IMG/VR virus record: IMGVR_UViG_3300009152_000002
DNA from: an uncultured virus (IMG/VR IMGVR_UViG_3300009152_000002)
Lineage: Duplodnaviria > Heunggongvirae > Uroviricota > Caudoviricetes
Length of the DNA stretch: 64,000 bases
Strand: one strand, 5' to 3'
Shown piece after piece: positions 1 to 64,000 of this stretch. The notes under the pieces were generated by a model, which saw nothing but the letters and a program-made list of their open reading frames with translations, was not told the origin of the DNA and did no database searches. Both the position numbers and the translations under genes were made by a program. The stretch's first letter is position 1; each line of letters opens with the position of its first letter.

Positions 1-2907
1 AACTGGGCCTGAAGTACCTGGGCTTTCCAATGGGATGGTTTGAGAAGGTGCTAGTCCTTCTCCCCATACGGCTGCATGTAACCGTGCCCGAGCATAAGAT
101 TGTTCGGCTGAAGTTGCCGAACGAGGTTGTAGTTTTTCAAGCTTTGTACTGGGGTGGTAAGCCGCGCCAACTGGCCCAGGTGCCTGCTCTCCGCGTCGAA
201 TGGCTTCAATCTCTCCTTGATACTGACCTTGCTGACCAGCTCGAGAAGAAAACCGCGTACCCAGTGTAGGTTTTGTATAACCAGCTGGACGCTCCATGGC
301 TTCTTCTGAATAAATTAATCCTTCAGGAGAGACGCGTTTAGGGAAGGCTTCTGCCAAGGCTTGGCGTTGCTCAGGATCAAAAGAAGCTGGGTCAATAATG
401 TTTGCTGCGATTCCTTTGTAGGAACGCCCTTCTCGTCCCATGATGCGCTGCGGTTCAACAGCTGTACCGCGAATTGGACGAACAGCACCGTGTGCGATGT
501 CAACTAGGTTTACATCATCTGCAGTCATAATCTCACCAGTGTCGGCATGTTGATAGAGAACTGGAGTTACGTCAGAAGGAGAACCTTCACCGGACGTGTA
601 ACCTTTTTCTAGAAGAGCTTCGCGGCGACGGCCTACGCCACCAACTTCTTGGCGACCTGCTCCACCGGCGGCACGCATCTTGTAATACTCTGGAGTGGAG
701 ATAGCTTTCTCTTCTGGTACTGCTGTTACGCCAACAATATCTCCGGTAGCCTGGCTGATGACTGGAGCGGACTTGGTCCCTTCTAAAACATTTTCAGGAA
801 TGGAATAAAGAATTTGATTTTCCTTTGCTGCATTTAACCTTGTCTGTGCATCCGTCAGTTCAGCATGAGCGTTTACCAGTGTTTTGCGTTGTGTTTGTGG
901 CAACGCATTGAACATTTGGTTTGTAATTTTTTCAGTTGGGCCTAGCCCAAATTGACTTAAGATCCCTGCTTTTACATTGCCAAGGGTAGTTTGCTTGCCA
1001 ATCACATTTCCCTCCAGGGCTTGAACCTGCGTCAAGTTGGAGCTTTCCCCTGCACCCACAGCACCAAACGGTTTGAAGAAAGATTTTGTGGGGACAGTTT
1101 CGCCGCCAGGGAGAGTGACGTTAAGGGGGAATGCACCTTGAGCGCCAGCTTCAATGAGAGCCGGATCTTGAGTAATGTCGTGCAGGCTGGTTACTTGCTT
1201 TAAGAAAGTAAGCCCACGAGGATCTTGCGCGGTTCCTTTTAAAGAACCAAAGCGCTGCATTGCTCCGCTCAGATCTGTTGTTAAATTTTGTGAAGACCCC
1301 TGCCCCCCTGCTGTGACGATACGGGGGTCAATCATGCTGGAGGGCCGATCACCTAAAGCTGGGGCATACTCTTCTCCAGATGTCAGAGAAGAGAAGCGCC
1401 CAATTGGTGCAACACCTTGCGCTTCTTGCGTTGCAATGTTGGCTTCAATATCACGTGCGCCAGGAAGTTGCTGAACTTTTTCTTTTAGAAAAGCACCAGT
1501 AATATCACGTGCACCAGAAGTAGCAAATTCCTCAGGAGCAAAGCCACGTTCAACACTTACTGTTGTTGGTTGTTCGCCTCCACCAACAACCCGCACTAAA
1601 CCCTTACCGCCTTGTACTGGGCGACGAATTTCTTCATGTCGTACTGGCTCACCATAACCTGTGCGTGATGTAAGGATTTCTTTAAAACCGCTACTACCTT
1701 TACCCCAGGTGGCTTCTCTTGCAACCTGCTCTGCAAGCTCGGGGCTTGGATCAAAAGTTCTAGGAATTAACCGAGCTGTTTGCTGTTTAGGAGTTGTTAC
1801 TTGCGTACCAGAAGTTGCCGCTTGTGCAGTCGGAGTGTACTCACCGCTCCAAGGATCAGGTGTTTGGCTTAACAGCGAATACTGTTCTGTAGTGGGACTA
1901 ATGGTGGATCCAACCTCAGAAGCTTGATAAATGCCTGCCTCTTGCGGCGAAATTCCAGCATCTTTAGAACGCAATGCCATTAACGTTGCTCCAGAGCCAG
2001 GAATCTCCATTTGGTACGCGCCACGACCTTGACGTGCTGCTGAGAGCAAATCTTGCTTGGCGGACTCAACTCGCGCAGTTTTAACAGATTCAGAAGAAGG
2101 AAGTGTTTGCTCCAGAACTTGCAGAGCCCTAGAACCCCCTTCGTATGCAGAACGTGGGCCAAAAGTTTGGCTGGAGGTAATTACATCGTTTTCTGTAACC
2201 GGCTTAACTGAATAAGACTCAGAAGTTGGCGGAAGAGTTGCTTCCAGACTGGAGCCAGTAGGAGCACCCTTTGCAATTTGAACTGCTTGTGTTGCAACAG
2301 GAACTTCTTGCTGGTTATAGCGCTGTCCTGTGGTGGGTGGAGTGACATCGCCAGAATTACGGATGACATCGGGATCAACAGTGCGACCGCCCCCTAACCC
2401 CCCTAAGAAACTGGAAACACGGCCACCAATATCCTGAGCGTTTTCTTTTACAACTGTTTGAGCATTTTGCAAAGCTTGTTGGCCGCCAGGGCTTCGAGCA
2501 ACAGCCAAACCAGCTGCAACCGTACCTGCCGCTAAAGCCGCTTTACCTAGTGTGTTTAGTAAAGAATTCTGTTGATTGTGCTCTGAAACCTCGTGTTCTT
2601 CATCATTTTGAAAATATTCCGAGGTAAGCGTGGAATCAATGGTGCCAGAAACTTTAGGAGCACGGTTGTCTGGAGTTACCGGCGCATTAAACAGTGAATT
2701 GGGTGCGTTATTTTCTACTGATTCGGGTTGAGAATAGTAAATAGAGCCGCCAACACGTGCGTTAGGCGAATTTACACCAGTTTTTGTCACATTTTTAGCG
2801 TAAGAGTACGCTTGTGGTCCTGCAGCAAGCTTTTCTTCTGCTGTGTCGGGATATTTATTACCAGTTGCGCGTGCCCAGAGAGCAAAATCTGCAGGTGAAA
2901 CGGGCAT
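1..2907 (-). CDS. Large Ala/Gln/Pro/Thr-rich protein, probably virion-associated; partial, runs off the window edge
   Basis: ATG at 2907 reads MPVSPADFALWARATGNKYPDTAEEK. The frame is open where spot-checked down to base 1. It is probably absent from the ORF track because no stop lies in the window. Confidence 0.7.
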   Translation of the reverse strand, partial: MPVSPADFALWARATGNKYPDTAEEKLAAGPQAYSYAKNVTKTGVNSPNARVGGSIYYSQPESVENNAPNSLFNAPVTPDNRAPKVSGTIDSTLTSEYFQNDEEHEVSEHNQQNSLLNTLGKAALAAGTVAAGLAVARSPGGQQALQNAQTVVKENAQDIGGRVSSFLGGLGGGRTVDPDVIRNSGDVTPPTTGQRYNQQEVPVATQAVQIAKGAPTGSSLEATLPPTSESYSVKPVTENDVITSSQTFGPRSAYEGGSRALQVLEQTLPSSESVKTARVESAKQDLLSAARQGRGAYQMEIPGSGATLMALRSKDAGISPQEAGIYQASEVGSTISPTTEQYSLLSQTPDPWSGEYTPTAQAATSGTQVTTPKQQTARLIPRTFDPSPELAEQVAREATWGKGSSGFKEILTSRTGYGEPVRHEEIRRPVQGGKGLVRVVGGGEQPTTVSVERGFAPEEFATSGARDITGAFLKEKVQQLPGARDIEANIATQEAQGVAPIGRFSSLTSGEEYAPALGDRPSSMIDPRIVTAGGQGSSQNLTTDLSGAMQRFGSLKGTAQDPRGLTFLKQVTSLHDITQDPALIEAGAQGAFPLNVTLPGGETVPTKSFFKPFGAVGAGESSNLTQVQALEGNVIGKQTTLGNVKAGILSQFGLGPTEKITNQMFNALPQTQRKTLVNAHAELTDAQTRLNAAKENQILYSIPENVLEGTKSAPVISQATGDIVGVTAVPEEKAISTPEYYKMRAAGGAGRQEVGGVGRRREALLEKGYTSGEGSPSDVTPVLYQHADTGEIMTADDVNLVDIAHGAVRPIRGTAVEPQRIMGREGRSYKGIAANIIDPASFDPEQRQALAEAFPKRVSPEGLIYSEEAMERPAGYTKPTLGTRFSSRAGQQGQYQGEIEAIRRGEQAPGPVGAAYHPSTKLEKLQPRSATSAEQSYARARLHAAVWGEGLAPSQTIPLESPGTSGPV

Positions 2908-3188
2908 TTTATGAAAATACTTCTATATAACTGATTTTAAGCGTTATAAACACGTTTAACGCCAGTAAATAAGGCGCGATCCCCTAATGGGCCATTAAAA
3001 AGGTCAATTTGGGGAGAAATTTGCGGTAGCTATCAAGCAAACACAGTGAGCAGAGGGGGGCCGAAAGGAAAAAAGAAAGGGACGGTAGGAGCGGAGGTGG
3101 TTGAGTGGGAGGGTATGCCGGTTGAGAGCGTGGTGTTTGCGAAATCGTAAGAGATAGTTCCAATGGTGGTGTTGTTTGGGTTAATCCC

Positions 3189-3407
3189 ATGACCACCACA
3201 GCATATGCCACGGTTTACACCATGGAAGTTGAGCGTTACGGCGAATGGGTTACATACGACTTCATGCCTCACGGCAACGGTAAGGTATACACCAAGCCCA
3301 GCTTTGGCCCGGCGAAGACGCTTTCAACCGAAGAAGCAAGGCGGCTTTGGCGTGCTTTGCTCCGCAAAGGTTGGATGCTACGCCCTGAACCCTGCATCGA
3401 CTTCTAA
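3189..3407 (+). CDS. Hypothetical early protein
   Basis: 72-aa ORF, first of the plus-strand array, followed by a GC hairpin (GGGGC-TTTCGG-GCCCC). Confidence 0.6.
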   Translation: MTTTAYATVYTMEVERYGEWVTYDFMPHGNGKVYTKPSFGPAKTLSTEEARRLWRALLRKGWMLRPEPCIDF

Positions 3408-3765
3408 CCACGGCATAACATGGGGGCTTTCGGGCCCCTATACCACCATATACCCAGAATTTACGCCCTTGTTACCAAATCAACACCGTTTATAGACTAC
3501 AATACCCCTGTACTTCCCTTCAAATCCCTTCCAGCGCAGCGCCTCCCGCCTAATGCGCCAGATGGCTTGTTGGGATTCAAAATTTTTCGGCATGAACTGT
3601 GGAAACCTTAGAAATATTACTTCACAAATAATGTCTTTAATTTCAGGAATTTGGTGCAGTAGTTAATACCTGCAACCCTGATAGTTGCCTCCAAGGATTT
3701 TAATCCCGATCAGGATTAATCCTTAGATGCAGCTTTCATGCTGTTTGTACTTTACCTCAGGGTCA

Positions 3766-4020
3766 ATGTTCAACCTCTATCCCACTGATGTACCTTCAGT
3801 TGAGTCGCTTCAGGCTGATCTCCAGTTAGCTGACTGTGAGATTGATCTGCTTAGCGAAAAGCTGCTGAGCACCAAGCTAGCCCAACAGGGTAACGCTCGG
3901 ATCGCAGTTGCTTGTGCATCAGCTGTAGTTATTGGTGCAGTTATTGCCTGGAAATCACCTCTAGGCAAGAAGGTACGCACCAAGATTGTTTCTGCAATCG
4001 CTCCAGTTGCGTCCGTTTAA
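3766..4020 (+). CDS. Hypothetical protein with C-terminal transmembrane helix
   Basis: Internal ATG of ORF 3727..4020; hydrophobic IAVACASAVVIGAVIAW segment. Confidence 0.6.
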   Translation: MFNLYPTDVPSVESLQADLQLADCEIDLLSEKLLSTKLAQQGNARIAVACASAVVIGAVIAWKSPLGKKVRTKIVSAIAPVASV

Positions 4021-4058
4021 GCGGCATGCCAGGGTGCAATCCCCTGGCCAACTATTGC
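4005..4058 (+). ncRNA. tRNA-like three-way-junction element, copy 1
   Basis: AGTTG/CAACT closing stem, CCG-TTTAAG-CGG hairpin, GCCAGGG-TGCAATC-CCCTGGC arm, then ATTGC; stems covary with copies 2 and 3. Confidence 0.7.
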
Positions 4059-4074
4059 CTGCAATTCAGCAGGC

Positions 4075-4359
4075 TTGCACACCATCACTTTCGTCGTCAT
4101 GACCGAAGCTACCGTGTACCACCAGCTCCAGGATCTCCGTCTGCTCGCCAGAAGGGATTCCTCGCTCCGTTCCATCCAGATGGATCAAGAGCTGGAGCTG
4201 TTCCGTCTGTGCTTTCTTGAAGCTTTTGAACAGTGGATGGATGGCATGGAAGAGATGGACCTGACTCCGTTTATCGTAACGGCAGACAACATCATCTCTG
4301 GCAATCGTGATCTACTGAAGTGGCTCAAGCGAGAGCTTGACACGGATGTAGACCGCTGA
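4075..4359 (+). CDS. Hypothetical early protein
   Basis: 94-aa ORF bounded by structured spacers. Confidence 0.6.
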   Translation: MHTITFVVMTEATVYHQLQDLRLLARRDSSLRSIQMDQELELFRLCFLEAFEQWMDGMEEMDLTPFIVTADNIISGNRDLLKWLKRELDTDVDR

Positions 4360-4363
4360 TGAA

Positions 4364-4431
4364 CAATACAGGCTTCGGCCTGCCACTGAACGGAGGGTAA
4401 TCCTCCTAGCAATACAGACTTTGGTCTGCCA
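4364..4431 (+). repeat. Tandem hairpin repeat CAATA-CAGRC-TTYG-GYCTG-CCA (x2)
   Basis: 4364-4385 and 4410-4431, with a compensatory G-C to A-T change, flanking a GGAGG-GTAAT-CCTCC hairpin. Confidence 0.65.
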
Positions 4432-4482
4432 TTCACCGCATGCCTCCAGGGGAGATAGGCACCCCGCACACGGAGTAATACC

Positions 4483-4647
4483 GTGGCAATTTACGTTTAC
4501 GTCGTAACTTTGTGTGATCTTCACCAGGATCACCTCGTCGGCGTTTACGGCACCCAAGAAGGTGCTCAGCGTTATGTTGACCGTGAAGAAGAATTTCTTG
4601 ACGCAACTGAACGCTTAATCATCAACAAGGAGTTGGTGAGAAACTGA
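4483..4647 (+). CDS. Small hypothetical protein (54 aa)
   Basis: GGAG SD, GTG start, MAIYVYVVTLCDLHQDHLVGVYGTQEGAQRYV; its stop lies inside RNA repeat copy 2. Confidence 0.55.
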   Translation: MAIYVYVVTLCDLHQDHLVGVYGTQEGAQRYVDREEEFLDATERLIINKELVRN

Positions 4648-4695
4648 GTCCGTTTAAGCGGCGTTGGCAGGTGCAATCCCTGCCTTCAGTATTGC
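4642..4695 (+). ncRNA. tRNA-like three-way-junction element, copy 2
   Basis: ACTGAG/TTCAGT, CCG-TTTAAG-CGG, GGCAGG-TGCAATC-CCTGCC; 54 bp identical to copy 3. Confidence 0.7.
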
Positions 4696-4772
4696 AAGAA
4701 CAGCCTTTAGAGGCAGTTTTTGCTTTTGTGCTTTCTAGGGATATAAGCACCCTGCACGCACCGGAGCACACC

Positions 4773-5036
4773 GTGAGCGTTTTTAACACCGCAACCGTCA
4801 GCGACGACGGCCTTCTGCAAGAAGGTCTGTTGCTTCCCACTAGGGAGGAGGTTGCAGAACAAGCCTTCAATAACGTCCGGTTTTGGATGGAAGAAGGCCA
4901 CTCGCAGTTGCTTAGCCGTGAGCAAGCACTTGAGATTGCCGCATGGGGTCTCAAGATTGCTGGCTATAGCGATCTACAACACCAGGTTCTTGCAGAACTT
5001 GTTGTGCTTCCCGAAGAAGCACTACAGCCGCTGTAG
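4773..5036 (+). CDS. Hypothetical early protein
   Basis: GGAG plus GTG start within ORF 4671..5036, lying between two identical repeats. Confidence 0.6.
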   Translation: MSVFNTATVSDDGLLQEGLLLPTREEVAEQAFNNVRFWMEEGHSQLLSREQALEIAAWGLKIAGYSDLQHQVLAELVVLPEEALQPL

Positions 5037-5043
5037 CTACTAC

Positions 5044-5097
5044 AACTGAGTCCGTTTAAGCGGCGTTGGCAGGTGCAATCCCTGCCTTCAGTATTGC
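5044..5097 (+). ncRNA. tRNA-like three-way-junction element, copy 3
   Basis: Identical to 4642-4695; followed by a TGCCCA-GCAA-TGGGCA hairpin. Confidence 0.7.
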
Positions 5098-5131
5098 CCA
5101 GCAATGGGCACTTATCCTCTGCACCAATACC

Positions 5132-5407
5132 ATGTCTTTTGGTCGTGTTTTACTGCTCGGAACTGCAGCCATCGGCGGTACGTTCATTGCAATGAAGCCA
5201 GAAACTCGTCAGAAGGTCAAACAAATCGTAGCTGTAAGGCTGCATAGGCTTGGCAATTTGCTTGATCCTCAAGGTCCTCCACCCATGTGGACCGATGCGG
5301 CAGAGCCTGACACTACAGTACCCGCTGCGCAAGACGAAAGTATTGCCCCAGCTGATGTACCCGAGGAAGAAGACCGCACCATTCAAGGTTTTAAGGTCAA
5401 GAAGTAA
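5132..5407 (+). CDS. Hypothetical protein with N-terminal membrane anchor
   Basis: MSFGRVLLLGTAAIGGTFIAM and an acidic tail. Confidence 0.6.
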   Translation: MSFGRVLLLGTAAIGGTFIAMKPETRQKVKQIVAVRLHRLGNLLDPQGPPPMWTDAAEPDTTVPAAQDESIAPADVPEEEDRTIQGFKVKK

Positions 5408-5412
5408 CTTCC

Positions 5413-5474
5413 AGGACGAAACCAGGGGGAGCAATCTCTCTGGTCGGCCAGTTTTGCTGGCCCTGATGAGTCCT
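5413..5474 (+). ncRNA. Type II hammerhead ribozyme
   Basis: AGGAC-GAAA; stem III ACCAGGGGGA-GCAA-TCTCTCTGGT; cleavage triplet GTC (C5445); stem I GGCCAG-TTTTG-CTGGCC; CTGATGA core; GTCCT closes stem II. Confidence 0.93.
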
Positions 5475-5488
5475 TCACCTCTTCCATC

Positions 5489-5704
5489 ATGAACGATCTA
5501 ACCAAGTCTTATCTTGCAATCTTTATTGGATCAGCTGTTGGTTTTGGACTCTGTGTTGGATTCCAACGGTATCTCAATGCTGAGACAACCAAACACTGCC
5601 CAAGTATTTACACCGTTAAATACGTTAAGTCAGCTGTGGGGGATATAGCGCGTTGTACGTCTCGTGCAAAGTTCTATGGCCCAGCTACTCCATTAAACGA
5701 TTAG
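5489..5704 (+). CDS. Hypothetical membrane protein
   Basis: 71 aa with an N-terminal TM helix, immediately downstream of the hammerhead. Confidence 0.6.
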   Translation: MNDLTKSYLAIFIGSAVGFGLCVGFQRYLNAETTKHCPSIYTVKYVKSAVGDIARCTSRAKFYGPATPLND

Positions 5705-5772
5705 ATATGGTTTCTTTTGTGTTTAACACCACACTTGTGGTGCTGTTCATGTTGTTACTTTGTCTTTAAATC

Positions 5773-5991
5773 ATGCCTGCTATTAGCTTGTACGTTACTA
5801 ACGACGACTGGAACTTCTTGTGCCAACTTGCAGCAGAGAATCACTCTCTGCCTGTGGCATTTACTGAGCAGCTTGTCGCCAGTAAGTTGAGGGATATCCG
5901 GGATGAGATCCGGTATGTCGAGGAAACTCAACAAGAACTTGATACATTGGCTGAATTTATGGAGAAATCCGTAGAGGAAGCTCTTTCTTAA
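5773..5991 (+). CDS. Hypothetical protein, possibly ribbon-helix-helix
   Basis: ISLYVTNDDWNFLCQLAAE pattern. Confidence 0.55.
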   Translation: MPAISLYVTNDDWNFLCQLAAENHSLPVAFTEQLVASKLRDIRDEIRYVEETQQELDTLAEFMEKSVEEALS

Positions 5992-6025
5992 TTGGTTCTT
6001 AACTTTCCCACTTGTACTAACTTCA

Positions 6026-6223
6026 ATGCCTCTTTCCTATTTTCCTCCAGGTGCAGAAACCACTCGCGTTTCCTGGTATGGAGGTGACTCAACGCAACTT
6101 CACTATGAAGTGCGACGAGATAATGAGTGGTCTGGCGTTGTAACCAAGACCCTCATGGATATGCCTACAGGCGTTAAGGAACTCAGTCAGAAATTGGTTG
6201 AGTTTTATAACGACTGTTCTTGA
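6026..6223 (+). CDS. Hypothetical protein
   Basis: 65-aa ORF in the array. Confidence 0.55.
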   Translation: MPLSYFPPGAETTRVSWYGGDSTQLHYEVRRDNEWSGVVTKTLMDMPTGVKELSQKLVEFYNDCS

Positions 6224-6295
6224 TGTTCTCCCTAAGGGGCTTCGGCCCTTTACTGAGGACTTCATGTCCTCCTTTGTACACACTGCCACATCACC

Positions 6296-6697
6296 ATGTC
6301 TGCTGTTAACTGCGGAACCATTGTCGGTACCATCGTGTCTGACATTGTCACCAGGGTTCCCAACGATTCTCTGCAAGTGACACAGTTCCGCTGTGCTCCT
6401 CTCGACGCCAGGGAAGAAGATTCTCCAGTTCCGATGACCGCTTACAACGGAGTCGGCGAGAATATCGTCCAGCGTTATAACAAGGGTGACACAGTCGCTC
6501 TAACTTACCGCTTGCGGTACAACACCTGGCAGACGCCAGAAGGTGAACCCCGTGGCCGTATGGAGATCGTTGTGACCTCCAGCACCACAGTTCGCCTCGG
6601 TCAAATCAGTACTGCCCAACGGGCTGCTGATGCTGCTGGCGTTGCTAAGCCCGTAGAAGCAGAAGTGGTTCCATCCTTGGAAGCAATTCCTTTCTGA
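6296..6697 (+). CDS. ssb: Single-stranded DNA-binding protein-like (OB fold)
   Basis: KGDTVALTYRLRYNTWQTPEGEPRGRMEIVV and C-terminal EAIPF. Confidence 0.75.
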   Translation: MSAVNCGTIVGTIVSDIVTRVPNDSLQVTQFRCAPLDAREEDSPVPMTAYNGVGENIVQRYNKGDTVALTYRLRYNTWQTPEGEPRGRMEIVVTSSTTVRLGQISTAQRAADAAGVAKPVEAEVVPSLEAIPF

Positions 6698-6857
6698 CGG
6701 TTGCGCTGAGGGGCTTCGGCCTCTCTCCGCAGCCCTCATGGCTGCACAATTCTTTGCTTTTATGCCCAATGAAACGTACACTTGCAGAGGCTCACCCCAT
6801 TGAGCTTCTAATCTTCTTGTTCATCACAGTTTTTGAAGCAGTTGTCACTATTTACCA

Positions 6858-7193
6858 ATGCACACCACTCTTGCTCTCCAGAAAGAATCAGAAGCAGAAC
6901 GTCTCAGTCGCTTCGGTGATTGGTATGACAACTACTGCAATTTCGAAGGTGAACCAACTACGATCACCATCCACGAAGTCTGGGACCAATATGGTGGCCC
7001 AGAAGAAGGTGGATGGACCTACCAATGCGGTGGCCCCATCGAAACCATCTGCATCTTCTCCAAAGCGCAGGCGGTCCGTGAACTCCACAGGCTTCACGCC
7101 AAGTACGAAGAAGACGAGGACACCTGCTATGACATCTGTCTAGCCCAGAAATACGCCGAAGCCTACCCACCTAGCAAACCTTTCTACGAATAA
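6858..7193 (+). CDS. Hypothetical phage protein
   Basis: YGGPEEGGWTY motif typical of small phage proteins. Confidence 0.65.
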   Translation: MHTTLALQKESEAERLSRFGDWYDNYCNFEGEPTTITIHEVWDQYGGPEEGGWTYQCGGPIETICIFSKAQAVRELHRLHAKYEEDEDTCYDICLAQKYAEAYPPSKPFYE

Positions 7194-7198
7194 CTACC

Positions 7199-7480
7199 AT
7201 GGCATTACTTCCTGAACAGCTTGAGATTGCTTCTGTTTTTGGTTACACTCCAGCAACAGAAGAAGAGCGTGGCGAACCTGCTGACACTTCACTGTGCAGC
7301 AAGAAGATAGAAATCGTTGATGGTTGGCCACACATCCGCTTTAAAGGTGAGCTGTGTCCCGTACCAAACATAGAAGAAGTAGAAGAGTGGGTGTTTGACT
7401 CAGTCTGCTTCACTCCAGATGAAGATGAGGTTGAGCCAGACCACCCACACTCCTGGCTTTCTATTCTTGGACTGATCTAA
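7199..7480 (+). CDS. Hypothetical phage protein
   Basis: C-terminal VEPDHPHSWLSILGLI. Confidence 0.65.
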   Translation: MALLPEQLEIASVFGYTPATEEERGEPADTSLCSKKIEIVDGWPHIRFKGELCPVPNIEEVEEWVFDSVCFTPDEDEVEPDHPHSWLSILGLI

Positions 7481-7501
7481 CAACAGCCCAAGAGACAGCT
7501 T

Positions 7502-7642
7502 TTAGTACTTTTGTACTAGCTCCGCTTTGTTAGCAGAGCGTGCGTCATCAACAGTTTGACGAACTGCAACAACTTCTTGTTTTTGCGCACGTTCCTGCTT
7601 ACGCTTAAGCTGGTTCAAGTACACAATAAATCCCGATTCCAT
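7502..7642 (-). CDS. Small antisense-oriented protein (46 aa)
   Basis: MESGFIVYLNQLKRKQERAQKQEVVAVRQ...KY* fills the gap in the plus-strand array. Confidence 0.45.
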   Translation of the reverse strand: MESGFIVYLNQLKRKQERAQKQEVVAVRQTVDDARSANKAELVQKY

Positions 7643-7713
7643 GGCTTTGTGGTTCTGTATCATTTGATACTACTTCAAAGCCTGGAATGATGTAGTTCAC
7701 TTTGTTACACACC

Positions 7714-8031
7714 ATGCACGACATCGTCCTAATCGAATCCTTTCAGACCAACGCCAAGAACGACATCATCGTCACAGCCATCGTTGAGGACATGGTGTAT
7801 GTTCCAGGCTCACAAACTTACATCGATCCGCCTGAGTATGCTCCTGCTCGTTGCAAAATTACTATTCCAAATGACCATCTTCCTGAAAACATTGATCTTA
7901 CTGACGCCAGTGAAGAAGATCTACAGGAAATAATTAACAGGCACATCAACCTGGATAACTATGACTGGGTCATCACCATTGAAGGTAATGACTTTGAGCC
8001 AGAACGTAGATATAGCAATCTTTACTTCTGA
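7714..8031 (+). CDS. Hypothetical phage protein
   Basis: QTYIDPPEYAPARC motif; CACCATG start. Confidence 0.65.
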   Translation: MHDIVLIESFQTNAKNDIIVTAIVEDMVYVPGSQTYIDPPEYAPARCKITIPNDHLPENIDLTDASEEDLQEIINRHINLDNYDWVITIEGNDFEPERRYSNLYF

Positions 8032-8047
8032 TCTTTGCTTTCACACC

Positions 8048-8230
8048 ATGGAACTAACTGACAAGGAGATGAAAACTCTCCAGGATATGCTTCAAAGCTA
8101 TCGGGAGTTCACTGAAGAGGTTTATCAAGAACATTCCGATTGGGATGGTACTCCGGAAACCTTGTTTACTCCCGTTCAACGCCAGCTGTTTACCAGGTTT
8201 GACGTTGTCTCCATTAAATACAACCGCTGA
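8048..8230 (+). CDS. Hypothetical protein
   Basis: CACCATG start within ORF 7961..8230. Confidence 0.55.
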   Translation: MELTDKEMKTLQDMLQSYREFTEEVYQEHSDWDGTPETLFTPVQRQLFTRFDVVSIKYNR

Positions 8231-8235
8231 TCATC

Positions 8236-8526
8236 ATGTCACATCACCTCAAATTCCTTTCAACACATCCTCCTTTTCGCGTCAATGACCTCTCCAAGGT
8301 TGATCTAATCCGTAGAGAGCTGCGTGCTATTATCGAGCACCAAGATAGCCTCCACATTATGGATGCAGACATTGGTTTAGATTCTGCTCTTTATGAGGTT
8401 CTTGAAATCTTGGATGGTTATCTTGATTACGAGCCATCCGATGATGACACGGGAGGCGAACCACCCATGACACTGACTGAAATGCACGCAGGTGCATGGA
8501 AACAACATGTTGCAATGCACTCCTAA
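8236..8526 (+). CDS. Hypothetical protein
   Basis: 96-aa acidic ORF in the array. Confidence 0.6.
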   Translation: MSHHLKFLSTHPPFRVNDLSKVDLIRRELRAIIEHQDSLHIMDADIGLDSALYEVLEILDGYLDYEPSDDDTGGEPPMTLTEMHAGAWKQHVAMHS

Positions 8527-8531
8527 TTACA

Positions 8532-8834
8532 ATGACTAACCCAGCAACTAACGATTACATCGACTGGCTTTTTCAAACCAACGCAGGCCGCACCACCATG
8601 TCCCACTACGTCGCCCTCGTCGCCGATGCCACCGGTCGCTACGCCACTGTTTATGTTCCAGGAAGAACCTGGGACAACGTAGTAGATCAACTAGAAGATA
8701 TTGGCTGTGAGGTTATTGAAAACCAAACAGACGATTACGAAGTAGAAGATTTTAAAGATACAGAATCTATGAATGAGGTTGGTCTGTGGACCCTCAATGA
8801 TTTAATTAACAAGACTAACTTCGTTCCTCACTAA
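8532..8834 (+). CDS. Hypothetical protein
   Basis: Acidic ORF in the array. Confidence 0.55.
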   Translation: MTNPATNDYIDWLFQTNAGRTTMSHYVALVADATGRYATVYVPGRTWDNVVDQLEDIGCEVIENQTDDYEVEDFKDTESMNEVGLWTLNDLINKTNFVPH

Positions 8835-9002
8835 CACCATATGGCACATCACGTTTATACGGTCCGTCTGCCTAACAAGCTGTTAACGGGCCTTTTTATT
8901 AACTATGTTGACGCTGTCGACTGGAAAGACATCATGGATGGTGAAGACACTGTCCTAATCCATGTAGATCACGACACGTACAACGCGCTATCAGCGCTTG
9001 AC

Positions 9003-9053
9003 TAACGTTTACTAACACGTACCTACAACCTGTTAACGTTCACTAACACGCAC
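9003..9053 (+). repeat. Direct repeat TAACGTTYACTAACACGYAC (x2) upstream of the PcfJ-like gene
   Basis: 9003-9022 and 9034-9053, two mismatches. Confidence 0.55.
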
Positions 9054-9066
9054 AACTACCATCACC

Positions 9067-10779
9067 ATGGAATTTTTTCTACCGCAAAACCTTCAAACTC
9101 AACTCATCTCTTACGATCCCACTCTCAAGAAACTGGCTCGTACCACAAAGACAGCATCTAAATCAACCAAGCCCAAGTTTCCACTAGGCCAACCTTACGA
9201 CATTATCCCCGCCAGTGTGATCAAGACTTCACTGGTGCAAGATGCAATTGACCTAATCAATGGCGAACCTGTACAAAACCGTATCCACGAGTTCAAGAAA
9301 ATCGTAGGTGTTCTTGATGAAGCAAAATCAATCACAACTGCAATTCTGTATCACTACGAATCCTGCTGGTATGCCGCATGGCTTCCCCCAAGGGGTCAAG
9401 AAGGTGAGTATGTTTACGGTTACGCCTACGCTTACAAAAATACAGATACTGCCAGGAAAATGGTTCCTCACCGTGTAAAGGAGAATTTAGATAACTGCAC
9501 TCTTGTAACGTATGGTCGTTCTGAGTTTATTACCTATCAAGAACAAGTTACTAAAGAAGCAATCATTGCTGGCAACAGCAGAGGTAATTGGGTACTTCCA
9601 GATCTTTCTTGGAGCAAAGGAAGAAACATTCGAGACGCAGCCAGCAACTTTGTAACATCACTGAAGAAGACAATCCCAATATGGGAGGATCATTCTGGCA
9701 TAAACATCTTTCAACGCTTAAAAGATGTCAGCTGGATTTCACTGTTAGATCTTGACAGCATGTTTGATAGTGAACTTGAACCTACATGGAAACCATCTGT
9801 TGAAAATTTATTTAAAATTATTGATAGTTCCGTTCATCACTCAGGTTACCAATTTTCTACATATAAAAGTTATGCAAAAATCCGCCACATTATAGATAAG
9901 CCATTCTTTCGTAAATGGATTCAAGTCAACTGTGATGAATGCATTGAACGGTTTACTGATACGGAAAATAAATCACGTAACTACGTACGTCAGCCATGGG
10001 AGCAGATTGATTCCCTTTTTGAATCAATTGTTTATATAAACGAAATCTGGCCTGATTGCCCTATTGATTACTATCAGTCCCACGTTGAAGAATTAACTTG
10101 CCTTTATTCTTTGGGTAATACTCTTCCTTGCACAGATCAATGGCTTCGAGAAAACATGCCAGTTGCGTCTTTCTTCCACATGCTTGCAAAGTTCATGGCA
10201 GAAGAAAATCAGAAACCGGTAGGAATACGTAATATCGATTCACGCACCGGACTTACACGCCATTACTTTACAGACTGGAGGGATACAACAGCAATGATTG
10301 GCAGGATTGTAAGTGCAGACAAAACCCTAGCAGTGCCAAAAAGGTGGCGCCTTACTGAATTCCACGATCATGTACAAGCAGAAGCGTGGAAAGTTGAACA
10401 TACCAACCAAACTATGCCACAGGATCTGTTCCCAGCTCCAGTAAAAGTTCAGGTCGGTGAGCAAACATGGACGTTTCTTCAGCCTATTGATCTCCACCAG
10501 TTAGCTGCTTGGGGCAAAGCCGTACGTAACTGCGTTGGTAATGCCTCACATTACGCTAACGATGTCAAGAAGAAGAAACATTTCATTGTTCTTGCCATGG
10601 TTGATCACAAACCAGTGTTTACAATCCAACTGGAAGTAGACAACGGCATGATGAGCGTCAAGCAGGTTAAAGGTGTAGCTAACCGATCACTATCTGATAG
10701 TGAAAAGGATACTTACACTGAAGCATTTGGTGCTGCTTTAAAGAAGCGGAATGAAGAATTAGTTTTAAACCCTGCGTAG
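9067..10779 (+). CDS. PcfJ-like domain protein
   Basis: C-terminal EFHDH...LAAWGKAVRNCVG...TIQL...QVKGVANR pattern. Confidence 0.7.
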   Translation: MEFFLPQNLQTQLISYDPTLKKLARTTKTASKSTKPKFPLGQPYDIIPASVIKTSLVQDAIDLINGEPVQNRIHEFKKIVGVLDEAKSITTAILYHYESCWYAAWLPPRGQEGEYVYGYAYAYKNTDTARKMVPHRVKENLDNCTLVTYGRSEFITYQEQVTKEAIIAGNSRGNWVLPDLSWSKGRNIRDAASNFVTSLKKTIPIWEDHSGINIFQRLKDVSWISLLDLDSMFDSELEPTWKPSVENLFKIIDSSVHHSGYQFSTYKSYAKIRHIIDKPFFRKWIQVNCDECIERFTDTENKSRNYVRQPWEQIDSLFESIVYINEIWPDCPIDYYQSHVEELTCLYSLGNTLPCTDQWLRENMPVASFFHMLAKFMAEENQKPVGIRNIDSRTGLTRHYFTDWRDTTAMIGRIVSADKTLAVPKRWRLTEFHDHVQAEAWKVEHTNQTMPQDLFPAPVKVQVGEQTWTFLQPIDLHQLAAWGKAVRNCVGNASHYANDVKKKKHFIVLAMVDHKPVFTIQLEVDNGMMSVKQVKGVANRSLSDSEKDTYTEAFGAALKKRNEELVLNPA

Positions 10780-10804
10780 TAAATTACTACTTTTTCCAAA
10801 CACA

Positions 10805-11152
10805 ATGACTAATCAACACCCAATCACCCCACCGCCTGAGCTGGTGCAGCAGTGGCGTGAAGAATCAAGCACAGGTGAGCTTCACTTTTCCCCGCAATAC
10901 TTAGCTACTCAAGCCGCCCGCTGGGGCGCCGACCAGGAGCTGGAGGCGTGTTGTGGATTTATTGGATCTGAACACAGCGTTGCTTGGAGTCACAAACTCC
11001 GTACTAGCCGCCGCCCCAAGCCGCCGAGCTTGAAGGAGCAGGCGCTGGAGGCACTGGAAGTAGAAGACGATGCAATGCCTCTTAGGAGCTTGGAAAGAAG
11101 CGAACGCTTTGATACCATTCGCCGCGCACTGGAGGCATTGCCCAATGACTGA
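10805..11152 (+). CDS. Hypothetical modular phage protein
   Basis: ITPPPELVQQW...ARWGADQELEAC...IRRALEALPND. Confidence 0.7.
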   Translation: MTNQHPITPPPELVQQWREESSTGELHFSPQYLATQAARWGADQELEACCGFIGSEHSVAWSHKLRTSRRPKPPSLKEQALEALEVEDDAMPLRSLERSERFDTIRRALEALPND

Positions 11153-11360
11153 CCTCTCCCCCGCAGCGCAGGCAGTGCTGGATGCTTATAAAAACGTTCC
11201 AGACTTGATGCTTGACGGTGATCCTGACGAAGTAGAACGGCGCCTTGGTTTAGCCGCCGCCTTTCGCGCTGCTGCTGGTTATTTATTTCCAAAAGACACA
11301 GCACAGCAGTGTTATGACCGCATCCTCGCCATCGCCGCTGAGCTGGAGGCCCATGACTAA
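11145..11360 (+). CDS. Hypothetical modular phage protein (LSPAAQAVLDA family)
   Basis: Paralogous to 18755..18988 and to the C-terminus of 18975..19382. Confidence 0.7.
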   Translation: MTDLSPAAQAVLDAYKNVPDLMLDGDPDEVERRLGLAAAFRAAAGYLFPKDTAQQCYDRILAIAAELEAHD

Positions 11361-11829
11361 CCACGTTCCCAACGATCTCAGCCACCTCAGCGAGGAAGAG
11401 TTCAATTCGCTTTGCCCGCAAGGTAAACACGCACCAGGGCCAGCCATGACTGACTTCCGCGCCCTATGCGAAGAGCTTGTCGATGCCCTTAAAGACGAAA
11501 ACACCTACACGATAAGGATTGAGCTGATTGATCGCGCCCGCGCCGCCCTGGCTGAGCAGCCGGTGGTACCCACGGATGAAGACCTTTACGATTTAGCTGA
11601 GGTGTTTAACGGTGAGCCGGTGCCGGTGGGCGAGCGGCTGCCAGGGCCGGAGGATTGGGATTCGGAGGGGAGGTGCTGGATGTTTGATCCTTGTGACCGT
11701 GGATGGTGGGCTTACCGCCCAGCCCTTCCCAGTGATGACGAGATAGGGCGCCCCCCGTGGACCCACTGGCTCCCCCACTGGACGCTGCCGGTGCCCACAC
11801 CCGTCAACGCCCGCTGGGGGCAGTCATGA
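11353..11829 (+). CDS. Hypothetical modular phage protein (AEQPVxPTDE...ARWGQ family)
   Basis: Shares modules with 18378..18758. Confidence 0.65.
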   Translation: MTNHVPNDLSHLSEEEFNSLCPQGKHAPGPAMTDFRALCEELVDALKDENTYTIRIELIDRARAALAEQPVVPTDEDLYDLAEVFNGEPVPVGERLPGPEDWDSEGRCWMFDPCDRGWWAYRPALPSDDEIGRPPWTHWLPHWTLPVPTPVNARWGQS

Positions 11830-11920
11830 CTGACACTCGCATGATCCAAGCATTTGCCATTGGCTTTCTTTGTAGTCCACTCACCTGGATAGCAATTCAT
11901 CACTTACTGAACTACAAACA

Positions 11921-12634
11921 ATGACTGACTTTGCCGCACTAACCATTGCTTCAAGCAACAAGAAGACCGGACCAATTGCTGTATCAACCACGTCTAGGAA
12001 TAACTGTGCAGACGGTTGTCCTTTCAAAGGTGATGACGGTTGCTACGCCGAATCAGGTTACTACACTCGCCTGCACTGGGACCAAGTCACAGATGGCAAG
12101 CGAGGCGTACCTCCGGAGGAATTCATCAAGCAGGTATCAAAACTACCTGCTAACCAGATGTTCCGCCATGATGTAGCTGGAGATCTTTGGAAAAATCCAG
12201 AGAACTCCAAGCAAATCTACTTCCCTTACCTAGAAAAGCTAGCCAAGGCTTCTTCTCATTTATATGCTGCTTGGACCTACACACATCATACCCTTGAAGG
12301 TATTGATGGTGCCAGGAACAAGCAAGCAATCTTTGATGTTGAACAATACAAATTCATTGTCAACATCTCTACAGAATCTCTAGATGTAGCTGCCAGGTTA
12401 CAGAAAGAAGGGTTTATGGTCACTGTCGTTCAACCTGAAGGTGGTCCAACTGCTTTCAGACACGACGACGTTCAATTCGTCCAGTGCCCAGCAACCCTTC
12501 CAGGCTCAGAGATCACCTGCCAATCATGCGGTGGTCGCAGAGGCAAACCCCTCTGTGCAACCATTCGTAAAGTTGTCGTCGTCTTTCCTGCCCACGGCAG
12601 TAGAAAGAAGAAGGCAGCCGCACACTGTTCCTAA
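11921..12634 (+). CDS. Cys-rich conserved phage protein (Gp88-like)
   Basis: SSNKKTGPI...CxxxCPF...GCYA, FRHDVAGD, WTYTH, CPA...CxxC...C...FPAHG. Confidence 0.6.
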   Translation: MTDFAALTIASSNKKTGPIAVSTTSRNNCADGCPFKGDDGCYAESGYYTRLHWDQVTDGKRGVPPEEFIKQVSKLPANQMFRHDVAGDLWKNPENSKQIYFPYLEKLAKASSHLYAAWTYTHHTLEGIDGARNKQAIFDVEQYKFIVNISTESLDVAARLQKEGFMVTVVQPEGGPTAFRHDDVQFVQCPATLPGSEITCQSCGGRRGKPLCATIRKVVVVFPAHGSRKKKAAAHCS

Positions 12635-12643
12635 CCACAAACA

Positions 12644-13006
12644 ATGGAACAACAACCTCAATTTTTTATCTACAAAAACCGTAACAAAACACTCGTAAAA
12701 ATCTTCATGAACAACCTTGATTGGGAAGCAAACAACAGCAGCCAAGATCTTGCTAACCAAGATAAGCTCAGCATGGAACAGCTTCGTGCCATGCAGCTCG
12801 TCGCCAAGATGAAAGAAGCAGCAGACCGCTGTGGGGCTGGCTTCGTTGGAGGCTTCATTTCACCCGCAGGACAACGATTCATGATGTCCAACGTGGACAG
12901 CGACGACGTGCAGATGCAAGCTATCAACGCTCAGCTGGACGCCATGCAAGATCAATGTCTCTTCGAACTCATGCAAGACTCAGATGGAGAAGAGCTGATC
13001 GGCTGA
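12644..13006 (+). CDS. Hypothetical protein
   Basis: GAGFVGGFI motif; start uncertain. Confidence 0.6.
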   Translation: MEQQPQFFIYKNRNKTLVKIFMNNLDWEANNSSQDLANQDKLSMEQLRAMQLVAKMKEAADRCGAGFVGGFISPAGQRFMMSNVDSDDVQMQAINAQLDAMQDQCLFELMQDSDGEELIG

Positions 13007-13041
13007 GGCTCACGTATAATCCTGGTAACTTCCTCAAAATT

Positions 13042-13257
13042 ATGGACCACAACCTTACGCTCGGCACAATCGTCGAGTGCATCGATCAGTTGATCGCAGA
13101 CCCGACTTTCATCAATGAACTGGCGGGAGAAGACGAAGGATTCATCGAAACCGTACTGGATTTCTTTGCTCGCCTTGAAGAACAATTCACGCCAGTGGAA
13201 TTCATTGAGGAGGATCCAATCTTGTGGCGAACAGCCCAAGATGCAGAGACTGACTGA
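13042..13257 (+). CDS. Hypothetical acidic protein
   Basis: Internal ATG of ORF 12955..13257. Confidence 0.55.
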   Translation: MDHNLTLGTIVECIDQLIADPTFINELAGEDEGFIETVLDFFARLEEQFTPVEFIEEDPILWRTAQDAETD

Positions 13258-13300
13258 TTAGTAAAACTTATGCGGCATCCCACAAAGTATAAGTCCGCAA

Positions 13301-13561
13301 ATGTCCACTTGCACTTCACAAATGAACACTCCGTTCATTCCTGCCGATCAGCTTCAACGCATGATCACCAACCAGCTGTTTCAAGGACTAAAGCAAGGAC
13401 CAGGTGCTGCACCGTTTAATCCAGTGCCGTACCAGCTTCACCAGATCCAAAGCCAAATGCAGGCGCAAACCATTGCAGCGCCTACACAAATCATCACTCC
13501 AATCAACCCTCCAGGAATCATTCCTCCTGTACCACACAACAACCTTCCCGGTTGCTACTAA
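13301..13561 (+). CDS. Pro/Gln-rich hypothetical protein
   Basis: ORF followed by a terminator. Confidence 0.5.
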   Translation: MSTCTSQMNTPFIPADQLQRMITNQLFQGLKQGPGAAPFNPVPYQLHQIQSQMQAQTIAAPTQIITPINPPGIIPPVPHNNLPGCY

Positions 13562-13573
13562 CCACTAACCAAC

Positions 13574-13607
13574 GCCAGGTGGATCAAACCTTCCACCTGG
13601 TTTTTTT
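13574..13607 (+). terminator. Intrinsic terminator
   Basis: GCCAGGTGGA...TCCACCTGGT followed by a T run. Confidence 0.75.
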
Positions 13608-13972
13608 GTACACACAAACCAAATGAGCAGCCTTGAACGATCTCAACAGTTCTGGAAGATCTACATTAAAGCCAAACCAATCATAAGAAATATTTATGAA
13701 TGCAGTTCTTTTCTGGTCTTTCTTATGTCCTTTGAGCAAGCGTACAAACTTAAGACCTTGTCCGTCGTCAAACCCTGGCAAATAGCCCGGTTAGCCGAGA
13801 AAAGCCCCAAACTTATCAAAGCCATAAGCAAGGTAGCAAAAGTCTTATGAGACTCAATGTAACTTAATGTTTCCTTTCCTGCCAGGGTTGGGAACCAGGC
13901 TAGATTTATAGCTCAGTTTCCAGTCCTGGCAATGGTTTTCACCGATACAACGCACTGCACTCGTACAAGTTT

Positions 13973-14179
13973 ATGCCGCTCATAATGAAGTACGGGAAAG
14001 AGAGAAAACCAGTGGAAACCACCATCGCAACCAAGAATTCAACCATGGCCTGGGCTGTCCTTAGCAAGGCCGTAAACGGTCGCAGCGAAGTCATTAAGGT
14101 GACAAACTGTGACGATGCTGACAAGACCGTACAAGAGAACCCTGGGGTGTTCTACAAGTCCGGACCCTTCTTCCTGTAA
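13973..14179 (+). CDS. Hypothetical protein
   Basis: ORF ending YKSGPFFL. Confidence 0.5.
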   Translation: MPLIMKYGKERKPVETTIATKNSTMAWAVLSKAVNGRSEVIKVTNCDDADKTVQENPGVFYKSGPFFL

Positions 14180-14203
14180 ACTAAATCAACCCAACAAAAC
14201 TCC

Positions 14204-14446
14204 ATGAAGCTTCCGATCACTACTTGGATCGTAATGATGCATCACCAGGAAGCAGGAACATTTGCTCCGGCTTTTTCTACCCTGGATGAAGCGGAGGAGT
14301 TTTCCAATGCAATGCGAGCCACAACTGAAGGCTTTGCAATAGCCGAACCAGTTCCTATGGTGCCTTCAACTCCTGTTCACTCCAGGGGTTCAGCTCCGTA
14401 TTACCTTCCAACACTTGAAAAGCTTGAGGGATTACTGGATCGTTAA
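14204..14446 (+). CDS. Hypothetical protein
   Basis: PAFSTLDEAEEF pattern typical of small phage proteins. Confidence 0.55.
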   Translation: MKLPITTWIVMMHHQEAGTFAPAFSTLDEAEEFSNAMRATTEGFAIAEPVPMVPSTPVHSRGSAPYYLPTLEKLEGLLDR

Positions 14447-14470
14447 TCACTATTAAAAAGCTAAGAGGAA

Positions 14471-14498
14471 GGTGTTATCCTATGGGTAGCACCTTTTT
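14471..14498 (+). terminator. Intrinsic terminator, repeated at 14913-14939
   Basis: GGTGTTATCC-TAT-GGGTAGCACC followed by TTTTT. Confidence 0.7.
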
Positions 14499-14538
14499 AT
14501 TGCACCAATTATAATAAAATTAACTTATAAACAGACTT

Positions 14539-14901
14539 GTGAGATTTGCTGGACAGCTTCCTGCTTACTACAACCAACAGTATGCAGAAGGCGGTAATCC
14601 TGCATCATTTGATACATCTTCTTTGCCTCAGCAATTTGGTGATGTAGCTGGTCTTGCAGCACGTGCTGCAGCACGTGGAGGAAAATTTGCTGAATCACAA
14701 GCTGGAAGCTTACCTAGTCTTGGTTCAATTCAACAAAAAGATCCAACAAACAGTTGGGCAATGTCTGCAATCGAAGCAGGCGGTAGGTTCTTTCCACACC
14801 TTGGTGCAGCCTGGTTAGGAATCAATGCCGGACCAACTTCAACGCAAGACACATTAAAAACAAATCCTTATTACCAGCAGCAGCAGCAACAAAATCGTTG
14901 A
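14539..14901 (+). CDS. Hypothetical protein, moron-like cassette
   Basis: TATAAT at 14510-14515 upstream; duplicated terminators on both sides. Confidence 0.6.
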   Translation: MRFAGQLPAYYNQQYAEGGNPASFDTSSLPQQFGDVAGLAARAAARGGKFAESQAGSLPSLGSIQQKDPTNSWAMSAIEAGGRFFPHLGAAWLGINAGPTSTQDTLKTNPYYQQQQQQNR

Positions 14902-14912
14902 TATTGATTGGG

Positions 14913-14939
14913 ATGCTATCCTATGGGTAGCATTTTTTT
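14913..14939 (+). terminator. Intrinsic terminator
   Basis: ATGCTATCC-TAT-GGGTAGCAT followed by a T run. Confidence 0.7.
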
Positions 14940-14943
14940 CAAT

Positions 14944-15195
14944 ATGGCAATCGTTGTATCAGTATCAGTGCCAGACGCACTCCATGAGAAGTGGAAGGCA
15001 TCTGGACTGGACATCAGCCCCTCAAGCCTCTTCCAAACTGCGCTTGAAACTGAACTAGATAAAAAGAACCGCCACCTGGTTTACTGGTCCGAACGTGCCT
15101 TGGCAGCAGAGAAGAAGCTGAAAACCATTGAGAACCTAATCAAAGCTTCCGACAAAGAAGTTAAGAAGTTCCTCGTGATTAACAGCATGTCCTGA
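14944..15195 (+). CDS. Ribbon-helix-helix protein, CcdA-antitoxin-like
   Basis: VSVSVPDALHEKWKASGLDISPSSLFQTALETEL. Confidence 0.5.
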   Translation: MAIVVSVSVPDALHEKWKASGLDISPSSLFQTALETELDKKNRHLVYWSERALAAEKKLKTIENLIKASDKEVKKFLVINSMS

Positions 15196-15251
15196 CAATT
15201 AACTTGTAAAGAATAGTTACAACTTAGAATTATTTGGTAAGACACAATTTT

Positions 15252-15443
15252 ATGTCAGACCAAACAAAACATCTTTACGGTCTAGAACTTACAAACGAAC
15301 AGTGTTTGGAAGTATCTGACCTAATGATACATCTGAAAGAAGCTGGCCTTCTTATGGACAAAGAAAACATTGGCATGTTTATGACCACATGTTTCTATCG
15401 TGGCTTAATGGAGTACAAAAAAGATCTTAAATTCGATGACTAA
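15252..15443 (+). CDS. Hypothetical protein
   Basis: Internal ATG of ORF 15234..15443. Confidence 0.5.
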   Translation: MSDQTKHLYGLELTNEQCLEVSDLMIHLKEAGLLMDKENIGMFMTTCFYRGLMEYKKDLKFDD

Positions 15444-16132
15444 TTCAATTCAGCTCATCAAGGATGTGTCGGGAGCCTACGTTGCTTACGACAATAACCG
15501 CACCATTTGCGCCACGTGGAACCGAGAGCATGCTCAAAGCGCTCTTGAATACCACATCAAAAGTTTAGATAATGGAACAAAAACAAAAGTTACAGGGAGT
15601 TGGGACAAATGACTAAAATTTTTGATGTTTCAACAGTTTACAAAGGTAAAACATTTAAAGAAGCTGTTTACGCTGAAACAGCTGACGAAGCTTTTGAATT
15701 TATCTTAAAGAAATATAACAAAGAAAGGATCGCCTCTGTAAGAGAAAGAAAGAATCCTTAAGACAATATAAACATCAAGAAAAACAATAGATTCTAATTG
15801 TAAACAAGTACAATTACACTCCCCTTGCACAAATAGAATCAATGAAAAATTGCAAAACACTTGCCTTTACAATAAGGCCGCCGCCAGGTAAGAATATATA
15901 GCTATAACCAATATATAAGAGTATATAAAAGTAACCAAACTAATAGTAAAAGGGCCGAGGCTTTGAACTCGGTTTTTTAATGGGCAAAAAAATGGGCCGG
16001 GGTACCACGCCCAGCCCACGTCACTTTGCACACACTGAGGTCAATTCACAAACCTCCTTTTCAATCTACCCTGTCCCTGCTAAAATTTGCAAGCAATCGG
16101 GCACCCGCCCGACGCACACACCCACTCTAACC

Positions 16133-16558
16133 ATGACATCCTTCAACTTCCAGTCCATCCAGTCCCTTGAGATTTCTGCTCAGGACAACCCAACTATCGA
16201 TGTTCGAGATGGTCATCTCGTACTGACTGCTGAACGTGGTCAGGAACGGATCATGATTACTGCCCCACTTCAGGGGATCATGCCTAAAGTGTCGGCCACC
16301 ACGGTTAAGAAGCCTAACCGCAAAGGTCCTAGTCCTTTGCTTGGTCGCAGCCTCCACAAAGGAGCTGACAACGGTATGGCAAAACTTAATGATGATTCAG
16401 TGCGCGAAATTCGTACACTTTTGGCAGATAAAAGTTTTGTTAAAAGTTACAAAAGTGTCACAGTAATGCACAAAGAAATTGCTAAGTCTTACAACGTTAG
16501 CCCTTGGGCAATTAAAAACGTAGCTGAAAACCTTAGCTGGAAGCACGTAATTATCTAA
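16133..16558 (+). CDS. Putative DNA-binding protein with the C-terminal HTH seen in HNH-family proteins
   Basis: KGADNGMAKLNDDSVREIR...EIAKSYNVS...SWKHV; no HNH motif. Confidence 0.6.
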   Translation: MTSFNFQSIQSLEISAQDNPTIDVRDGHLVLTAERGQERIMITAPLQGIMPKVSATTVKKPNRKGPSPLLGRSLHKGADNGMAKLNDDSVREIRTLLADKSFVKSYKSVTVMHKEIAKSYNVSPWAIKNVAENLSWKHVII

Positions 16559-16560
16559 AC

Positions 16561-16773
16561 ATGAAAACTTACAACGTTGTTATTTCTTTTGGTGATGGGC
16601 GTCCTTTTGGGACAACCATCAAAGCCAAAAACGGTCAAGATGCTCAGGATGCAGGCTTTAAGGCTTACCCTGGTGCCAGGCAAGTCCGCATTGCTGGCGT
16701 AGTAGCTGAAGACCGGCCACAAGTTTCGCTTCGACAGTTGATGTATTCTCATCCACTGTTTACGGATGTTTGA
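16561..16773 (+). CDS. Hypothetical protein
   Basis: 70-aa ORF in the array. Confidence 0.55.
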   Translation: MKTYNVVISFGDGRPFGTTIKAKNGQDAQDAGFKAYPGARQVRIAGVVAEDRPQVSLRQLMYSHPLFTDV

Positions 16774-16805
16774 CGCTAAAGTACCGTAAGAATTTACGGT
16801 ACCCC

Positions 16806-17033
16806 ATGTCTGACTCCAAAGTTGAGCGGAATGAAAAAGACGGTCTCGTTGTCATTATTGATGACGAGGCCAACCTTATGACCCTTGAATGGGACGATGA
16901 AACCCACCCCCAGTGGAACTTCTTGCGCGATCTGGGGGAAGAAGGGGTCACTGAACTGTTAACGGATTACTGCCGACTACTCCTTTCTGAACATGAAACC
17001 AAAGATCTACATGATCCTGAGCCAAGCAGTTGA
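16806..17033 (+). CDS. Hypothetical protein
   Basis: LEWDDETHPQWNFL pattern. Confidence 0.55.
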   Translation: MSDSKVERNEKDGLVVIIDDEANLMTLEWDDETHPQWNFLRDLGEEGVTELLTDYCRLLLSEHETKDLHDPEPSS

Positions 17034-17088
17034 AGAAGGCGTGAAGCGTGGTTACCGCCGCGCCATCGAGGCATTGCCCAATGACTGA
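16993..17088 (+). CDS. Short chimeric ORF ending in the EALPND module
   Basis: MKPKIYMILSQAVEEGVKRGYRRAIEALPND*. Confidence 0.5.
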   Translation: MKPKIYMILSQAVEEGVKRGYRRAIEALPND

Positions 17089-17266
17089 CTTCCTGAATCT
17101 CAAGATTTCTCAGAAACAAATTGTGTGTCCTAAACATGGCACCCACACCCAGTTCATCAGCAGCACCGTCGAAGGTCACGAAGGTCACTGGTGCATGTTG
17201 TGCTGGCTAGAAAGCCTTGGTCCATCACTTCCCACTGTTAGCGAACTGGAGGCATTGCCCAAATGA
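17081..17266 (+). CDS. Small putative Zn-binding protein
   Basis: CPKH...CMLC; ends LEALPK. Confidence 0.6.
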   Translation: MTDFLNLKISQKQIVCPKHGTHTQFISSTVEGHEGHWCMLCWLESLGPSLPTVSELEALPK

Positions 17267-17481
17267 CTAACATCAAACTTTACAAACTTGACGCTGCATT
17301 CGCACAGCTACAAGAGTTTGACTGCCTTGCCAAGCCTGATGAGTTCATCGAGCTGGTTCTATGGCGGAACGGCGAAGGCTTTGACACCCACCTAAGCAGC
17401 GGCACTGGCGAACAATCAATCAGGCTGACATGGGGTGAGTTCAAGGCACTGAAAAAACTCGTAAAGGAGCTGGACCAATGA
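17263..17481 (+). CDS. Hypothetical protein
   Basis: WRNGEGFD motif; ATGA overlap. Confidence 0.6.
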   Translation: MTNIKLYKLDAAFAQLQEFDCLAKPDEFIELVLWRNGEGFDTHLSSGTGEQSIRLTWGEFKALKKLVKELDQ

Positions 17482-17702
17482 CTGACTTCCCACATATACG
17501 TGCACTAGTTAATGGTGTAATTATCGGAGCTTTAATATGTATTTTAGGTTTTTATATGACAAAACCGACGTTACAGCCAATTACACCTGTTGCATCCAAA
17601 GGAATTTTTACTGTGATTGATCATTACAAGGGTTGTGATGTAGTTCAATACCAGTACGGCCTGCTTTCTGAGTATAAATACTTCTTGGACTGCAAAAAGT
17701 AA
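17478..17702 (+). CDS. Hypothetical membrane protein
   Basis: TM helix, then VIDHYKGCDVVQY. Confidence 0.6.
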   Translation: MTDFPHIRALVNGVIIGALICILGFYMTKPTLQPITPVASKGIFTVIDHYKGCDVVQYQYGLLSEYKYFLDCKK

Positions 17703-17705
17703 CAA

Positions 17706-18083
17706 ATGGGATTTGAAAATCTTCTCCCTAAGTGCCCTGCTTGTGGTGAGCTTGCCTTTCGTGTATTGGAAACAAGGCCGAGTAAGTTAGCCACGCGTCG
17801 TCGTAAAAAATGCGACAGCTGCGGCTACCGTGCCACAACCCATGAAGTCAGCGACGATTTCTTCCGGCAAGCAAAACAAAACGAATTGCTTGTTCAAAAA
17901 TTTCGGGGACTTCTTTTAAAAGATGAACTTCTTACCGATTCATCACCACTTCCAGTTGTAATGGAAAACAAATGCCCGGAATGTCAGTACAGTACTGGCA
18001 CCAAATGTGCATTTGATTTACCTGAATACGACTCAGGAGATTCTTTTGATTGCAACCTTTACAAATCTCTAGAAGATGTCTAA
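17706..18083 (+). CDS. NrdR-like N-terminal zinc-ribbon protein
   Basis: CPACG...VLETR...RRRKKCDSCGYRATTHE. Confidence 0.65.
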   Translation: MGFENLLPKCPACGELAFRVLETRPSKLATRRRKKCDSCGYRATTHEVSDDFFRQAKQNELLVQKFRGLLLKDELLTDSSPLPVVMENKCPECQYSTGTKCAFDLPEYDSGDSFDCNLYKSLEDV

Positions 18084-18381
18084 AGCCAAACCAATTGTTA
18101 AGTTTTGTGAAGGTGATCGGGTTGCCGAAAAGCCAAAGGCGACCTACATCCAGGTCAACAACCCAAAGACCCTGGAAATCATTAAGAAAAACCGCACCCA
18201 GCGGTTTGGTGCCGTGCTCAGTTACGTCTACCAGACCAACCGTAACGGTAGGAAGTCCCCGTACGTCAAAGTACAATGGGATCATCTAGAATCTCCCAGT
18301 CTCCATGCTCAATGCAGGCTGTGCCTGGAGTCTGAGCTAGATGAAGTCAAAGTTGATTACTGCAATTCGATTGTGCCATGA
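18076..18381 (+). CDS. Hypothetical protein, possibly SH3-like
   Basis: FCEGDRV...YVKVQWD. Confidence 0.6.
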   Translation: MSKAKPIVKFCEGDRVAEKPKATYIQVNNPKTLEIIKKNRTQRFGAVLSYVYQTNRNGRKSPYVKVQWDHLESPSLHAQCRLCLESELDEVKVDYCNSIVP

Positions 18382-18758
18382 CTGACCTGCACCCTTGGGT
18401 AACAACCAAACTCCAGCCACCGCCTGAAAGCAGCATCCTTTTCCGCTTGCCACCCCATCCCAATGAAGTTATCCGCCTCGACAAGGAAGGCTTCCACTAC
18501 CGGGGCCAATTCATTGCGGACGCCGGAGAAGCTCACCGTCTGATGGTGGAGTTCCTGCGTCAAAGCATCAGTCCCGTCCTGGCTGAGCAGCCGGTGGGGC
18601 CCACGGATGAGGAGCTGCTGGAGTTGTCCCAGTTCCACGGCATTACCTATTGCATGAGGGACGGAAGCTTTATCCGCCCAATGCAGGAGGGTGAAGACAT
18701 AAGCGACGACGTGGTGTCTTTCGCCCGCGCCGTTCTTGCTCGCTGGGGGCAGCCATGA
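18378..18758 (+). CDS. Hypothetical modular phage protein
   Basis: GFHYRGQFIADAGEAHR fused to AEQPVGPTDEEL...ARWGQP. Confidence 0.65.
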   Translation: MTDLHPWVTTKLQPPPESSILFRLPPHPNEVIRLDKEGFHYRGQFIADAGEAHRLMVEFLRQSISPVLAEQPVGPTDEELLELSQFHGITYCMRDGSFIRPMQEGEDISDDVVSFARAVLARWGQP

Positions 18759-18988
18759 CTACCCTCTCCCCCACCGCACAATTTGTGCTGGATGCCTACT
18801 ACACCGAAGCAGATCGCCTTGACCGCGAAGTTAGCCACGAGGAAATGCTCGCCGCCGCCCTTCGCGCTGCTGCAAAACAAAGCACCTTTGCCGACGTAGC
18901 GGTAAACAAAACGATTGAGGTAGTCCCTGTCGATATCCTCCTCGCCATCGCCGCCGAACTGGAAGCATTGCCAAATGACCGACCCTGA
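18755..18988 (+). CDS. Hypothetical modular phage protein (LSPAAQAVLDA family)
   Basis: LSPTAQFVLDA...AAALRAAA...ILLAIAAELEALPND. Confidence 0.65.
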   Translation: MTTLSPTAQFVLDAYYTEADRLDREVSHEEMLAAALRAAAKQSTFADVAVNKTIEVVPVDILLAIAAELEALPNDRP

Positions 18989-19382
18989 CGACCGTAAGGA
19001 TCAACTCTGCACCGAATGCGGTGTTGGACGTTATCAAGAAACCAGCATTCACGATGACTGGGATGGAGTGCTTCACTGCAACAACAAAAAGTGCAACCAC
19101 GAAGTGAAAAGGTACAAGTCCGATGATAACCCTCCACCAAAACCTAAGAAGGCCCAACTGTCGCCCGCTGCTCAAGCTGTGCTGGATGCCGCAATCAATG
19201 TTGCTGAATCGCCAGACGCTGAGGCTATTGTTGCCGCCGCCCTTCGCGCTGCTGCGGATCAGGTGGTGCCAGAAAACGCAAATGCTGTTGGGGATGAGCA
19301 CGACGACGCCCGCCATGATCAGTGGATGCGTATTCGATACAAGATCCTCGCCATTGCCGACGAGCTGGAGGGTGCCCAATGA
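18975..19382 (+). CDS. Zn-ribbon fused to an LSPAAQAVLDA module
   Basis: CTECG...CNNKKC N-terminus; family module at the C-terminus. Confidence 0.65.
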   Translation: MTDPDDRKDQLCTECGVGRYQETSIHDDWDGVLHCNNKKCNHEVKRYKSDDNPPPKPKKAQLSPAAQAVLDAAINVAESPDAEAIVAAALRAAADQVVPENANAVGDEHDDARHDQWMRIRYKILAIADELEGAQ

Positions 19383-19594
19383 CTAACCTTGATGAACTCT
19401 TTGAGATTGTAACCAAGATTATTGCTTCTCCTCATACTGCCATCACAGAACACGACAAACGCCGTGCTATTCAGGTATTTATTGGATTTGATGATTACCT
19501 GATTGATGCTCTGCCTGGTTATTGTGAGGAAGGTTGTGAGATTGACTTTGGTTATTATGCTGCTGGTGTTCTTGATGAACTGGAGGGAAAATGA
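19379..19594 (+). CDS. Hypothetical protein
   Basis: MTN start in an ATGA overlap. Confidence 0.6.
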   Translation: MTNLDELFEIVTKIIASPHTAITEHDKRRAIQVFIGFDDYLIDALPGYCEEGCEIDFGYYAAGVLDELEGK

Positions 19595-19773
19595 CTGACA
19601 AAAACTTTCAATGCGCTGGTTTCTGTGAGAAAGGCGAAGGGGATTACTGCCTCACAATTGCAAGCAAGGGCCTGTGCATCAGCATCGAATACATGACAAA
19701 AGATGATCTTTTGGAATTAAAATCTTGCATTGAGTGTATGCTTGAAGACATTGAAATTGAAGAACCCGCATGA
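19591..19773 (+). CDS. Hypothetical protein
   Basis: MTD start in an ATGA overlap. Confidence 0.55.
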   Translation: MTDKNFQCAGFCEKGEGDYCLTIASKGLCISIEYMTKDDLLELKSCIECMLEDIEIEEPA

Positions 19774-20405
19774 ACGTCGAACTTGTCCACGTCACTCCGA
19801 ATGCCGAGGAGCTGATCGTCAAAATGGCACGGGTTTCGGCGCCAGAAAACCAATCCAACATGGATACAGCCCCGCGCCTACTGCGCTACCTGTTGAAGCA
19901 CAGCCACGTCTCACCCTTTGAGATGGCAAACATGTGCGTCGCCATTAACACAACGCGTGGGATTTCTGCTCAGATCATCCGCCATCGTAGTTTTTCCTTT
20001 CAAGAGTTCTCTCAAAGGTATGCGGACGTAGCTGCTATGGGATCGCCTGAGGTGCCACAGCTTCGGCGCCAGGACCTGAAGAACAGACAGAATTCCATTG
20101 ACGATCTGACCGCTGATGAAAAAGGTGCGTACTATCGACGCATTTGTCAGATCTTTGAAGATTCTGAGCACCTGTACCGTGAAATGGTCAGCAATGGCAT
20201 TGCTAAGGAATGCGCTCGTAACGTGCTTCCCTTGGCGTCACGAACCCGTCTCTACATGAACGGGACTTTGCGGTCGTTTATTCACTATGTCCAACTGCGT
20301 GAGTCTCATGGGACTCAACTTGAGCATCAGGTTATTGCCAAAGAAATCAAGGCCATCTTTACAGAACAGTTCCCAATCATTGCCGAAGCTGCCTTTAGTA
20401 GCTAA
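19770..20405 (+). CDS. thyX: Flavin-dependent thymidylate synthase
   Basis: ThyX motif RHRSFSFQEFSQRY; HVSPFE; ECARNVLP. Confidence 0.95.
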   Translation: MNVELVHVTPNAEELIVKMARVSAPENQSNMDTAPRLLRYLLKHSHVSPFEMANMCVAINTTRGISAQIIRHRSFSFQEFSQRYADVAAMGSPEVPQLRRQDLKNRQNSIDDLTADEKGAYYRRICQIFEDSEHLYREMVSNGIAKECARNVLPLASRTRLYMNGTLRSFIHYVQLRESHGTQLEHQVIAKEIKAIFTEQFPIIAEAAFSS

Positions 20406-20415
20406 GCTTTGATGA

Positions 20416-20632
20416 CTCGGCAGCTGCACCAGCCCCCACCTGGCAGGCGTAAGACCGAGAAAATATGCTAGGGTTCCACTGGTTCTGCAGACCACCAGTG
20501 GCCACTGGTTAACCGCAGTCATCCTCGTCAATGACTGCACCCTACCCTTCGGATTGAAGGCCCGAGGGGTTCCATCAAGGCAAGTGAGTCTGGGCCGCAC
20601 CTAGTTGATGCTCTAATGCTGAGCACTCACTT
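20416..20632 (+). ncRNA. Structured pseudoknotted ncRNA, possibly related to the manA RNA motif
   Basis: Multiple stems and two pseudoknots read directly; family assignment is from recollection only. Confidence 0.6.
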
Positions 20633-20799
20633 TCCTTTAAAAATTTATGGGGTGGGGCCGCACCGTGATCGGCGGCACAGCCCTTCAGTTACCAGACAAG
20701 GGAAGCGATAGAAACCCTGTCTCCCCGGTAAAATGGCCCTGGCATCGCTCTTCTTCGGGCCAAGGTAAATTTAGCACAATCTCTAACCAAAACTAAGCA

Positions 20800-21537
20800 A
20801 TGGAAGTCAACACTCTTCTTTACTGCAGGCACCCCAAGGACGCAGCGGGAAATTGGATTTTTTTCGAAAGCATAAGAAAGGCTTTTCCAGTAGAAACAAT
20901 CAACGTATATAGTAACGACAATTCAGAAGAATTTAATTGTGTTGCACTAGAAAAGTGTCGACAGATAAGTGCTAATTTTTTACTTATAGAAAACGAAATT
21001 GAACACACAAATTTTATTGAGGCTTTGCTCCAGGTAATCGAAGAACCTTTTTATGTTGTAGATCCTGACACGATTTGGTTTAAAGAGATGCCTAAAACCT
21101 TTGACGGGGCTTTGGCAGGACGTTTAATGCCTGATTTTTATGACACCTATACAAAAAGCAACACACACAAAAGAATACACACTAGTGCTATGTGGCTTGA
21201 TCCTAAAAAAATCAAAAAATTGTTAGCAGATGCAACTCAATTTGAATTTAATCCGTTCAGCCCGTGTACTTATTATTTAAACAATTGTTTGTATCGCTTT
21301 GATTCTTTGGCTAAGCTATACCACTTTCTTCTTGCTAAGGGCGCTTGCTGCGAATTTAGCAAGAAAGAGAACGATTGTTTTGCTCATTTGTTTTGTGGAA
21401 CACATCTAAGTGTTGTTGGCGTTGAAATTGAAAAACTTGAAACCATGCATAAAAGAGCCGTAGCAGATAAAAAATTTGCTATGTCGCTCTATGATCAACA
21501 GGTTCAATATTTTGATAGCACGCCTTGGAAAACTTAA
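20800..21537 (+). CDS. Glycosyltransferase-like protein (GT-A fold)
   Basis: DxD-like VVDPDTIWF after a hydrophobic strand; AT-rich. Confidence 0.45.
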   Translation: MEVNTLLYCRHPKDAAGNWIFFESIRKAFPVETINVYSNDNSEEFNCVALEKCRQISANFLLIENEIEHTNFIEALLQVIEEPFYVVDPDTIWFKEMPKTFDGALAGRLMPDFYDTYTKSNTHKRIHTSAMWLDPKKIKKLLADATQFEFNPFSPCTYYLNNCLYRFDSLAKLYHFLLAKGACCEFSKKENDCFAHLFCGTHLSVVGVEIEKLETMHKRAVADKKFAMSLYDQQVQYFDSTPWKT

Positions 21538-21657
21538 AGATGCATGCAGATCCACGTACAAACCCCACTCAATGGTTGACGGCCGTGTGCCTGGATCTTT
21601 TAGAGCAAAACACAGAAGAATCTAAAGCCACATTGGTTTTAGCCATCCGAACGCTCA

Positions 21658-22257
21658 TCAGTTACCTAGAACCTGGCCTAATAGATGAAGCGTTTGCTCC
21701 ATGGATAGCTCACTACACGGAACTTTTGGCTCGATACGAAAGCAATCAAAGTAACGCTGTTCAGCTGTGTTTGCCATTGGATCTTCTGGAACAACCGGAC
21801 GGATTAAAAACTGCTGGCGGATAGGATCATCAGCATAAGGCGGACGATACCAAAAAATTTTCTTCTCTTGAAAATCAATGACCCACTCAGGGTGTCGCCG
21901 CAACCAGTACCAGTAGGAACGGAATTGTTTTTCTGGGTTACTGGAAGTGCAATCAATCACCAGGACGTCGCCAGGTTGGATCGCCCACCGCATTTTCAGC
22001 ATGGTTCGGACGCCAGTAGAGAAGGCTTTCATCCCGTGCTGACCGGTGAGCCGTGCATCTAAAGACCGTCGCCTCTTGTTTTGTTTCCTGTGGTACCAGT
22101 CGTTTAGCTGTCGTTTTGATTTGCCAATAGCAAAGCCAAGGTTCCAAAGCCAGTAGCCTGGTCGATGTTCCTCTACAGGTTCTAGAAAAACTTTACAGAG
22201 CTGCCCGTTAACCCTAAATGTAGAGGAAGTATTGTGGCGGCAAATCCTGTAACTCAT
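21658..22257 (-). CDS. Hypothetical protein
   Basis: 199-aa ORF, Trp-rich. Confidence 0.6.
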   Translation of the reverse strand: MSYRICRHNTSSTFRVNGQLCKVFLEPVEEHRPGYWLWNLGFAIGKSKRQLNDWYHRKQNKRRRSLDARLTGQHGMKAFSTGVRTMLKMRWAIQPGDVLVIDCTSSNPEKQFRSYWYWLRRHPEWVIDFQEKKIFWYRPPYADDPIRQQFLIRPVVPEDPMANTAEQRYFDCFRIEPKVPCSELSMEQTLHLLGQVLGN

Positions 22258-22258
22258 A

Positions 22259-22543
22259 GTGGAAGAACTTATTCAACTCATCCAAAAGGATGATGAACTT
22301 TGGGAGATCGTAGAGAAATTGAAGCATCCGGACGAGGACCTGGAGGACTTCATCCTGAGTGTAGCGCAGATGTTATCGGTTGAGTTTGAGATCCTGCACA
22401 ACGGTGACCTCAGTGAAAAGCTATCCGCCCTGTTCGGCGGGCTGCCCACTGCAGCGTTCAAGATGGCTCCCATCTTCCTGCACATCGCTCTGGACTTGTT
22501 CTTGATGCGCAGCATCCCTAACAAGGACGCCCTGGAGGATTGA
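22259..22543 (+). CDS. Hypothetical protein
   Basis: 94-aa ORF at the start of the polymerase operon. Confidence 0.6.
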   Translation: MEELIQLIQKDDELWEIVEKLKHPDEDLEDFILSVAQMLSVEFEILHNGDLSEKLSALFGGLPTAAFKMAPIFLHIALDLFLMRSIPNKDALED

Positions 22544-22546
22544 GCT

Positions 22547-22789
22547 GTGCATCGCGGTTACTCTCTGTGCTCACCTGCTCTAGACCAGGTGCTATGCTTG
22601 TCGAGCAACAAACAAAGTTTGTTCATGGCTTCCGTTGATAGTACACAAGTACTAAATAATGCACTTTGTTTGCATGATTTAACAGAAGCTAAAAATGTTT
22701 TGAAGCGATTAAACGCTTCAGAATACACAGATGTTGTTAAAGATGTAGAAGTCCACAACATCGCCAGGTTGTATAACAAATTTTTCTAA
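22547..22789 (+). CDS. Hypothetical protein
   Basis: TAATG overlap with the polymerase gene. Confidence 0.55.
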   Translation: MHRGYSLCSPALDQVLCLSSNKQSLFMASVDSTQVLNNALCLHDLTEAKNVLKRLNASEYTDVVKDVEVHNIARLYNKFF

Positions 22790-25416
22790 TGTCCAAGTAC
22801 ATTCTTGACCTTGAGTCTGACGGTTTGATCCCTCAGATGACGAAGATTCATTGTATTGTTCTCAAGAATATTGACACAGGAGAGATTATTAGTTGTGCTG
22901 ATCAACCAGGTTACCCTTCACTTGAAACAGCCCTCGATTATATAAGCGAAGCTGATCTATTAGTCTTCCACAACGGTATAAAATTTGATATTCCGGCTTT
23001 AAAAAAGATCTATAGTGGCCTCGCCCTAAAGCCGACCTGTCAGTTTTATGACACTCTTATCTCCAGTCGCCTTTTTTGGCCTGAGCTTGAGCCTGTTGAC
23101 CGTGCCAAGTGGAGCCACATTGAAGCAAAATATCTGGGGCGACACTCCCTTGCCGCTTGGGGTGAACGTCTTGGTGTTGCCAAGATCAAATTCACTGAAA
23201 ACGCCAAAAAAGATCCTGCAGTAGTAAATGTTTGGGCTGAGTGGTCAGCCCAGATGCAGGTTTACTGTGAGGGCGACGTTGAAGTATCCGACGCCCTTTA
23301 CAAGTACATGCTGTCTCAGAATCCTGATCCTCGTTCCTTGGAACTGGAGCATGAGTTTGCTATCGTGATGTCCAAGCAGGAGCAATTTGGATTTCCTTTC
23401 AATGAGAAAGCGGCCTTCGCACTGGTTAACACCCTTAAAGCTGAGCGCTCTGAGATTGACGAGCAGCTCCAGGAGGTATTCCCTCCTATTGTCGAGAGCA
23501 GAGTCTCCGCTAAAACAGGGAAGCCGCTTAAGAGTAAAGTTACAGTCTTCAATCCCGCTTCCCGCCAGCAGACGGCCGAACGGCTTACGGCGCTTTACCC
23601 AGAAATCACGTTCGCTTCCACGGATAAAGGTAATCCTCAGGTGGATGACGATGTCCTGGAGGCGTTGGGAAACAGATATCCTGAAGCTAAAATACTAGCT
23701 AGGTATCAACTTCTTAACAAACGAATTGGCCAGATTGCGGATGGGAAGGAATCTTGGCTTAAACACTGCCAGGTCTATGGCGATGGACGGATTCACGGAG
23801 AAGTGGTTACTAACGCATGCGTTTCTGGGCGCTGCTCTCACAAGCGTCCAAACATGGCGCAGGTACCTAGCGTCGGTCACGCTTATGGTGCTGAATGCCG
23901 TAGCCTTTTCTATGCCCCTGAGGGTTGGCAGTTAGTTGGCGCGGACGCATCAGGATTGGAATTGCGAGCGCTTGGAGCTTGGCTTGCCTACTTTGATGGA
24001 GGAGAGTACGCACGCCTTGTTAGTACAGATGGTTTCGACATTCATACTCATAATGCTCGCCTCTTCGGTATTTATAGTTCTGATTCTCCTATAGAAAAAG
24101 CAACCCGTGATTTATCGAAGCGGCTTATTTACTGCGTACCGGTAGATAATACCCAAGTTCTTACTAAAACTGGCTGGAAAACGTACGAACAACTCAAAGT
24201 TGGTGAGCTTGTTCTTACTTACAATCAAGAAAAAAATATAAAAGAGTGGAAACCAATTTTACATATTGTTGATGCTTACGAGGATGAAGTATGGGAGATG
24301 TCTCACAATCATTCTTATAAAGTACAGGCAACCGCTGACCATCGTTGGTATGTAAGAAAAAGAACGCAAGCAAAACACGTTCAATGTGGATGGAAAACAG
24401 GGGCCCGTTACATGGTTCCCAAGGTAGAAACAACTGCAGAAATTAACCAGGAGTCAAACATCATTGTTAATGCCCCACTTGTTGAAGAGGACTGTGAAGG
24501 CATAAGCGTTGATTGGGACTGGCCCAAGTATGGGACCAACTGGACAGAGAAGGTGTTACAAATGAATTCCGCCCAACGCAGGGCCTGGCTTTCGGGCTTT
24601 ATGCTGGCTGATGGTTACCAAATCATTAAGCCAAATCAAAAAATCCGCTGGGTCATCTCTCAGTTAAAAAATGAGCACTACGAAGCTGCTCTTCTTGCGG
24701 CTTATCTTGAATTCGACGGTCACCTCCACGTTTCACAAGGCGTTCAGCCCAATGGCAAAACAAAAATGCAAATTACAATATCAACAAGAGGCCACGTAAC
24801 CGGACAGAAACTTAAAAAAGAATGTATCGGTAAGAAAAAAGTTTTTTGCATCTCTACTGAAAATGAATCTTTCGTTATGCGTCAGGGTGAAACTATTACC
24901 ATTACAGGTAATTGCATATTGTATGGTGGTGGGGCTAGAAAAACTGGATCCATTGTTGACCCTAGTGGAACAGAAGACCAGCAATATCGTATTGGCAAGA
25001 AAACAATTGACACTTTCTATAAGAACCTACCAGCTATTAAAAAGCTCAAGGATCTTATCGATGAGAGGGTTGATAAACGCGGCTACCTTTCTGGTATTGA
25101 TGGGCGCAGGCTACAAATTCGCTCTAAACACTCAGCCCTTAACCAGTTGCTCCAATCCACGGGTGCGGTCACTGTAAAGAAAGCTACAACAATTCTTTAT
25201 AATGATCTCATCACCAGGGGTTTGAAGTTTGGTAAAGATTGGGCATTTGTTGCACATGTACACGACGAATTTCAAACCTTAGTTAGACCCGAATACGTTG
25301 AACTTTATAAAGAGTTAGCTATTGATTCGTTCCGTAAATCTGGTGAGTACTTTAACTTAAAGTGCCCTATGACTGGTGAGGCCAGGGTGGGTCAGAATTG
25401 GGAACAAACGCACTAA
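22789..25416 (+). CDS. polA: Family A DNA polymerase (T7-like) with 3'-5' exonuclease, intein-containing
   Basis: DLESDG, HNGIKFD, YCEGDV; motif A DASGLELR; motif B KRLIY/CILYGG split by the intein; motif C HVHDEFQ. Confidence 0.95.
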   Translation: MSKYILDLESDGLIPQMTKIHCIVLKNIDTGEIISCADQPGYPSLETALDYISEADLLVFHNGIKFDIPALKKIYSGLALKPTCQFYDTLISSRLFWPELEPVDRAKWSHIEAKYLGRHSLAAWGERLGVAKIKFTENAKKDPAVVNVWAEWSAQMQVYCEGDVEVSDALYKYMLSQNPDPRSLELEHEFAIVMSKQEQFGFPFNEKAAFALVNTLKAERSEIDEQLQEVFPPIVESRVSAKTGKPLKSKVTVFNPASRQQTAERLTALYPEITFASTDKGNPQVDDDVLEALGNRYPEAKILARYQLLNKRIGQIADGKESWLKHCQVYGDGRIHGEVVTNACVSGRCSHKRPNMAQVPSVGHAYGAECRSLFYAPEGWQLVGADASGLELRALGAWLAYFDGGEYARLVSTDGFDIHTHNARLFGIYSSDSPIEKATRDLSKRLIYCVPVDNTQVLTKTGWKTYEQLKVGELVLTYNQEKNIKEWKPILHIVDAYEDEVWEMSHNHSYKVQATADHRWYVRKRTQAKHVQCGWKTGARYMVPKVETTAEINQESNIIVNAPLVEEDCEGISVDWDWPKYGTNWTEKVLQMNSAQRRAWLSGFMLADGYQIIKPNQKIRWVISQLKNEHYEAALLAAYLEFDGHLHVSQGVQPNGKTKMQITISTRGHVTGQKLKKECIGKKKVFCISTENESFVMRQGETITITGNCILYGGGARKTGSIVDPSGTEDQQYRIGKKTIDTFYKNLPAIKKLKDLIDERVDKRGYLSGIDGRRLQIRSKHSALNQLLQSTGAVTVKKATTILYNDLITRGLKFGKDWAFVAHVHDEFQTLVRPEYVELYKELAIDSFRKSGEYFNLKCPMTGEARVGQNWEQTH
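24133..24912 (+). mobile_element. Intein (260 aa) in polymerase motif B
   Basis: Starts CVPVDNTQVLT, block B ATADHRW, LAGLIDADG-like LSGFMLADG, ends VFCIST...ITGN; the +1 residue is Cys. Confidence 0.9.
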
Positions 25417-26369
25417 CGCGGCGTAAAATCAACTTCTCCTGTAGGTTTTATTACAGCAGAATAATCAAACGGTTTGCCATAACCCTGCCTAACAAGAGTA
25501 TCAGAAACTTTGCTTGGGGTTGGAATTTGCAAAAAGCTAGATACTTTGTCCAGAATTGATTGTTTATTTGCATATGGGAAATCATATTTTTCATCAGGAA
25601 TGTTAACGTTTTCTCCGTCTTGCTTGGCCCAGTACCTACCTACGGATAGATTTAAGGTATTTTTATCTTTACGGTTTTCATATAACTGTGGATTGCTTGT
25701 CCCCCAAGGTATCTGACCCTCATCAAATCTTTTTTCAACACCTTGCCCATATTCTCGACGATACCCTTCTTTTACATTAGCTAACTGTTCGGGAGAAGCA
25801 TTCTTAAACGCATCAATCCCTTTCTGTGATACGTCGTATAAAAGCTTGCCTTCTCTTGAAGAAATTTTCATTCCTTCGGCGCCCGATCCAGAAAGATACC
25901 TTAAAAACATGTTGACTGGTGCTGTATATTCATTTGCTACATCTGGAAAATCACTATAATATTTTGCCAATTTTGAAACATCTGGTTTAGATCCAACCGC
26001 AACGGCTAGTGGATTTACACCCGCTTGAAGTGCGGCGCGACCTGCGTTAAAAAGCATCCCCTGATCTGCAAAACGCCCTGGTTTTCCAACATAATCATTT
26101 GCAGCCGACTGACGATCAATACTTTCTTGATATTGCTGAGTTAACTTACGTTCTCCTTCTTGTTTATATCTTGTTAAGGGAGAAGCTGTTCCGCCACCAG
26201 GAAGCCAACCTCCTAAATTCTTATCCGCCTCCCCGTACCTCTGAGCAACGTTCTTGGCAAAGCTCTGTGCAAACTGAATGGGATTAAAAAAACTAGAGGC
26301 AGGCACTTTACTTAATACTTTCTTCTCTTGCCATCCTACCAAAGGGTAGTACACTAGACGGGCTCGCAC
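25413..26369 (-). CDS. Hypothetical protein, probably virion-associated; start uncertain
   Basis: 318-aa ORF convergent with the polymerase gene. Confidence 0.6.
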   Translation of the reverse strand: MRARLVYYPLVGWQEKKVLSKVPASSFFNPIQFAQSFAKNVAQRYGEADKNLGGWLPGGGTASPLTRYKQEGERKLTQQYQESIDRQSAANDYVGKPGRFADQGMLFNAGRAALQAGVNPLAVAVGSKPDVSKLAKYYSDFPDVANEYTAPVNMFLRYLSGSGAEGMKISSREGKLLYDVSQKGIDAFKNASPEQLANVKEGYRREYGQGVEKRFDEGQIPWGTSNPQLYENRKDKNTLNLSVGRYWAKQDGENVNIPDEKYDFPYANKQSILDKVSSFLQIPTPSKVSDTLVRQGYGKPFDYSAVIKPTGEVDFTPR

Positions 26370-26378
26370 GCACGCACC

Positions 26379-26549
26379 ATGAGACCCCAGAAGATCGACG
26401 CCATCAAAGCGTCGCTTGACGACATGACCCTAGAAGAACTCAAAGAGATGAGCGACGATCTCACGAGTCTCATTCAAGTCTTTATCCAACGTCAGGAAGC
26501 CGTGGAATCCACCATTGTTGATCGCCTTGCAGGGATGTTTGAAAAATGA
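26379..26549 (+). CDS. Small hypothetical protein (56 aa)
   Basis: CACCATG start, MRPQKIDAIKASLDDMTLEELKE; ATGA overlap with the deaminase. Confidence 0.6.
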   Translation: MRPQKIDAIKASLDDMTLEELKEMSDDLTSLIQVFIQRQEAVESTIVDRLAGMFEK

Positions 26550-26998
26550 ACGCTGATGAACATCGTTGGCATGAACGTTTTATTAAACTTGCCCATGAAG
26601 TAGCTGAATGGAGTAAAGATCCATCAACAAAAGTAGGTTGCGTTCTTGTAAAAAACAAACGCGTAATCTCCACTGGTTACAATGGTTTTCCTAAAAACAT
26701 TAGCGATAGTTTTGATCGCCTAATGGACCGGGAGCAAAAGTATGAAATGACCGTTCACGCTGAGATCAATGCCATCACAACTGCTGCTCTTCACGGTGTC
26801 AGTACTGAAGGATCTACTGCTTACATCACTTTCAATCCATGCTCTCGCTGTGCTGCTGTACTTATTAACGCTGGCATTGACTCGGTTTATGTAAGTACTG
26901 CTAACGACATCCCCACCAGGTGGTTGGACAGTTTCATACTGGCCAGCAAGATGCTCGCCGAAGCTGGGGTAGAGTATCACACGATTGACGCCAGCTGA
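26546..26998 (+). CDS. dCMP deaminase
   Basis: SKDPSTKVG, TGYNG, HAEINA, PCSRC. Confidence 0.92.
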   Translation: MNADEHRWHERFIKLAHEVAEWSKDPSTKVGCVLVKNKRVISTGYNGFPKNISDSFDRLMDREQKYEMTVHAEINAITTAALHGVSTEGSTAYITFNPCSRCAAVLINAGIDSVYVSTANDIPTRWLDSFILASKMLAEAGVEYHTIDAS

Positions 26999-27013
26999 CC
27001 TTCACCCTTCATC

Positions 27014-27742
27014 ATGAACACTTTCTTGGGAATCGCCACCTATACAGGCGAACGCTTCACGGACAACGGGCTCCGCTTTATGGAGATGCAACTCCCTAAG
27101 GTCGGCAATTCAGGCGGCGACGTACCGATCATGGTTGTGCCGAACCGTGCTGCCGGTGAGAGCTTTGACGTGTTTCAGCCTGGGGCGCGGCTTCTGATTA
27201 GCGGTCGTATGTACCCCAGTCGCCAGGATTACAAGATGTACATCGTACCAAACCAGGCGTTTGTTCTGGTGAACGACAAAAATCTGCAGGTAAATCGAGT
27301 AAACATTTCCGGTAGCGTCGGCTACATCCCTGATCAGGTGAAAGAGGATCTGTTCACATTCACCGTTATGTGCTCGGCTCCTGCCCAGATGGTTCTTGGT
27401 CACAACTGGGAGGACAGCCTCAGTTTCCGTATGGAGAGCTGGGGTGAAGACGCTCGCCGCTTGGACAAGATGCTTCATGTCGGACGCCAGGTCAGTGTGG
27501 AGGGAATCTTAAGGTACAACACGTGGACGGCGCAAGACGGTAACCAACGTGGGTCCTACCAGATCCGAGTCCGTGCAGGGCTTTATGCGGCGTTCGGTAA
27601 GAACAAGAAGCTAGTAGACTTGGAGGGAGCGAAATCTGGAGAAAGTGTTAAGAAAGTTGAAGCTCCGCCAAAGGTACAGCTCCAGCAGGAGCCAATCAAC
27701 ACGTCCCCTTGCTCCGTCAACACGGACGAAGTTCCTTTCTGA
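27014..27742 (+). CDS. ssb: Single-stranded DNA-binding protein, likely with two OB folds
   Basis: GRQVSVEGILRYNTWTAQDG; C-terminal DEVPF. Confidence 0.75.
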   Translation: MNTFLGIATYTGERFTDNGLRFMEMQLPKVGNSGGDVPIMVVPNRAAGESFDVFQPGARLLISGRMYPSRQDYKMYIVPNQAFVLVNDKNLQVNRVNISGSVGYIPDQVKEDLFTFTVMCSAPAQMVLGHNWEDSLSFRMESWGEDARRLDKMLHVGRQVSVEGILRYNTWTAQDGNQRGSYQIRVRAGLYAAFGKNKKLVDLEGAKSGESVKKVEAPPKVQLQQEPINTSPCSVNTDEVPF

Positions 27743-27840
27743 TCAGCTATCCTAATGTCCAGTTAAGTGCAGGGGTCTTGCATTTAACCTAGGATCGGAT
27801 CGGTGATGGTTCTGCCGTAGCAACTTACTGCGGCTTTCTT

Positions 27841-27908
27841 CCTTGGGTCGGCACCAGTAGAAGGCGTGCCTGTCTGCTGTTCGGGTTCAACTCCTGTTCC
27901 GAGGACCA
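27841..27908 (+). ncRNA. tRNA-like element lacking an anticodon arm
   Basis: CCTTGGG/TCCGAGG acceptor plus ACCA; GGCAC/GTGCC D arm; CGGG-TTCAACT-CCTG T arm. Confidence 0.6.
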
Positions 27909-27928
27909 ACCACATCAACTCGACTGTA

Positions 27929-28846
27929 ATGTCCATTCTTGACCGTTACCTGAATACTGAAAAGTATCAAGGAATTATGCGTGACTTCTGTAACGCACAA
28001 ATCCTGAACGATAAAACAAAGTGCGGACTCTTTCTTAAAGAGAACGTACTGTCCCGCATTGGCTGGAATGCAGAGGTTTCTGCTTTCCCCGACGCTGAAG
28101 AGTACGAGCACACCTACAACAACGGTGACTCCAACAAAGGCCTGTTCTTTAAGACACCTCGCATGGTGATCCTTCACTGTGGCTTCCGTAAAGACACCAC
28201 CTTTATTGAGAACTCTGACAAGGCTGGCATCGAAGGGATCTATCCCCGCGACTCATTTCTTTATGACGATTGGGAAGAAAAAAATCCCGGAAAGCCAAGC
28301 CCCTACAAGCGTCGTCGCCTCATCCTCATGTTCCTTGTGAACAAGGATGGCACTGCGGTTCACAAGAAGCCGCTGATCCTCTCCCTCCACGGGGGTGCTT
28401 CTAACATGTTCTGCGATGCTTACGGCACGTTCATCGAACAGTTGGAGTCGGCCTTTGCTGAAGCTACCGGCCAAAAAGGTAGCGTCGGCTTTGACCCCAA
28501 GCAATCAGCAGCTGCCATTTTTACCCCAACATTTGGCGCTGAACTTTATGGCACTTCGGCTAAGAGCTGGATTTCCTATCCCAAGCAGTGGGTTGTTCCT
28601 ACAGCTAAAACCATCGAAAGTTTCTTCCCTAAAGATAACGAGGATATCGACTTCGTTGAAGACGTGTGGGAGACCTGTCCTCCGACGGTCTATGCTAAGC
28701 CGTTCTTCGAACAATGCGAGAAAGAAATTGGAATCAATGCTATCCGACCGGGCGTGGATTTCACACTCCCGCCGATCAATGGCGGTGAGGGAACTCGCTC
28801 GCTGTTAGGCGCCAGGGATGCAGATACAGGAGAAATCACTTTGTGA
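27929..28846 (+). CDS. Conserved cyanobacterial/phage protein (DUF5895-like)
   Basis: PRMVIL...YKRRRLILMFLV...HKKPLILSLHG; family recalled, not verified. Confidence 0.5.
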   Translation: MSILDRYLNTEKYQGIMRDFCNAQILNDKTKCGLFLKENVLSRIGWNAEVSAFPDAEEYEHTYNNGDSNKGLFFKTPRMVILHCGFRKDTTFIENSDKAGIEGIYPRDSFLYDDWEEKNPGKPSPYKRRRLILMFLVNKDGTAVHKKPLILSLHGGASNMFCDAYGTFIEQLESAFAEATGQKGSVGFDPKQSAAAIFTPTFGAELYGTSAKSWISYPKQWVVPTAKTIESFFPKDNEDIDFVEDVWETCPPTVYAKPFFEQCEKEIGINAIRPGVDFTLPPINGGEGTRSLLGARDADTGEITL

Positions 28847-28872
28847 TCTGCTAGCCTGCTAACGGAATGTTG

Positions 28873-28899
28873 AGCCGGGCCTTCGGGTCCGGCTTTTTT
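28873..28899 (+). terminator. Intrinsic terminator
   Basis: AGCCGGGCC-TTCG-GGTCCGGCT followed by a T run. Confidence 0.8.
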
Positions 28900-29140
28900 A
28901 TTCTTCGTATCGGGTCCTGATCGTCCCGCACTCCAGGTTGGCCAGTCGCTTGACAAGACCACGGATGAACGTTTGGCGCATCACAGCCAGCTCTAGCAAC
29001 TTGATCGCACCTTCCTTCATCACCTCAAGACTTGTAACGTTTTCTAATTCTTGCTTGATCTTTGCTAACAAAAACTTATCTTCCAGTGTCTGTTCAAATT
29101 CTGCGCCTTCAAACGGAATCTCAACAAGATCAAATGCCAT
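28898..29140 (-). CDS. NblA-like protein (divergent)
   Basis: TLEDKFLLAKIKQELENVTSLEVMKEGAIKLLELAVMRQTFIRGLVK resembles the NblA two-helix pattern. Confidence 0.45.
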   Translation of the reverse strand: MAFDLVEIPFEGAEFEQTLEDKFLLAKIKQELENVTSLEVMKEGAIKLLELAVMRQTFIRGLVKRLANLECGTIRTRYEE

Positions 29141-29283
29141 TGATCCCAAACGTAGTCACAATAGTCTAAGCCGATACAAACCTTAATCAAGTATCAACGG
29201 TTACAGGGCGTAGCAATCTGCTACAAGCTTGACACCTGACCTAAAGAAGCTAGACTGTCACTGGTTTTTCACCGCACACAACC

Positions 29284-29421
29284 ATGGCCCAAAAATCATC
29301 CAGCGGCATCCAGCACAAAGAGGGCGTACCCAAGCGAACCTCCATTGGTCAAGGCCGTCGCAAGCGTGGCTCCTGGAAGGTGCAACGCAAAAAACCAATG
29401 CGCGGACAAGGTAAAGGTTAA
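29284..29421 (+). CDS. Small basic protein (45 aa)
   Basis: MAQKSSSGIQHKEGVPKRTSIGQGRRKRGSWKVQRKKPMRGQGKG. Confidence 0.6.
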   Translation: MAQKSSSGIQHKEGVPKRTSIGQGRRKRGSWKVQRKKPMRGQGKG

Positions 29422-29516
29422 TCAAAGAGGGTGCAGGTAGGCAGGCTGCATTAAACGTGAAGTCCCCAGGCTCTGTCCAAACTTCCGCCCTACATCAATC
29501 ACGCACGCACATCACC

Positions 29517-30116
29517 ATGGCTGACAAACTTTCATACGTTCAAATTGCTGAGCAGATCCAACACATCGGCTTCCTCAGTGACATGCCGGAGCTGGACGAC
29601 GATGATCGCTCCAGGATGCAGAAACACTTACAGGACCTGGCTTCCCGTCAGGAGAGTAAGTTTGATGGCATCATCGGCATGATCAAGAAGTGTGATGCCT
29701 ACATCGCCGCTCTTGAGAATGAGATGGCCGAAATCAAGCAGAACCTAGATGCTTGGAAGAAGAACAAAGAGATGATGACCAACATCATCAAATTTGCTTA
29801 CCAAAAGGAACTTATTAGTAACAAGCCAACTGGGCTCAAGTACCAGGGGGTGTTCAGGAAGGTCAAGCCTCGCCTGGTGGATAATTTTTCCTGCTGGGAG
29901 GAAGAGGAGATTGCAGAGTTTGGGTTGCGTAAGACCACCACGATCACACGCATCAAAGACGATGCCATAGTGGAGGTCAAGCAGGAGGACCTACCGGACA
30001 AAGATCGGGTACGTGAAGAGCTTGCTGCCGACACCGGTAAGGCACCGACAGCATCTCAACTTATTCCTGGTTACAGTTTCACCTACGAAAGGAGGAAACG
30101 CTTAGCCGGTGACTGA
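29517..30116 (+). CDS. Gp157-like coiled-coil protein
   Basis: ESKFDGIIGMIKKCDAYIAALENEMAEI pattern. Confidence 0.55.
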   Translation: MADKLSYVQIAEQIQHIGFLSDMPELDDDDRSRMQKHLQDLASRQESKFDGIIGMIKKCDAYIAALENEMAEIKQNLDAWKKNKEMMTNIIKFAYQKELISNKPTGLKYQGVFRKVKPRLVDNFSCWEEEEIAEFGLRKTTTITRIKDDAIVEVKQEDLPDKDRVREELAADTGKAPTASQLIPGYSFTYERRKRLAGD

Positions 30117-30119
30117 TTT

Positions 30120-30257
30120 CTACTTCTTAGGGAAGAGAGTCTTCAATGCAGTCAGAATCAGCTGAACCCAGCTATTTGATTTGATTGGCAACATGCCGAT
30201 GATTTCAGAGCCAGCGGCAACAACAGCTGCAATGATGGCGATAGTGGAGGGATCCAT
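30120..30257 (-). CDS. Small membrane protein, holin-like
   Basis: MDPSTIAIIAAVVAAGSEIIGMLPIKSNSWVQLILTALKTLFPKK. Confidence 0.6.
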   Translation of the reverse strand: MDPSTIAIIAAVVAAGSEIIGMLPIKSNSWVQLILTALKTLFPKK

Positions 30258-30352
30258 GGATCTCTTGCGATTTACTTTTATTTTATCATCAGCCTTCATG
30301 TGTAAAAATGTATCAACGCTTGCTCGACACCCGCACCTAAAGAGGCTATCCT

Positions 30353-30709
30353 GTGTTTGACTCCATTTCTCTGGACATGTCCAAGTACTACCAACAAGAT
30401 TTTGAGGGTTTTCTCGAATCCTTCAAGGAAGAGGTCGATGCCCAGTTGGCGATGATGAAGATCCTTGATGAGCAGATCATCTATAAGGATCTTCCTCCAG
30501 TTGGCAGGACCAGGGATCTGTTCCGTATGATCGATACCATCGGTTACGCAGCAGACCATCGTTACAAGAAAAAAAATAACATTGTCGAGAACGATTTCGA
30601 CTATGTTACTTACTTCAAAAAAGAAGACATGTTAACTGAAATGCGCAACATCTTAAGGGAAGAAGTTACTAATTATTTCAGTCACGTCGCTGCTACAGCA
30701 AATGACTGA
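30353..30709 (+). CDS. Hypothetical protein
   Basis: 118-aa ORF. Confidence 0.6.
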   Translation: MFDSISLDMSKYYQQDFEGFLESFKEEVDAQLAMMKILDEQIIYKDLPPVGRTRDLFRMIDTIGYAADHRYKKKNNIVENDFDYVTYFKKEDMLTEMRNILREEVTNYFSHVAATAND

Positions 30710-30908
30710 ACGTAGAACTTGGATTTGTGATGTTGATGACGACGGCGTTCTTACCTTTCCTGATGAACTCGTAGAGCTTCAAAATTGGAAAGAAGGAGAC
30801 GAAATCAACTTTGACATTCTTCCGGACGGCACACTTATTCTTACCAAAGTAGAACCCAATGAATCTGAAAACGATCAAGGAGAACCTAGTACGGAGGCTG
30901 GCGACTAA
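30702..30908 (+). CDS. AbrB/MazE-like DNA-binding protein
   Basis: DVDDDGVLTFPDELVELQNWKEGDEINF...LILTK. Confidence 0.7.
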   Translation: MTERRTWICDVDDDGVLTFPDELVELQNWKEGDEINFDILPDGTLILTKVEPNESENDQGEPSTEAGD

Positions 30909-31041
30909 CTACGTCGCCTACATGGGGCAGAAAGACATCGATCCTGAGTGGCTGGAGGGTTACTTCCAGGCTAAGAAGGATGCAGATGCTTTTCTTTCCC
31001 AACTGCAAATTTACGAACCTTACAACGATGAAACCTCCTAA
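30859..31041 (+). CDS. Hypothetical protein
   Basis: 60-aa ORF in the operon. Confidence 0.5.
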   Translation: MNLKTIKENLVRRLATNYVAYMGQKDIDPEWLEGYFQAKKDADAFLSQLQIYEPYNDETS

Positions 31042-31288
31042 AGCACCCACGCCTCTTCAAATTTTTAAACAATGGAAAAAGTATGAACTTGCATCAGATA
31101 AAGCAAGAGTTGAAAAAAATTTGTTAGATAATATGGTTTGTGAATCTGTAAATGTTGATCACACTCGTATTACAGTGGATGGTTTTATTTACGAATTGAA
31201 TGTTAGAAGAGGTAGCTATAGTTGGAACTCAAGTCTTGACATAAAAAGACTTGGTTCTGTAGAGGAATTTGCAAATTTAATCAAATGA
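30980..31288 (+). CDS. Hypothetical protein
   Basis: Probable start at MKPPK. Confidence 0.5.
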   Translation: MQMLFFPNCKFTNLTTMKPPKAPTPLQIFKQWKKYELASDKARVEKNLLDNMVCESVNVDHTRITVDGFIYELNVRRGSYSWNSSLDIKRLGSVEEFANLIK

Positions 31289-31518
31289 AAACTAAAACCA
31301 AAAAACAAAGCCAACCAGATGTTGTCTGCATCAGCTGCGGGCGCCTCTACGGAAAGTGGTGGCAGAACGATGAGTACTCAGGCCCAGAACACCATGTAGC
31401 AACTTTCTACCCTGAAGATTGTGACGTGTGCGGTGCAACTGCCAACTGTACTGAGGCCAGGGATTTTGGATATTTGATCCCGGCTTGGACCGAGCATGCC
31501 GCCCTGACACTGAAATAA
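31285..31518 (+). CDS. Small zinc-finger protein
   Basis: CISCG...CDVCG...TEARDFG. Confidence 0.65.
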   Translation: MKTKTKKQSQPDVVCISCGRLYGKWWQNDEYSGPEHHVATFYPEDCDVCGATANCTEARDFGYLIPAWTEHAALTLK

Positions 31519-31583
31519 CCGTTATTTACAAATAGCGAACGGATCCGCCCCTACTACAATAGAAGTAAGGGTGGATTTTTAGT

Positions 31584-32150
31584 ATGAAGTTAAGTGAAAA
31601 ATTATCTGATATTGTTTCTAATCAAATCGGCACGTGGCGCTTTGTTGGTATACTGACAACAGTGTCGGCTTTCTGGATTCTTTGGAATGTTAACGCGCCT
31701 CGGTCCAAAAAGTTTGATCCTTATCCATTTGTTGCTCTCAACCTCTGTTATAGTTTTTTGGCTGGCTATACTGGCCCGATTCTTTTAATGTCGGCCAGCA
31801 GGGCAGCGGAAGCGGATCGTAAAAGATCAATTGAAAATTTAAATATTGATCGTGCGGATCACAAACGTATTGACTCCATGTTGGATAAGATTCGAGCAAT
31901 GGAAGAGTCATTATTTGAAGCTGTGCTCCACAAAGAAGATGCTAGTGGGCGCCAACCTTGTTCTGTTTGTTCGGATTGCGGTACCAAGTTTGGTCTTTGG
32001 TACGACTCTACTGGCGAATACATTGGTCCACAAACCCATTTCTCGACATATAAGACGACAACGTGCGAGGTGTGCGGCAAGGTAAAACCCTGCACCGAGG
32101 CACAGGATTACGGCAACTTACGGTTGGGTTGGAAGAGGGAAGTTAATTAA
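31584..32150 (+). CDS. DUF1003 membrane protein fused to a zinc finger
   Basis: IGTWRF...FDPYPFVALNL...PILLMS. Confidence 0.75.
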   Translation: MKLSEKLSDIVSNQIGTWRFVGILTTVSAFWILWNVNAPRSKKFDPYPFVALNLCYSFLAGYTGPILLMSASRAAEADRKRSIENLNIDRADHKRIDSMLDKIRAMEESLFEAVLHKEDASGRQPCSVCSDCGTKFGLWYDSTGEYIGPQTHFSTYKTTTCEVCGKVKPCTEAQDYGNLRLGWKREVN

Positions 32151-33445
32151 ATCGTTTCATACCAGCTGAAGTCGGCAAGTACGTTACAAGTGCTTGTTAC
32201 TGGGGTTATCATCAAAGTCAGTACATCGGAAACACCAGCAATAGTTCTCCCAAGTTGGAAATTGAAATTGTTAAGCCCGCTAAGGGACAAAGTTTGAGAA
32301 CTTTGGATATATCCTGCTGAAACAATGTTGCCCCCAGTTACGGCAGTAGCTGTGATGTTGTAATCAACATTACCGTTGTAATGCGTAGCCCAGGTTCCGC
32401 CATTTAGTGTCGGATTTAAAAGCAACTGATAACGGCAAATATCACTAGAAGATGCAAGTAAGATGTTGACATCAGTAGGTAAAACTACAGAATCTAAACG
32501 ATTTGAATTTAAACGGATAGAAGTAATTGGATAATTTGTACCTACAACTGGGCAAGAAATTGAGGCATAACCCGTGTCAACATTGTATCTACGGCTATAA
32601 CCTTCATACCCTCCTTCTGAAATAACAGTACTACAGATTTGTTTTAATGTAGATGACGAGGCAACGGTCCCGGTGTTAAAGATTTCGTAGCGAAGCGGAA
32701 GAACTGCTGTTGTCATATAAGGTCTTGTTTCAATGTTATCGTGATCGAAACGATGTGCCATAACAAACGTTCCGTCAACAACAAAGCCGCAGCGAACACT
32801 GCCAACTCCCAACCACTCAATGTCCATCCATAGGATTTGAGTTTTGGTTACATCTATGGTTCCGCCAATTCCAGTACCGTCAAACTTGTCTGTATTCCAC
32901 TGGGATTGCGGAATCCGTGTCTCTACCAGAGATCCGGAGGAATAGCTACGTTGAACAAAATAAAGTGTTGTTCCTTGCTGTTCTAAATAAATTCCATTCT
33001 GTGCTCCGTAATAACCGACACGTTGCGTTTGGTTTGTTTTGCCGGGAGCCATGGCAAATGTGCTCATAATGAGCAACGACTTGCCAGGTTGGTACGGGAA
33101 TACACGTTTCGTTTCTCGTAGAACTGCATCGGTTGAACCCGTAGTGCAATTCAAATTGATCGTACTTTCATTGACAGCGTATGTTTTAGTTGCACTTCCT
33201 GTCAGTTGTGTATCCCATTTATCGTTTTCTTGGTAGCGATGTTGGCTGTCAAACAGGGTAAAAGGATTACTTACACGCAGTCGCCCAAACGCATCAACGG
33301 CAGGTGTTTTTGTGGAAGGTGAAGAACTTGTCGTTACCGTAATGGGCTGACCGGTGATGGCAACATTCGTCGGCGCATCGTTGTACGGCGACATTTTGAT
33401 GACTTCATAACGGTTTAAATCCTGCGAATCAATAATGGTTGCCAC
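32147..33445 (-). CDS. Putative virion structural protein
   Basis: DAFGRLRVSNPFTLFDS, YQPGKS, EWLGVGSVRCGF; beta-rich. Confidence 0.65.
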   Translation of the reverse strand: MATIIDSQDLNRYEVIKMSPYNDAPTNVAITGQPITVTTSSSPSTKTPAVDAFGRLRVSNPFTLFDSQHRYQENDKWDTQLTGSATKTYAVNESTINLNCTTGSTDAVLRETKRVFPYQPGKSLLIMSTFAMAPGKTNQTQRVGYYGAQNGIYLEQQGTTLYFVQRSYSSGSLVETRIPQSQWNTDKFDGTGIGGTIDVTKTQILWMDIEWLGVGSVRCGFVVDGTFVMAHRFDHDNIETRPYMTTAVLPLRYEIFNTGTVASSSTLKQICSTVISEGGYEGYSRRYNVDTGYASISCPVVGTNYPITSIRLNSNRLDSVVLPTDVNILLASSSDICRYQLLLNPTLNGGTWATHYNGNVDYNITATAVTGGNIVSAGYIQSSQTLSLSGLNNFNFQLGRTIAGVSDVLTLMITPVTSTCNVLADFSWYETI

Positions 33446-33534
33446 GGTTCTACTGCTTACGTTTGCTCAGTTTAACTCTGTTTCGCTCCAGGTGAACGGC
33501 CTTAAACTAAATCCGTTGTCATTCTCCTCTCGCC

Positions 33535-33792
33535 ATGAAAGTCCGCGCAAAGTACAAGGGCGGTCCTTCTGAAATCCTAGAGTCCATCTTGTTCGAGGGC
33601 TACGAAATCAAGTCTCTGCGTCACGGGAACACCAACCACGTCCTGTATCGTGCGCCGCGAAATGAGGACTTTGAGCCGTGCTGGACCATGGACTTGGAAA
33701 CAGCCAAGAAGGGTGTCCTGAAGTGGAAAGAAGCCGGTTGTCCCGACCCCACAGCAGCAGGGTTGCAGGCCGTAGAATCAGTTGCAGTCTAA
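33535..33792 (+). CDS. Hypothetical protein
   Basis: 85-aa ORF. Confidence 0.55.
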   Translation: MKVRAKYKGGPSEILESILFEGYEIKSLRHGNTNHVLYRAPRNEDFEPCWTMDLETAKKGVLKWKEAGCPDPTAAGLQAVESVAV

Positions 33793-33827
33793 GTAAAGGA
33801 AATAGGGCCAGGGTGGTAAGACCGGTA

Positions 33828-34079
33828 ATGACAGACCTCATGGACGATCTGGCCTACCAGATCCATGAGTACCTTTTGGAGGAGGCAACACCCTTCAAGG
33901 GCGGCTACCTGGTCCTTATTCCGATCACGGACATTGTTAAGAAATTCCAAAAAAATCACCGGACCATCAACCGTCGCATCTCTGCTCTCAAGGATGAGGG
34001 GTTACTAGAACCGCTGATTAAAAAGACCTATAGCACGCTGTACTGGGTCAAAGATCCTGACGAGGAGGAGAATGGCTGA
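33828..34079 (+). CDS. Winged HTH protein
   Basis: ITDIVKKFQKNHRTINRRISALKDEGLL. Confidence 0.6.
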   Translation: MTDLMDDLAYQIHEYLLEEATPFKGGYLVLIPITDIVKKFQKNHRTINRRISALKDEGLLEPLIKKTYSTLYWVKDPDEEENG

Positions 34080-34404
34080 ACAGCATAATCCCGCTATTGA
34101 CCTAGTAGATCTGCTCGGTTCCTTCACAGATAACGGCAGGTCACTGCGTTCATTCATCAACCACCCCCAGGAGTTGGCTATCTGTGTGCTGACTGCTGGG
34201 TTGATGGCGAATGGAAAGTTGATGATGCAGCCTGAAGATGCCATTAAGGCTAGCTTTGACATCTACTCCAGGATTCAGCGGCACGTTGCCAACTACCAGA
34301 ACATGGCTTTTGCTGCCACGGTAGACGATGCGTTTCGTCCTGAACCGGGTTCGGGGAAGCCTCCCAATTACAACGAACGGCCTCCGGAAACGGATCAAGA
34401 TTAA
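34072..34404 (+). CDS. Hypothetical protein
   Basis: 110-aa ORF. Confidence 0.6.
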   Translation: MAEQHNPAIDLVDLLGSFTDNGRSLRSFINHPQELAICVLTAGLMANGKLMMQPEDAIKASFDIYSRIQRHVANYQNMAFAATVDDAFRPEPGSGKPPNYNERPPETDQD

Positions 34405-34781
34405 GCGACAGCCGTACCCCGTTCCAAAACTTTCACCGATTCACCAGTACATTCCAAGGACTTCTTCAGGAAATCGCACGCCAGTTGAGGGTTGGTGTGG
34501 CTGCCGCAGGTAAAAACGTCCACTGCGGAGTAACCATGTTCGGGCCAGGTATGGATCGAGATGTGAGATTCTGACAAGAGGGCCAGTGCAGTCACCCCTT
34601 GAGGTGTGAACTTATGGGAGGTTACATCAAGAACCGTGCCGCCTGCACGTTCAGCAGCTTCTTTCAATGCTGCTCTGAGATACCTTTCATCATTGAGGAG
34701 ATACGGATTTCCGCCCAACAACTCAGCAATAACGTGGCGCCCGACAACCTCTGACAACGACCCACACAAATAGTTTTTCAT
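34401..34781 (-). CDS. speD: S-adenosylmethionine decarboxylase proenzyme family
   Basis: HKFTPQGVT...LSESHISIHTWPE...DVFTCG (E/S self-cleavage site). Confidence 0.92.
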   Translation of the reverse strand: MKNYLCGSLSEVVGRHVIAELLGGNPYLLNDERYLRAALKEAAERAGGTVLDVTSHKFTPQGVTALALLSESHISIHTWPEHGYSAVDVFTCGSHTNPQLACDFLKKSLECTGESVKVLERGTAVA

Positions 34782-34861
34782 TAGTTTAGTCCCAGTGAAT
34801 CGTTCAGATTCCTTGTTGTGTCAAGGAAATCTGCTATGTTCTAAGGAACCGAGTTACCCCT

Positions 34862-35776
34862 ATGTCCCCTGCAGTGCATGAAATTCCTGCAGTAGTTCTG
34901 ACGAGAGAGGAACTGGAGCGCAAAATTTATACACCTTATTCTCGGACTGCATCGTATGAGCAGTTCTTGGATTATCGATCTGACGGCGATACCCGATTAA
35001 CGATTAACGGGAACCGTCATTACAAGACTCCCTACGGTGCACTCCCTTCAGTCACGACAATCCTGTCAGCCACTGGAGGAAACAAGGCTGCATTAGAACG
35101 TTGGGCTGCAAAAAATCCTGGTGGGCGTGAAGCTGCTGCCGCTAGAGGTACCAAGGTCCACAGCCTGATGGAGGAGTACCTCCTTGGAATTAACAAGGAT
35201 CCCGTCATTGATGACGAAGAGATTGCCCAGTTTTGGGACGGCCTTCCGCAAAACTTGGACAAGCTTGAGCGTGTTGTTTGGTCGGAAAACCCAGCTAACC
35301 CTGACGACTTTGCTTGGACCATGGGTGGTGACGGAATCAGCCGCGTTTGGCACCCAGGGGTACATGAAACTGAAACCTGGGGTTGGGCTGGAGCGCCTGA
35401 CATTGTGGCTGAGTACAAGGGAAAGGTTGTTCTTGGTGACCTTAAAACCAGCAACGGTCCCTATTACGCCAAGTGGCCCGGTCCCGATACTTTGAAATCG
35501 GAGTACGGGATGAAGCGTGCTGGCTTCATGAAGTATCAGAAGTGCCAGATGCAGATGGGTGCCTACGCGCTAGCGCTGGAGCACACGGTCAACATTGTTC
35601 CTGAGATCATCATGACCTTCGTTGCTACCAAGGATCGGTCCCAGGTTTTTGCTATTCAGGGATCAACCATCGAGAAGTACAAGCAGAAATGGTTAGATGC
35701 TGTAGCCAAGTATTACTCTGAGATTCTTCCGGCTCAAAATAAGATTGACCTCGAATTGATCGACGGCGACGCCTGA
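34862..35776 (+). CDS. PD-(D/E)XK exonuclease
   Basis: PSVTTIL, RGTKVH, AGAPD, DLKTS, QMGAY. Confidence 0.85.
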   Translation: MSPAVHEIPAVVLTREELERKIYTPYSRTASYEQFLDYRSDGDTRLTINGNRHYKTPYGALPSVTTILSATGGNKAALERWAAKNPGGREAAAARGTKVHSLMEEYLLGINKDPVIDDEEIAQFWDGLPQNLDKLERVVWSENPANPDDFAWTMGGDGISRVWHPGVHETETWGWAGAPDIVAEYKGKVVLGDLKTSNGPYYAKWPGPDTLKSEYGMKRAGFMKYQKCQMQMGAYALALEHTVNIVPEIIMTFVATKDRSQVFAIQGSTIEKYKQKWLDAVAKYYSEILPAQNKIDLELIDGDA

Positions 35777-35896
35777 TACAAGATTGTGCACCGTAAGGTG
35801 AAGGAACGCAACAACGGGCCGCCACCCTTTCCAGATCCAACGATCTGAGCTATGGTGATCCTGGTGTTTTCTACCTAACGAGCGACGTAAAGAAAC

Positions 35897-38524
35897 GTGA
35901 CAACCGCAGCACCAGAGCCTAATCCACCTCAAAAACACCTTACTCCAGGGCAGATCAACCTGGACCTGCTGCCGGTTGACTTTCCCCTAACTCCCTTGCG
36001 CGGGAAGAAAGCGTACCTCCCCGGTTGGACCTCGGATCCGAAAACCGTAGCAGAAATTCGGAAGGAATTGGATGAAGGTCGGGCCACGGGCGTCGGTCTT
36101 CTTTGCGGTCAGTGGAGCAACGAGCTTGCCCTGATCATGGTTGACATAGATGGCGAGGAGGCGATCCCCGCTATCGAAGCCATGGGTGGCGGTCCAATTG
36201 ATTCGATTTTCCCTCCCACCCTCACCATCGGCAGCGGAAAGCCTGGTCGGTTCCGGATGGTATTCCGGGTTCCGCCAAGCAAGGTTCAATTGTTGCCGGA
36301 TAAGGCGACTTTAAAAGTTGATAAGGCTCCATGGGAGATCCTCTGGCGCAGTCGAATGGGGGTATTGATGGGTGCCCACCCCGAAACAGACGGGTACTTC
36401 ACCACACCTCATGGCGGTTTTGAGTGGTGCAAAAACCTGCCCGAGATGCCGGATTGGTTGTACGAGCAGATCTTTAAGGCTTATCCCTCCAGTCGGTACC
36501 GCAAACGGAACTCTGCTACACCTGGGATTTTTGTTGCCCAGAGCATCAACCTAAACTATGAAGAGGACAGTGAGTTCCAAAAGGAATCCATCCTTGAAGA
36601 AGCTAGGGAGTATCTCGTCACGCTGAACCCTGAGCGGGCCGATGATTATGAAGAGTGGGTTGCCGTTGGGATGGCCCTCCACCAGATTGATGATCTGCTC
36701 CTCAATGATTGGATTGAGTGGTCTGCCCAATCTTCTCACTTTGAAGATGGCTGTTGTGAGGAGAAATGGGGCAGTTTTGAACGTCTGCCAGGTGGTCACT
36801 CCCCAGAGGGCGCAAGGGGTCTGAAGACTTTACGAGCCAAGGCCAAGGAGGATGGTTACGTCAGTCTTGGTGGGTTTGAGGTTCCTAATCTGGAGGTTAT
36901 ACAGAAGCGAGTTGCAGCTGAGATGGCTGAGATGGGAATTGAAATGCCTCTAGGACCGCAGAATTTATTTGGTAATCGGCGTCTGGCAGAGAAGTTTGGC
37001 TACGGCGAGGACGGTGAAGATGATGACGATGAGGATAGTGGCGACGGTAGTTGCTTCATGGGCCGCAAAAAGGGCTCGCGCAACCCGCCCTCCTCTGAGA
37101 TCGCCAACTTCATCATGCCCATGTTCATGAAGCTGGGCTGGCGGTACGACGCCAAGTTCGATGTCTTCATGCAGTACGACAAGCACCGTGGTGTCTGGAA
37201 TAAACAAGACCACAGCAAGGATTTCAAGCAACAGGTGCAGTTCCAGCTGGAAAATTTGAACCTTCCTAACGGGTACAGCACTAACTTGATTGCGGATGTC
37301 ACCTCACTGATGGAGGGGCACATCGCTCACTACGATTGGTGCAACGATCCGACGCGTCTCGCGTTCCAAAACGGTGTCCTGGAGCTGGATACCGATGAGT
37401 TTGTGGAGCACAGCCCCGATAATTACATTACCTGGGGGCTAGATTTTAAATATGATCCTACTGCTGATCCCGGTCCTATTACTGAGTGGTTGTTCCGTAC
37501 CCAGTATGGAGATGAGGCTCGGGTGCAGGTTCTGCGGGCCTGGCTTCGTTCCTGTCTCGTCGGTAAGGGCAACGAAATCCAGCGATTCCTTGAGGTTATC
37601 GGTCCTGGTGGACGAGGAAAATCTACCTTTGCCAACTTATGTTCCGCGCTTGTTGGTTGCGGTAACTTTTCCAGCACCACTCTCAACCAGTTGGAGCAGA
37701 GCAGATTTGAGCTTTCCTCGATCAAGGGGAAGCGCCTTACGCTGATCAATGACTCTGAACGATACGGTGGTTCTGCTCAGACCTTTAAGGCACTGACAGG
37801 TGGTGACTCCCTCCGTTATGAGGAGAAGCTAAAGAGTATTGGTGAGCCGTTTGTTTATACCGGCATGGTTATGGTGGTTGCCAACGAACCGATCCAGACC
37901 ACGGATAACACGTCCGGTTTGAGCCGTCGTCGCCTCACAATTGAGTTTAATAGGTCCTTATATAACAAGAGTAGTGAAGCCAAAGACATGATCAAGATCG
38001 ACAAAGGTCACATCAGTGGTCTTTGGAAGGATTATTTACCTGGGTTAGTGAACTGGGTTCTGGCTATGTCGGAGCAGGATATGCGCCGTTACCTCCTAGA
38101 CACGCAGGAATTGGTTCCGTCGCTGCGGAAGGTGCGGAACAATATTCTTCTCAATAGTAACAACCTTATTGAGTGGCTTCAATCGGAATGTGTATACGAT
38201 GAGAAACATGTTTCGGCAGTTGGCAAGAAGATTCCAGCGCCACGGGAGCAGAATGGTGGTCCGACCGAGCGTTACTGCAACAGCCACAGCCATTTGTATC
38301 CCAGCTACTGTTCCTTTGCGGAGGATACTGGCTCCAAGGCGGTCGGGCAGAAGCGCTTTATTAACTTGTTGATGGACTGCTGCCGCAACCAGTTGGGCAT
38401 GGATACCGTTTCCACCTTTAGCAAGTACGGTAGACCTTTCTTCAAGGGGATCGCAATTCGCGGCTCGGATCAAAAGTTCAAGAGTTATCCTACGATCTTA
38501 GCTGAGGGTAAGGAAGAGGAGTAG
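35897..38524 (+). CDS. Primase-helicase (PrimPol + PriCT-2 + D5-like SF3 helicase)
   Basis: VDIDG; YEEWVAVGMALH...WIEWS; Walker A GPGGRGKST; KALTGGD. Confidence 0.9.
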   Translation: MTTAAPEPNPPQKHLTPGQINLDLLPVDFPLTPLRGKKAYLPGWTSDPKTVAEIRKELDEGRATGVGLLCGQWSNELALIMVDIDGEEAIPAIEAMGGGPIDSIFPPTLTIGSGKPGRFRMVFRVPPSKVQLLPDKATLKVDKAPWEILWRSRMGVLMGAHPETDGYFTTPHGGFEWCKNLPEMPDWLYEQIFKAYPSSRYRKRNSATPGIFVAQSINLNYEEDSEFQKESILEEAREYLVTLNPERADDYEEWVAVGMALHQIDDLLLNDWIEWSAQSSHFEDGCCEEKWGSFERLPGGHSPEGARGLKTLRAKAKEDGYVSLGGFEVPNLEVIQKRVAAEMAEMGIEMPLGPQNLFGNRRLAEKFGYGEDGEDDDDEDSGDGSCFMGRKKGSRNPPSSEIANFIMPMFMKLGWRYDAKFDVFMQYDKHRGVWNKQDHSKDFKQQVQFQLENLNLPNGYSTNLIADVTSLMEGHIAHYDWCNDPTRLAFQNGVLELDTDEFVEHSPDNYITWGLDFKYDPTADPGPITEWLFRTQYGDEARVQVLRAWLRSCLVGKGNEIQRFLEVIGPGGRGKSTFANLCSALVGCGNFSSTTLNQLEQSRFELSSIKGKRLTLINDSERYGGSAQTFKALTGGDSLRYEEKLKSIGEPFVYTGMVMVVANEPIQTTDNTSGLSRRRLTIEFNRSLYNKSSEAKDMIKIDKGHISGLWKDYLPGLVNWVLAMSEQDMRRYLLDTQELVPSLRKVRNNILLNSNNLIEWLQSECVYDEKHVSAVGKKIPAPREQNGGPTERYCNSHSHLYPSYCSFAEDTGSKAVGQKRFINLLMDCCRNQLGMDTVSTFSKYGRPFFKGIAIRGSDQKFKSYPTILAEGKEEE

Positions 38525-38571
38525 AATTTAGATTCCACTGTGTCTTCCCACGTGGTATGGATGAAAGAGAT

Positions 38572-38614
38572 CCCCTAGTCCCCTTCCGCTAGGGGGTTTC
38601 TTTTTATTAAAAAT
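38572..38614. terminator. Terminator-like hairpin, repeated at 39156-39199
   Basis: CCCCTAG...CTAGGGG followed by TTTCTTTTT. Confidence 0.65.
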
Positions 38615-39126
38615 TACCAACAATACGTCTGTAGTGCTTGCACTTCTGCTTGAACCCCAGGGCAGCGGTCGGCTTTTATTTTTGTATCGTAAAGCAAGTG
38701 CCCTGTTGTTTTCCAAATACCAGCTCGTACCGCATCATAAATAACCATTGAAGTTGCTTCTTTTCTGTCGGAAGCATTATAAGAGGATCCGCAAGGGATT
38801 ATTTCCAGGGGGCAATCAAAGTAGCAGATTTTTGCAATAACCATTGAACGCCGCATGTGGAATTCATCGGTCACTACATAAAGTTTTTGGGGTTGAAAAG
38901 AATTAACTTTAGCTTTTGTTTCCGTAAAATTTGTTACGGTATCCCAAGCGGTAAAGTCCACTTCAATACGCTCTTGAGCAATACCTTTTTCTTTGTAGAT
39001 ATCTAATGTTTGTTTAATGGGCCCTTCTGTGCTGATAATGATCTGGGTAAGCGGAAAACGTGTAGCAACCTCTGCTGCTTTGTAGGCACGATTTATATTG
39101 CCGCCTAGATGTAAAACAATATCCAT
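38614..39126 (-). CDS. YdcF/DUF218-like protein
   Basis: LHLGG, AWDTVTNF, VVTDEFHMRRS. Confidence 0.75.
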   Translation of the reverse strand: MDIVLHLGGNINRAYKAAEVATRFPLTQIIISTEGPIKQTLDIYKEKGIAQERIEVDFTAWDTVTNFTETKAKVNSFQPQKLYVVTDEFHMRRSMVIAKICYFDCPLEIIPCGSSYNASDRKEATSMVIYDAVRAGIWKTTGHLLYDTKIKADRCPGVQAEVQALQTYCW

Positions 39127-39249
39127 GGTTGCTTGTTGTTTTATTTATTAGTTTACCCCTAACCCCCTTCAGTTGGGGGTTTCTTTTTGTTGAAAAATTG
39201 CAGCACACGCCCAACAGCGTAAAGCGTTACCAGAACCACAACGGCGCGT

Positions 39250-39663
39250 TTATATCCCACTGTTCTTTGGGCAGTCCGCAACCCACGGGGCGCACAGCCG
39301 CATCTCACCACCCAGGGATTTACAGTCGTCAGTGTAGCAAACTGATGTGTCGACTGGTTTTTCTGTGTAAATTGGCTTGGGTAATTTAACTTTTCCGTCG
39401 TATCCTATTTGTTGATTGTAATTATCTAATGCTTTGTCAACCGTTGTTGTGACAAGAAAATTTAAAAGTCTCTCATCCCCTCTAAATTTTTTATTTAGTT
39501 CCTCGTTATAGTATTTAGGGTTAAGTTGTTCTTGAAGTTGTATGTATAGTTTCCAGAGGTTGTCTTTGTTTACTTTTAGGTATAAGGAAAGAAGGCTAAT
39601 TGCACAGGCAATTAATACTGCTATAACGGAACTTTTGTTTATTCCGAATAGGTTTAGTTTCAT
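39250..39663 (-). CDS. Hypothetical membrane-anchored protein
   Basis: N-terminal TM helix; C-terminal CYTDDCKSLGGEMRLCAPW. Confidence 0.6.
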   Translation of the reverse strand: MKLNLFGINKSSVIAVLIACAISLLSLYLKVNKDNLWKLYIQLQEQLNPKYYNEELNKKFRGDERLLNFLVTTTVDKALDNYNQQIGYDGKVKLPKPIYTEKPVDTSVCYTDDCKSLGGEMRLCAPWVADCPKNSGI

Positions 39664-39731
39664 TAGCTGGTTTTCTTTGGTGCCCCTAGGACATGAAACA
39701 CCTTGGTTGTTGTGGATTTAAAACTTGACCA

Positions 39732-41654
39732 TTAAACTGTATATACATATCTAAGATTTCTAATAATTACGGTACCCAGACTATTGAAGGTATAAACACC
39801 TACAAAACCGCCTTTAAGATTCGGTTCTAACAACGTTAAAGTTGAACCAATCTGTGTATTATTAACATAGACTTTTAATGTCCCATTAAAGGTTTCAAAT
39901 TTATATGTATTTGCCACGCCAATACGATTTACAGCATCAAAACCTGTAGCTCTTGAAAATACTGGCGTAAATTCGTAACAAGTCAAGTACCCTGACGCAT
40001 CCAAACCGACTGCTATATGTGCTTGTGGATTGGAATCATTAGAATTAATTTGTAATGAACTTGTACGGCTACCACGTAAAGCAAGAAATTGACCACCATA
40101 TAACGCGGAGTCAAACTCTACTACGTGCTCTTCAAATAATCCACGGGCTGGTAATTCATCAAATAAAATAACAGAACTATCAGAAGCTGATTGAGTTTGA
40201 ATGACTATTTCGTCTAACATTTGAACTTTTCTAGTAAGAGTGGGAAGAACTCCAGTGCTGCTACCAGTACCCTTAAAAGATTTTGGACGAATTGATTCCC
40301 GTACCCGAAGATAATTAACTCCTAATTTGCCAGCTCCGGCATTTGTACACTCAACATAGTGCAACCCTGGACCTATATTGCGGGCAATACATACTTCATA
40401 ATCTTGTGAAAAAGTGCTTGTATATGCAATGTTTTGATACCAACTTAATGTACCTGCTGAAACAAAATCAACTGTAATAGCACCCAATGTTGTTCCCTGA
40501 TCCCAAAGCATTTGAGCTATGTACAAATCGCAACCGGCTTCGGGAACAAAAACTGCTAAACGAATAGTTTGCGTACCAGATGAATCAGTCCAACGTGCCC
40601 CACCTACGCGACTTTGCGGTTGCTGAATTGCTTTACTACCGTTTGTTCCGCTGCTTTCAAATTGCGGAAGAAAAGCAGGCAAAAAACCTTCAATGTCAGG
40701 CAGGCACTGATTACCGATAAATGGAAGGGCTAAATTATTCCCCATTTGCTTATAAAGGGCTTCCGCAGGATGCTCGCCATCCGGCATAAGTACATTGGCT
40801 TTTACATCTCCTGAACGTAAATACCTTGTAACTAAATCATATTGATCTACATTTGGCACGTTATATTCAGTGGCAACCTGTTTCATTACCACAACAAAAC
40901 TACGAATTTTTTCTGCATTGGCATCAAAAACCGCGTTTCCTAAAACCAACATTGGTGCCGGAGTAACTATTACTGGGCTCTTGCCATATTTTCGGCAAAT
41001 TTCAATAATTTTAATCCAATTTTTTTTAAAAGCAATGGCAGTGCGTCCTACGTTTACGTCATTAATACAATGGTTGCAGTAGACAACAGAAGATGTAGTT
41101 GCAGCAATGCGAGCTTCAAATGTTTGGCCACTACCGTCCGTACCATCTAACATCTGTTGGGTATCGGTACCAGAGATAGCGCGATTTGTTACGGTAGCTG
41201 CGCTATTTGCATAATAAGCGCGTAAAAGAAATTGTAAACGTGACGGTTGAGTGGTTGGTGACTGAATTCCCGTTCCACCATTATCACCCCACATGGTAGA
41301 GTCGCCAAAACAATCAACCCCAACTGCTGTACCATCGTATAGCAATTTAGCATAATAACCAATGTAATCAGTTTCTCCTGGCGTGCTGTAATTTGTTTGA
41401 AGTCGTTCGACACCGGTAAGATCTGTTGTGTAGACTGTTGCCTTAGGGATTAATTTTGGTGCGTAGCCTCCTGCTGCCTTCATTGCAGTAACTGCCGCTG
41501 TTGCATCAGTTACTCCATCAACTACCGCCCCAAAATCCTTAACGGAAACAATATCCCCTAGCTTCGAATCAACTGTCCTAGCAGCAGCACCCGTACCACT
41601 TGCTGTGTACGTAACCTTAGTGTTATCTACGAGCTGAGCTTTAGTTTGACTCAT
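39732..41654 (-). CDS. Tail fibre/spike with an SGNH hydrolase domain
   Basis: VSVKDFGA anchor; FGDS...G...IND...DGEHP. Confidence 0.8.
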   Translation of the reverse strand: MSQTKAQLVDNTKVTYTASGTGAAARTVDSKLGDIVSVKDFGAVVDGVTDATAAVTAMKAAGGYAPKLIPKATVYTTDLTGVERLQTNYSTPGETDYIGYYAKLLYDGTAVGVDCFGDSTMWGDNGGTGIQSPTTQPSRLQFLLRAYYANSAATVTNRAISGTDTQQMLDGTDGSGQTFEARIAATTSSVVYCNHCINDVNVGRTAIAFKKNWIKIIEICRKYGKSPVIVTPAPMLVLGNAVFDANAEKIRSFVVVMKQVATEYNVPNVDQYDLVTRYLRSGDVKANVLMPDGEHPAEALYKQMGNNLALPFIGNQCLPDIEGFLPAFLPQFESSGTNGSKAIQQPQSRVGGARWTDSSGTQTIRLAVFVPEAGCDLYIAQMLWDQGTTLGAITVDFVSAGTLSWYQNIAYTSTFSQDYEVCIARNIGPGLHYVECTNAGAGKLGVNYLRVRESIRPKSFKGTGSSTGVLPTLTRKVQMLDEIVIQTQSASDSSVILFDELPARGLFEEHVVEFDSALYGGQFLALRGSRTSSLQINSNDSNPQAHIAVGLDASGYLTCYEFTPVFSRATGFDAVNRIGVANTYKFETFNGTLKVYVNNTQIGSTLTLLEPNLKGGFVGVYTFNSLGTVIIRNLRYVYTV

Positions 41655-41826
41655 TGATTTTCCTTCTTGTCCTCTATTCTACAATTACACTCACTGCACC
41701 GCTTTACCCAAGTTTTATCACCAGGAATCGGCTCCATGCCCACTTCCCAGTCATCATATGAAGTTTCATTACGAAGCCAACGGGCAGCTTCTTCAAGGTA
41801 CCGTTTGATCAGTTGTGTCGGCATGC

Positions 41827-42309
41827 TCAGACTGGCTTGAGGAATCCAGGTAGTTCCTGACCACCGGGGTTGACCATTTTACGCTGCTGGAGACGACGCA
41901 GCATCTCTGGAGTAGCGTTAGGAATTCCAGTATAGTCCTGCTGTCCAGGGATGTACGGCTTGTTCATATCAAAACTTGGAGAGGCCGCAATCGCCGCTGG
42001 ACTTTGGTACTGGTAGCCAAAGCCTTGCCCTGGGAAATCAGATCCAGCAGCAAACGCGCCGCCAGATCCTGTGCTAAAGCCAGGAATGTCGGTGCCGGAC
42101 TGGGAATAATCTTGGCTAGCAGCAGAAAACTCTTTCCATTTCTGTGCTTTATCGATAGCATTTGTCAGTTTATCGCGGTCGTACCGAATTTCCATGGTTC
42201 GGATAGGTTCGTAACGACCTGAACCACTTACTGTTCCTTGGCGTTGAAAAAACTCACCGCTAGCTGGATCACGATAAGAAGTGCTTTCTGGTACAGCTCG
42301 GAAGGTCAT
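41827..42309 (-). CDS. Hypothetical protein
   Basis: 160-aa ORF. Confidence 0.6.
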   Translation of the reverse strand: MTFRAVPESTSYRDPASGEFFQRQGTVSGSGRYEPIRTMEIRYDRDKLTNAIDKAQKWKEFSAASQDYSQSGTDIPGFSTGSGGAFAAGSDFPGQGFGYQYQSPAAIAASPSFDMNKPYIPGQQDYTGIPNATPEMLRRLQQRKMVNPGGQELPGFLKPV

Positions 42310-43268
42310 CAGCGGATGCCTTGCATGTAATCAATTCCCATTGCACCGCCCGTATTCTTCAGTGCTTGGCCCCAGGGGGAGGCCATTACTTTACTTAGCC
42401 AATCTCCACCGAGTGTTGGAAGCTGCGGCATCCCTGTAGCACCTGCAGTTTTCTGAGCTGCTTGACGTTGCGCTTCATCATAAGGAGCGCTGACTGCCCT
42501 ACCTTGTTCCATGGGAGGAGCAGGCACAGAGTTAGCTGGGGTGCCAAAGTCGGGAGGATTTGTAACGGGTGAAGGGCTTCCTTCAGACGGGTAGAACTTA
42601 CCGCCACTGATAGCAGCACGAATTACTTCGTCGCTGGGACCGGTGCCGCCGTACGCTGCTGCCGCTTGATCGGCACTGAACTTCTTGGCGTACTCGCGCT
42701 GAGCAAGCATCGGATTTGCTGCAGCCCACTTCGCCATATCTCCTTTGTAACCCATTTGGTCAATAATGGATCCCATATCACGACGACCGACTTGACTCTC
42801 AGCTGAGTAAAAATCTTTCAGGCTGGCAGGACCTTTAGCGCCGGTAGGGGTGAAGCTGACGGGCAAGCTGGTCTGCATTGCTAACTGTTCGACGCCAGCA
42901 GGACCACCGAATTGTGACTTCAGACGGTTGTACTCGTCATCGGCGTGCTGGAAGGTTGTGTTGGGGCTAGTGGTCCGAACAGTGTGCTGGAAGGTTGTGT
43001 TGGGGCTAGTGGTCCGAACAGTGCCGCCTGCTCCAGCAAAAAGGTTTTTGGTATCAAACCCAGGAGTAATTGCTTGTCCACCAAAAGCAGGCATAGAGGG
43101 AATTCCTTCAGCTGCACCAAGATTCTGGTCCAGGTTCTGGAGGGCCCACTTAATTCCTTTTTGTGTTTGTTGCGAAGGTTGTACTGGCGCCGCACCCCTG
43201 AAGCTGAAAGGATTGGCTCTCAGTCCCGACGATACAAGACCTGAGAGCGTGGGATCAAAGGCAGGCAC
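42309..43268 (-). CDS. Low-complexity, probably internal virion protein
   Basis: 319 aa; WAAANPMLA motif; internal duplication. Confidence 0.6.
   Translation of the reverse strand: MPAFDPTLSGLVSSGLRANPFSFRGAAPVQPSQQTQKGIKWALQNLDQNLGAAEGIPSMPAFGGQAITPGFDTKNLFAGAGGTVRTTSPNTTFQHTVRTTSPNTTFQHADDEYNRLKSQFGGPAGVEQLAMQTSLPVSFTPTGAKGPASLKDFYSAESQVGRRDMGSIIDQMGYKGDMAKWAAANPMLAQREYAKKFSADQAAAAYGGTGPSDEVIRAAISGGKFYPSEGSPSPVTNPPDFGTPANSVPAPPMEQGRAVSAPYDEAQRQAAQKTAGATGMPQLPTLGGDWLSKVMASPWGQALKNTGGAMGIDYMQGIR
42945..43022. repeat. Perfect 39-bp tandem duplication
   Basis: Encodes TVRTTSPNTTFQH twice. Confidence 0.9.
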
Positions 43269-43325
43269 GATTACTTACAACAATTTCGTTACTACTATAC
43301 TAATACGAGTCAACAAAAGACTGAC

Positions 43326-43514
43326 ATGGAAGTAATGCAAACTTTTTTGAACGGAACTGTTATCGAGTTCGGGGACGATTTACACGGAAATCAAGTACAT
43401 CGTGTGTCACATCCCGCCAGTACAGCCTACCGTTACGTCGAACCGTATACCTGTGCGCTCGTTTATGCTGAACAATATGAAAAACAGTACGGCAAGATAG
43501 AGGTTTGGCGTTAG
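43326..43514 (+). CDS. Hypothetical protein
   Basis: 62-aa ORF. Confidence 0.5.
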   Translation: MEVMQTFLNGTVIEFGDDLHGNQVHRVSHPASTAYRYVEPYTCALVYAEQYEKQYGKIEVWR

Positions 43515-43544
43515 TTTTTAGGTAGGGGGCTTATTGAGAGGGCA

Positions 43545-43785
43545 TGAGAATGGTTGCAGCGCAATGGATTTGATTTAACGTACGCTTTATAGTTTTTAAA
43601 GCCGGTAAACTCCTGGTGATGTAAGAGGGGGTTAATTCCTGTACATATAATTCGTATGTAAAAAATTTATGTACGGATTTTACTTATAGAAATTAACCCC
43701 TTTTTCTTTCTATAAGAATTTATAGGCTTCAAAATCACTAAACCGTACTTCAAACCCAAAACCCTTGACACCGCACCGGATCTCA
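43545..43785. repeat. Long imperfect inverted repeat, candidate replication origin
   Basis: Arms of ~100 bp (TGAGA...GTACG...GGGGTTAATT / AATTAACCCC...CGTAC...TCTCA) around an AT-rich centre. Confidence 0.7.
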
Positions 43786-43820
43786 GCTACCCTTTAAGCG
43801 CAACGAGGCTTTCCCCTAAC

Positions 43821-44318
43821 TTGGAACGCACCCAGGAGTTGTTTAACGAGCACTACCTCACCAAGAAAGATCTGCTGCACTTTCTTAATGTTTTGACACG
43901 TTTTGAAAACACCTACGGCCCAAAAGCCTGTTGGGACCTGAAACCTGTACTAAAAAAATTTGTAAACGGCTTTTCTACAAGCCATTCCACCAAGCCGTTG
44001 TTCAAAGGAATCGACGCCAGGGTTTTGATATTGGCGGTTGCGGGTCAGTATGAAGATGAGACCAAGTCGCTAGTGGTGAGACGACACGACTGTACCTCTA
44101 TCCACTGCGTCAACCCAAATCACTATTACTTTGGTACCAAACAAGATGTGTGTTACGAGCGTGGGTGGCGGAAGAAAAGTAAGGTAACGCCAGAACTGGT
44201 CCAAGAGCTGAGGAACAAGCACGATTCTGAAAAGATTTCTTTCACTGCACTAGCAAAGTCCTACAAACTCCCCTACCATGTTGTTCGGAACATCTGCCAG
44301 TACATCAGTTATGTCTGA
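43821..44318 (+). CDS. HNH/His-Cys-type zinc-loop protein with a C-terminal HTH
   Basis: CW...RRHDCTSIHCVNPNHY...FTALAKSYKL. Confidence 0.65.
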   Translation: MERTQELFNEHYLTKKDLLHFLNVLTRFENTYGPKACWDLKPVLKKFVNGFSTSHSTKPLFKGIDARVLILAVAGQYEDETKSLVVRRHDCTSIHCVNPNHYYFGTKQDVCYERGWRKKSKVTPELVQELRNKHDSEKISFTALAKSYKLPYHVVRNICQYISYV

Positions 44319-44835
44319 ACAATTGTTGGATATTTTTTGCCCTTGGCACAAACGCAACCACCCTGGCCATAAAGGTAATTTTGGCTTGATGAGTCAGTGC
44401 TTGGACTGTATGGACGAGATTGAAAAAGGTAGGTGCACTATCGATGTGAAAAACTTTGGGTTTGATGTTTATTGGCAGGTGAAGAAGTTCTGGGACAAAG
44501 TGGACATGAAAGGACAAGGTGAGTGTTGGCATTGGCTTGGCGCCACGAAGAAAAAAGAAACGGAGACACAGGCTTACTTTCCTGCTCCGTTCTTTAGTGG
44601 CAAAACCCAGTCCGCAGCTCGTGTTGCCATGTGGACTTCCCGTGGGTTTACAGGAAAAATGCGGACTTTTCACCAACCGGGATGTTCAATTTTGTGTTGC
44701 AATCCGCTTCACCTAAGGCTCCGGGAGGTAGAATCTATTCCTGTACCATCTAAAGTTGCCACAGTAAATCTGAGTTATGGAAACATTTTTGACCATGCAA
44801 GAGAAAACCGAGACATCATCGAAAGTAAACTCTAA
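44311..44835 (+). CDS. HNH-like zinc-loop protein
   Basis: FWDKVD...ECWHWLG...HQPGCSILCCNPLHL. Confidence 0.65.
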   Translation: MSEQLLDIFCPWHKRNHPGHKGNFGLMSQCLDCMDEIEKGRCTIDVKNFGFDVYWQVKKFWDKVDMKGQGECWHWLGATKKKETETQAYFPAPFFSGKTQSAARVAMWTSRGFTGKMRTFHQPGCSILCCNPLHLRLREVESIPVPSKVATVNLSYGNIFDHARENRDIIESKL

Positions 44836-45139
44836 AATCAGTCAAGTAGTGCCTAGCGGCTGGCACGTAACCAATCCAAAATACGCGGGCCATATTCGCA
44901 TTGGTCCCGAAAATCACTTTACCCCCTGGTTTGACACCAGAAATGAGGCAGAATTGGAGCTTAGGTGCCTTGAAAAGCGGTTAAGCTATGAATTAATTAA
45001 AACTGTAGAAGATGAAGGCTCGTATCCCGAACGTGCTAAACTAATAGAAGAAAAGTATCAAGCTAGCGGCCGCACAAATAGCCTTTATACTGATTTAAAC
45101 ACGGAAGATGTCGACATTCCTAACAGCACTTCCAACTAA
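44777..45139 (+). CDS. Hypothetical protein
   Basis: GRTNSLYTDL motif. Confidence 0.55.
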   Translation: METFLTMQEKTETSSKVNSKISQVVPSGWHVTNPKYAGHIRIGPENHFTPWFDTRNEAELELRCLEKRLSYELIKTVEDEGSYPERAKLIEEKYQASGRTNSLYTDLNTEDVDIPNSTSN

Positions 45140-45944
45140 CCTTGGCTTCTATAACTTAGGAACGGTGCAGGCCTATCCCACTGGGGGTAGCGGGCCCACA
45201 GCGTACGGCGCAAACTCGTATTTTGGCAGTGACCCGCTACCTATACGGGCCACAGATAGTGTAAACACTGCACAGAATCTTGGAGATTTTGCTCCGTTAT
45301 TCAAATCAATACCTTTAGCAGCAACACACGGCGGTAATACCAGGATCCAATCTACATTTTATAAGCTGACGTTACTTCGTCCAAGAAGTATCATCATTAC
45401 CCAGAATTACAGCACCACGTCATACGAACAAAATACAAACCGCAACACAGTTCTTTCCGTTTATAAAGTTGAGGACGGCACGCACAGACGGGAACTACCC
45501 ATCAACTCCGATGGCTACGTTTATTCCGAAACCGGTCTAAGCTACAGCGATTCTGGTGGTGATGACAGTAGCTTCAGCTATGGCGCGGATTATCCTAAAA
45601 CTGCATTAGATGCGGGCGATTACATTGTTTTAATTACGAACGACATTCGTTACCTCGAAACAAATTACTCATTAACACTTACTATTGCCGATCTTGACTG
45701 GCGTTACGACAACGAACCAGCGCAAGACTTCGGTGATTTTGGTACCACCGTCACCACTGAATCACTGTACAGAACTTGGGAAACGGGAGAAATTGCTGGT
45801 GCTGGTTGGGATACTGACCGTTGGTACGATGTTCACACGTTAGACCCCGTTACATCCGACGTTGATTTTGGTTTCATTATTGAGCCAAAGGTTACCACAC
45901 GTACCAGCGGATTGGGTTATACGCGTGCAGGGGTTTCCCCTTAA
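45108..45944 (+). CDS. Putative virion structural protein
   Basis: 278 aa, Thr/Gly/Tyr-rich. Confidence 0.6.
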   Translation: MSTFLTALPTNLGFYNLGTVQAYPTGGSGPTAYGANSYFGSDPLPIRATDSVNTAQNLGDFAPLFKSIPLAATHGGNTRIQSTFYKLTLLRPRSIIITQNYSTTSYEQNTNRNTVLSVYKVEDGTHRRELPINSDGYVYSETGLSYSDSGGDDSSFSYGADYPKTALDAGDYIVLITNDIRYLETNYSLTLTIADLDWRYDNEPAQDFGDFGTTVTTESLYRTWETGEIAGAGWDTDRWYDVHTLDPVTSDVDFGFIIEPKVTTRTSGLGYTRAGVSP

Positions 45945-45985
45945 CCAGATATCTGCTAACCTAACGAAAGTTAATTAGCAGGATT

Positions 45986-46246
45986 ATGAAAGTTGTCACC
46001 CTCCAGCAACTGGAAGAAAACTTTGAATCAATCCTGGATGACGTAGCAGACAACAAAGAACATTACAGGATCCAGCATGAAGGTGGCGATGTCATGCTGA
46101 TTCCTATTGAGAGCTATGACGTTCTCAAGGATGTGTACACCGATTGGGTGGAAGAACCGCAAAATACCCCACCAGTAGAGGGATTTGATCCCCAGCAGCT
46201 ACCCGTGGTGGAATATGTCGCAGAGACGGAACCTAAAAAAGATTAG
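45986..46246 (+). CDS. Phd/YefM antitoxin-like protein
   Basis: MKVVTLQQLEENFESILDDV...YRIQHEGGDVMLIPIESYD. Confidence 0.7.
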   Translation: MKVVTLQQLEENFESILDDVADNKEHYRIQHEGGDVMLIPIESYDVLKDVYTDWVEEPQNTPPVEGFDPQQLPVVEYVAETEPKKD

Positions 46247-46707
46247 GCGTTCTTGGTGGCGTTATACCCTGGCATCCCCTCAGGGATTGTCGATTTAGCC
46301 CAAGAAGGCGTCTTCATCTGTTCTTCATCGTATGCAGGAGGCGGCGCCAGGGTCGATTTTGCTAGCGCATCAGCGTAATCTTTCTGTGCTTGAGAGTAAG
46401 CCGTTTGGCTTGCTTCCCTTGCTGGTGCGTACTGATCGGTAACCCCTGAGTTAGCGCGGGTGTATTTATCTCCGGTGGGGAGGCTAGAGAGGTAAGTACC
46501 TGCAGCCTTCATACGAGTTTCCGCCTGACGGGCACCGATCTGCCCTGGAGTACCCGATTGAGCGTAAAGCTGTTGTTGGGCTGTATTGGTTTGCTGTTGA
46601 AGACGCCCCAAGTAGTCACCGGTCATCTGGTAAGACTCCAGTGGCTGAACCGATTGATACACTGTCGGGGGCGGAGGAGTGATAACCGTTGGCTTTGGAG
46701 TGCCCAT
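46243..46707 (-). CDS. Hypothetical protein, probably virion-associated
   Basis: MGTPKPTVITPPPP N-terminus. Confidence 0.6.
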   Translation of the reverse strand: MGTPKPTVITPPPPTVYQSVQPLESYQMTGDYLGRLQQQTNTAQQQLYAQSGTPGQIGARQAETRMKAAGTYLSSLPTGDKYTRANSGVTDQYAPAREASQTAYSQAQKDYADALAKSTLAPPPAYDEEQMKTPSWAKSTIPEGMPGYNATKNA

Positions 46708-46766
46708 TTTGACTACTACTTCAACTGTACTGTTACACTGATTTTACTCGTGACAAACCCATAGAG

Positions 46767-47099
46767 ATGTTGGACTCCAACGACGCCAAGGGGGCCGAGG
46801 ATGACGACCAGCAAAAGTTCCGCGACGGTAATTGGCCTTGCCATGTGAATGCATGTACTGATATGGATGAGTTTAGCGAACTTTTGTCCAAAGTGTCCAC
46901 TGATGTGCTTTGGAAAATTTTAATGACCTCCCAACAACGGATGATGGCTAATGCTTTATGGGAGGCTTGTAACTATGGAGGACGCCCAAAACCCGGTGAT
47001 TTGAAACACATGGAGAAGAAACGCGAATATGCTGAATGGGTTTTAAGAATTGATCATCGCCAGCAATGGAATAAAGCTCAAAAAACCGTTAAGCTGTAG
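46767..47099 (+). CDS. Hypothetical protein
   Basis: 110-aa ORF. Confidence 0.55.
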   Translation: MLDSNDAKGAEDDDQQKFRDGNWPCHVNACTDMDEFSELLSKVSTDVLWKILMTSQQRMMANALWEACNYGGRPKPGDLKHMEKKREYAEWVLRIDHRQQWNKAQKTVKL

Positions 47100-47108
47100 C
47101 AAAGATAA

Positions 47109-47729
47109 ATGTTGTCATCAATGGAAGCAGAGGAGTGGTTGGACGAACCCTTGGAAGAGGAAGAAGAGGTATCTTTTGTTGCGCCGCCTAAACCCCGGCA
47201 GTATTTGAGCTATCGGTTCAACAGTCTCACGGTCGAAGAAGTAACAGTAGAGAATTATGAAGAAATGTTGAAGGCTTCCCTGGCGGAACAAGTGAGTATG
47301 TTTATACCACCTTCTGGCAGCTTTAAGACGCCAGACCTTCGACGCTACCTGGAGTTGCTAAGAACGTACGAGACTAGTACAAATGATCTAATTCTTGGCT
47401 TCTCCCTGGCGGATCAAATCAGGATTACGTTCAGTGACATGAAGCCTGCCACAATCTGCGAGAAATTTCCAGACATTGATTTGGTCACGAAACGGCGCTA
47501 TCGTTGCGTAGCCGAGTACCTTATACGGCAAGGCGAACTTGCCAAAGTTAAAGATGAAAGCGGTAAGCTAGTTAAGAAAATAGGAAACATGGGTAAGGCT
47601 GTGGTCATCTACGAGCCATTAGCCAAGATCCGCCAAACCCTCCAACGCTCCGGACTCACCGAATTTATTAAAAATGACCAGCCGCCGCAAGGAACTACTC
47701 TCGAAACTGTGCCTGTCGAATCCAACTGA
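47109..47729 (+). CDS. Hypothetical protein
   Basis: 206-aa ORF. Confidence 0.65.
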   Translation: MLSSMEAEEWLDEPLEEEEEVSFVAPPKPRQYLSYRFNSLTVEEVTVENYEEMLKASLAEQVSMFIPPSGSFKTPDLRRYLELLRTYETSTNDLILGFSLADQIRITFSDMKPATICEKFPDIDLVTKRRYRCVAEYLIRQGELAKVKDESGKLVKKIGNMGKAVVIYEPLAKIRQTLQRSGLTEFIKNDQPPQGTTLETVPVESN

Positions 47730-48090
47730 GGAAGAAAAGATCCTCACTCAGCTCACAATTGAACGGATCTGCGCGGACATGTGCGATTTCTTTGAGAGTT
47801 TTTACGCTCAAGAAGGACCAGGTGCCATGGTGTATGTCCCCAAGGCAGAGAAAGAAGAGGACAGCATGTTTTATTTGACGGTTCCGCACATGATTAACGC
47901 CTTGGATGACTTTAAGCGGCAAGAAATGGAGGGTCCGGCAGAGGTAATGCAAAAAGCTATCGCCAGGGGAGAAGCCCTAAACCCACTTAAGGAGGCCCTT
48001 TTCATCATTCAAGATGAGAAAGAAATGTCACTGGTGCATTACAAACGCGAACAACCGACAGGAGGACTGGGGGAGTTTGTTGTTACGTGA
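47674..48090 (+). CDS. Hypothetical protein
   Basis: 138-aa ORF. Confidence 0.6.
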   Translation: MTSRRKELLSKLCLSNPTEEEKILTQLTIERICADMCDFFESFYAQEGPGAMVYVPKAEKEEDSMFYLTVPHMINALDDFKRQEMEGPAEVMQKAIARGEALNPLKEALFIIQDEKEMSLVHYKREQPTGGLGEFVVT

Positions 48091-48710
48091 GCCGGAGACC
48101 TTGGCTACCTAAACGTGAATTTTTATCTAGGATCGGCAATGTTGTTGACGACTGGCTAACCCCGGTTGAATATTTACCGTACATTGACGCCCTTCTAGGG
48201 GACATAGATTTAGATCCCTGTTCAACCCACCTGGCCAACGATCAATTTTTAAGAGCGAAACAAATCTATACGCTCAAAGAAGATGGCCTGAACATAGAAA
48301 TTCCTTGGACTGGCACAACTTATTTGTTTCCGCCAACCTACGGTAGGTGTTCCTTCAATAAAGAACGTGGTACCTGGAGGTGGGGCCTGCGGGGTGGTGG
48401 CCCTTTATGCAAAGCTCCGTCTGCTATTTGGTTTGGTAGGTTAGAAAGAGAATGGAAGATGAGAAATATAAGAGAAGCATTGTTTTTTAGCACAAACCAC
48501 GAAACAATGCGAACTAACCTTTCAATTTGGAATTATCCGGTTTGTATTCCAGAAAAAAGGTGTAATTTAATACACGGTAAAACGTTGACCACCATTGCTG
48601 GGCCGTTTACCTGGGGATACTTTGTTTACCTCCCTCGCGCTGAACTAGGATTTAACCAAGCCGACAAATTTATTGAGATCTTCTCCCACATCGGGAAAGT
48701 AATCTATTGA
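48087..48710 (+). CDS. Phage Dam-like DNA N6-adenine methyltransferase homolog
   Basis: DWLTP, IDLDPCS, EDGL...W; motif IV reads FPPTY. Confidence 0.65.
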   Translation: MSRRPWLPKREFLSRIGNVVDDWLTPVEYLPYIDALLGDIDLDPCSTHLANDQFLRAKQIYTLKEDGLNIEIPWTGTTYLFPPTYGRCSFNKERGTWRWGLRGGGPLCKAPSAIWFGRLEREWKMRNIREALFFSTNHETMRTNLSIWNYPVCIPEKRCNLIHGKTLTTIAGPFTWGYFVYLPRAELGFNQADKFIEIFSHIGKVIY

Positions 48711-48970
48711 TTGATGCGGTTAATGCGGCGCTGTGTCGGGCTGCGTGGGGCACCGTAAGCGTTCTTAAAGGAGTAGGTGGCGTCACCGGGTCCTGAGACA
48801 ACGAAACGGTCGTCCTCCTTCCGTTCTTGCTCCAGGGGAGAGCGCTGAGCAAGCCTACGTTGGGCTACAGCCCTTGCTGCGGCTCTCTTGCCCTGCTCAT
48901 TATCTATAGCCCTTTTAGCACCACGGTAGCGGTTGTCAACGTCGTAATCAGTGCTACTCTGGTGGTTCAT
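48704..48970 (-). CDS. Hypothetical basic protein
   Basis: 88-aa ORF. Confidence 0.55.
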   Translation of the reverse strand: MNHQSSTDYDVDNRYRGAKRAIDNEQGKRAAARAVAQRRLAQRSPLEQERKEDDRFVVSGPGDATYSFKNAYGAPRSPTQRRINRINQ

Positions 48971-48996
48971 GGAATCATTCTGACAGCAGCAAACCC

Positions 48997-49224
48997 ATGG
49001 AAGATCTGGTTAATAGCCCGTCACACTATGCGTCTGGCGCGGTGGAATGTATTGAAGCCATTGAAGCATCTCTAACTAATGAAGCTTTTCGTGGTTACCT
49101 GAAAGGTAACATCCAAAAGTACCTTTGGCGTTACGAAGATAAACACGATTCTTTACAAGATTTACAAAAAGCAGCATGGTACTTGAGGCGTTTAATTGTT
49201 TTTTATGAACGTTATGGATCCTGA
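48997..49224 (+). CDS. DUF3310 protein
   Basis: VNSPSHY...ECIEAI...GNIQKYLWR...DLQKAAWYL. Confidence 0.85.
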   Translation: MEDLVNSPSHYASGAVECIEAIEASLTNEAFRGYLKGNIQKYLWRYEDKHDSLQDLQKAAWYLRRLIVFYERYGS

Positions 49225-49289
49225 TAAAATTCTCCACGAATACTGTCCAGAACTTCAGTTACTGGACATGTTGGACTGGTTGCAATGTA

Positions 49290-50036
49290 CTATAGGTTTC
49301 GAGGCGAACCCAATCCCCCCTGTTCTTGATTCCAATAACGAAAAAAGCGACGAATAGTTTCTCCAGTGGGATCCCACTCCACAACTTTTCGTTCTAGATA
49401 CTCGATTGCCTTGATTTGATTGGGTGTGCCCATATAACTTTCGCCGATATTGAGCAGGCAGTGCTTCAGAAGACACTTGTGTTCAGTAAATAGCGGAACC
49501 TGATCATCTGGCGCCAAGTAAGTGTTGAGTTCAACACGTCGGCGTTCTTTTAAAAATTGACTGGCGCCACGGTACGCGGGATTGATGAACGGACTCCACT
49601 CTTTAATAATGGCGTTCTTACTTGCTCGTTTGTTAATTAACTTCAAAAGTTGACATTCTTTGAAATTAGCCAGACCAACACTGTGTGCGTAACTTAGAAG
49701 TGCGGCACGTTTCTTAGGTGCGGTCGGCATGACAACGTAATGCTGAACTTTATCTGCAAACTCTTCTAAATCCTTAATCAACTGTTCAAGAATTTCTTTT
49801 TCTGTTGCCCTGGTAAACATTCCGATCCAGGATTTGCCTAGACGCTTGCTGCCATAACCGATCCGCCATTCACCGTGTTCAGTTTTGTACGCAGCAAAAC
49901 GGCCAAAACCGCAGTCGGTCCTGGCCGGAGTGTAAAGTTTTATGAGCTTAACGGCTGTGTCGTTAAGAAAAGGGTTGTTGTATTCCTTAAGGGACAACCA
50001 CGGTGCCGACGTACGACGCTTCAGTATAGTCGTCAA
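49290..50036 (-). CDS. Lysozyme (GH24)-like protein with a degenerate active site
   Basis: AY...GEWRIGYG, AALLSYAHSVG, ERRRVE. Confidence 0.65.
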   Translation of the reverse strand: MTTILKRRTSAPWLSLKEYNNPFLNDTAVKLIKLYTPARTDCGFGRFAAYKTEHGEWRIGYGSKRLGKSWIGMFTRATEKEILEQLIKDLEEFADKVQHYVVMPTAPKKRAALLSYAHSVGLANFKECQLLKLINKRASKNAIIKEWSPFINPAYRGASQFLKERRRVELNTYLAPDDQVPLFTEHKCLLKHCLLNIGESYMGTPNQIKAIEYLERKVVEWDPTGETIRRFFRYWNQEQGGLGSPRNL

Positions 50037-50373
50037 AAGTCAGAAGCACAACATAATTCTTTGATGCGTCAGAGACGGTCACGGCGATGGCACCTTTACC
50101 TTTACCTGCCTTGGCAACATTGAAGAACTTTTGATACCCCGTGGGGGCGGAACCAGTGTTGTACGCATCTTCCTGGAAAATTTCCAAGTCAATCAGTGCG
50201 GCGCTTTTATCAATTTTAATAATAATGTCGCCAGTGGAGGCGGGGTTTACGCGGAAACCACGGGTAAGATCACCGACGTTACCTGCAGTGGTTGGACCCA
50301 GGTAAGTGATTTCAGTACCGGCGCTGACCTGAAGATTGTTCAGGGTGCCTTTAATAGTACGAGTGACGGCCAT
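49987..50373 (-). CDS. Putative virion protein
   Basis: 128 aa, beta-rich. Confidence 0.6.
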   Translation of the reverse strand: MAVTRTIKGTLNNLQVSAGTEITYLGPTTAGNVGDLTRGFRVNPASTGDIIIKIDKSAALIDLEIFQEDAYNTGSAPTGYQKFFNVAKAGKGKGAIAVTVSDASKNYVVLLTFDDYTEASYVGTVVVP

Positions 50374-50378
50374 GGGTA

Positions 50379-50600
50379 TTAAGAGAGTTGATTGGCGGTG
50401 AGGTAATTAAAGTTGATTTCAGCATCAATACCGTGTTCCTTCAAGATATTGAAGAACAGCTGACGATCCATCATTTTCTGATGAAGCATGTCAATGAACG
50501 CTTCTTCTAACTCGTCTCGATCCAGATCTTTGATTGCAAAAGCCGCTGCATGAACAGCAAACTCCTGATCAACTGACAGGTTTAGAGCATTGGCGTCCAT
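50379..50600 (-). CDS. nblA: Phycobilisome degradation protein NblA
   Basis: LSVDQEF...IKDLDRDELEEAFIDMLHQKMMDRQLFFNILK. Confidence 0.75.
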   Translation of the reverse strand: MDANALNLSVDQEFAVHAAAFAIKDLDRDELEEAFIDMLHQKMMDRQLFFNILKEHGIDAEINFNYLTANQLS

Positions 50601-50951
50601 TAAATCGCCCAATCTATGACGTAATTCTAACAGCCGTGATTAAAAAAAGCGACTAGCTCTAGCAAGCCGGATCGCGGAGGGGGACGTACCGCTGATCCAC
50701 AGTGAAGCTGGGTGGGTCGCCAGGGAGATCAAGAGCCCCTTGTTCCAAGACAGGTAGCCTTTCGGATATATACGTTTTTAAATACTGACTTGTGGCTGGG
50801 GTGGCGGTCATTGGGTGTCCGGTCAAGCTTTAAGGAGTGTGCGCCAACTTTGTAGGCAAGAAAAAAGGTAAACCCAAAAATAAATATTAAAGGTTCCACT
50901 TGCCACAGGTTCTTTCAACTACTATATTTTATCTAAACCAAAAACCCCAAC

Positions 50952-51746
50952 ATGGATTCAACTGAAATTGCGTATGAGCTGATGAAGGCTGGCGTGAGCG
51001 GGGTCAGCAAGGTCCAGACTTTGAGTTACATTAAAAATACATACAACTTAACGGATCAGCAATTAGATCAAGTCTTGAATCTTTGCGACTTTAAATTTAA
51101 ACCAAAACAGATTGATTACAAAAAAATAGCAAATCAAATTTTCCCAGTGGGAACAAATCAATACAAGTATCCGTTTACTCAAATATACAAGTTTGATAAT
51201 TTTTTAACTCCAGAAGATTGTCAAACACTGATAGACGAATCTAATAAAAAACTGAGGCCTTCAACGGTGTCTAATATTAAGGACGAAGTTGTCCTATCAA
51301 AGGACAGAACAAGTAAAACTGCCGACCTGCACTACTTCAGTTCTTCTTATTTAAATCAAATTGATAACAAAATAACGTCCTTTATGGGGCTGAATCCCTT
51401 TACTGGGGAGATTATGCAGACGCAAAAGTACGAACCGGGGCAGTACTATAAAGCGCATACGGATTATTTCCACCCGTTAACAAGGGAATATAGAACATAC
51501 ACCGAGTGGATGGGACAACGTACGTGGACGTTTATGCTTTACCTTAATGACGTAGAGGAAGGTGGTGAAACTTATTTCAAACGCCTTAACTTAAAAGTAA
51601 AACCAAAACAGGGTATGGCCATTTTTTGGAATAACCTTTACAGAAATGGAATACCAAACCCAAAGACTTTACACGAGGCTTGTCCGCCAGTGAGTGGGGA
51701 TAAGTACGTAATTACAAAGTGGTTCCGGAGTTGGCCGTTGATCTAG
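50952..51746 (+). CDS. Prolyl 4-hydroxylase-like 2OG-Fe(II) oxygenase
   Basis: HTD, RTWTFMLYLNDVEEGGET, LHEACP, KYVITKW. Confidence 0.9.
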   Translation: MDSTEIAYELMKAGVSGVSKVQTLSYIKNTYNLTDQQLDQVLNLCDFKFKPKQIDYKKIANQIFPVGTNQYKYPFTQIYKFDNFLTPEDCQTLIDESNKKLRPSTVSNIKDEVVLSKDRTSKTADLHYFSSSYLNQIDNKITSFMGLNPFTGEIMQTQKYEPGQYYKAHTDYFHPLTREYRTYTEWMGQRTWTFMLYLNDVEEGGETYFKRLNLKVKPKQGMAIFWNNLYRNGIPNPKTLHEACPPVSGDKYVITKWFRSWPLI

Positions 51747-52087
51747 TTGGCGGCGATCTGGAAGGTTACTTCGGCGTCGGTGCCACCTGTTTCGTGGAAG
51801 AAGCTGGCGCGAAGCTTCCGCATGGGAAATCCGCTGACATTGTACGTGTAGGTTCCGTTTTCCTTAATGATGTTAGAGATCATGGCACCGAAGTTGGTAC
51901 CATCTGTGCTGCCGTCAAGCCGTACAATGACTGAAGTATTAATATTGGCAACCGTTGCAACAAGGGTGTAATTCCTTGTAGAGAGGTAATTGACACTGTA
52001 AACATCAACTACGTCCGTTACGCCAGGGTCTGTGAGCGTTGGAAAACTAAAAAATACTGTCTGCTGATAACTCTCGAAATAACTCAT
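51743..52087 (-). CDS. Small beta-rich putative virion protein
   Basis: VRLDGSTDGTNF; paralog of 53304..53654. Confidence 0.65.
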   Translation of the reverse strand: MSYFESYQQTVFFSFPTLTDPGVTDVVDVYSVNYLSTRNYTLVATVANINTSVIVRLDGSTDGTNFGAMISNIIKENGTYTYNVSGFPMRKLRASFFHETGGTDAEVTFQIAAN

Positions 52088-52150
52088 GCATGCACCTCAG
52101 TACCAGCTAATATAGCAAAACTGATGCCCTGGTTTTGATTGTAAAAATGT

Positions 52151-52483
52151 TTATTTAATTTCTGTGGCGTCAAAGGGTTCAGCTTTTGGCAGAAGATTGA
52201 TGACATCCACCCAAGCCACCACTGTTACTTGATCAGCAAACTCTATAGGTAGTTGAGAAAAAATTAATGCGAAGATGCCATCAGTTGCTTCAGTCAATAC
52301 ATCGGCGCTAGAGGCCCAGGTGCCATCAGTCAATTTAATTGGGGCAATCTTGTTTTTTGCGTCTTCTGGCTGGACTGCTAAAAGCGCATCGCAAACAGTG
52401 TCATCGAATACCAAGCCATAAGCCTTGGCATCAAAGTCAATAGGTAGAGTGTGCCCTGGTCCAATCAGATCAAAAAGGTTCAT
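52151..52483 (-). CDS. Hypothetical protein
   Basis: LTDGTW...ADVLTE. Confidence 0.6.
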   Translation of the reverse strand: MNLFDLIGPGHTLPIDFDAKAYGLVFDDTVCDALLAVQPEDAKNKIAPIKLTDGTWASSADVLTEATDGIFALIFSQLPIEFADQVTVVAWVDVINLLPKAEPFDATEIK

Positions 52484-53304
52484 GGTATTGCCGCCGCAAA
52501 AGCATTAATTAAAGTAGTAATGCGAGTATTTAAAAGTGTTAAATTCAAAGATTCTCCAATACTATAAAAAGCCATGCGGGCATCAGAACGATAAGAAGAA
52601 CTTCCAAATTCCGCGAAAATATGTGTAGAACCGTTAGCTGGAGTTTGAGAAGAAGTTGTAATTGTCGTATTATTTCCTGAAATTCGGGTTACATAGTTAG
52701 TTCCAGTATTTCGAGTTGAGCCAATTAAACCTGTGGCTGTAGAGGTAGATATTGCAGCAAAATCATTAGCAATGTTTCTATTGCGAAAAAACAACTGCAG
52801 ACTAGGTAAATACAAACCTAAGTATGTACCGCCAGTGGCAGATAAACCGCCCAAATAGAGTTGAATTGCGTTTGCTATTGTTCCAGCAGTTGAAATATAA
52901 ACACAAAAACTGTAATTATCTTGAGGATCTGCATTAGTATTTCTGTTACTATCTAAATATTTAGTAGAAGCATTTCCAATTAACCCTGTCTTTCGATTAT
53001 AGTCTCCAGACACAAAATTATTATTGGTTGGAGCCGTACCAACAAGTGGGACTAATGCCCCGCTCAGTGTCCGTGCCCCAGAAAGTATGCAACTGGCCTT
53101 GATGGCGTTCCAAGTACCATCAGCTTTACAACCGACTACAAAAGCGTTAATTGCGTTCCTAACACCTGTTTCTAATGCTTGGCCGTCAGCAGTTTCGACA
53201 GCACTAATATAAGCAAGAGCGTTGCTGTCGAAACTTACGCTGGGAGGCAAACTCAATGCAGTATTCCTACTAAGCATTAACCTCTTAAGCTGCAAAAGAC
53301 CCAT
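52480..53304 (-). CDS. Putative virion protein with a LamG-like region
   Basis: AYISAVETADGQALE...DYNRKTGL...AFYSIG. Confidence 0.65.
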   Translation of the reverse strand: MGLLQLKRLMLSRNTALSLPPSVSFDSNALAYISAVETADGQALETGVRNAINAFVVGCKADGTWNAIKASCILSGARTLSGALVPLVGTAPTNNNFVSGDYNRKTGLIGNASTKYLDSNRNTNADPQDNYSFCVYISTAGTIANAIQLYLGGLSATGGTYLGLYLPSLQLFFRNRNIANDFAAISTSTATGLIGSTRNTGTNYVTRISGNNTTITTSSQTPANGSTHIFAEFGSSSYRSDARMAFYSIGESLNLTLLNTRITTLINAFAAAIP

Positions 53305-53654
53305 TATTTTCCTGAAATAACAAAAGTAACTGATGGAGTTCCACCACTAATACTAACCAAGCGGCCACGCACAGCTTTCAGGGGAGTATTTTGAACACTG
53401 TATCCGGTAGTACCATTGGCCGTCAAGGTAGTATCTCCAGTTGAATCTAAATTAAAGAAATTGGTACCATCTAAACTTCCTTCAAACCGAATAACAACAT
53501 TAGTACTAATAGAAGCAACTGTTACCTGAAAAACAATATTAACGCATGCTGCATTATCTTTGTCTGCAAAATTAACGGCTGTAGTAGTACCAGCAGTTGT
53601 CAATGCTGCTGGGTAAGAAAAAACAGTATCTAAAAAAAACGTAGCGGTAGTCAT
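53304..53654 (-). CDS. Small beta-rich putative virion protein
   Basis: IRFEGSLDGTNF. Confidence 0.65.
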   Translation of the reverse strand: MTTATFFLDTVFSYPAALTTAGTTTAVNFADKDNAACVNIVFQVTVASISTNVVIRFEGSLDGTNFFNLDSTGDTTLTANGTTGYSVQNTPLKAVRGRLVSISGGTPSVTFVISGK

Positions 53655-53657
53655 TTC

Positions 53658-54128
53658 TTACTTTTTGTACTCTAAATTTGATTTTAGCAGCCACTGATTT
53701 TTCTTGTGAACACGTCCGCGTTCAACTCCAAGGTCAAGTGTCAGTTGATCCCCAATCTGTTCTGACATCTTGATCAAATCTTCAAATTTTTGAGCAAGAA
53801 GATTGTGATTGGTCGCCAGTTGAAGAATAATTGCTTCTTGATTAAAACAACTATCTAAAGAAACTACGGGCATTGTTGAGTAAATCAAGTCCTCAACTGT
53901 CTTAGGTGTTGCAATATCAAGAGAACGAATATGCTCGGCAATTGTGTCATTGCCTTCTTCCATTTCTTGATAGATGCGTTCTGTCAAGAGGTGAAGTTGG
54001 TAAAACTTGCCTCCCATCAGATTCCAGTGAACAAGCTGGGTCTGGTGGTAAACGTGGATAGAATCCCTCAGGCACTGCGTCAGGTGGCAGTAGCAAGGAG
54101 TTGCTTTGTCGGTTGCGGTTTTAGCCAT
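53658..54128 (-). CDS. dps: Dps-family ferritin-like protein
   Basis: HWNLMGGKFYQLH...DTIAEHIR...HKKNQWLL. Confidence 0.88.
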   Translation of the reverse strand: MAKTATDKATPCYCHLTQCLRDSIHVYHQTQLVHWNLMGGKFYQLHLLTERIYQEMEEGNDTIAEHIRSLDIATPKTVEDLIYSTMPVVSLDSCFNQEAIILQLATNHNLLAQKFEDLIKMSEQIGDQLTLDLGVERGRVHKKNQWLLKSNLEYKK

Positions 54129-54133
54129 TTAGT

Positions 54134-54406
54134 TTACCAAAGGTCGTTGCAAGCCCAGTAACGGGGCGTGTTTTTGTCCATTGCCTTATCGCATCCCATT
54201 CTAGCTCGGAAGTTCTTACGTCGCGCGGGGTCATGATGTTGCGTATAATCTTCATATCCACGGCGACCATACCGGACAATCTTTTCTTCTCCATCATGGC
54301 AGGACTTGACCACCCACTTGTGCGTATCACCAGCTGGAGCACGGCGGGGTTGGTTGCACTTCATGTGCTCCTTAGCTAATCGTTTGGCTTTTGCGTGATC
54401 AGCCAT
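54134..54406 (-). CDS. Conserved small phage protein
   Basis: KIVRYG...RRKNFRARMGC...YWACNDLW. Confidence 0.7.
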   Translation of the reverse strand: MADHAKAKRLAKEHMKCNQPRRAPAGDTHKWVVKSCHDGEEKIVRYGRRGYEDYTQHHDPARRKNFRARMGCDKAMDKNTPRYWACNDLW

Positions 54407-54553
54407 CAGACGTAATAATCGCTACGATCTTGAATAGTTGTTCCGACTTGTCCAGTAAGGAGCGGATACTTCTCAGTGCGCTCGTCCTGTGCTTTTTGAA
54501 TCAGTTGTGCAACCTGACCGGCGTAATCTTGGGCAAATTGTTTGGCCTTGGGA

Positions 54554-54964
54554 TCAGGTTGCGATCCATCCGAGGGTTGCATCATTGCAGATATAAGGTA
54601 TGGCCTGAGCCGCAGGTGTAAGTCTTACGGAACAAGGTTTTTGCTCCATCCATTCTTTAAGTTTACCAACCCTTTGCTCTGAATAATGTTGGTGAGAAGG
54701 ACTCATGTAATCAAACACATTCTGCGAACCTTTGGCTCGGTTGCAATTTGAACATGCGCATGCCAAGTTGCTTCTGGTGCTGTGTCCACCTTTATGTTTT
54801 GGAAGGATGTGATCGATTGTGGCGTCACGATCACTTAACTGCTTATCGCAGTAAGCGCAACACCAATTCCAATCTTCAAAGATACTTTCTCGAAATCGTT
54901 TACGCGCAATTTTTGGACTAAGAACAACAAGATTAGTTAAAAAATCGTCAGCGCAGTGAAACAT
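54554..54964 (-). CDS. HNH endonuclease
   Basis: CAYC...TIDHILPKHKGG...NLACACSNCNRAK. Confidence 0.88.
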   Translation of the reverse strand: MFHCADDFLTNLVVLSPKIARKRFRESIFEDWNWCCAYCDKQLSDRDATIDHILPKHKGGHSTRSNLACACSNCNRAKGSQNVFDYMSPSHQHYSEQRVGKLKEWMEQKPCSVRLTPAAQAIPYICNDATLGWIAT

Positions 54965-55035
54965 GAAACTGTCATGAATCCTTACACAAAACTACGGTGC
55001 ACACACTTGCATTATGCGTTATGCTTGCACTGAAA

Positions 55036-55118
55036 GGGAGTGTGGCGTAATTGGTAGCCGCATCAGACTTAAAATCTGATGGTCTTTGACCGTAGGGGTT
55101 CGACGCCCCTCGCTCCCA
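55036..55118 (+). tRNA. trnL: tRNA-Leu(TAA)
   Basis: GGGAGTG/CGCTCCC acceptor, TCAGA-CTTAAAA-TCTGA anticodon arm, variable arm, GGTTCGAC; CCA not encoded. Confidence 0.92.
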
Positions 55119-55119
55119 T

Positions 55120-55341
55120 TTAATCAGTTAAACCGGCTGCATCGTCCTCAGCCGGATCGTAATCCACATCTTCCAGTAGCTTCAGGAGCCAGTGGTGGAC
55201 ACGATCAGTAACCCACCGCAGGTCTTCATCTGTTACGTCGCTAATAATGGCATTAAGGCGAAGCTCGCGGGAGGGTTGCCGCACATTATCTGCCAGTAGC
55301 TCAAGGGCTCGATGACGCCCTGGGGTGAGATCTCCAAGCAT
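55120..55341 (-). CDS. Hypothetical protein
   Basis: 73-aa ORF. Confidence 0.55.
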   Translation of the reverse strand: MLGDLTPGRHRALELLADNVRQPSRELRLNAIISDVTDEDLRWVTDRVHHWLLKLLEDVDYDPAEDDAAGLTD

Positions 55342-55343
55342 CG

Positions 55344-55562
55344 TTAATCAGCTAAGGCCGCAGCAGTCAATGCTTCACGCTCAGCCTCTGCTTCCTTAAC
55401 ATTTTCTTCTTCTTTTAGAATTGCAAGGACCTCAAGGGCGCCAGATACTTTCAAGTAGCCTTCTTTTTTTGCAAGCAGGTCAGATTCTCCATTACGAATC
55501 TGATCGGCCAGATCCGACAATTGTTGCTTAAGACCAGCCTCTAGTTCTTTAATGTTTGCCAT
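55344..55562 (-). CDS. Coiled-coil hypothetical protein
   Basis: LKVSGALEVL motif. Confidence 0.6.
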   Translation of the reverse strand: MANIKELEAGLKQQLSDLADQIRNGESDLLAKKEGYLKVSGALEVLAILKEEENVKEAEAEREALTAAALAD

Positions 55563-55635
55563 GACGTAAGGTTGAATTTACAGTTATGATAGCAGATTAT
55601 TAGCCTTTAACAAGGCTACTCAATAATTTTTATTG

Positions 55636-56409
55636 TTAAAAAGTCCATCCCCAGCCGTCCGCACCACCACTGACAAATAGTCGCGGGTTCATATTAGCAA
55701 AAGAGTAGTGTTGGTTTTTACCTGATGTTGGGCCCTGTGCTGACCAGTGACCGTTAACCAAGTCAAGCGAACCGTAGGGATCTTGCACCAGCCAATACGA
55801 ATCAGAAAAACCCGTAATTACTATGAAATGGCCGCCCCCACTAGGGTTATCAACTGTTCCGTGGTGAAGGATTCCAACAGCAACGGGTTTTCCTTTTTCA
55901 ATTTGATTTTGGATGTCTTTGGGATCCAAATTTATTTTGAAAGCTGCAGTTACGCCAAGGTCAGCTAAAGCCTTGAACTGCGCATCCCGTGTCGTGGTGT
56001 CACCGTGTTTGTTAACGTAACGGAGGTAATCCACGTCATCGTTGATACCTTTGGTGCCAAGGTATTTAAGGCACATTGCAATAGAGCTGGTTTGACATTG
56101 GCGCCAGCCTTCTGGGCCGTTGTCTTGTTGCCAAAAGTACGGAAAATTGCGAAGATATTTTAAGTTGCCGTCAACAGCATACGGTTTGGGTTCTGGGGTT
56201 AATCCAAGCCAATGATCATTGAAGACCCACCAGATACCAAGGGAGCCCATGTCGAGCTTGGTGTGCCCGTCTTTAGCTCCCACTGGAGTACAACCACGAT
56301 AAGTTCTGTTCTGGTAAACCTTGGCCTTCTTGTCGTTATCTAGGGTATGAGAAGCAACTGGTTCTTTTTTGAACCAAGTTTGTTGTTTAGAGGTAATATC
56401 AATTAACAC
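55636..56409 (-). CDS. C39-like peptidase, putative endolysin
   Basis: YFWQQD...CQTSSIAM...GGHFIVITG...DPYG. Confidence 0.8.
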   Translation of the reverse strand: MLIDITSKQQTWFKKEPVASHTLDNDKKAKVYQNRTYRGCTPVGAKDGHTKLDMGSLGIWWVFNDHWLGLTPEPKPYAVDGNLKYLRNFPYFWQQDNGPEGWRQCQTSSIAMCLKYLGTKGINDDVDYLRYVNKHGDTTTRDAQFKALADLGVTAAFKINLDPKDIQNQIEKGKPVAVGILHHGTVDNPSGGGHFIVITGFSDSYWLVQDPYGSLDLVNGHWSAQGPTSGKNQHYSFANMNPRLFVSGGADGWGWTF

Positions 56410-56461
56410 AGGAGTCGAGGCGTGGTATTTTGTTTTTATTTTACCCTAGATTGGCTGACTG

Positions 56462-58429
56462 TCAAAGCGCCGAAATAATAAAGGCCAGTAGTTCTTCGTA
56501 GCGGATGCCGTAACGGTTGCCAGCTGGTGCTATTTCATTGCCATCTTCATCTTGTCTAGCATCCCATTCGTCGTAACAAACAATGCCATAACGCATTGGG
56601 TCTAATCCTTCGACTTCAAAAGCTGTAATAACATCTTGCACAATGATACCAACGTGAATTCGCGCGTCGTTACCTTTGACTTGCACAGCATCCTTAAAGC
56701 GGAACTTTTTAATTAGACCTTTCAAGACTAAGGCTACTCGCTGCTCAGCGTCGTCCAAAATAGAAACGTCTTGTTTGTCCCGACTATCGGATGTGTTGAT
56801 AGTTCCAGTAGCCGCATAAACTACTGACCACCTTTGACTACTAAGACCAAGTGTTGTTACGTTGTCTGCATAGGGGACAACGTAACTTGCAGTTGGCAAC
56901 CCAAGAGTTACAAATGCAGCTCCAAGCTCAAGACCAGTGCCTGTGTTGGTGTCGTTACCATAAATTTTAGTGGTAATAACTCTGTTAAATCTAGCGTATT
57001 GTTGATTATAGGGAGATCCGTTGCTTGCTACTGTAGGAACAAATCCTGAAATTTTAGTAATATCAGTGTATGGAGTTGTAACAGAAGTAAAAGAAAATCC
57101 AGACGAAACAATACTGTCTGCCCTGGTTGCAGCGTCTGTTTTTATTGCATTAGTGTAACGACCAATTGTTGGCCCAGAAATAATAACGCCATTAACTGGA
57201 CCAACATCAAAAGCAGCACCAAAAGCTGAGCTATTTGGACCACCAATAAATCCACCAATTACAGTTAATTGTGTGGCTTCGGTTAATGTGCTTCCAGTAA
57301 GTCCAACACGAAACATTGAACCAGATGTATTTACAGCAGCAGCAGATGGTACGTCTTCAACATAGACATCAAAAAATTCCCACCCATAAACTTGCTTGTC
57401 AAGTTCTACGCCATAGTTTGCAATGCTTTCAAAAACGCAGGAAACAAATCGAATTGCTACGGAACTACCAGTAGCTTTAACACCGATAGGCGCACTAGAA
57501 ATGTAACATTGATGCCAAAGATCAGTAGTGGCCGTGCCTCCAGCGTACAACACACACTGTTCATAACAGTTAATAATACGAAGATAATCAAACTTATTGT
57601 CAACAGTAAAATAAGTTCGAATACCTGTCCTAAATCCTTGAATTGCCAAATAAGCAAAGGTGCTGTCGGTGGCACTATCTACATCAATGGCAATTGTGCT
57701 ATTACCACTAGAGGTGGTTGAGTTACCAAAAATAAAAAATCCTTCAATTCTATAACCACGGCGGTACGGACCCGCAGCTGGGGTACCAGAGCAAACAAAA
57801 AGTGGTTTTGCAGTAGTTGGATTGAAGTTAATTTTAGTGGAAGATATTGGATCAATTCCGTACCCTTTAGCAGCTCTATGCCGCTGCTCACCGTAAATTT
57901 GTGTGAATTCCGGCAGATTAATTGTGTCAGTAATCAAGTACGTGCCAGAGGGAAAAAATATTGCCTTCTTGAGTGAAATTGCAGTTGTAACTGCAGCCTG
58001 AATTGCCAAAGTATCATCCGCCACCCCATCCCCGACAGCCCCAAAATCTTTAACGGAGACGATGTCCCCTACCTTACTTGTAAGCAAACGGGACACAGCA
58101 CCCGTTCCTGTACCCTGGTACGTAATCGAAGAAGAACTGACACCGTTTGCTACATCACCTAAAAATGTACCAAAGAAGCTCAAGCCTGACGCTGGAGCCG
58201 TCGTGAAGATAATTTGACTTCCTGTTGTTGTGTAATCGACGCCAGGGTTTTGGATGATGCCACCAACTGAAACCATCAGCTGCTGTGGCGAACTAGGGAT
58301 AATGTAGTAATTGACGCCGCCAGGGGGTACGCTGAGTTGAAAGGACGTTGCTGTGCCGTTAAAGCCGCTAGAGATATCAGTTAGTTTTCGATATTGGCCT
58401 TTGGCAGGCTGGACGCCGATGTAACCCAT
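56462..58429 (-). CDS. Tail spike: beta-helix with C-terminal intramolecular chaperone
   Basis: VSVKDFGAVGDGVADDT; TSDSRDK...HVGIIVQ...IRYEEL. Confidence 0.85.
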   Translation of the reverse strand: MGYIGVQPAKGQYRKLTDISSGFNGTATSFQLSVPPGGVNYYIIPSSPQQLMVSVGGIIQNPGVDYTTTGSQIIFTTAPASGLSFFGTFLGDVANGVSSSSITYQGTGTGAVSRLLTSKVGDIVSVKDFGAVGDGVADDTLAIQAAVTTAISLKKAIFFPSGTYLITDTINLPEFTQIYGEQRHRAAKGYGIDPISSTKINFNPTTAKPLFVCSGTPAAGPYRRGYRIEGFFIFGNSTTSSGNSTIAIDVDSATDSTFAYLAIQGFRTGIRTYFTVDNKFDYLRIINCYEQCVLYAGGTATTDLWHQCYISSAPIGVKATGSSVAIRFVSCVFESIANYGVELDKQVYGWEFFDVYVEDVPSAAAVNTSGSMFRVGLTGSTLTEATQLTVIGGFIGGPNSSAFGAAFDVGPVNGVIISGPTIGRYTNAIKTDAATRADSIVSSGFSFTSVTTPYTDITKISGFVPTVASNGSPYNQQYARFNRVITTKIYGNDTNTGTGLELGAAFVTLGLPTASYVVPYADNVTTLGLSSQRWSVVYAATGTINTSDSRDKQDVSILDDAEQRVALVLKGLIKKFRFKDAVQVKGNDARIHVGIIVQDVITAFEVEGLDPMRYGIVCYDEWDARQDEDGNEIAPAGNRYGIRYEELLAFIISAL

Positions 58430-58523
58430 GTTTCTACGGTACTACTGGTGATTCTATTCTACCTTAGATTGGCTGGATGGTCCGTTAGGGTGTTGCAATT
58501 TTAATCAGAGCGGTTGTTTTTTC

Positions 58524-60842
58524 TTAGGATACAAGTTTTTGCGTAAGAATTGCCCAGTACCCAGTACTTGGAGTGGTGCCACCGCTTTGGGTCAACGTAA
58601 ATGTTAACACTCTTGTCGTGATATCAAAGGAAGCTGTTAATGTTGCCGACCCAACAGTTGGAGAACCTGTTGAGGTAACTGTTGCACCAAGTTGCGAAAC
58701 ACCATTTGCATCAAACGTAATATCTGCACTAGCTTGAAGCAGAAACGTTCCATAAACCTGATGGTTGCCATCATTAACAACAATTCGCGCTGTAATTAAA
58801 TATGTACCAAAACCGAGAAGTGTTGTTGTTGCTGTGTGCACAACAGGTGATCCAGCACCAGTAGTAGTTAAAGATGCGGAGTAACGTTCATCAGCATTTC
58901 CAAGCAAAATTACACTGCCATCAATTATCCTGTTATTAAGTGAAAATGCTGTACCACTTCCGGTAGAAGTATAGTAAGCAGTTGGTACGGACCCATTTAC
59001 AATATTATCAGTATAGGTATGACTAGTGTTAACTTGGGCTGTCACAAGTGCTGGAAGCACAGTAGCCGCTGAAATAGTATTTCCCTTAACGGTAGCACTG
59101 TCATGAAATATGTTTAATGCTCCTTCCGGACCACTCTCCATTTCATTGCCAATAAGTGTAACACGTTGATTACCATTTGACGCAACTGTGGCATTAGGAA
59201 TGTAAGAAAGATACATGTCCTCCAACTTCTTAAAAGTATTGCCAGTAATTACAGCACCCATGTATTGCACAAAAATACCACAAGCAGAAAACAGGAATGT
59301 ATTCCCTGTAATTGCAAGTGAAGTCGCAGTATTACTAGCAACAGAAACAAAAATACCTACTGGACAAGACAATAAATTATCAGCAATTTTGCCATTTCTC
59401 CACGAAGTGGTTGCACTAGCTGATACACCAATTCCCACTGAGTAACAAGTATTTCTAAATGTAATTGAATTACTTGAAACATCCACATTGACGTGGGTTT
59501 CGGGAAGTTCAATTCCATACCTAGGCCAGCCACTTGCAATCGTAATTGCATTGCCCGTAATCACAGAGTTAGTTCCGCTCTGAAGGGAAATGCCAGCAAT
59601 TTCTGCATTAAAAACATTATTGGTAATGATTGTTTGCAATCCGGTTTGAGTTGTAGCCTCAAAAGCCCAGTTTGCTCCATAGCAGATGTTATCTTTAACA
59701 ATAAGATTACTTGCTTGGTATCCACCAATACACTTGTGCCTTAAGAATTTCAAGTTGTATAAATTACCATTGGTATGCAATTGCCGAAGATCAATAAAGT
59801 TTCCGCAAATGGTTATGTTTGATGAATTTGTAGGTCCAAATCCACTCCAGCAGCGCCGAATCTTGTTATTAAGTATTTGACAATCAGAGGACGATGCTAT
59901 TGAAATAGGTCCCCTACCCATGTATCGAAATTCACAATTTTGAATTAAGGCATTGGTACAGTTGCCAAGTTGCCAGTGAGTTGCAGCAGTGAATCCTGTA
60001 TCAAGATTTTGAGTTGCAGCATCGTTGGCAAGTTTGAAAAACTGAAGCTGATCTGTTTGAAATACTGTATATTGTGGATTAACGGTTGGACTTTTTGTAG
60101 TGCGCCTTAGAGTAACACGAATTTTGATTTTAGCGGTTCCAGTCAAACAAAGGTTTTCACCACTACTTGCTGGGTCGTAAAGACCAAGATAAACATTTGA
60201 AGCATCATATCGCAGTATTGTTACTTCGCCAAAATTGGCATATTGTCCAAAAACTGTTCCAGCATGAACAACATATCTATCTGTTGCATTTAGCGTGATA
60301 AAGCTACTTTGGATTGAACGGCGTGTTGTTCCGGTCAGGGAAGCAAGAGAAAGAGACCAATACGACCCTACTTGAGTATGGGTAAAATCTGCGCCAGCAT
60401 AAACCGCATCAGACCCATCAAGGTATTCTGGTGTATCAAAAGCTGTTTTTACTGTTGCAGAGCTGATTCCATCTGTGTATTGAGCAGCAGAAAACGGTCC
60501 TTCAAATACAATGCCTTCTACATCAACAGGGATAGCACTTGCAACCAGTAAATCTGTTTCTCCAAATTTAATGACAGCCCCACCAGTAGAAAACCAGCGC
60601 ATTGCTGCAGGAGACACTGTGCCTACAACCTTGTAAGTTCCTTCTGGAAATTGAACATATTTTCCGGTATTAGAAGCTGCAAGAATTGCCGCAGTGTCGT
60701 CCGCCACGCCATTTCCTGTGGCTCCAAAATCTTTAATGGATACTGCGTCTTTAAGCTTAGATGGGATTGTTCTAGAAACAGCGCCAACGCCATCAGGTAA
60801 AAAAACCTGATCAGTTGCTAAATCATTACCGATGTAAGACAT
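58524..60842 (-). CDS. Tail spike with a parallel beta-helix
   Basis: VSIKDFGATGNGVADDT; repeated ITGN/ISSN turns. Confidence 0.8.
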   Translation of the reverse strand: MSYIGNDLATDQVFLPDGVGAVSRTIPSKLKDAVSIKDFGATGNGVADDTAAILAASNTGKYVQFPEGTYKVVGTVSPAAMRWFSTGGAVIKFGETDLLVASAIPVDVEGIVFEGPFSAAQYTDGISSATVKTAFDTPEYLDGSDAVYAGADFTHTQVGSYWSLSLASLTGTTRRSIQSSFITLNATDRYVVHAGTVFGQYANFGEVTILRYDASNVYLGLYDPASSGENLCLTGTAKIKIRVTLRRTTKSPTVNPQYTVFQTDQLQFFKLANDAATQNLDTGFTAATHWQLGNCTNALIQNCEFRYMGRGPISIASSSDCQILNNKIRRCWSGFGPTNSSNITICGNFIDLRQLHTNGNLYNLKFLRHKCIGGYQASNLIVKDNICYGANWAFEATTQTGLQTIITNNVFNAEIAGISLQSGTNSVITGNAITIASGWPRYGIELPETHVNVDVSSNSITFRNTCYSVGIGVSASATTSWRNGKIADNLLSCPVGIFVSVASNTATSLAITGNTFLFSACGIFVQYMGAVITGNTFKKLEDMYLSYIPNATVASNGNQRVTLIGNEMESGPEGALNIFHDSATVKGNTISAATVLPALVTAQVNTSHTYTDNIVNGSVPTAYYTSTGSGTAFSLNNRIIDGSVILLGNADERYSASLTTTGAGSPVVHTATTTLLGFGTYLITARIVVNDGNHQVYGTFLLQASADITFDANGVSQLGATVTSTGSPTVGSATLTASFDITTRVLTFTLTQSGGTTPSTGYWAILTQKLVS

Positions 60843-60851
60843 TGTTTCTCC

Positions 60852-61196
60852 TTAGCTTTGTGCAAGATAACTAATTGTAATGTCTAATGCTGAAGCCGTA
60901 TCGGAACTTGCTCTGATAACATCTGTAGCTATTAAGACAATGCGGCTACCTTGAATCATTTCAAGGGCAGAACCAGATGGCACTGGAGCACCCCTTAACA
61001 AATAAGTATCGTCTCCAGAGCCTGTAACCAGGTAAACATCGGCATTAGCGTTACTCCCGCTTTTATTTGAAATCAGGACACTAATTAAAATAAGAGACGT
61101 TGCTGCACCAGCACTAAGAACGTTGGTTGTCGGGTCAGAAGTGACATTCCCGGTTGTCAGACTAGATTTGGTGGTTCTGCTAAATGTGTTTGCCAT
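60852..61196 (-). CDS. Tail-associated structural protein
   Basis: MANTF... small beta protein typical of cyanophage tail modules. Confidence 0.65.
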   Translation of the reverse strand: MANTFSRTTKSSLTTGNVTSDPTTNVLSAGAATSLILISVLISNKSGSNANADVYLVTGSGDDTYLLRGAPVPSGSALEMIQGSRIVLIATDVIRASSDTASALDITISYLAQS

Positions 61197-61197
61197 A

Positions 61198-61584
61198 TCA
61201 ACCTAGCGCAACAATAAGGGCAATAATAGAAGAGGAATCAAGTGTCCCGGTAACAGTAACATTACCTGAGAACGTAGCATTACCAGATGAATCCATTGTA
61301 AGTCCTGCAATGCCATTTGAGACCAGGGCAACAGAGCCTTGGCTTGGGCTGTAAATACCTGTGTTGACTGAGTTTGCAAATTTAAGAGCGCAACTGCCAA
61401 GCGACCCTGGGGACAAACGGGCGTTAACACCGTCTTCTCTTAGCAGCGGGTAGCCACCAAGCTGGATGTTATCGTGAACAACAAGCGTATTTTTAGTGGT
61501 ATCAACAGTGGTTTCACCAGCCGCGCCGGTAAAACTTCCAGTATCTGCTGTCGTGCCCCGCCTAAGTTGTACCTGAGTTGCCAT
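61198..61584 (-). CDS. Tail fibre-associated protein
   Basis: QVQLRRGTT...FTGAAGE.TVDT.KNTLVVHD. Confidence 0.7.
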   Translation of the reverse strand: MATQVQLRRGTTADTGSFTGAAGETTVDTTKNTLVVHDNIQLGGYPLLREDGVNARLSPGSLGSCALKFANSVNTGIYSPSQGSVALVSNGIAGLTMDSSGNATFSGNVTVTGTLDSSSIIALIVALG

Positions 61585-61651
61585 GGCGCACTAAGTTTCC
61601 TTTATTTTAAGCTGTTGCATCTTTTATAATAGTAAAAAGACAACAAGACTT

Positions 61652-61918
61652 GTGATTGGAATCGACCCGAGCAGCGTCACTGCTGCCGTAACCTTCGGTG
61701 TTGCTGCTTTCGCAGGCATAGGCAAAGCTTTAAATAATTTCAACGACAAAGTAAATAAGAGGTTCAAGGCCGTTGAAGATGAAATCAGTGACCTAGAAAC
61801 CAGTGTGATTAGGGACTACGTTCTTAAGCAAGATTTTCTTCGTGAAATGCAAGCAGTGCACCATAAACTAGATCGGATTTGGGATTACATGGTGCACCAC
61901 AAAAACTCAGAAAATTGA
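61652..61918 (+). CDS. Holin-like membrane protein
   Basis: N-terminal TM helix, then YVLKQDF...KLDRI. Confidence 0.55.
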   Translation: MIGIDPSSVTAAVTFGVAAFAGIGKALNNFNDKVNKRFKAVEDEISDLETSVIRDYVLKQDFLREMQAVHHKLDRIWDYMVHHKNSEN

Positions 61919-61955
61919 GCCCAACAGAGTTGTTTGCTGAATTTTAAGTTAAAAA

Positions 61956-63560
61956 TTAAGTAATTTCAAGAACTGTAACTCGGTTCTTAAGTATAGCAAT
62001 TTCAGTCAATATTTCTTGAAGTGCTTTGGTCAACACGGGCACTATCTTGGCATTATCTACAGCCCAAGCATCTTGTACCTCTTCGCCATCGTCACCCTTT
62101 TTGACTGCATCGGGGACCACCTGATGCAGTTCTTGTGCAATAAAACCATAATTAACCGTATAACCTGTTTCAGTCCAGGTGTAAGAACGAACCTGAATAG
62201 AAGAAAGAAGGTTAAGTGCGCTTGGTGCCGGTTGAATTGCGGACTTAAGGCGTTGATCAGATGTTATATTGTACCGAAGTTGACCAGCAGCACGATTGTA
62301 GTCGATTGTGCCTCTGCTGGAAAACCCTGCTTCTGTTCCAAAATTAACAAAAACATTGTCCCCAGTTGTTGCAGCATTGAGCAAAGCAATTACATCAGAA
62401 CCCGTAGTAGTGGTTTTAAAAAATGCAGCATTAGCTGCTACTTCAACTTGCAACGGACAAGCTACTCCAAGAATGGGTGCATTGGTCCCAACCAAGAGCC
62501 GCCCGGAGGAGTCAATAAATACTCTTCCAGTACTATTTGTAGCCAAAGCAACCGTATTAGCCGCACTTAGATAAATTCCATTGGTCGGCACAGTCGCACT
62601 AGTTGGAATAAAACTAGCCGCAGTACTAATGCCAGTAGTTGTAACGTTTTGCGAACCAAAATTAGGACTAATTTTTGTACCAACAATAGCTGCACTAGCA
62701 TTTACATCAGCATCAAGAATAGTTCCGTCAAGGATCATGGTGCTGGTAACTGTTCCAGTATCACCTGTAGTTACAACAGTTCCTGTTACGGCAGGAAGCG
62801 TTAATGTTCCCGATGCGGTTGTAGAAGCAAGAAGCGTTGTAGTCCCTGAAGTGGACCCACTGAACCTAACTCCAGTAGTTCCAAAAGTTGGAAGAGTGGA
62901 AAGTACAACAGTAGATCCGGTGCCTGTAGTACTGGCAAGCATTGTTGCCGTAACTGTTCCAGTATCGCCAGACCCTACCAAGGTTCCCGCCAAGGTGGGG
63001 AACGTAACGTTGACTGCCCCGCCTTGAATTAAAGACGTTTGACCAACCTTCGTTACTGCAGTCGGCAGTTGAACGGTTCCAGTTGAAGAACCAATCGTAA
63101 TAGTTTTTGTATTAGCACCTGTACCGATACTGACCGCTCCAGTAGTGCCAGAATCAATAGTAACGATCCCGGTAGTACCAGAAGTCAAAGAAAGATTAGA
63201 AGCAGCCGCAGTTGTCAGGCTGATCGCACCTGAGCCTGTAATATTTCCTACAGAAGTAAGGTTTCCTGTTACGTTTGCACTTCCGTTAAAGGACTGGCCC
63301 CACAGGGTTCTGGAAGTGGTTAACGTAGCAGCAGAGCCGTCAATACTTGTAATGCCCGTAAGCGCTTGCGCAGCCGAAGCGCGATTCAAAGCAATCGCAG
63401 TGGTACCGACGTAAGTAGAGGAACTAGCTAACGGCCTTAAGAAAACATCCGAATCAACACTGGTAAGAGCGTTGATTAGCCGCGTTACGTCATGAGCTAA
63501 CGTATTGGTTCCGTTTGGTAATTCGTATCCTTGGTGGATCGTTACGTTATCAATCGACAT
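61956..63560 (-). CDS. Tail fibre with C-terminal intramolecular chaperone
   Basis: Thr/Gly-rich; TSDQRLK...GFIAQEL...LTKALQE. Confidence 0.85.
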   Translation of the reverse strand: MSIDNVTIHQGYELPNGTNTLAHDVTRLINALTSVDSDVFLRPLASSSTYVGTTAIALNRASAAQALTGITSIDGSAATLTTSRTLWGQSFNGSANVTGNLTSVGNITGSGAISLTTAAASNLSLTSGTTGIVTIDSGTTGAVSIGTGANTKTITIGSSTGTVQLPTAVTKVGQTSLIQGGAVNVTFPTLAGTLVGSGDTGTVTATMLASTTGTGSTVVLSTLPTFGTTGVRFSGSTSGTTTLLASTTASGTLTLPAVTGTVVTTGDTGTVTSTMILDGTILDADVNASAAIVGTKISPNFGSQNVTTTGISTAASFIPTSATVPTNGIYLSAANTVALATNSTGRVFIDSSGRLLVGTNAPILGVACPLQVEVAANAAFFKTTTTGSDVIALLNAATTGDNVFVNFGTEAGFSSRGTIDYNRAAGQLRYNITSDQRLKSAIQPAPSALNLLSSIQVRSYTWTETGYTVNYGFIAQELHQVVPDAVKKGDDGEEVQDAWAVDNAKIVPVLTKALQEILTEIAILKNRVTVLEIT

Positions 63561-63599
63561 AATACAGTTCCCTTAAAGTTTATTTTACTGCAGACATTA

Positions 63600-64000
63600 T
63601 CACACTGCAGGTAACCACGTGGTGGTTGCTAGGTCATAAACATAAAGCTTAGAAAGCGTTTTGTCATAATGAAGTTGACCATCGACAGGATTAAGAGGTT
63701 TTCCTGCGCTGATAGACGCCACAGCTTTTGGTGTTTGCCACGCAGACCCGTCATAAATTTTTAAGATTTGAGTGCTGGCCGTATCTAACCAGGATTCACC
63801 CTTGGATAAAGAGGTGTAGCCTGTGGGCGACAGGTTCGGAGCGGTGCTACCGATAAACGTGGGGCCGATCTTAATCAGCGTCGCGTTGGCGCTATCCGCA
63901 AAGTAAAGGCCAGGATCACCTGCATTGGCGTTCAAGGCGATCTCACCAACACCTAAGCGAGTCGGTAAGGGGCGGTCATAAAGAAGGGTGGAGCGGCGAC
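63600..64000 (-). CDS. Tail-associated protein, partial (start outside the window)
   Basis: Frame open to the window end; GEIALN...GLYFAD...GESWLD. Confidence 0.6.
   Translation of the reverse strand, partial: RRSTLLYDRPLPTRLGVGEIALNANAGDPGLYFADSANATLIKIGPTFIGSTAPNLSPTGYTSLSKGESWLDTASTQILKIYDGSAWQTPKAVASISAGKPLNPVDGQLHYDKTLSKLYVYDLATTTWLPAV

What the first reader, a model, noticed from the sequence alone, without database searches (positions are those of the whole stretch)
3693..6745. Early-gene array punctuated by four classes of structured RNA, a candidate multi-mechanism mRNA processing system
Seen: within ~3 kb, most intergenic spacers carry a structured element. These are three tRNA-like junction repeats (4005, 4642, 5044), a hammerhead ribozyme (5413), a tandem CAATA-hairpin-CCA pair (4364) and three double-hairpin YTCAT elements (3693, 6234, 6708). 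Known: T7 cuts its early polycistron at RNase III sites, and P1/P4 C4/CI RNAs are RNase P substrates. Inference: this phage may split its early transcript into individually stabilised mRNAs by combining self-cleavage with host tRNA-processing enzymes.
Basis: partly seen in the sequence, partly recalled or inferred. Interest (0 to 1): 0.8.

Follow-up and report, generated by a model that had tools for sequence, protein, structure and literature searches.

The report
RNA punctuation marks between phage genes
Between the small first genes of this lake phage sit several interchangeable folded RNA elements (a self-cutting hammerhead, mini tRNA look-alikes and hairpins that hold the stop codon), which most likely mark where one long message is cut and capped into single-gene pieces.

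Summary
Window 3.68-6.75 kb is an array of ten small same-strand genes in a freshwater phage related to cyanophage S-EIVl. Eight of its ten gene-front spacers carry a classed structured element.

- **Mini-tRNA elements:** three ~48-nt three-way junctions (4002-4062, 4639-4699, 5041-5101). The family covaries strongly (109 distinct copies, 94.5% paired) and is absent from Rfam 15.
- **Hammerhead:** one type II hammerhead (5413-5474) with an intact core, conserved with covariation in relatives.
- **'YTCAT' elements:** these are really long hairpins that begin at the upstream stop codon. UGA pairs with the UCA of 'YUCAW', and there is an alternative 3' hairpin (26 copies, 97% paired).
- **CAATA hairpin pair:** real, but without relatives.
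a covarying 5'-UTR module (4441-4485, 4728-4775).

In relatives the same junction holds a hammerhead, a mini-tRNA or a stop-codon hairpin interchangeably. All element types start at or near the stop codon and are confined to one strand and one zone.

Best reading (about 0.55): these are intercistronic RNA processing and end-capping signals. Cleavage, and which enzymes perform it, remain unshown. The hammerhead part is known. The other families appear undescribed.

The parts
3679..3744 (+). Leader copy of the stop-codon-hairpin element (M2-like). Layout: UGA 3679-3681, X 3683-3688, large inner hairpin, X' 3729-3734, UCA 3736-3738, X'' 3740-3744.
   Evidence: Fold z -4.0, though the antisense strand folds equally well. 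The homologous leader in L002 keeps the X:X' helix through a both-sided change (GGUUGC/GCAGCC versus AGUUGC/GCAGCU), read by eye. Model R2 does not find this copy.
3766..6697 (+). Nine small genes: g1 3766-4020, g2 4099-4359, g3 4483-4647, g4 4773-5036, g5 5132-5407, g6 5489-5704, g7 5773-5991, g8 6026-6223, g9 6296-6697 (SSB family). g10 follows at 6858-7193.
   Evidence: ORFs. No PHROG family for any of them. In Pfam, only g9 hits (SSB, 29.9 bits). Homologues occur in relatives in shuffled order.
4002..4062 (+). Mini-tRNA element (TLE-A) copy 1. Closing stem 4005-4009/4049-4053, hairpin 1, T-arm-like hairpin with loop UGCAAUC, tail AUUGCC. The g1 stop codon UAA (4018-4020) lies in the hairpin-1 loop.
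   Evidence: R1 66.7 bits. Both-sided changes relative to copies 2 and 3 in both stems.
4054..4074 (+). Tail AUUGCC running into hairpin GCCUGC-AAUUCA-GCAGGC, 25 nt before the g2 start codon.
   Evidence: z -2.4. Hairpins at the same position, UGCCnn...nnGGCA, occur in relatives.
4364..4431 (+). Two CAAUA-hairpin-CCA units (4364-4385, 4410-4431) flanking the hairpin GGAGG-GUAAU-CCUCC (4392-4406).
   Evidence: No copy in 14 related loci, and none in IMG/VR by pattern.
4441..4485 (+). 5'-UTR module E2, copy a. UGCCU...AGGCA; stem GGGG 4449-4452 / CCCC 4462-4465 around the loop AGAUAGGCA. This is followed by a hairpin CACGG/CCGUG that holds the SD GGAG (4472-4475) and the GUG start codon (4483-4485).
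4639..4699 (+). TLE-A copy 2. The g3 stop codon UGA (4645-4647) lies inside the closing-stem 5' strand ACUGAG (4643-4648).
   Evidence: R1 72.7 bits. Sequence.
4728..4775 (+). E2 copy b. GUGCUU...AAGCAC; stem AGGG 4737-4740 / CCCU 4750-4753; SD 4763-4766; GUG start 4773-4775.
5041..5101 (+). TLE-A copy 3, identical to copy 2 over 54 nt. It starts 8 nt after the g4 stop codon. It is followed by AUUGCC and the hairpin UGCCCA-GCAA-UGGGCA (5095-5110).
5413..5474 (+). Type II hammerhead. Stem II 5413-5417/5470-5474; GAA 5418-5420; stem III hairpin 5421-5444 (GCAA loop); C17 at 5445; stem I hairpin 5446-5462; CUGAUGA 5463-5469. The predicted cut lies between 5445 and 5446, 38 nt after the g5 stop codon, leaving a 43-nt leader for g6.
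   Evidence: Hammerheads lie upstream of the g6 homologue in L145, L147, L148 and L002. Covariation.
6221..6271 (+). Stop-codon hairpin element M2, copy 1. The g8 stop UGA (6221-6223) pairs with the UCA of 'UUCAU'. X 6225-6230, UUCG-capped hairpin, X' 6255-6260, X'' 6266-6271.
   Evidence: R2 63.8 bits..
6695..6745 (+). M2 copy 2. g9 stop UGA 6695-6697, X 6699-6705, X' 6729-6734, X'' 6740-6745.
   Evidence: R2 64.5 bits. An M2 follows the g9 homologue in 7 of the 7 loci searched that hold g9.

Best explanation
The first roughly 3.5 kb of the phage's rightward gene block is probably made as one long RNA. That RNA is punctuated at nearly every gene boundary by a plug-in structured RNA module. 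Each module begins at or within about 10 nt of the upstream stop codon. Its likely job is to separate the message into single-gene mRNAs whose new ends are capped by hairpins.

**Module types**
1. **Type II hammerhead.** It cuts itself (between 5445 and 5446 here). The upstream piece ends in the stem III hairpin. The downstream piece starts with the stem I hairpin and a 43-nt leader.
2. **Mini-tRNA (TLE).** A 5-6 bp closing stem is stacked on a 6-7 bp T-arm-like hairpin, about 12 bp in all as in the tRNA acceptor/T minihelix, with one side hairpin. The following tail A-UU-GCC runs into the next hairpin. I infer that a host tRNA 3'-processing-type endonuclease (RNase Z, or RNase E) cuts after the closing stem. 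The upstream mRNA would keep its stop codon and a compact 3' end. The downstream mRNA would start with a 5' hairpin.
3. **Stop-codon hairpin (M2).** This is a helix of about 17 bp with two internal loops, starting at the UGA. It resembles a T7-type RNase III site. Its 3' strand can re-pair with a downstream copy of the 5' strand to give a 5'-terminal hairpin.
4. **CAAUA hairpins.** Their role is open.

**Shown:** the structures, their covariation, their strand and zone restriction, and their interchangeability.

**Inferred:** that a single transcript exists, that cuts occur, where they occur, and which enzymes make them.
For: **TLE**
- A MAFFT alignment of 23 copies gives 93.1% paired cells against 31-45% when the partner columns are slid. 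It has 92 double-changed cells against 35 in shuffles (0 of 500 shuffles reach the observed value).
- 136 model matches in 76 further IMG/VR loci give 109 distinct rows, 94.5% paired, with 15 of 17 pairs changed on both sides.
- No locus has copies on both strands (0 of 77 loci).
- 126 of 139 copies follow an open frame of at least 40 codons that ends inside or just before the element. In 76 copies the frame ends at the UGA in the closing stem.
- Median spacing between successive copies is 283 nt.
- In four whole relatives (three complete) plus one 76%-complete contig that ends inside the zone, all hits lie in a single stretch of 0.3-1.4 kb per record.
- The T stem plus the closing stem sum to 12 bp in 63 of 109 copies, and to 11-13 bp in 105 of 109.
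- The tail, which was not part of the search pattern, is A 102, U 109, U 109 of 109.
- Rfam's tRNA model aligns a type-B copy end to end (acceptor stem plus T arm) at 21.1 bits.

**Hammerhead**
- Across 9 distinct copies in this lineage the core is invariant, 95.3% of cells are paired, and 11 of 19 pairs are changed on both sides.

**M2**
- 26 copies are 97% paired, with 51 double-changed cells against 15.5 in shuffles.
- The long hairpin is the MFE structure in 26 of 26 copies.
- A copy with a UAA stop codon pairs it with UUA instead of UCA.

**Slot equivalence**
- After the g2 homologue: CAAUA pair plus E2 (window), hammerhead plus E2 (L002), M2 (L144), TLE (L145-L148).
- Before the g8 homologue: M2 (L002, L009) or TLE-B (L001, L007).
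- A hammerhead lies upstream of the g6 homologue in 5 of 6 distinct loci.

**Other**
- Sigma-70-like promoters and terminators are not enriched in the array (3 found against 7.0 expected; 8 against 6.3).
- Perreault et al. 2011 (PMC3088659, passages read) showed that hammerheads flanking prophage genes cut ~2-kb transcripts in vitro. They proposed processing of polycistronic phage RNA.
Against: - The window's TLE-A copies do not hit the tRNA model at E<=10, and ARAGORN calls none in 11 relatives.
- The stop codon lies in the TLE 5' strand. A 5' (RNase P-type) cut would produce messages without a stop codon, so only a 3' cut makes sense. No CCA follows the stem.
- The sense strand folds better than the antisense strand in only 92 of 129 TLEs (mean -19.6 versus -18.3 kcal/mol). 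The strand argument therefore rests mainly on gene context.
- The window hammerhead scores below Rfam's gathering score (19.1 against 37). By eye, it also lacks the loop I-to-3'-tail pseudoknot of the type II consensus, so it may be slow.
- Two junctions (g6/g7 and g7/g8) carry no classed element.
- Gene-sized blastn matches to relatives begin and end at the junction elements. A DNA-level role as recombination joints is therefore not excluded.
- M2 is shorter than classical RNase III substrates.
- A3 was fitted to the model, and the TLE set was seeded by a sequence pattern. Conservation of the seeded motifs is therefore partly built into the sample.
Confidence: 0.55

Rival explanations
1. The elements act without being cut. 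They would be translation-linked switches or insulators. A ribosome terminating at the embedded stop codon melts the closing helix. This toggles alternative folds (M2 X:X' versus X':X''; E2 P_a versus P_b; the SD/start hairpin). The toggle would set translation of the next gene, ribosome recycling, or resistance to exonucleases.
For: - The stop codon is built into the 5' strand of TLE (76 of 139 at the closing-stem UGA), of M2 (UGA:UCA and UAA:UUA) and of hammerhead stem II in L002.
- M2 has two mutually exclusive pairings in 26 of 26 copies.
- E2 has two interleaved helices that cannot coexist (plus loop-length reasoning).
- The SD and start codon are paired in 5 of 19 E2 copies in one fixed register, including a CAUGG/CCAUG variant.
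Against: - A hammerhead, whose only known activity is cleavage, occupies the same slots.
- In conformer A of M2 nothing downstream is sequestered, so no effect on the next start codon is evident.
- The two readings are not exclusive.
Confidence: 0.2
2. The elements are primarily DNA-level joints. Short conserved sequences between variable genes would serve as homologous-recombination sites that shuffle early-gene cassettes, as proposed for boundary sequences and the promoter-stem-loop cassettes of T4-type phages (recalled knowledge).
For: - Gene order differs between relatives. For example, g8 and g9 are swapped in L002, and g2 is followed by g6 there.
- Gene-sized blastn matches start and stop at the elements, while the elements themselves match many loci regardless of flanking genes.
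- TLE copies 2 and 3 are 100% identical over 54 nt.
- The element supplies stop codons in two frames.
Against: - Extensive both-sided compensatory changes keep the pairing while destroying sequence identity. This helps RNA folding, not homologous recombination.
- Orientation is strictly one strand (0 of 77 loci mixed).
- Unpaired loop nucleotides are invariant.
- Different element types replace one another.
Confidence: 0.1
3. The mini-tRNA element (and/or M2) is itself an undescribed self-cleaving ribozyme. It would need no host enzyme.
For: - It shares slots and neighbourhoods with hammerheads. Pistol, hatchet and twister-sister were found by the same logic; I recall this from Weinberg 2015, which is cited in PMC5737381 (read).
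- It is compact (~48 nt) with invariant unpaired nucleotides.
- It occurs in sequences labelled with very different hosts (Prochlorococcus single-cell genomes, Ktedonobacteraceae MAGs, a gut 'archaeon' MAG). This fits a host-independent activity.
Against: - Type B copies are plainly tRNA-derived, and the 12-bp stack fits tRNA-enzyme measuring.
- tRNA-processing enzymes are universal, so the breadth of hosts is equally explained.
- No known ribozyme family matches.
Confidence: 0.07

Closest known systems
Clustered hammerhead ribozymes flanking genes in prophage/phage operons (Perreault et al. 2011, PMC3088659; passages read)
   Same: A type II hammerhead sits in an intergenic spacer of a phage operon. 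Relatives carry several per array. The proposed role is cutting polycistronic RNA into gene-length mRNAs.
   Different: Here the hammerhead is only one of several interchangeable junction modules. The window copy is below Rfam's gathering score and lacks the consensus pseudoknot.
RNase III processing sites between the early genes of phage T7 (R0.3-R1.3; recalled knowledge)
   Same: There is one structured signal per early-gene boundary. The signals are irregular hairpins with internal loops (M2). The expected result is single-gene mRNAs with hairpin-protected ends.
   Different: M2 has about 17 bp, starts exactly at the stop codon, and has a built-in alternative 3' hairpin. RNase III cleavage is untested. 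The other junctions use tRNA-like or ribozyme modules.
Mitochondrial tRNA punctuation and plant-mitochondrial t-elements (recalled; the punctuation model is named in abstracts listed)
   Same: tRNA-shaped structures abut coding regions and could recruit tRNA-end-processing enzymes to define mRNA ends.
   Different: The TLEs are not tRNAs: they have no anticodon arm and no D arm. They overlap the stop codon. They occur in a phage of bacteria. No such use in phages turned up in my searches.
RNase P-processed phage RNAs
   Same: A phage transcript carries a tRNA-like fold that a host tRNA enzyme can cut.
   Different: Those are single regulatory antisense RNAs, not gene-by-gene punctuation. Here a 5' RNase P cut would remove the stop codon.

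Membership tests
Hammerhead ribozyme, type II (Rfam RF02276) | Conserved catalytic core: CUGANGA, GAA, the A15.1-U16.1 pair, and a cleavage-site H17 after U | tested here: met
   CGAAAC...GGUC...CUGAUGA at 5417-5469. The core is invariant in 9 lineage copies.
Hammerhead ribozyme, type II (Rfam RF02276) | Three helices around the core, with stems I and III closed by loops and stem II open (type II topology) | tested here: met
   MFE fold. Covariation: 95.3% paired, 11 of 19 pairs changed on both sides.
Hammerhead ribozyme, type II (Rfam RF02276) | Score at or above Rfam's gathering threshold (37 bits) | tested here: not met
   No hit at gathering threshold on the window. 19.1 bits, E 0.06, on 111 nt. 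The relative L002 copy scores 30.3 bits.
Hammerhead ribozyme, type II (Rfam RF02276) | Pseudoknot between loop I and the tail 3' of stem II (majority of type II; Perreault 2011) | tested here: inconclusive
   By eye, none in the window copy. It is present in the L002, L144, L146 and L147 copies (UUGACA/UGUCAG, with GAGA/UCUC as a variant).
Hammerhead ribozyme, type II (Rfam RF02276) | Self-cleavage | not testable with these tools
   Needs in vitro transcription with Mg2+.
tRNA (Rfam RF00005) / tRNA-like substrate of RNase P and RNase Z | Match to the tRNA covariance model or a tRNA finder | tested here: not met
   Window TLE-A: no tRNA hit at E<=10. ARAGORN finds only tRNA-Leu at 55036 in the window and none in 11 relatives. 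The type B copy L009:2739-2785 scores 21.1 bits, below the gathering score of 29.
tRNA (Rfam RF00005) / tRNA-like substrate of RNase P and RNase Z | Acceptor stem stacked on the T stem, 12 bp in all, with no nucleotide between the T stem and the acceptor 3' strand | tested here: met
   12 bp in 63 of 109 copies, and 11-13 bp in 105 of 109. The gap is 0 nt in 103 of 109.
tRNA (Rfam RF00005) / tRNA-like substrate of RNase P and RNase Z | 7-nt T loop of the UUCRANN type | tested here: inconclusive
   Type A loop is U-G-C-A-A-W-C: positions 1, 3, 4 and 5 fit, and position 2 is G. Type B loops are AUCGAAU, AUCAAAU and UUCGACU.
tRNA (Rfam RF00005) / tRNA-like substrate of RNase P and RNase Z | Cleavage by RNase P or RNase Z | not testable with these tools
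   No RNA data. Enzyme assays are needed.
T7-type RNase III processing signal | Irregular hairpin of roughly two helical turns with internal loop(s), placed between cistrons | tested here: inconclusive
   M2 conformer A has 3+7+7 bp with 1x1 and 2x2 internal loops and is the MFE structure in 26 of 26 copies. This is shorter than the classical ~20 bp or more (recalled figure).
Intrinsic (Rho-independent) terminator | GC-rich hairpin followed directly by a U tract | tested here: not met
   8 terminator-like sites against 6.3 expected. The tails after X'' are C/A-rich in most of the 26 M2 copies. The TLE tail is AUUGCC.

The most novel reading that the evidence does not exclude
The junction slot is a universal socket for RNA-cutting devices. 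On this reading, the mini-tRNA element and/or the stop-codon hairpin is an undiscovered self-cleaving ribozyme class, or a processing signal gated by the terminating ribosome. The evidence for gating is that every module type hides the upstream stop codon in its closing helix, so it can fold and be cut only when the ribosome has left.
Probability: 0.1. Interest if true: 0.9.

Novelty: new variant of a known kind. Interest (0 to 1): 0.68.

Why it matters
If the reading is right, many uncultured phages organise their first genes the way T7 does with RNase III sites and mitochondria do with tRNAs. The difference is a toolbox of swappable RNA modules.

- **Scale.** It also occurs in cyanophage S-EIVl and in Prochlorococcus single-cell assemblies.
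- **New RNA families.** Two large families (the mini-tRNA element and the stop-codon hairpin) match no Rfam 15 family. I found no description of them in the paper searches listed in the report. They carry rich covariation.
- **Function of bacterial hammerheads.** Their biological role is still open. Their interchangeability with the other modules gives a concrete handle on it.
- **A cultured test system.** S-EIVl on Synechococcus sp. PCCC-A2c carries these elements.
- **Annotation.** The elements mark gene ends and could improve ORF calling in phage 'dark matter'.

Tried and rejected
**Searches that found nothing**
- blastn of 3400-7400 and of one TLE against cultured phages: no match.
- The window's own genome is not held.
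- Sequencing runs: no RNA holder is listed, and the DNA holders are freshwater or other metagenomes.
- Relatives found through the 969-aa divergent gene lacked the early region. Their contigs end 0-870 nt upstream of the gene.
- Rfam hits nothing at E<=10 over 3400-7000 except a chance ssnA match, and nothing at gathering threshold in 20 multi-TLE loci.
- My strict scan found no hammerhead in the 76 pattern-derived loci.
- The Rfam hammerhead model on five whole relatives gave only the L002 copy above noise. The same search also gave sub-threshold matches ('rings') in 11 of the 14 control genomes.
- CAATA unit: no copy in 14 loci and 0 IMG/VR matches.
- A coremin-like motif, a lead from an earlier scan note: 0 matches with up to 3 mismatches.
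- PDB and Pfam searches for the 969-aa protein: nothing.

**Ideas tested and dropped**
- YTTTGTAC as a promoter- or RBS-like motif: 9 sites against 5.9 expected, so not enriched.
- My generic scan for three-segment switches was too permissive (212 hits on the + strand, 285 on the - strand), so I discarded it.
- A pseudoknot between the T-like loop GCAA and the tail UUGC. I rejected it because the tail leaves the far end of a 12-bp stack, and because S-EIVl changes the tail to UUACC while keeping the loop.
- E2 as a classical H-type pseudoknot or an HDV-like fold. I rejected both on loop lengths and strand order (reasoning). No Rfam hit supports either.
- Integrase attachment site or decoy for anticodon nucleases. 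I rejected both because no integrase was seen, the element is multi-copy, and it has no anticodon arm.

Full report
**What the window is.**
- It is a tailed phage. It encodes a family A DNA polymerase (22789-25416), a primase/D5-type helicase (35897-38524), thymidylate synthase, dCMP deaminase, an exonuclease, tail spikes and endolysins.
- No whole genome is held for it.
- Its DNA occurs in freshwater and other metagenomes.
- The + strand from about 3.7 to 38.5 kb runs from small unknown genes into the replication genes. A large gene (1-2907, more than 969 aa, no family) diverges from the same point.
- The ten small genes g1-g10 (3766-7193) match no PHROG family. In Pfam only g9 hits (SSB).
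- 'Early' is therefore an inference from position and gene type.
- No RNA polymerase or RNA-processing enzyme was seen in the 64 kb.

**Relatives.**
- A 15-mer from the repeat found 8 true relatives among 16 IMG/VR hits.
- These share the layout: the N-terminus of the divergent large gene, then homologues of g2, g3, g4, g6, g8 and g9 in shuffled order.
- A search with g9 found six closer loci with 63-76% identity.
- The cultured cyanophage S-EIVl (KJ410740.1, 79 kb, host Synechococcus sp. PCCC-A2c) has the same arrangement. It carries two strong copies of the repeat, neither annotated.

**Mini-tRNA element (TLE): structure.**
- The three window copies fold as follows: a 5-6 bp closing stem, a small hairpin (UCCG-UUUAAG-CGG), and a 6-7 bp hairpin with a 7-nt loop UGCAAUC. 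The tail AUUGCC follows.
- On a plain MAFFT alignment of 23 copies, 93.1% of cells pair, against 31-45% when the partner columns are slid. There are 92 double-changed cells against 35 in shuffles, and 0 of 500 shuffles reach the observed value.

**Mini-tRNA element: distribution.**
- Model R1 found 136 copies in 76 loci. These give 109 distinct rows, 94.5% paired, with 15 of 17 pairs changed on both sides. That alignment is fitted to the model, and the set was seeded by the pattern.
- No locus has copies on both strands.
- 126 of 139 copies follow an open frame of at least 40 codons that ends in or just before the element. In 76 copies the frame ends at the UGA inside the closing stem.
- Successive copies are a median 283 nt apart.
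- In whole relatives all copies lie in a single stretch of 0.3-1.4 kb per record.

**Mini-tRNA element: tRNA likeness.**
- The closing stem plus the T-like stem sum to 12 bp in 63 of 109 copies, and to 11-13 bp in 105 of 109.
- The tail, which was not part of the pattern, is nearly invariant: A 102, U 109, U 109 of 109.
- Relatives also carry a type B form with true T loops (AUCGAAU, UUCGACU). Some of these have a cloverleaf-like extra arm.
- Rfam's tRNA model aligns one type B copy end to end (acceptor stem plus T arm, with the D and anticodon arms deleted) at 21.1 bits, below the gathering score of 29.
- The window's type A copies do not hit that model.
- No Rfam 15 family matches the element.

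**Hammerhead.**
- 5413-5474 has a complete type II core. It folds as the expected three-way junction.
- It is the only such site in the window on either strand.
- The predicted cut is between C5445 and G5446.
- Relatives carry nine distinct copies with an invariant core, 95.3% paired cells, and 11 of 19 pairs changed on both sides.
- In 5 of 6 distinct loci a hammerhead lies within about 130 nt upstream of the g6 homologue, as it does here.
- The type II permutation leaves a closed hairpin at both new ends (stem III at the 3' end, stem I at the 5' end). This suits an intercistronic cutter. That point is inference.

**'YTCAT' elements (M2).**
- A regular-expression search followed by alignment gave 26 distinct copies.
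- The stem X:X' plus the inner UUCG/UACG hairpin are 97% paired, with 7 of 14 pairs changed on both sides and 51 double-changed cells against 15.5 in shuffles.
- Folding shows that the helix starts at the stop codon: UGA pairs with the UCA of 'YUCAW'. This long hairpin is the MFE structure in 26 of 26 copies, at a mean of -26.1 kcal/mol against -21.9 for the double-hairpin form.
- A copy whose stop codon is UAA pairs it with UUA.
- In all 26 copies X' can instead pair with a downstream X'' over 6-9 bp.
- Model R2 finds the copies at 6221 and 6695, but not the leader copy at 3679.
- In whole relatives and in S-EIVl, M2 copies lie just downstream of the TLE zone.
- An M2 follows the g9 homologue in 7 of the 7 loci searched that hold g9.

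**CAATA pair.**
- The two units and a middle hairpin are present.
- They differ by one compensatory change.
- No relative was found.
- The middle hairpin, with its CUGA...UAG flanks, could be a decayed TLE. That is a guess.

- Downstream of many TLEs and hammerheads, and twice in the window, lies a leader module of the form UUGCCnn-(stem)-AGAUAGGCA-(stem)-CACA-GGAG-N-GUG.
- Its 4-bp stem is 98.7% paired, with 3 of 4 pairs changed on both sides.
- A second pairing, UGCCnn/nnGGCA, has weaker support. S-EIVl adds some, with UUACC...GGUUA.
- The two pairings are interleaved and cannot coexist. This is unexplained.
- In 5 of 19 copies, CACGG/CCGUG (once CAUGG/CCAUG) pairs the SD with the start codon.

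**Slot equivalence.**
- After the g2 homologue: CAAUA pair plus E2 (window), hammerhead plus E2 (L002), M2 (L144), a TLE variant (L145-L148).
- Before the g8 homologue: nothing (window), M2 (L002, L009), TLE-B (L001, L007).
- All module types begin at, or within about 10 nt of, the upstream stop codon.
- Since one occupant of these slots is a self-cleaving ribozyme, the simplest common role is RNA cleavage with end protection. This was proposed for prophage hammerheads by Perreault et al. 2011 and is known for the T7 RNase III sites (recalled).

**Mechanism, with its limits.**
- For TLE I favour a cut on the 3' side, after the closing stem at A|UU. The stop codon would otherwise be lost.
- This matches the hammerhead, whose cut lies downstream of the stop codon.
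- I recall that RNase Z cuts CCA-less precursors after the discriminator base, before a U. This is unchecked.
- The downstream RNA would then begin with AUUGCC and a hairpin, and with leaders of 39-45 nt in two of the three copies. This is like the 43-nt leader left by the hammerhead.
- For M2, a cut on the 3' side of the internal loop would let X' re-pair with X'' as a 5'-terminal hairpin. This is speculation.
- There is no RNA evidence for any cut.

**Rivals.**
- A translation-linked switch without cutting.
- DNA-level recombination joints. The mosaic boundaries fit this. The compensatory changes and the strict strand bias argue that it is not the primary constraint.
- A new ribozyme.

**Literature.**
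- My searches and the passages I read (PMC3088659; PMC5737381) gave no description of tRNA-like or stop-codon-hairpin punctuation in phages.
- The library lacks most subscription journals, and I read no supplements.
- Earlier notes of this scan describe like systems in other phages. They are unchecked AI notes and not independent support.

Noticed in passing
window 4441-4485 and 4728-4775; relatives listed: Conserved 5'-UTR module with a covarying 4-bp stem around the loop AGAUAGGCA. A competing UGCC/GGCA pairing is interleaved with it. Downstream, a hairpin pairs the SD GG and the GUG/AUG start codon.
   Followed up: partly
KJ410740.1 (S-EIVl) 43446-43505, 43740-43799 and 42648-42717, minus strand: The cultured cyanophage S-EIVl carries two unannotated mini-tRNA elements (65.9 and 52.4 bits) and a weak stop-codon-hairpin copy (20.9 bits). 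They lie in an array of small hypothetical genes. This gives a usable bench system.
   Followed up: partly
L158, L162, L170, L179, L186, L191 (Prochlorococcus single-cell assemblies); L168, L184 (Ktedonobacteraceae MAGs); L153 ('archaeon' MAG, 4 copies); L166: Model R1 finds the mini-tRNA element (32-74 bits) in contigs filed under very different organisms. These are probably phage or prophage DNA.
   Followed up: no
L152 (Oceanimonas baumannii) 1501-1952: Four matches to the degenerate pattern lie 141-142 nt apart, yet model R1 does not score them. This is an unrelated tandem repeat or a divergent form.
   Followed up: no
window 11120-11600, 17056-17273, 18574-19371: Repeat families D3-D6, D11 and D13: three to four paralogous gene starts and segments share 62-89% identity. 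They look like a duplicated small-gene family.
   Followed up: no
window 42945-43022: A perfect 39-bp tandem duplication inside the ORF 42309-43268 (minus strand).
   Followed up: no
window 38580-38622 and 39163-39205: Two similar GC-hairpin-plus-T-run sites (74% identical). They lie just after the end of the rightward replication block and flank the minus-strand gene 38614-39126. They look like terminators.
   Followed up: no
L017-L022: Six contigs holding relatives of the 969-aa gene all stop 0-870 nt upstream of its start. This may be a genome end or an assembly break at the divergent region.
   Followed up: no
window, G001-G004 and S-EIVl: Zonation of junction types: mini-tRNA junctions come first in the array and stop-codon hairpins follow, in every whole record examined.
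   Followed up: partly
window 55036-55118: A tRNA-Leu (anticodon UAA) gene among the minus-strand late genes. It is the only Rfam hit at gathering threshold in the window.
   Followed up: no
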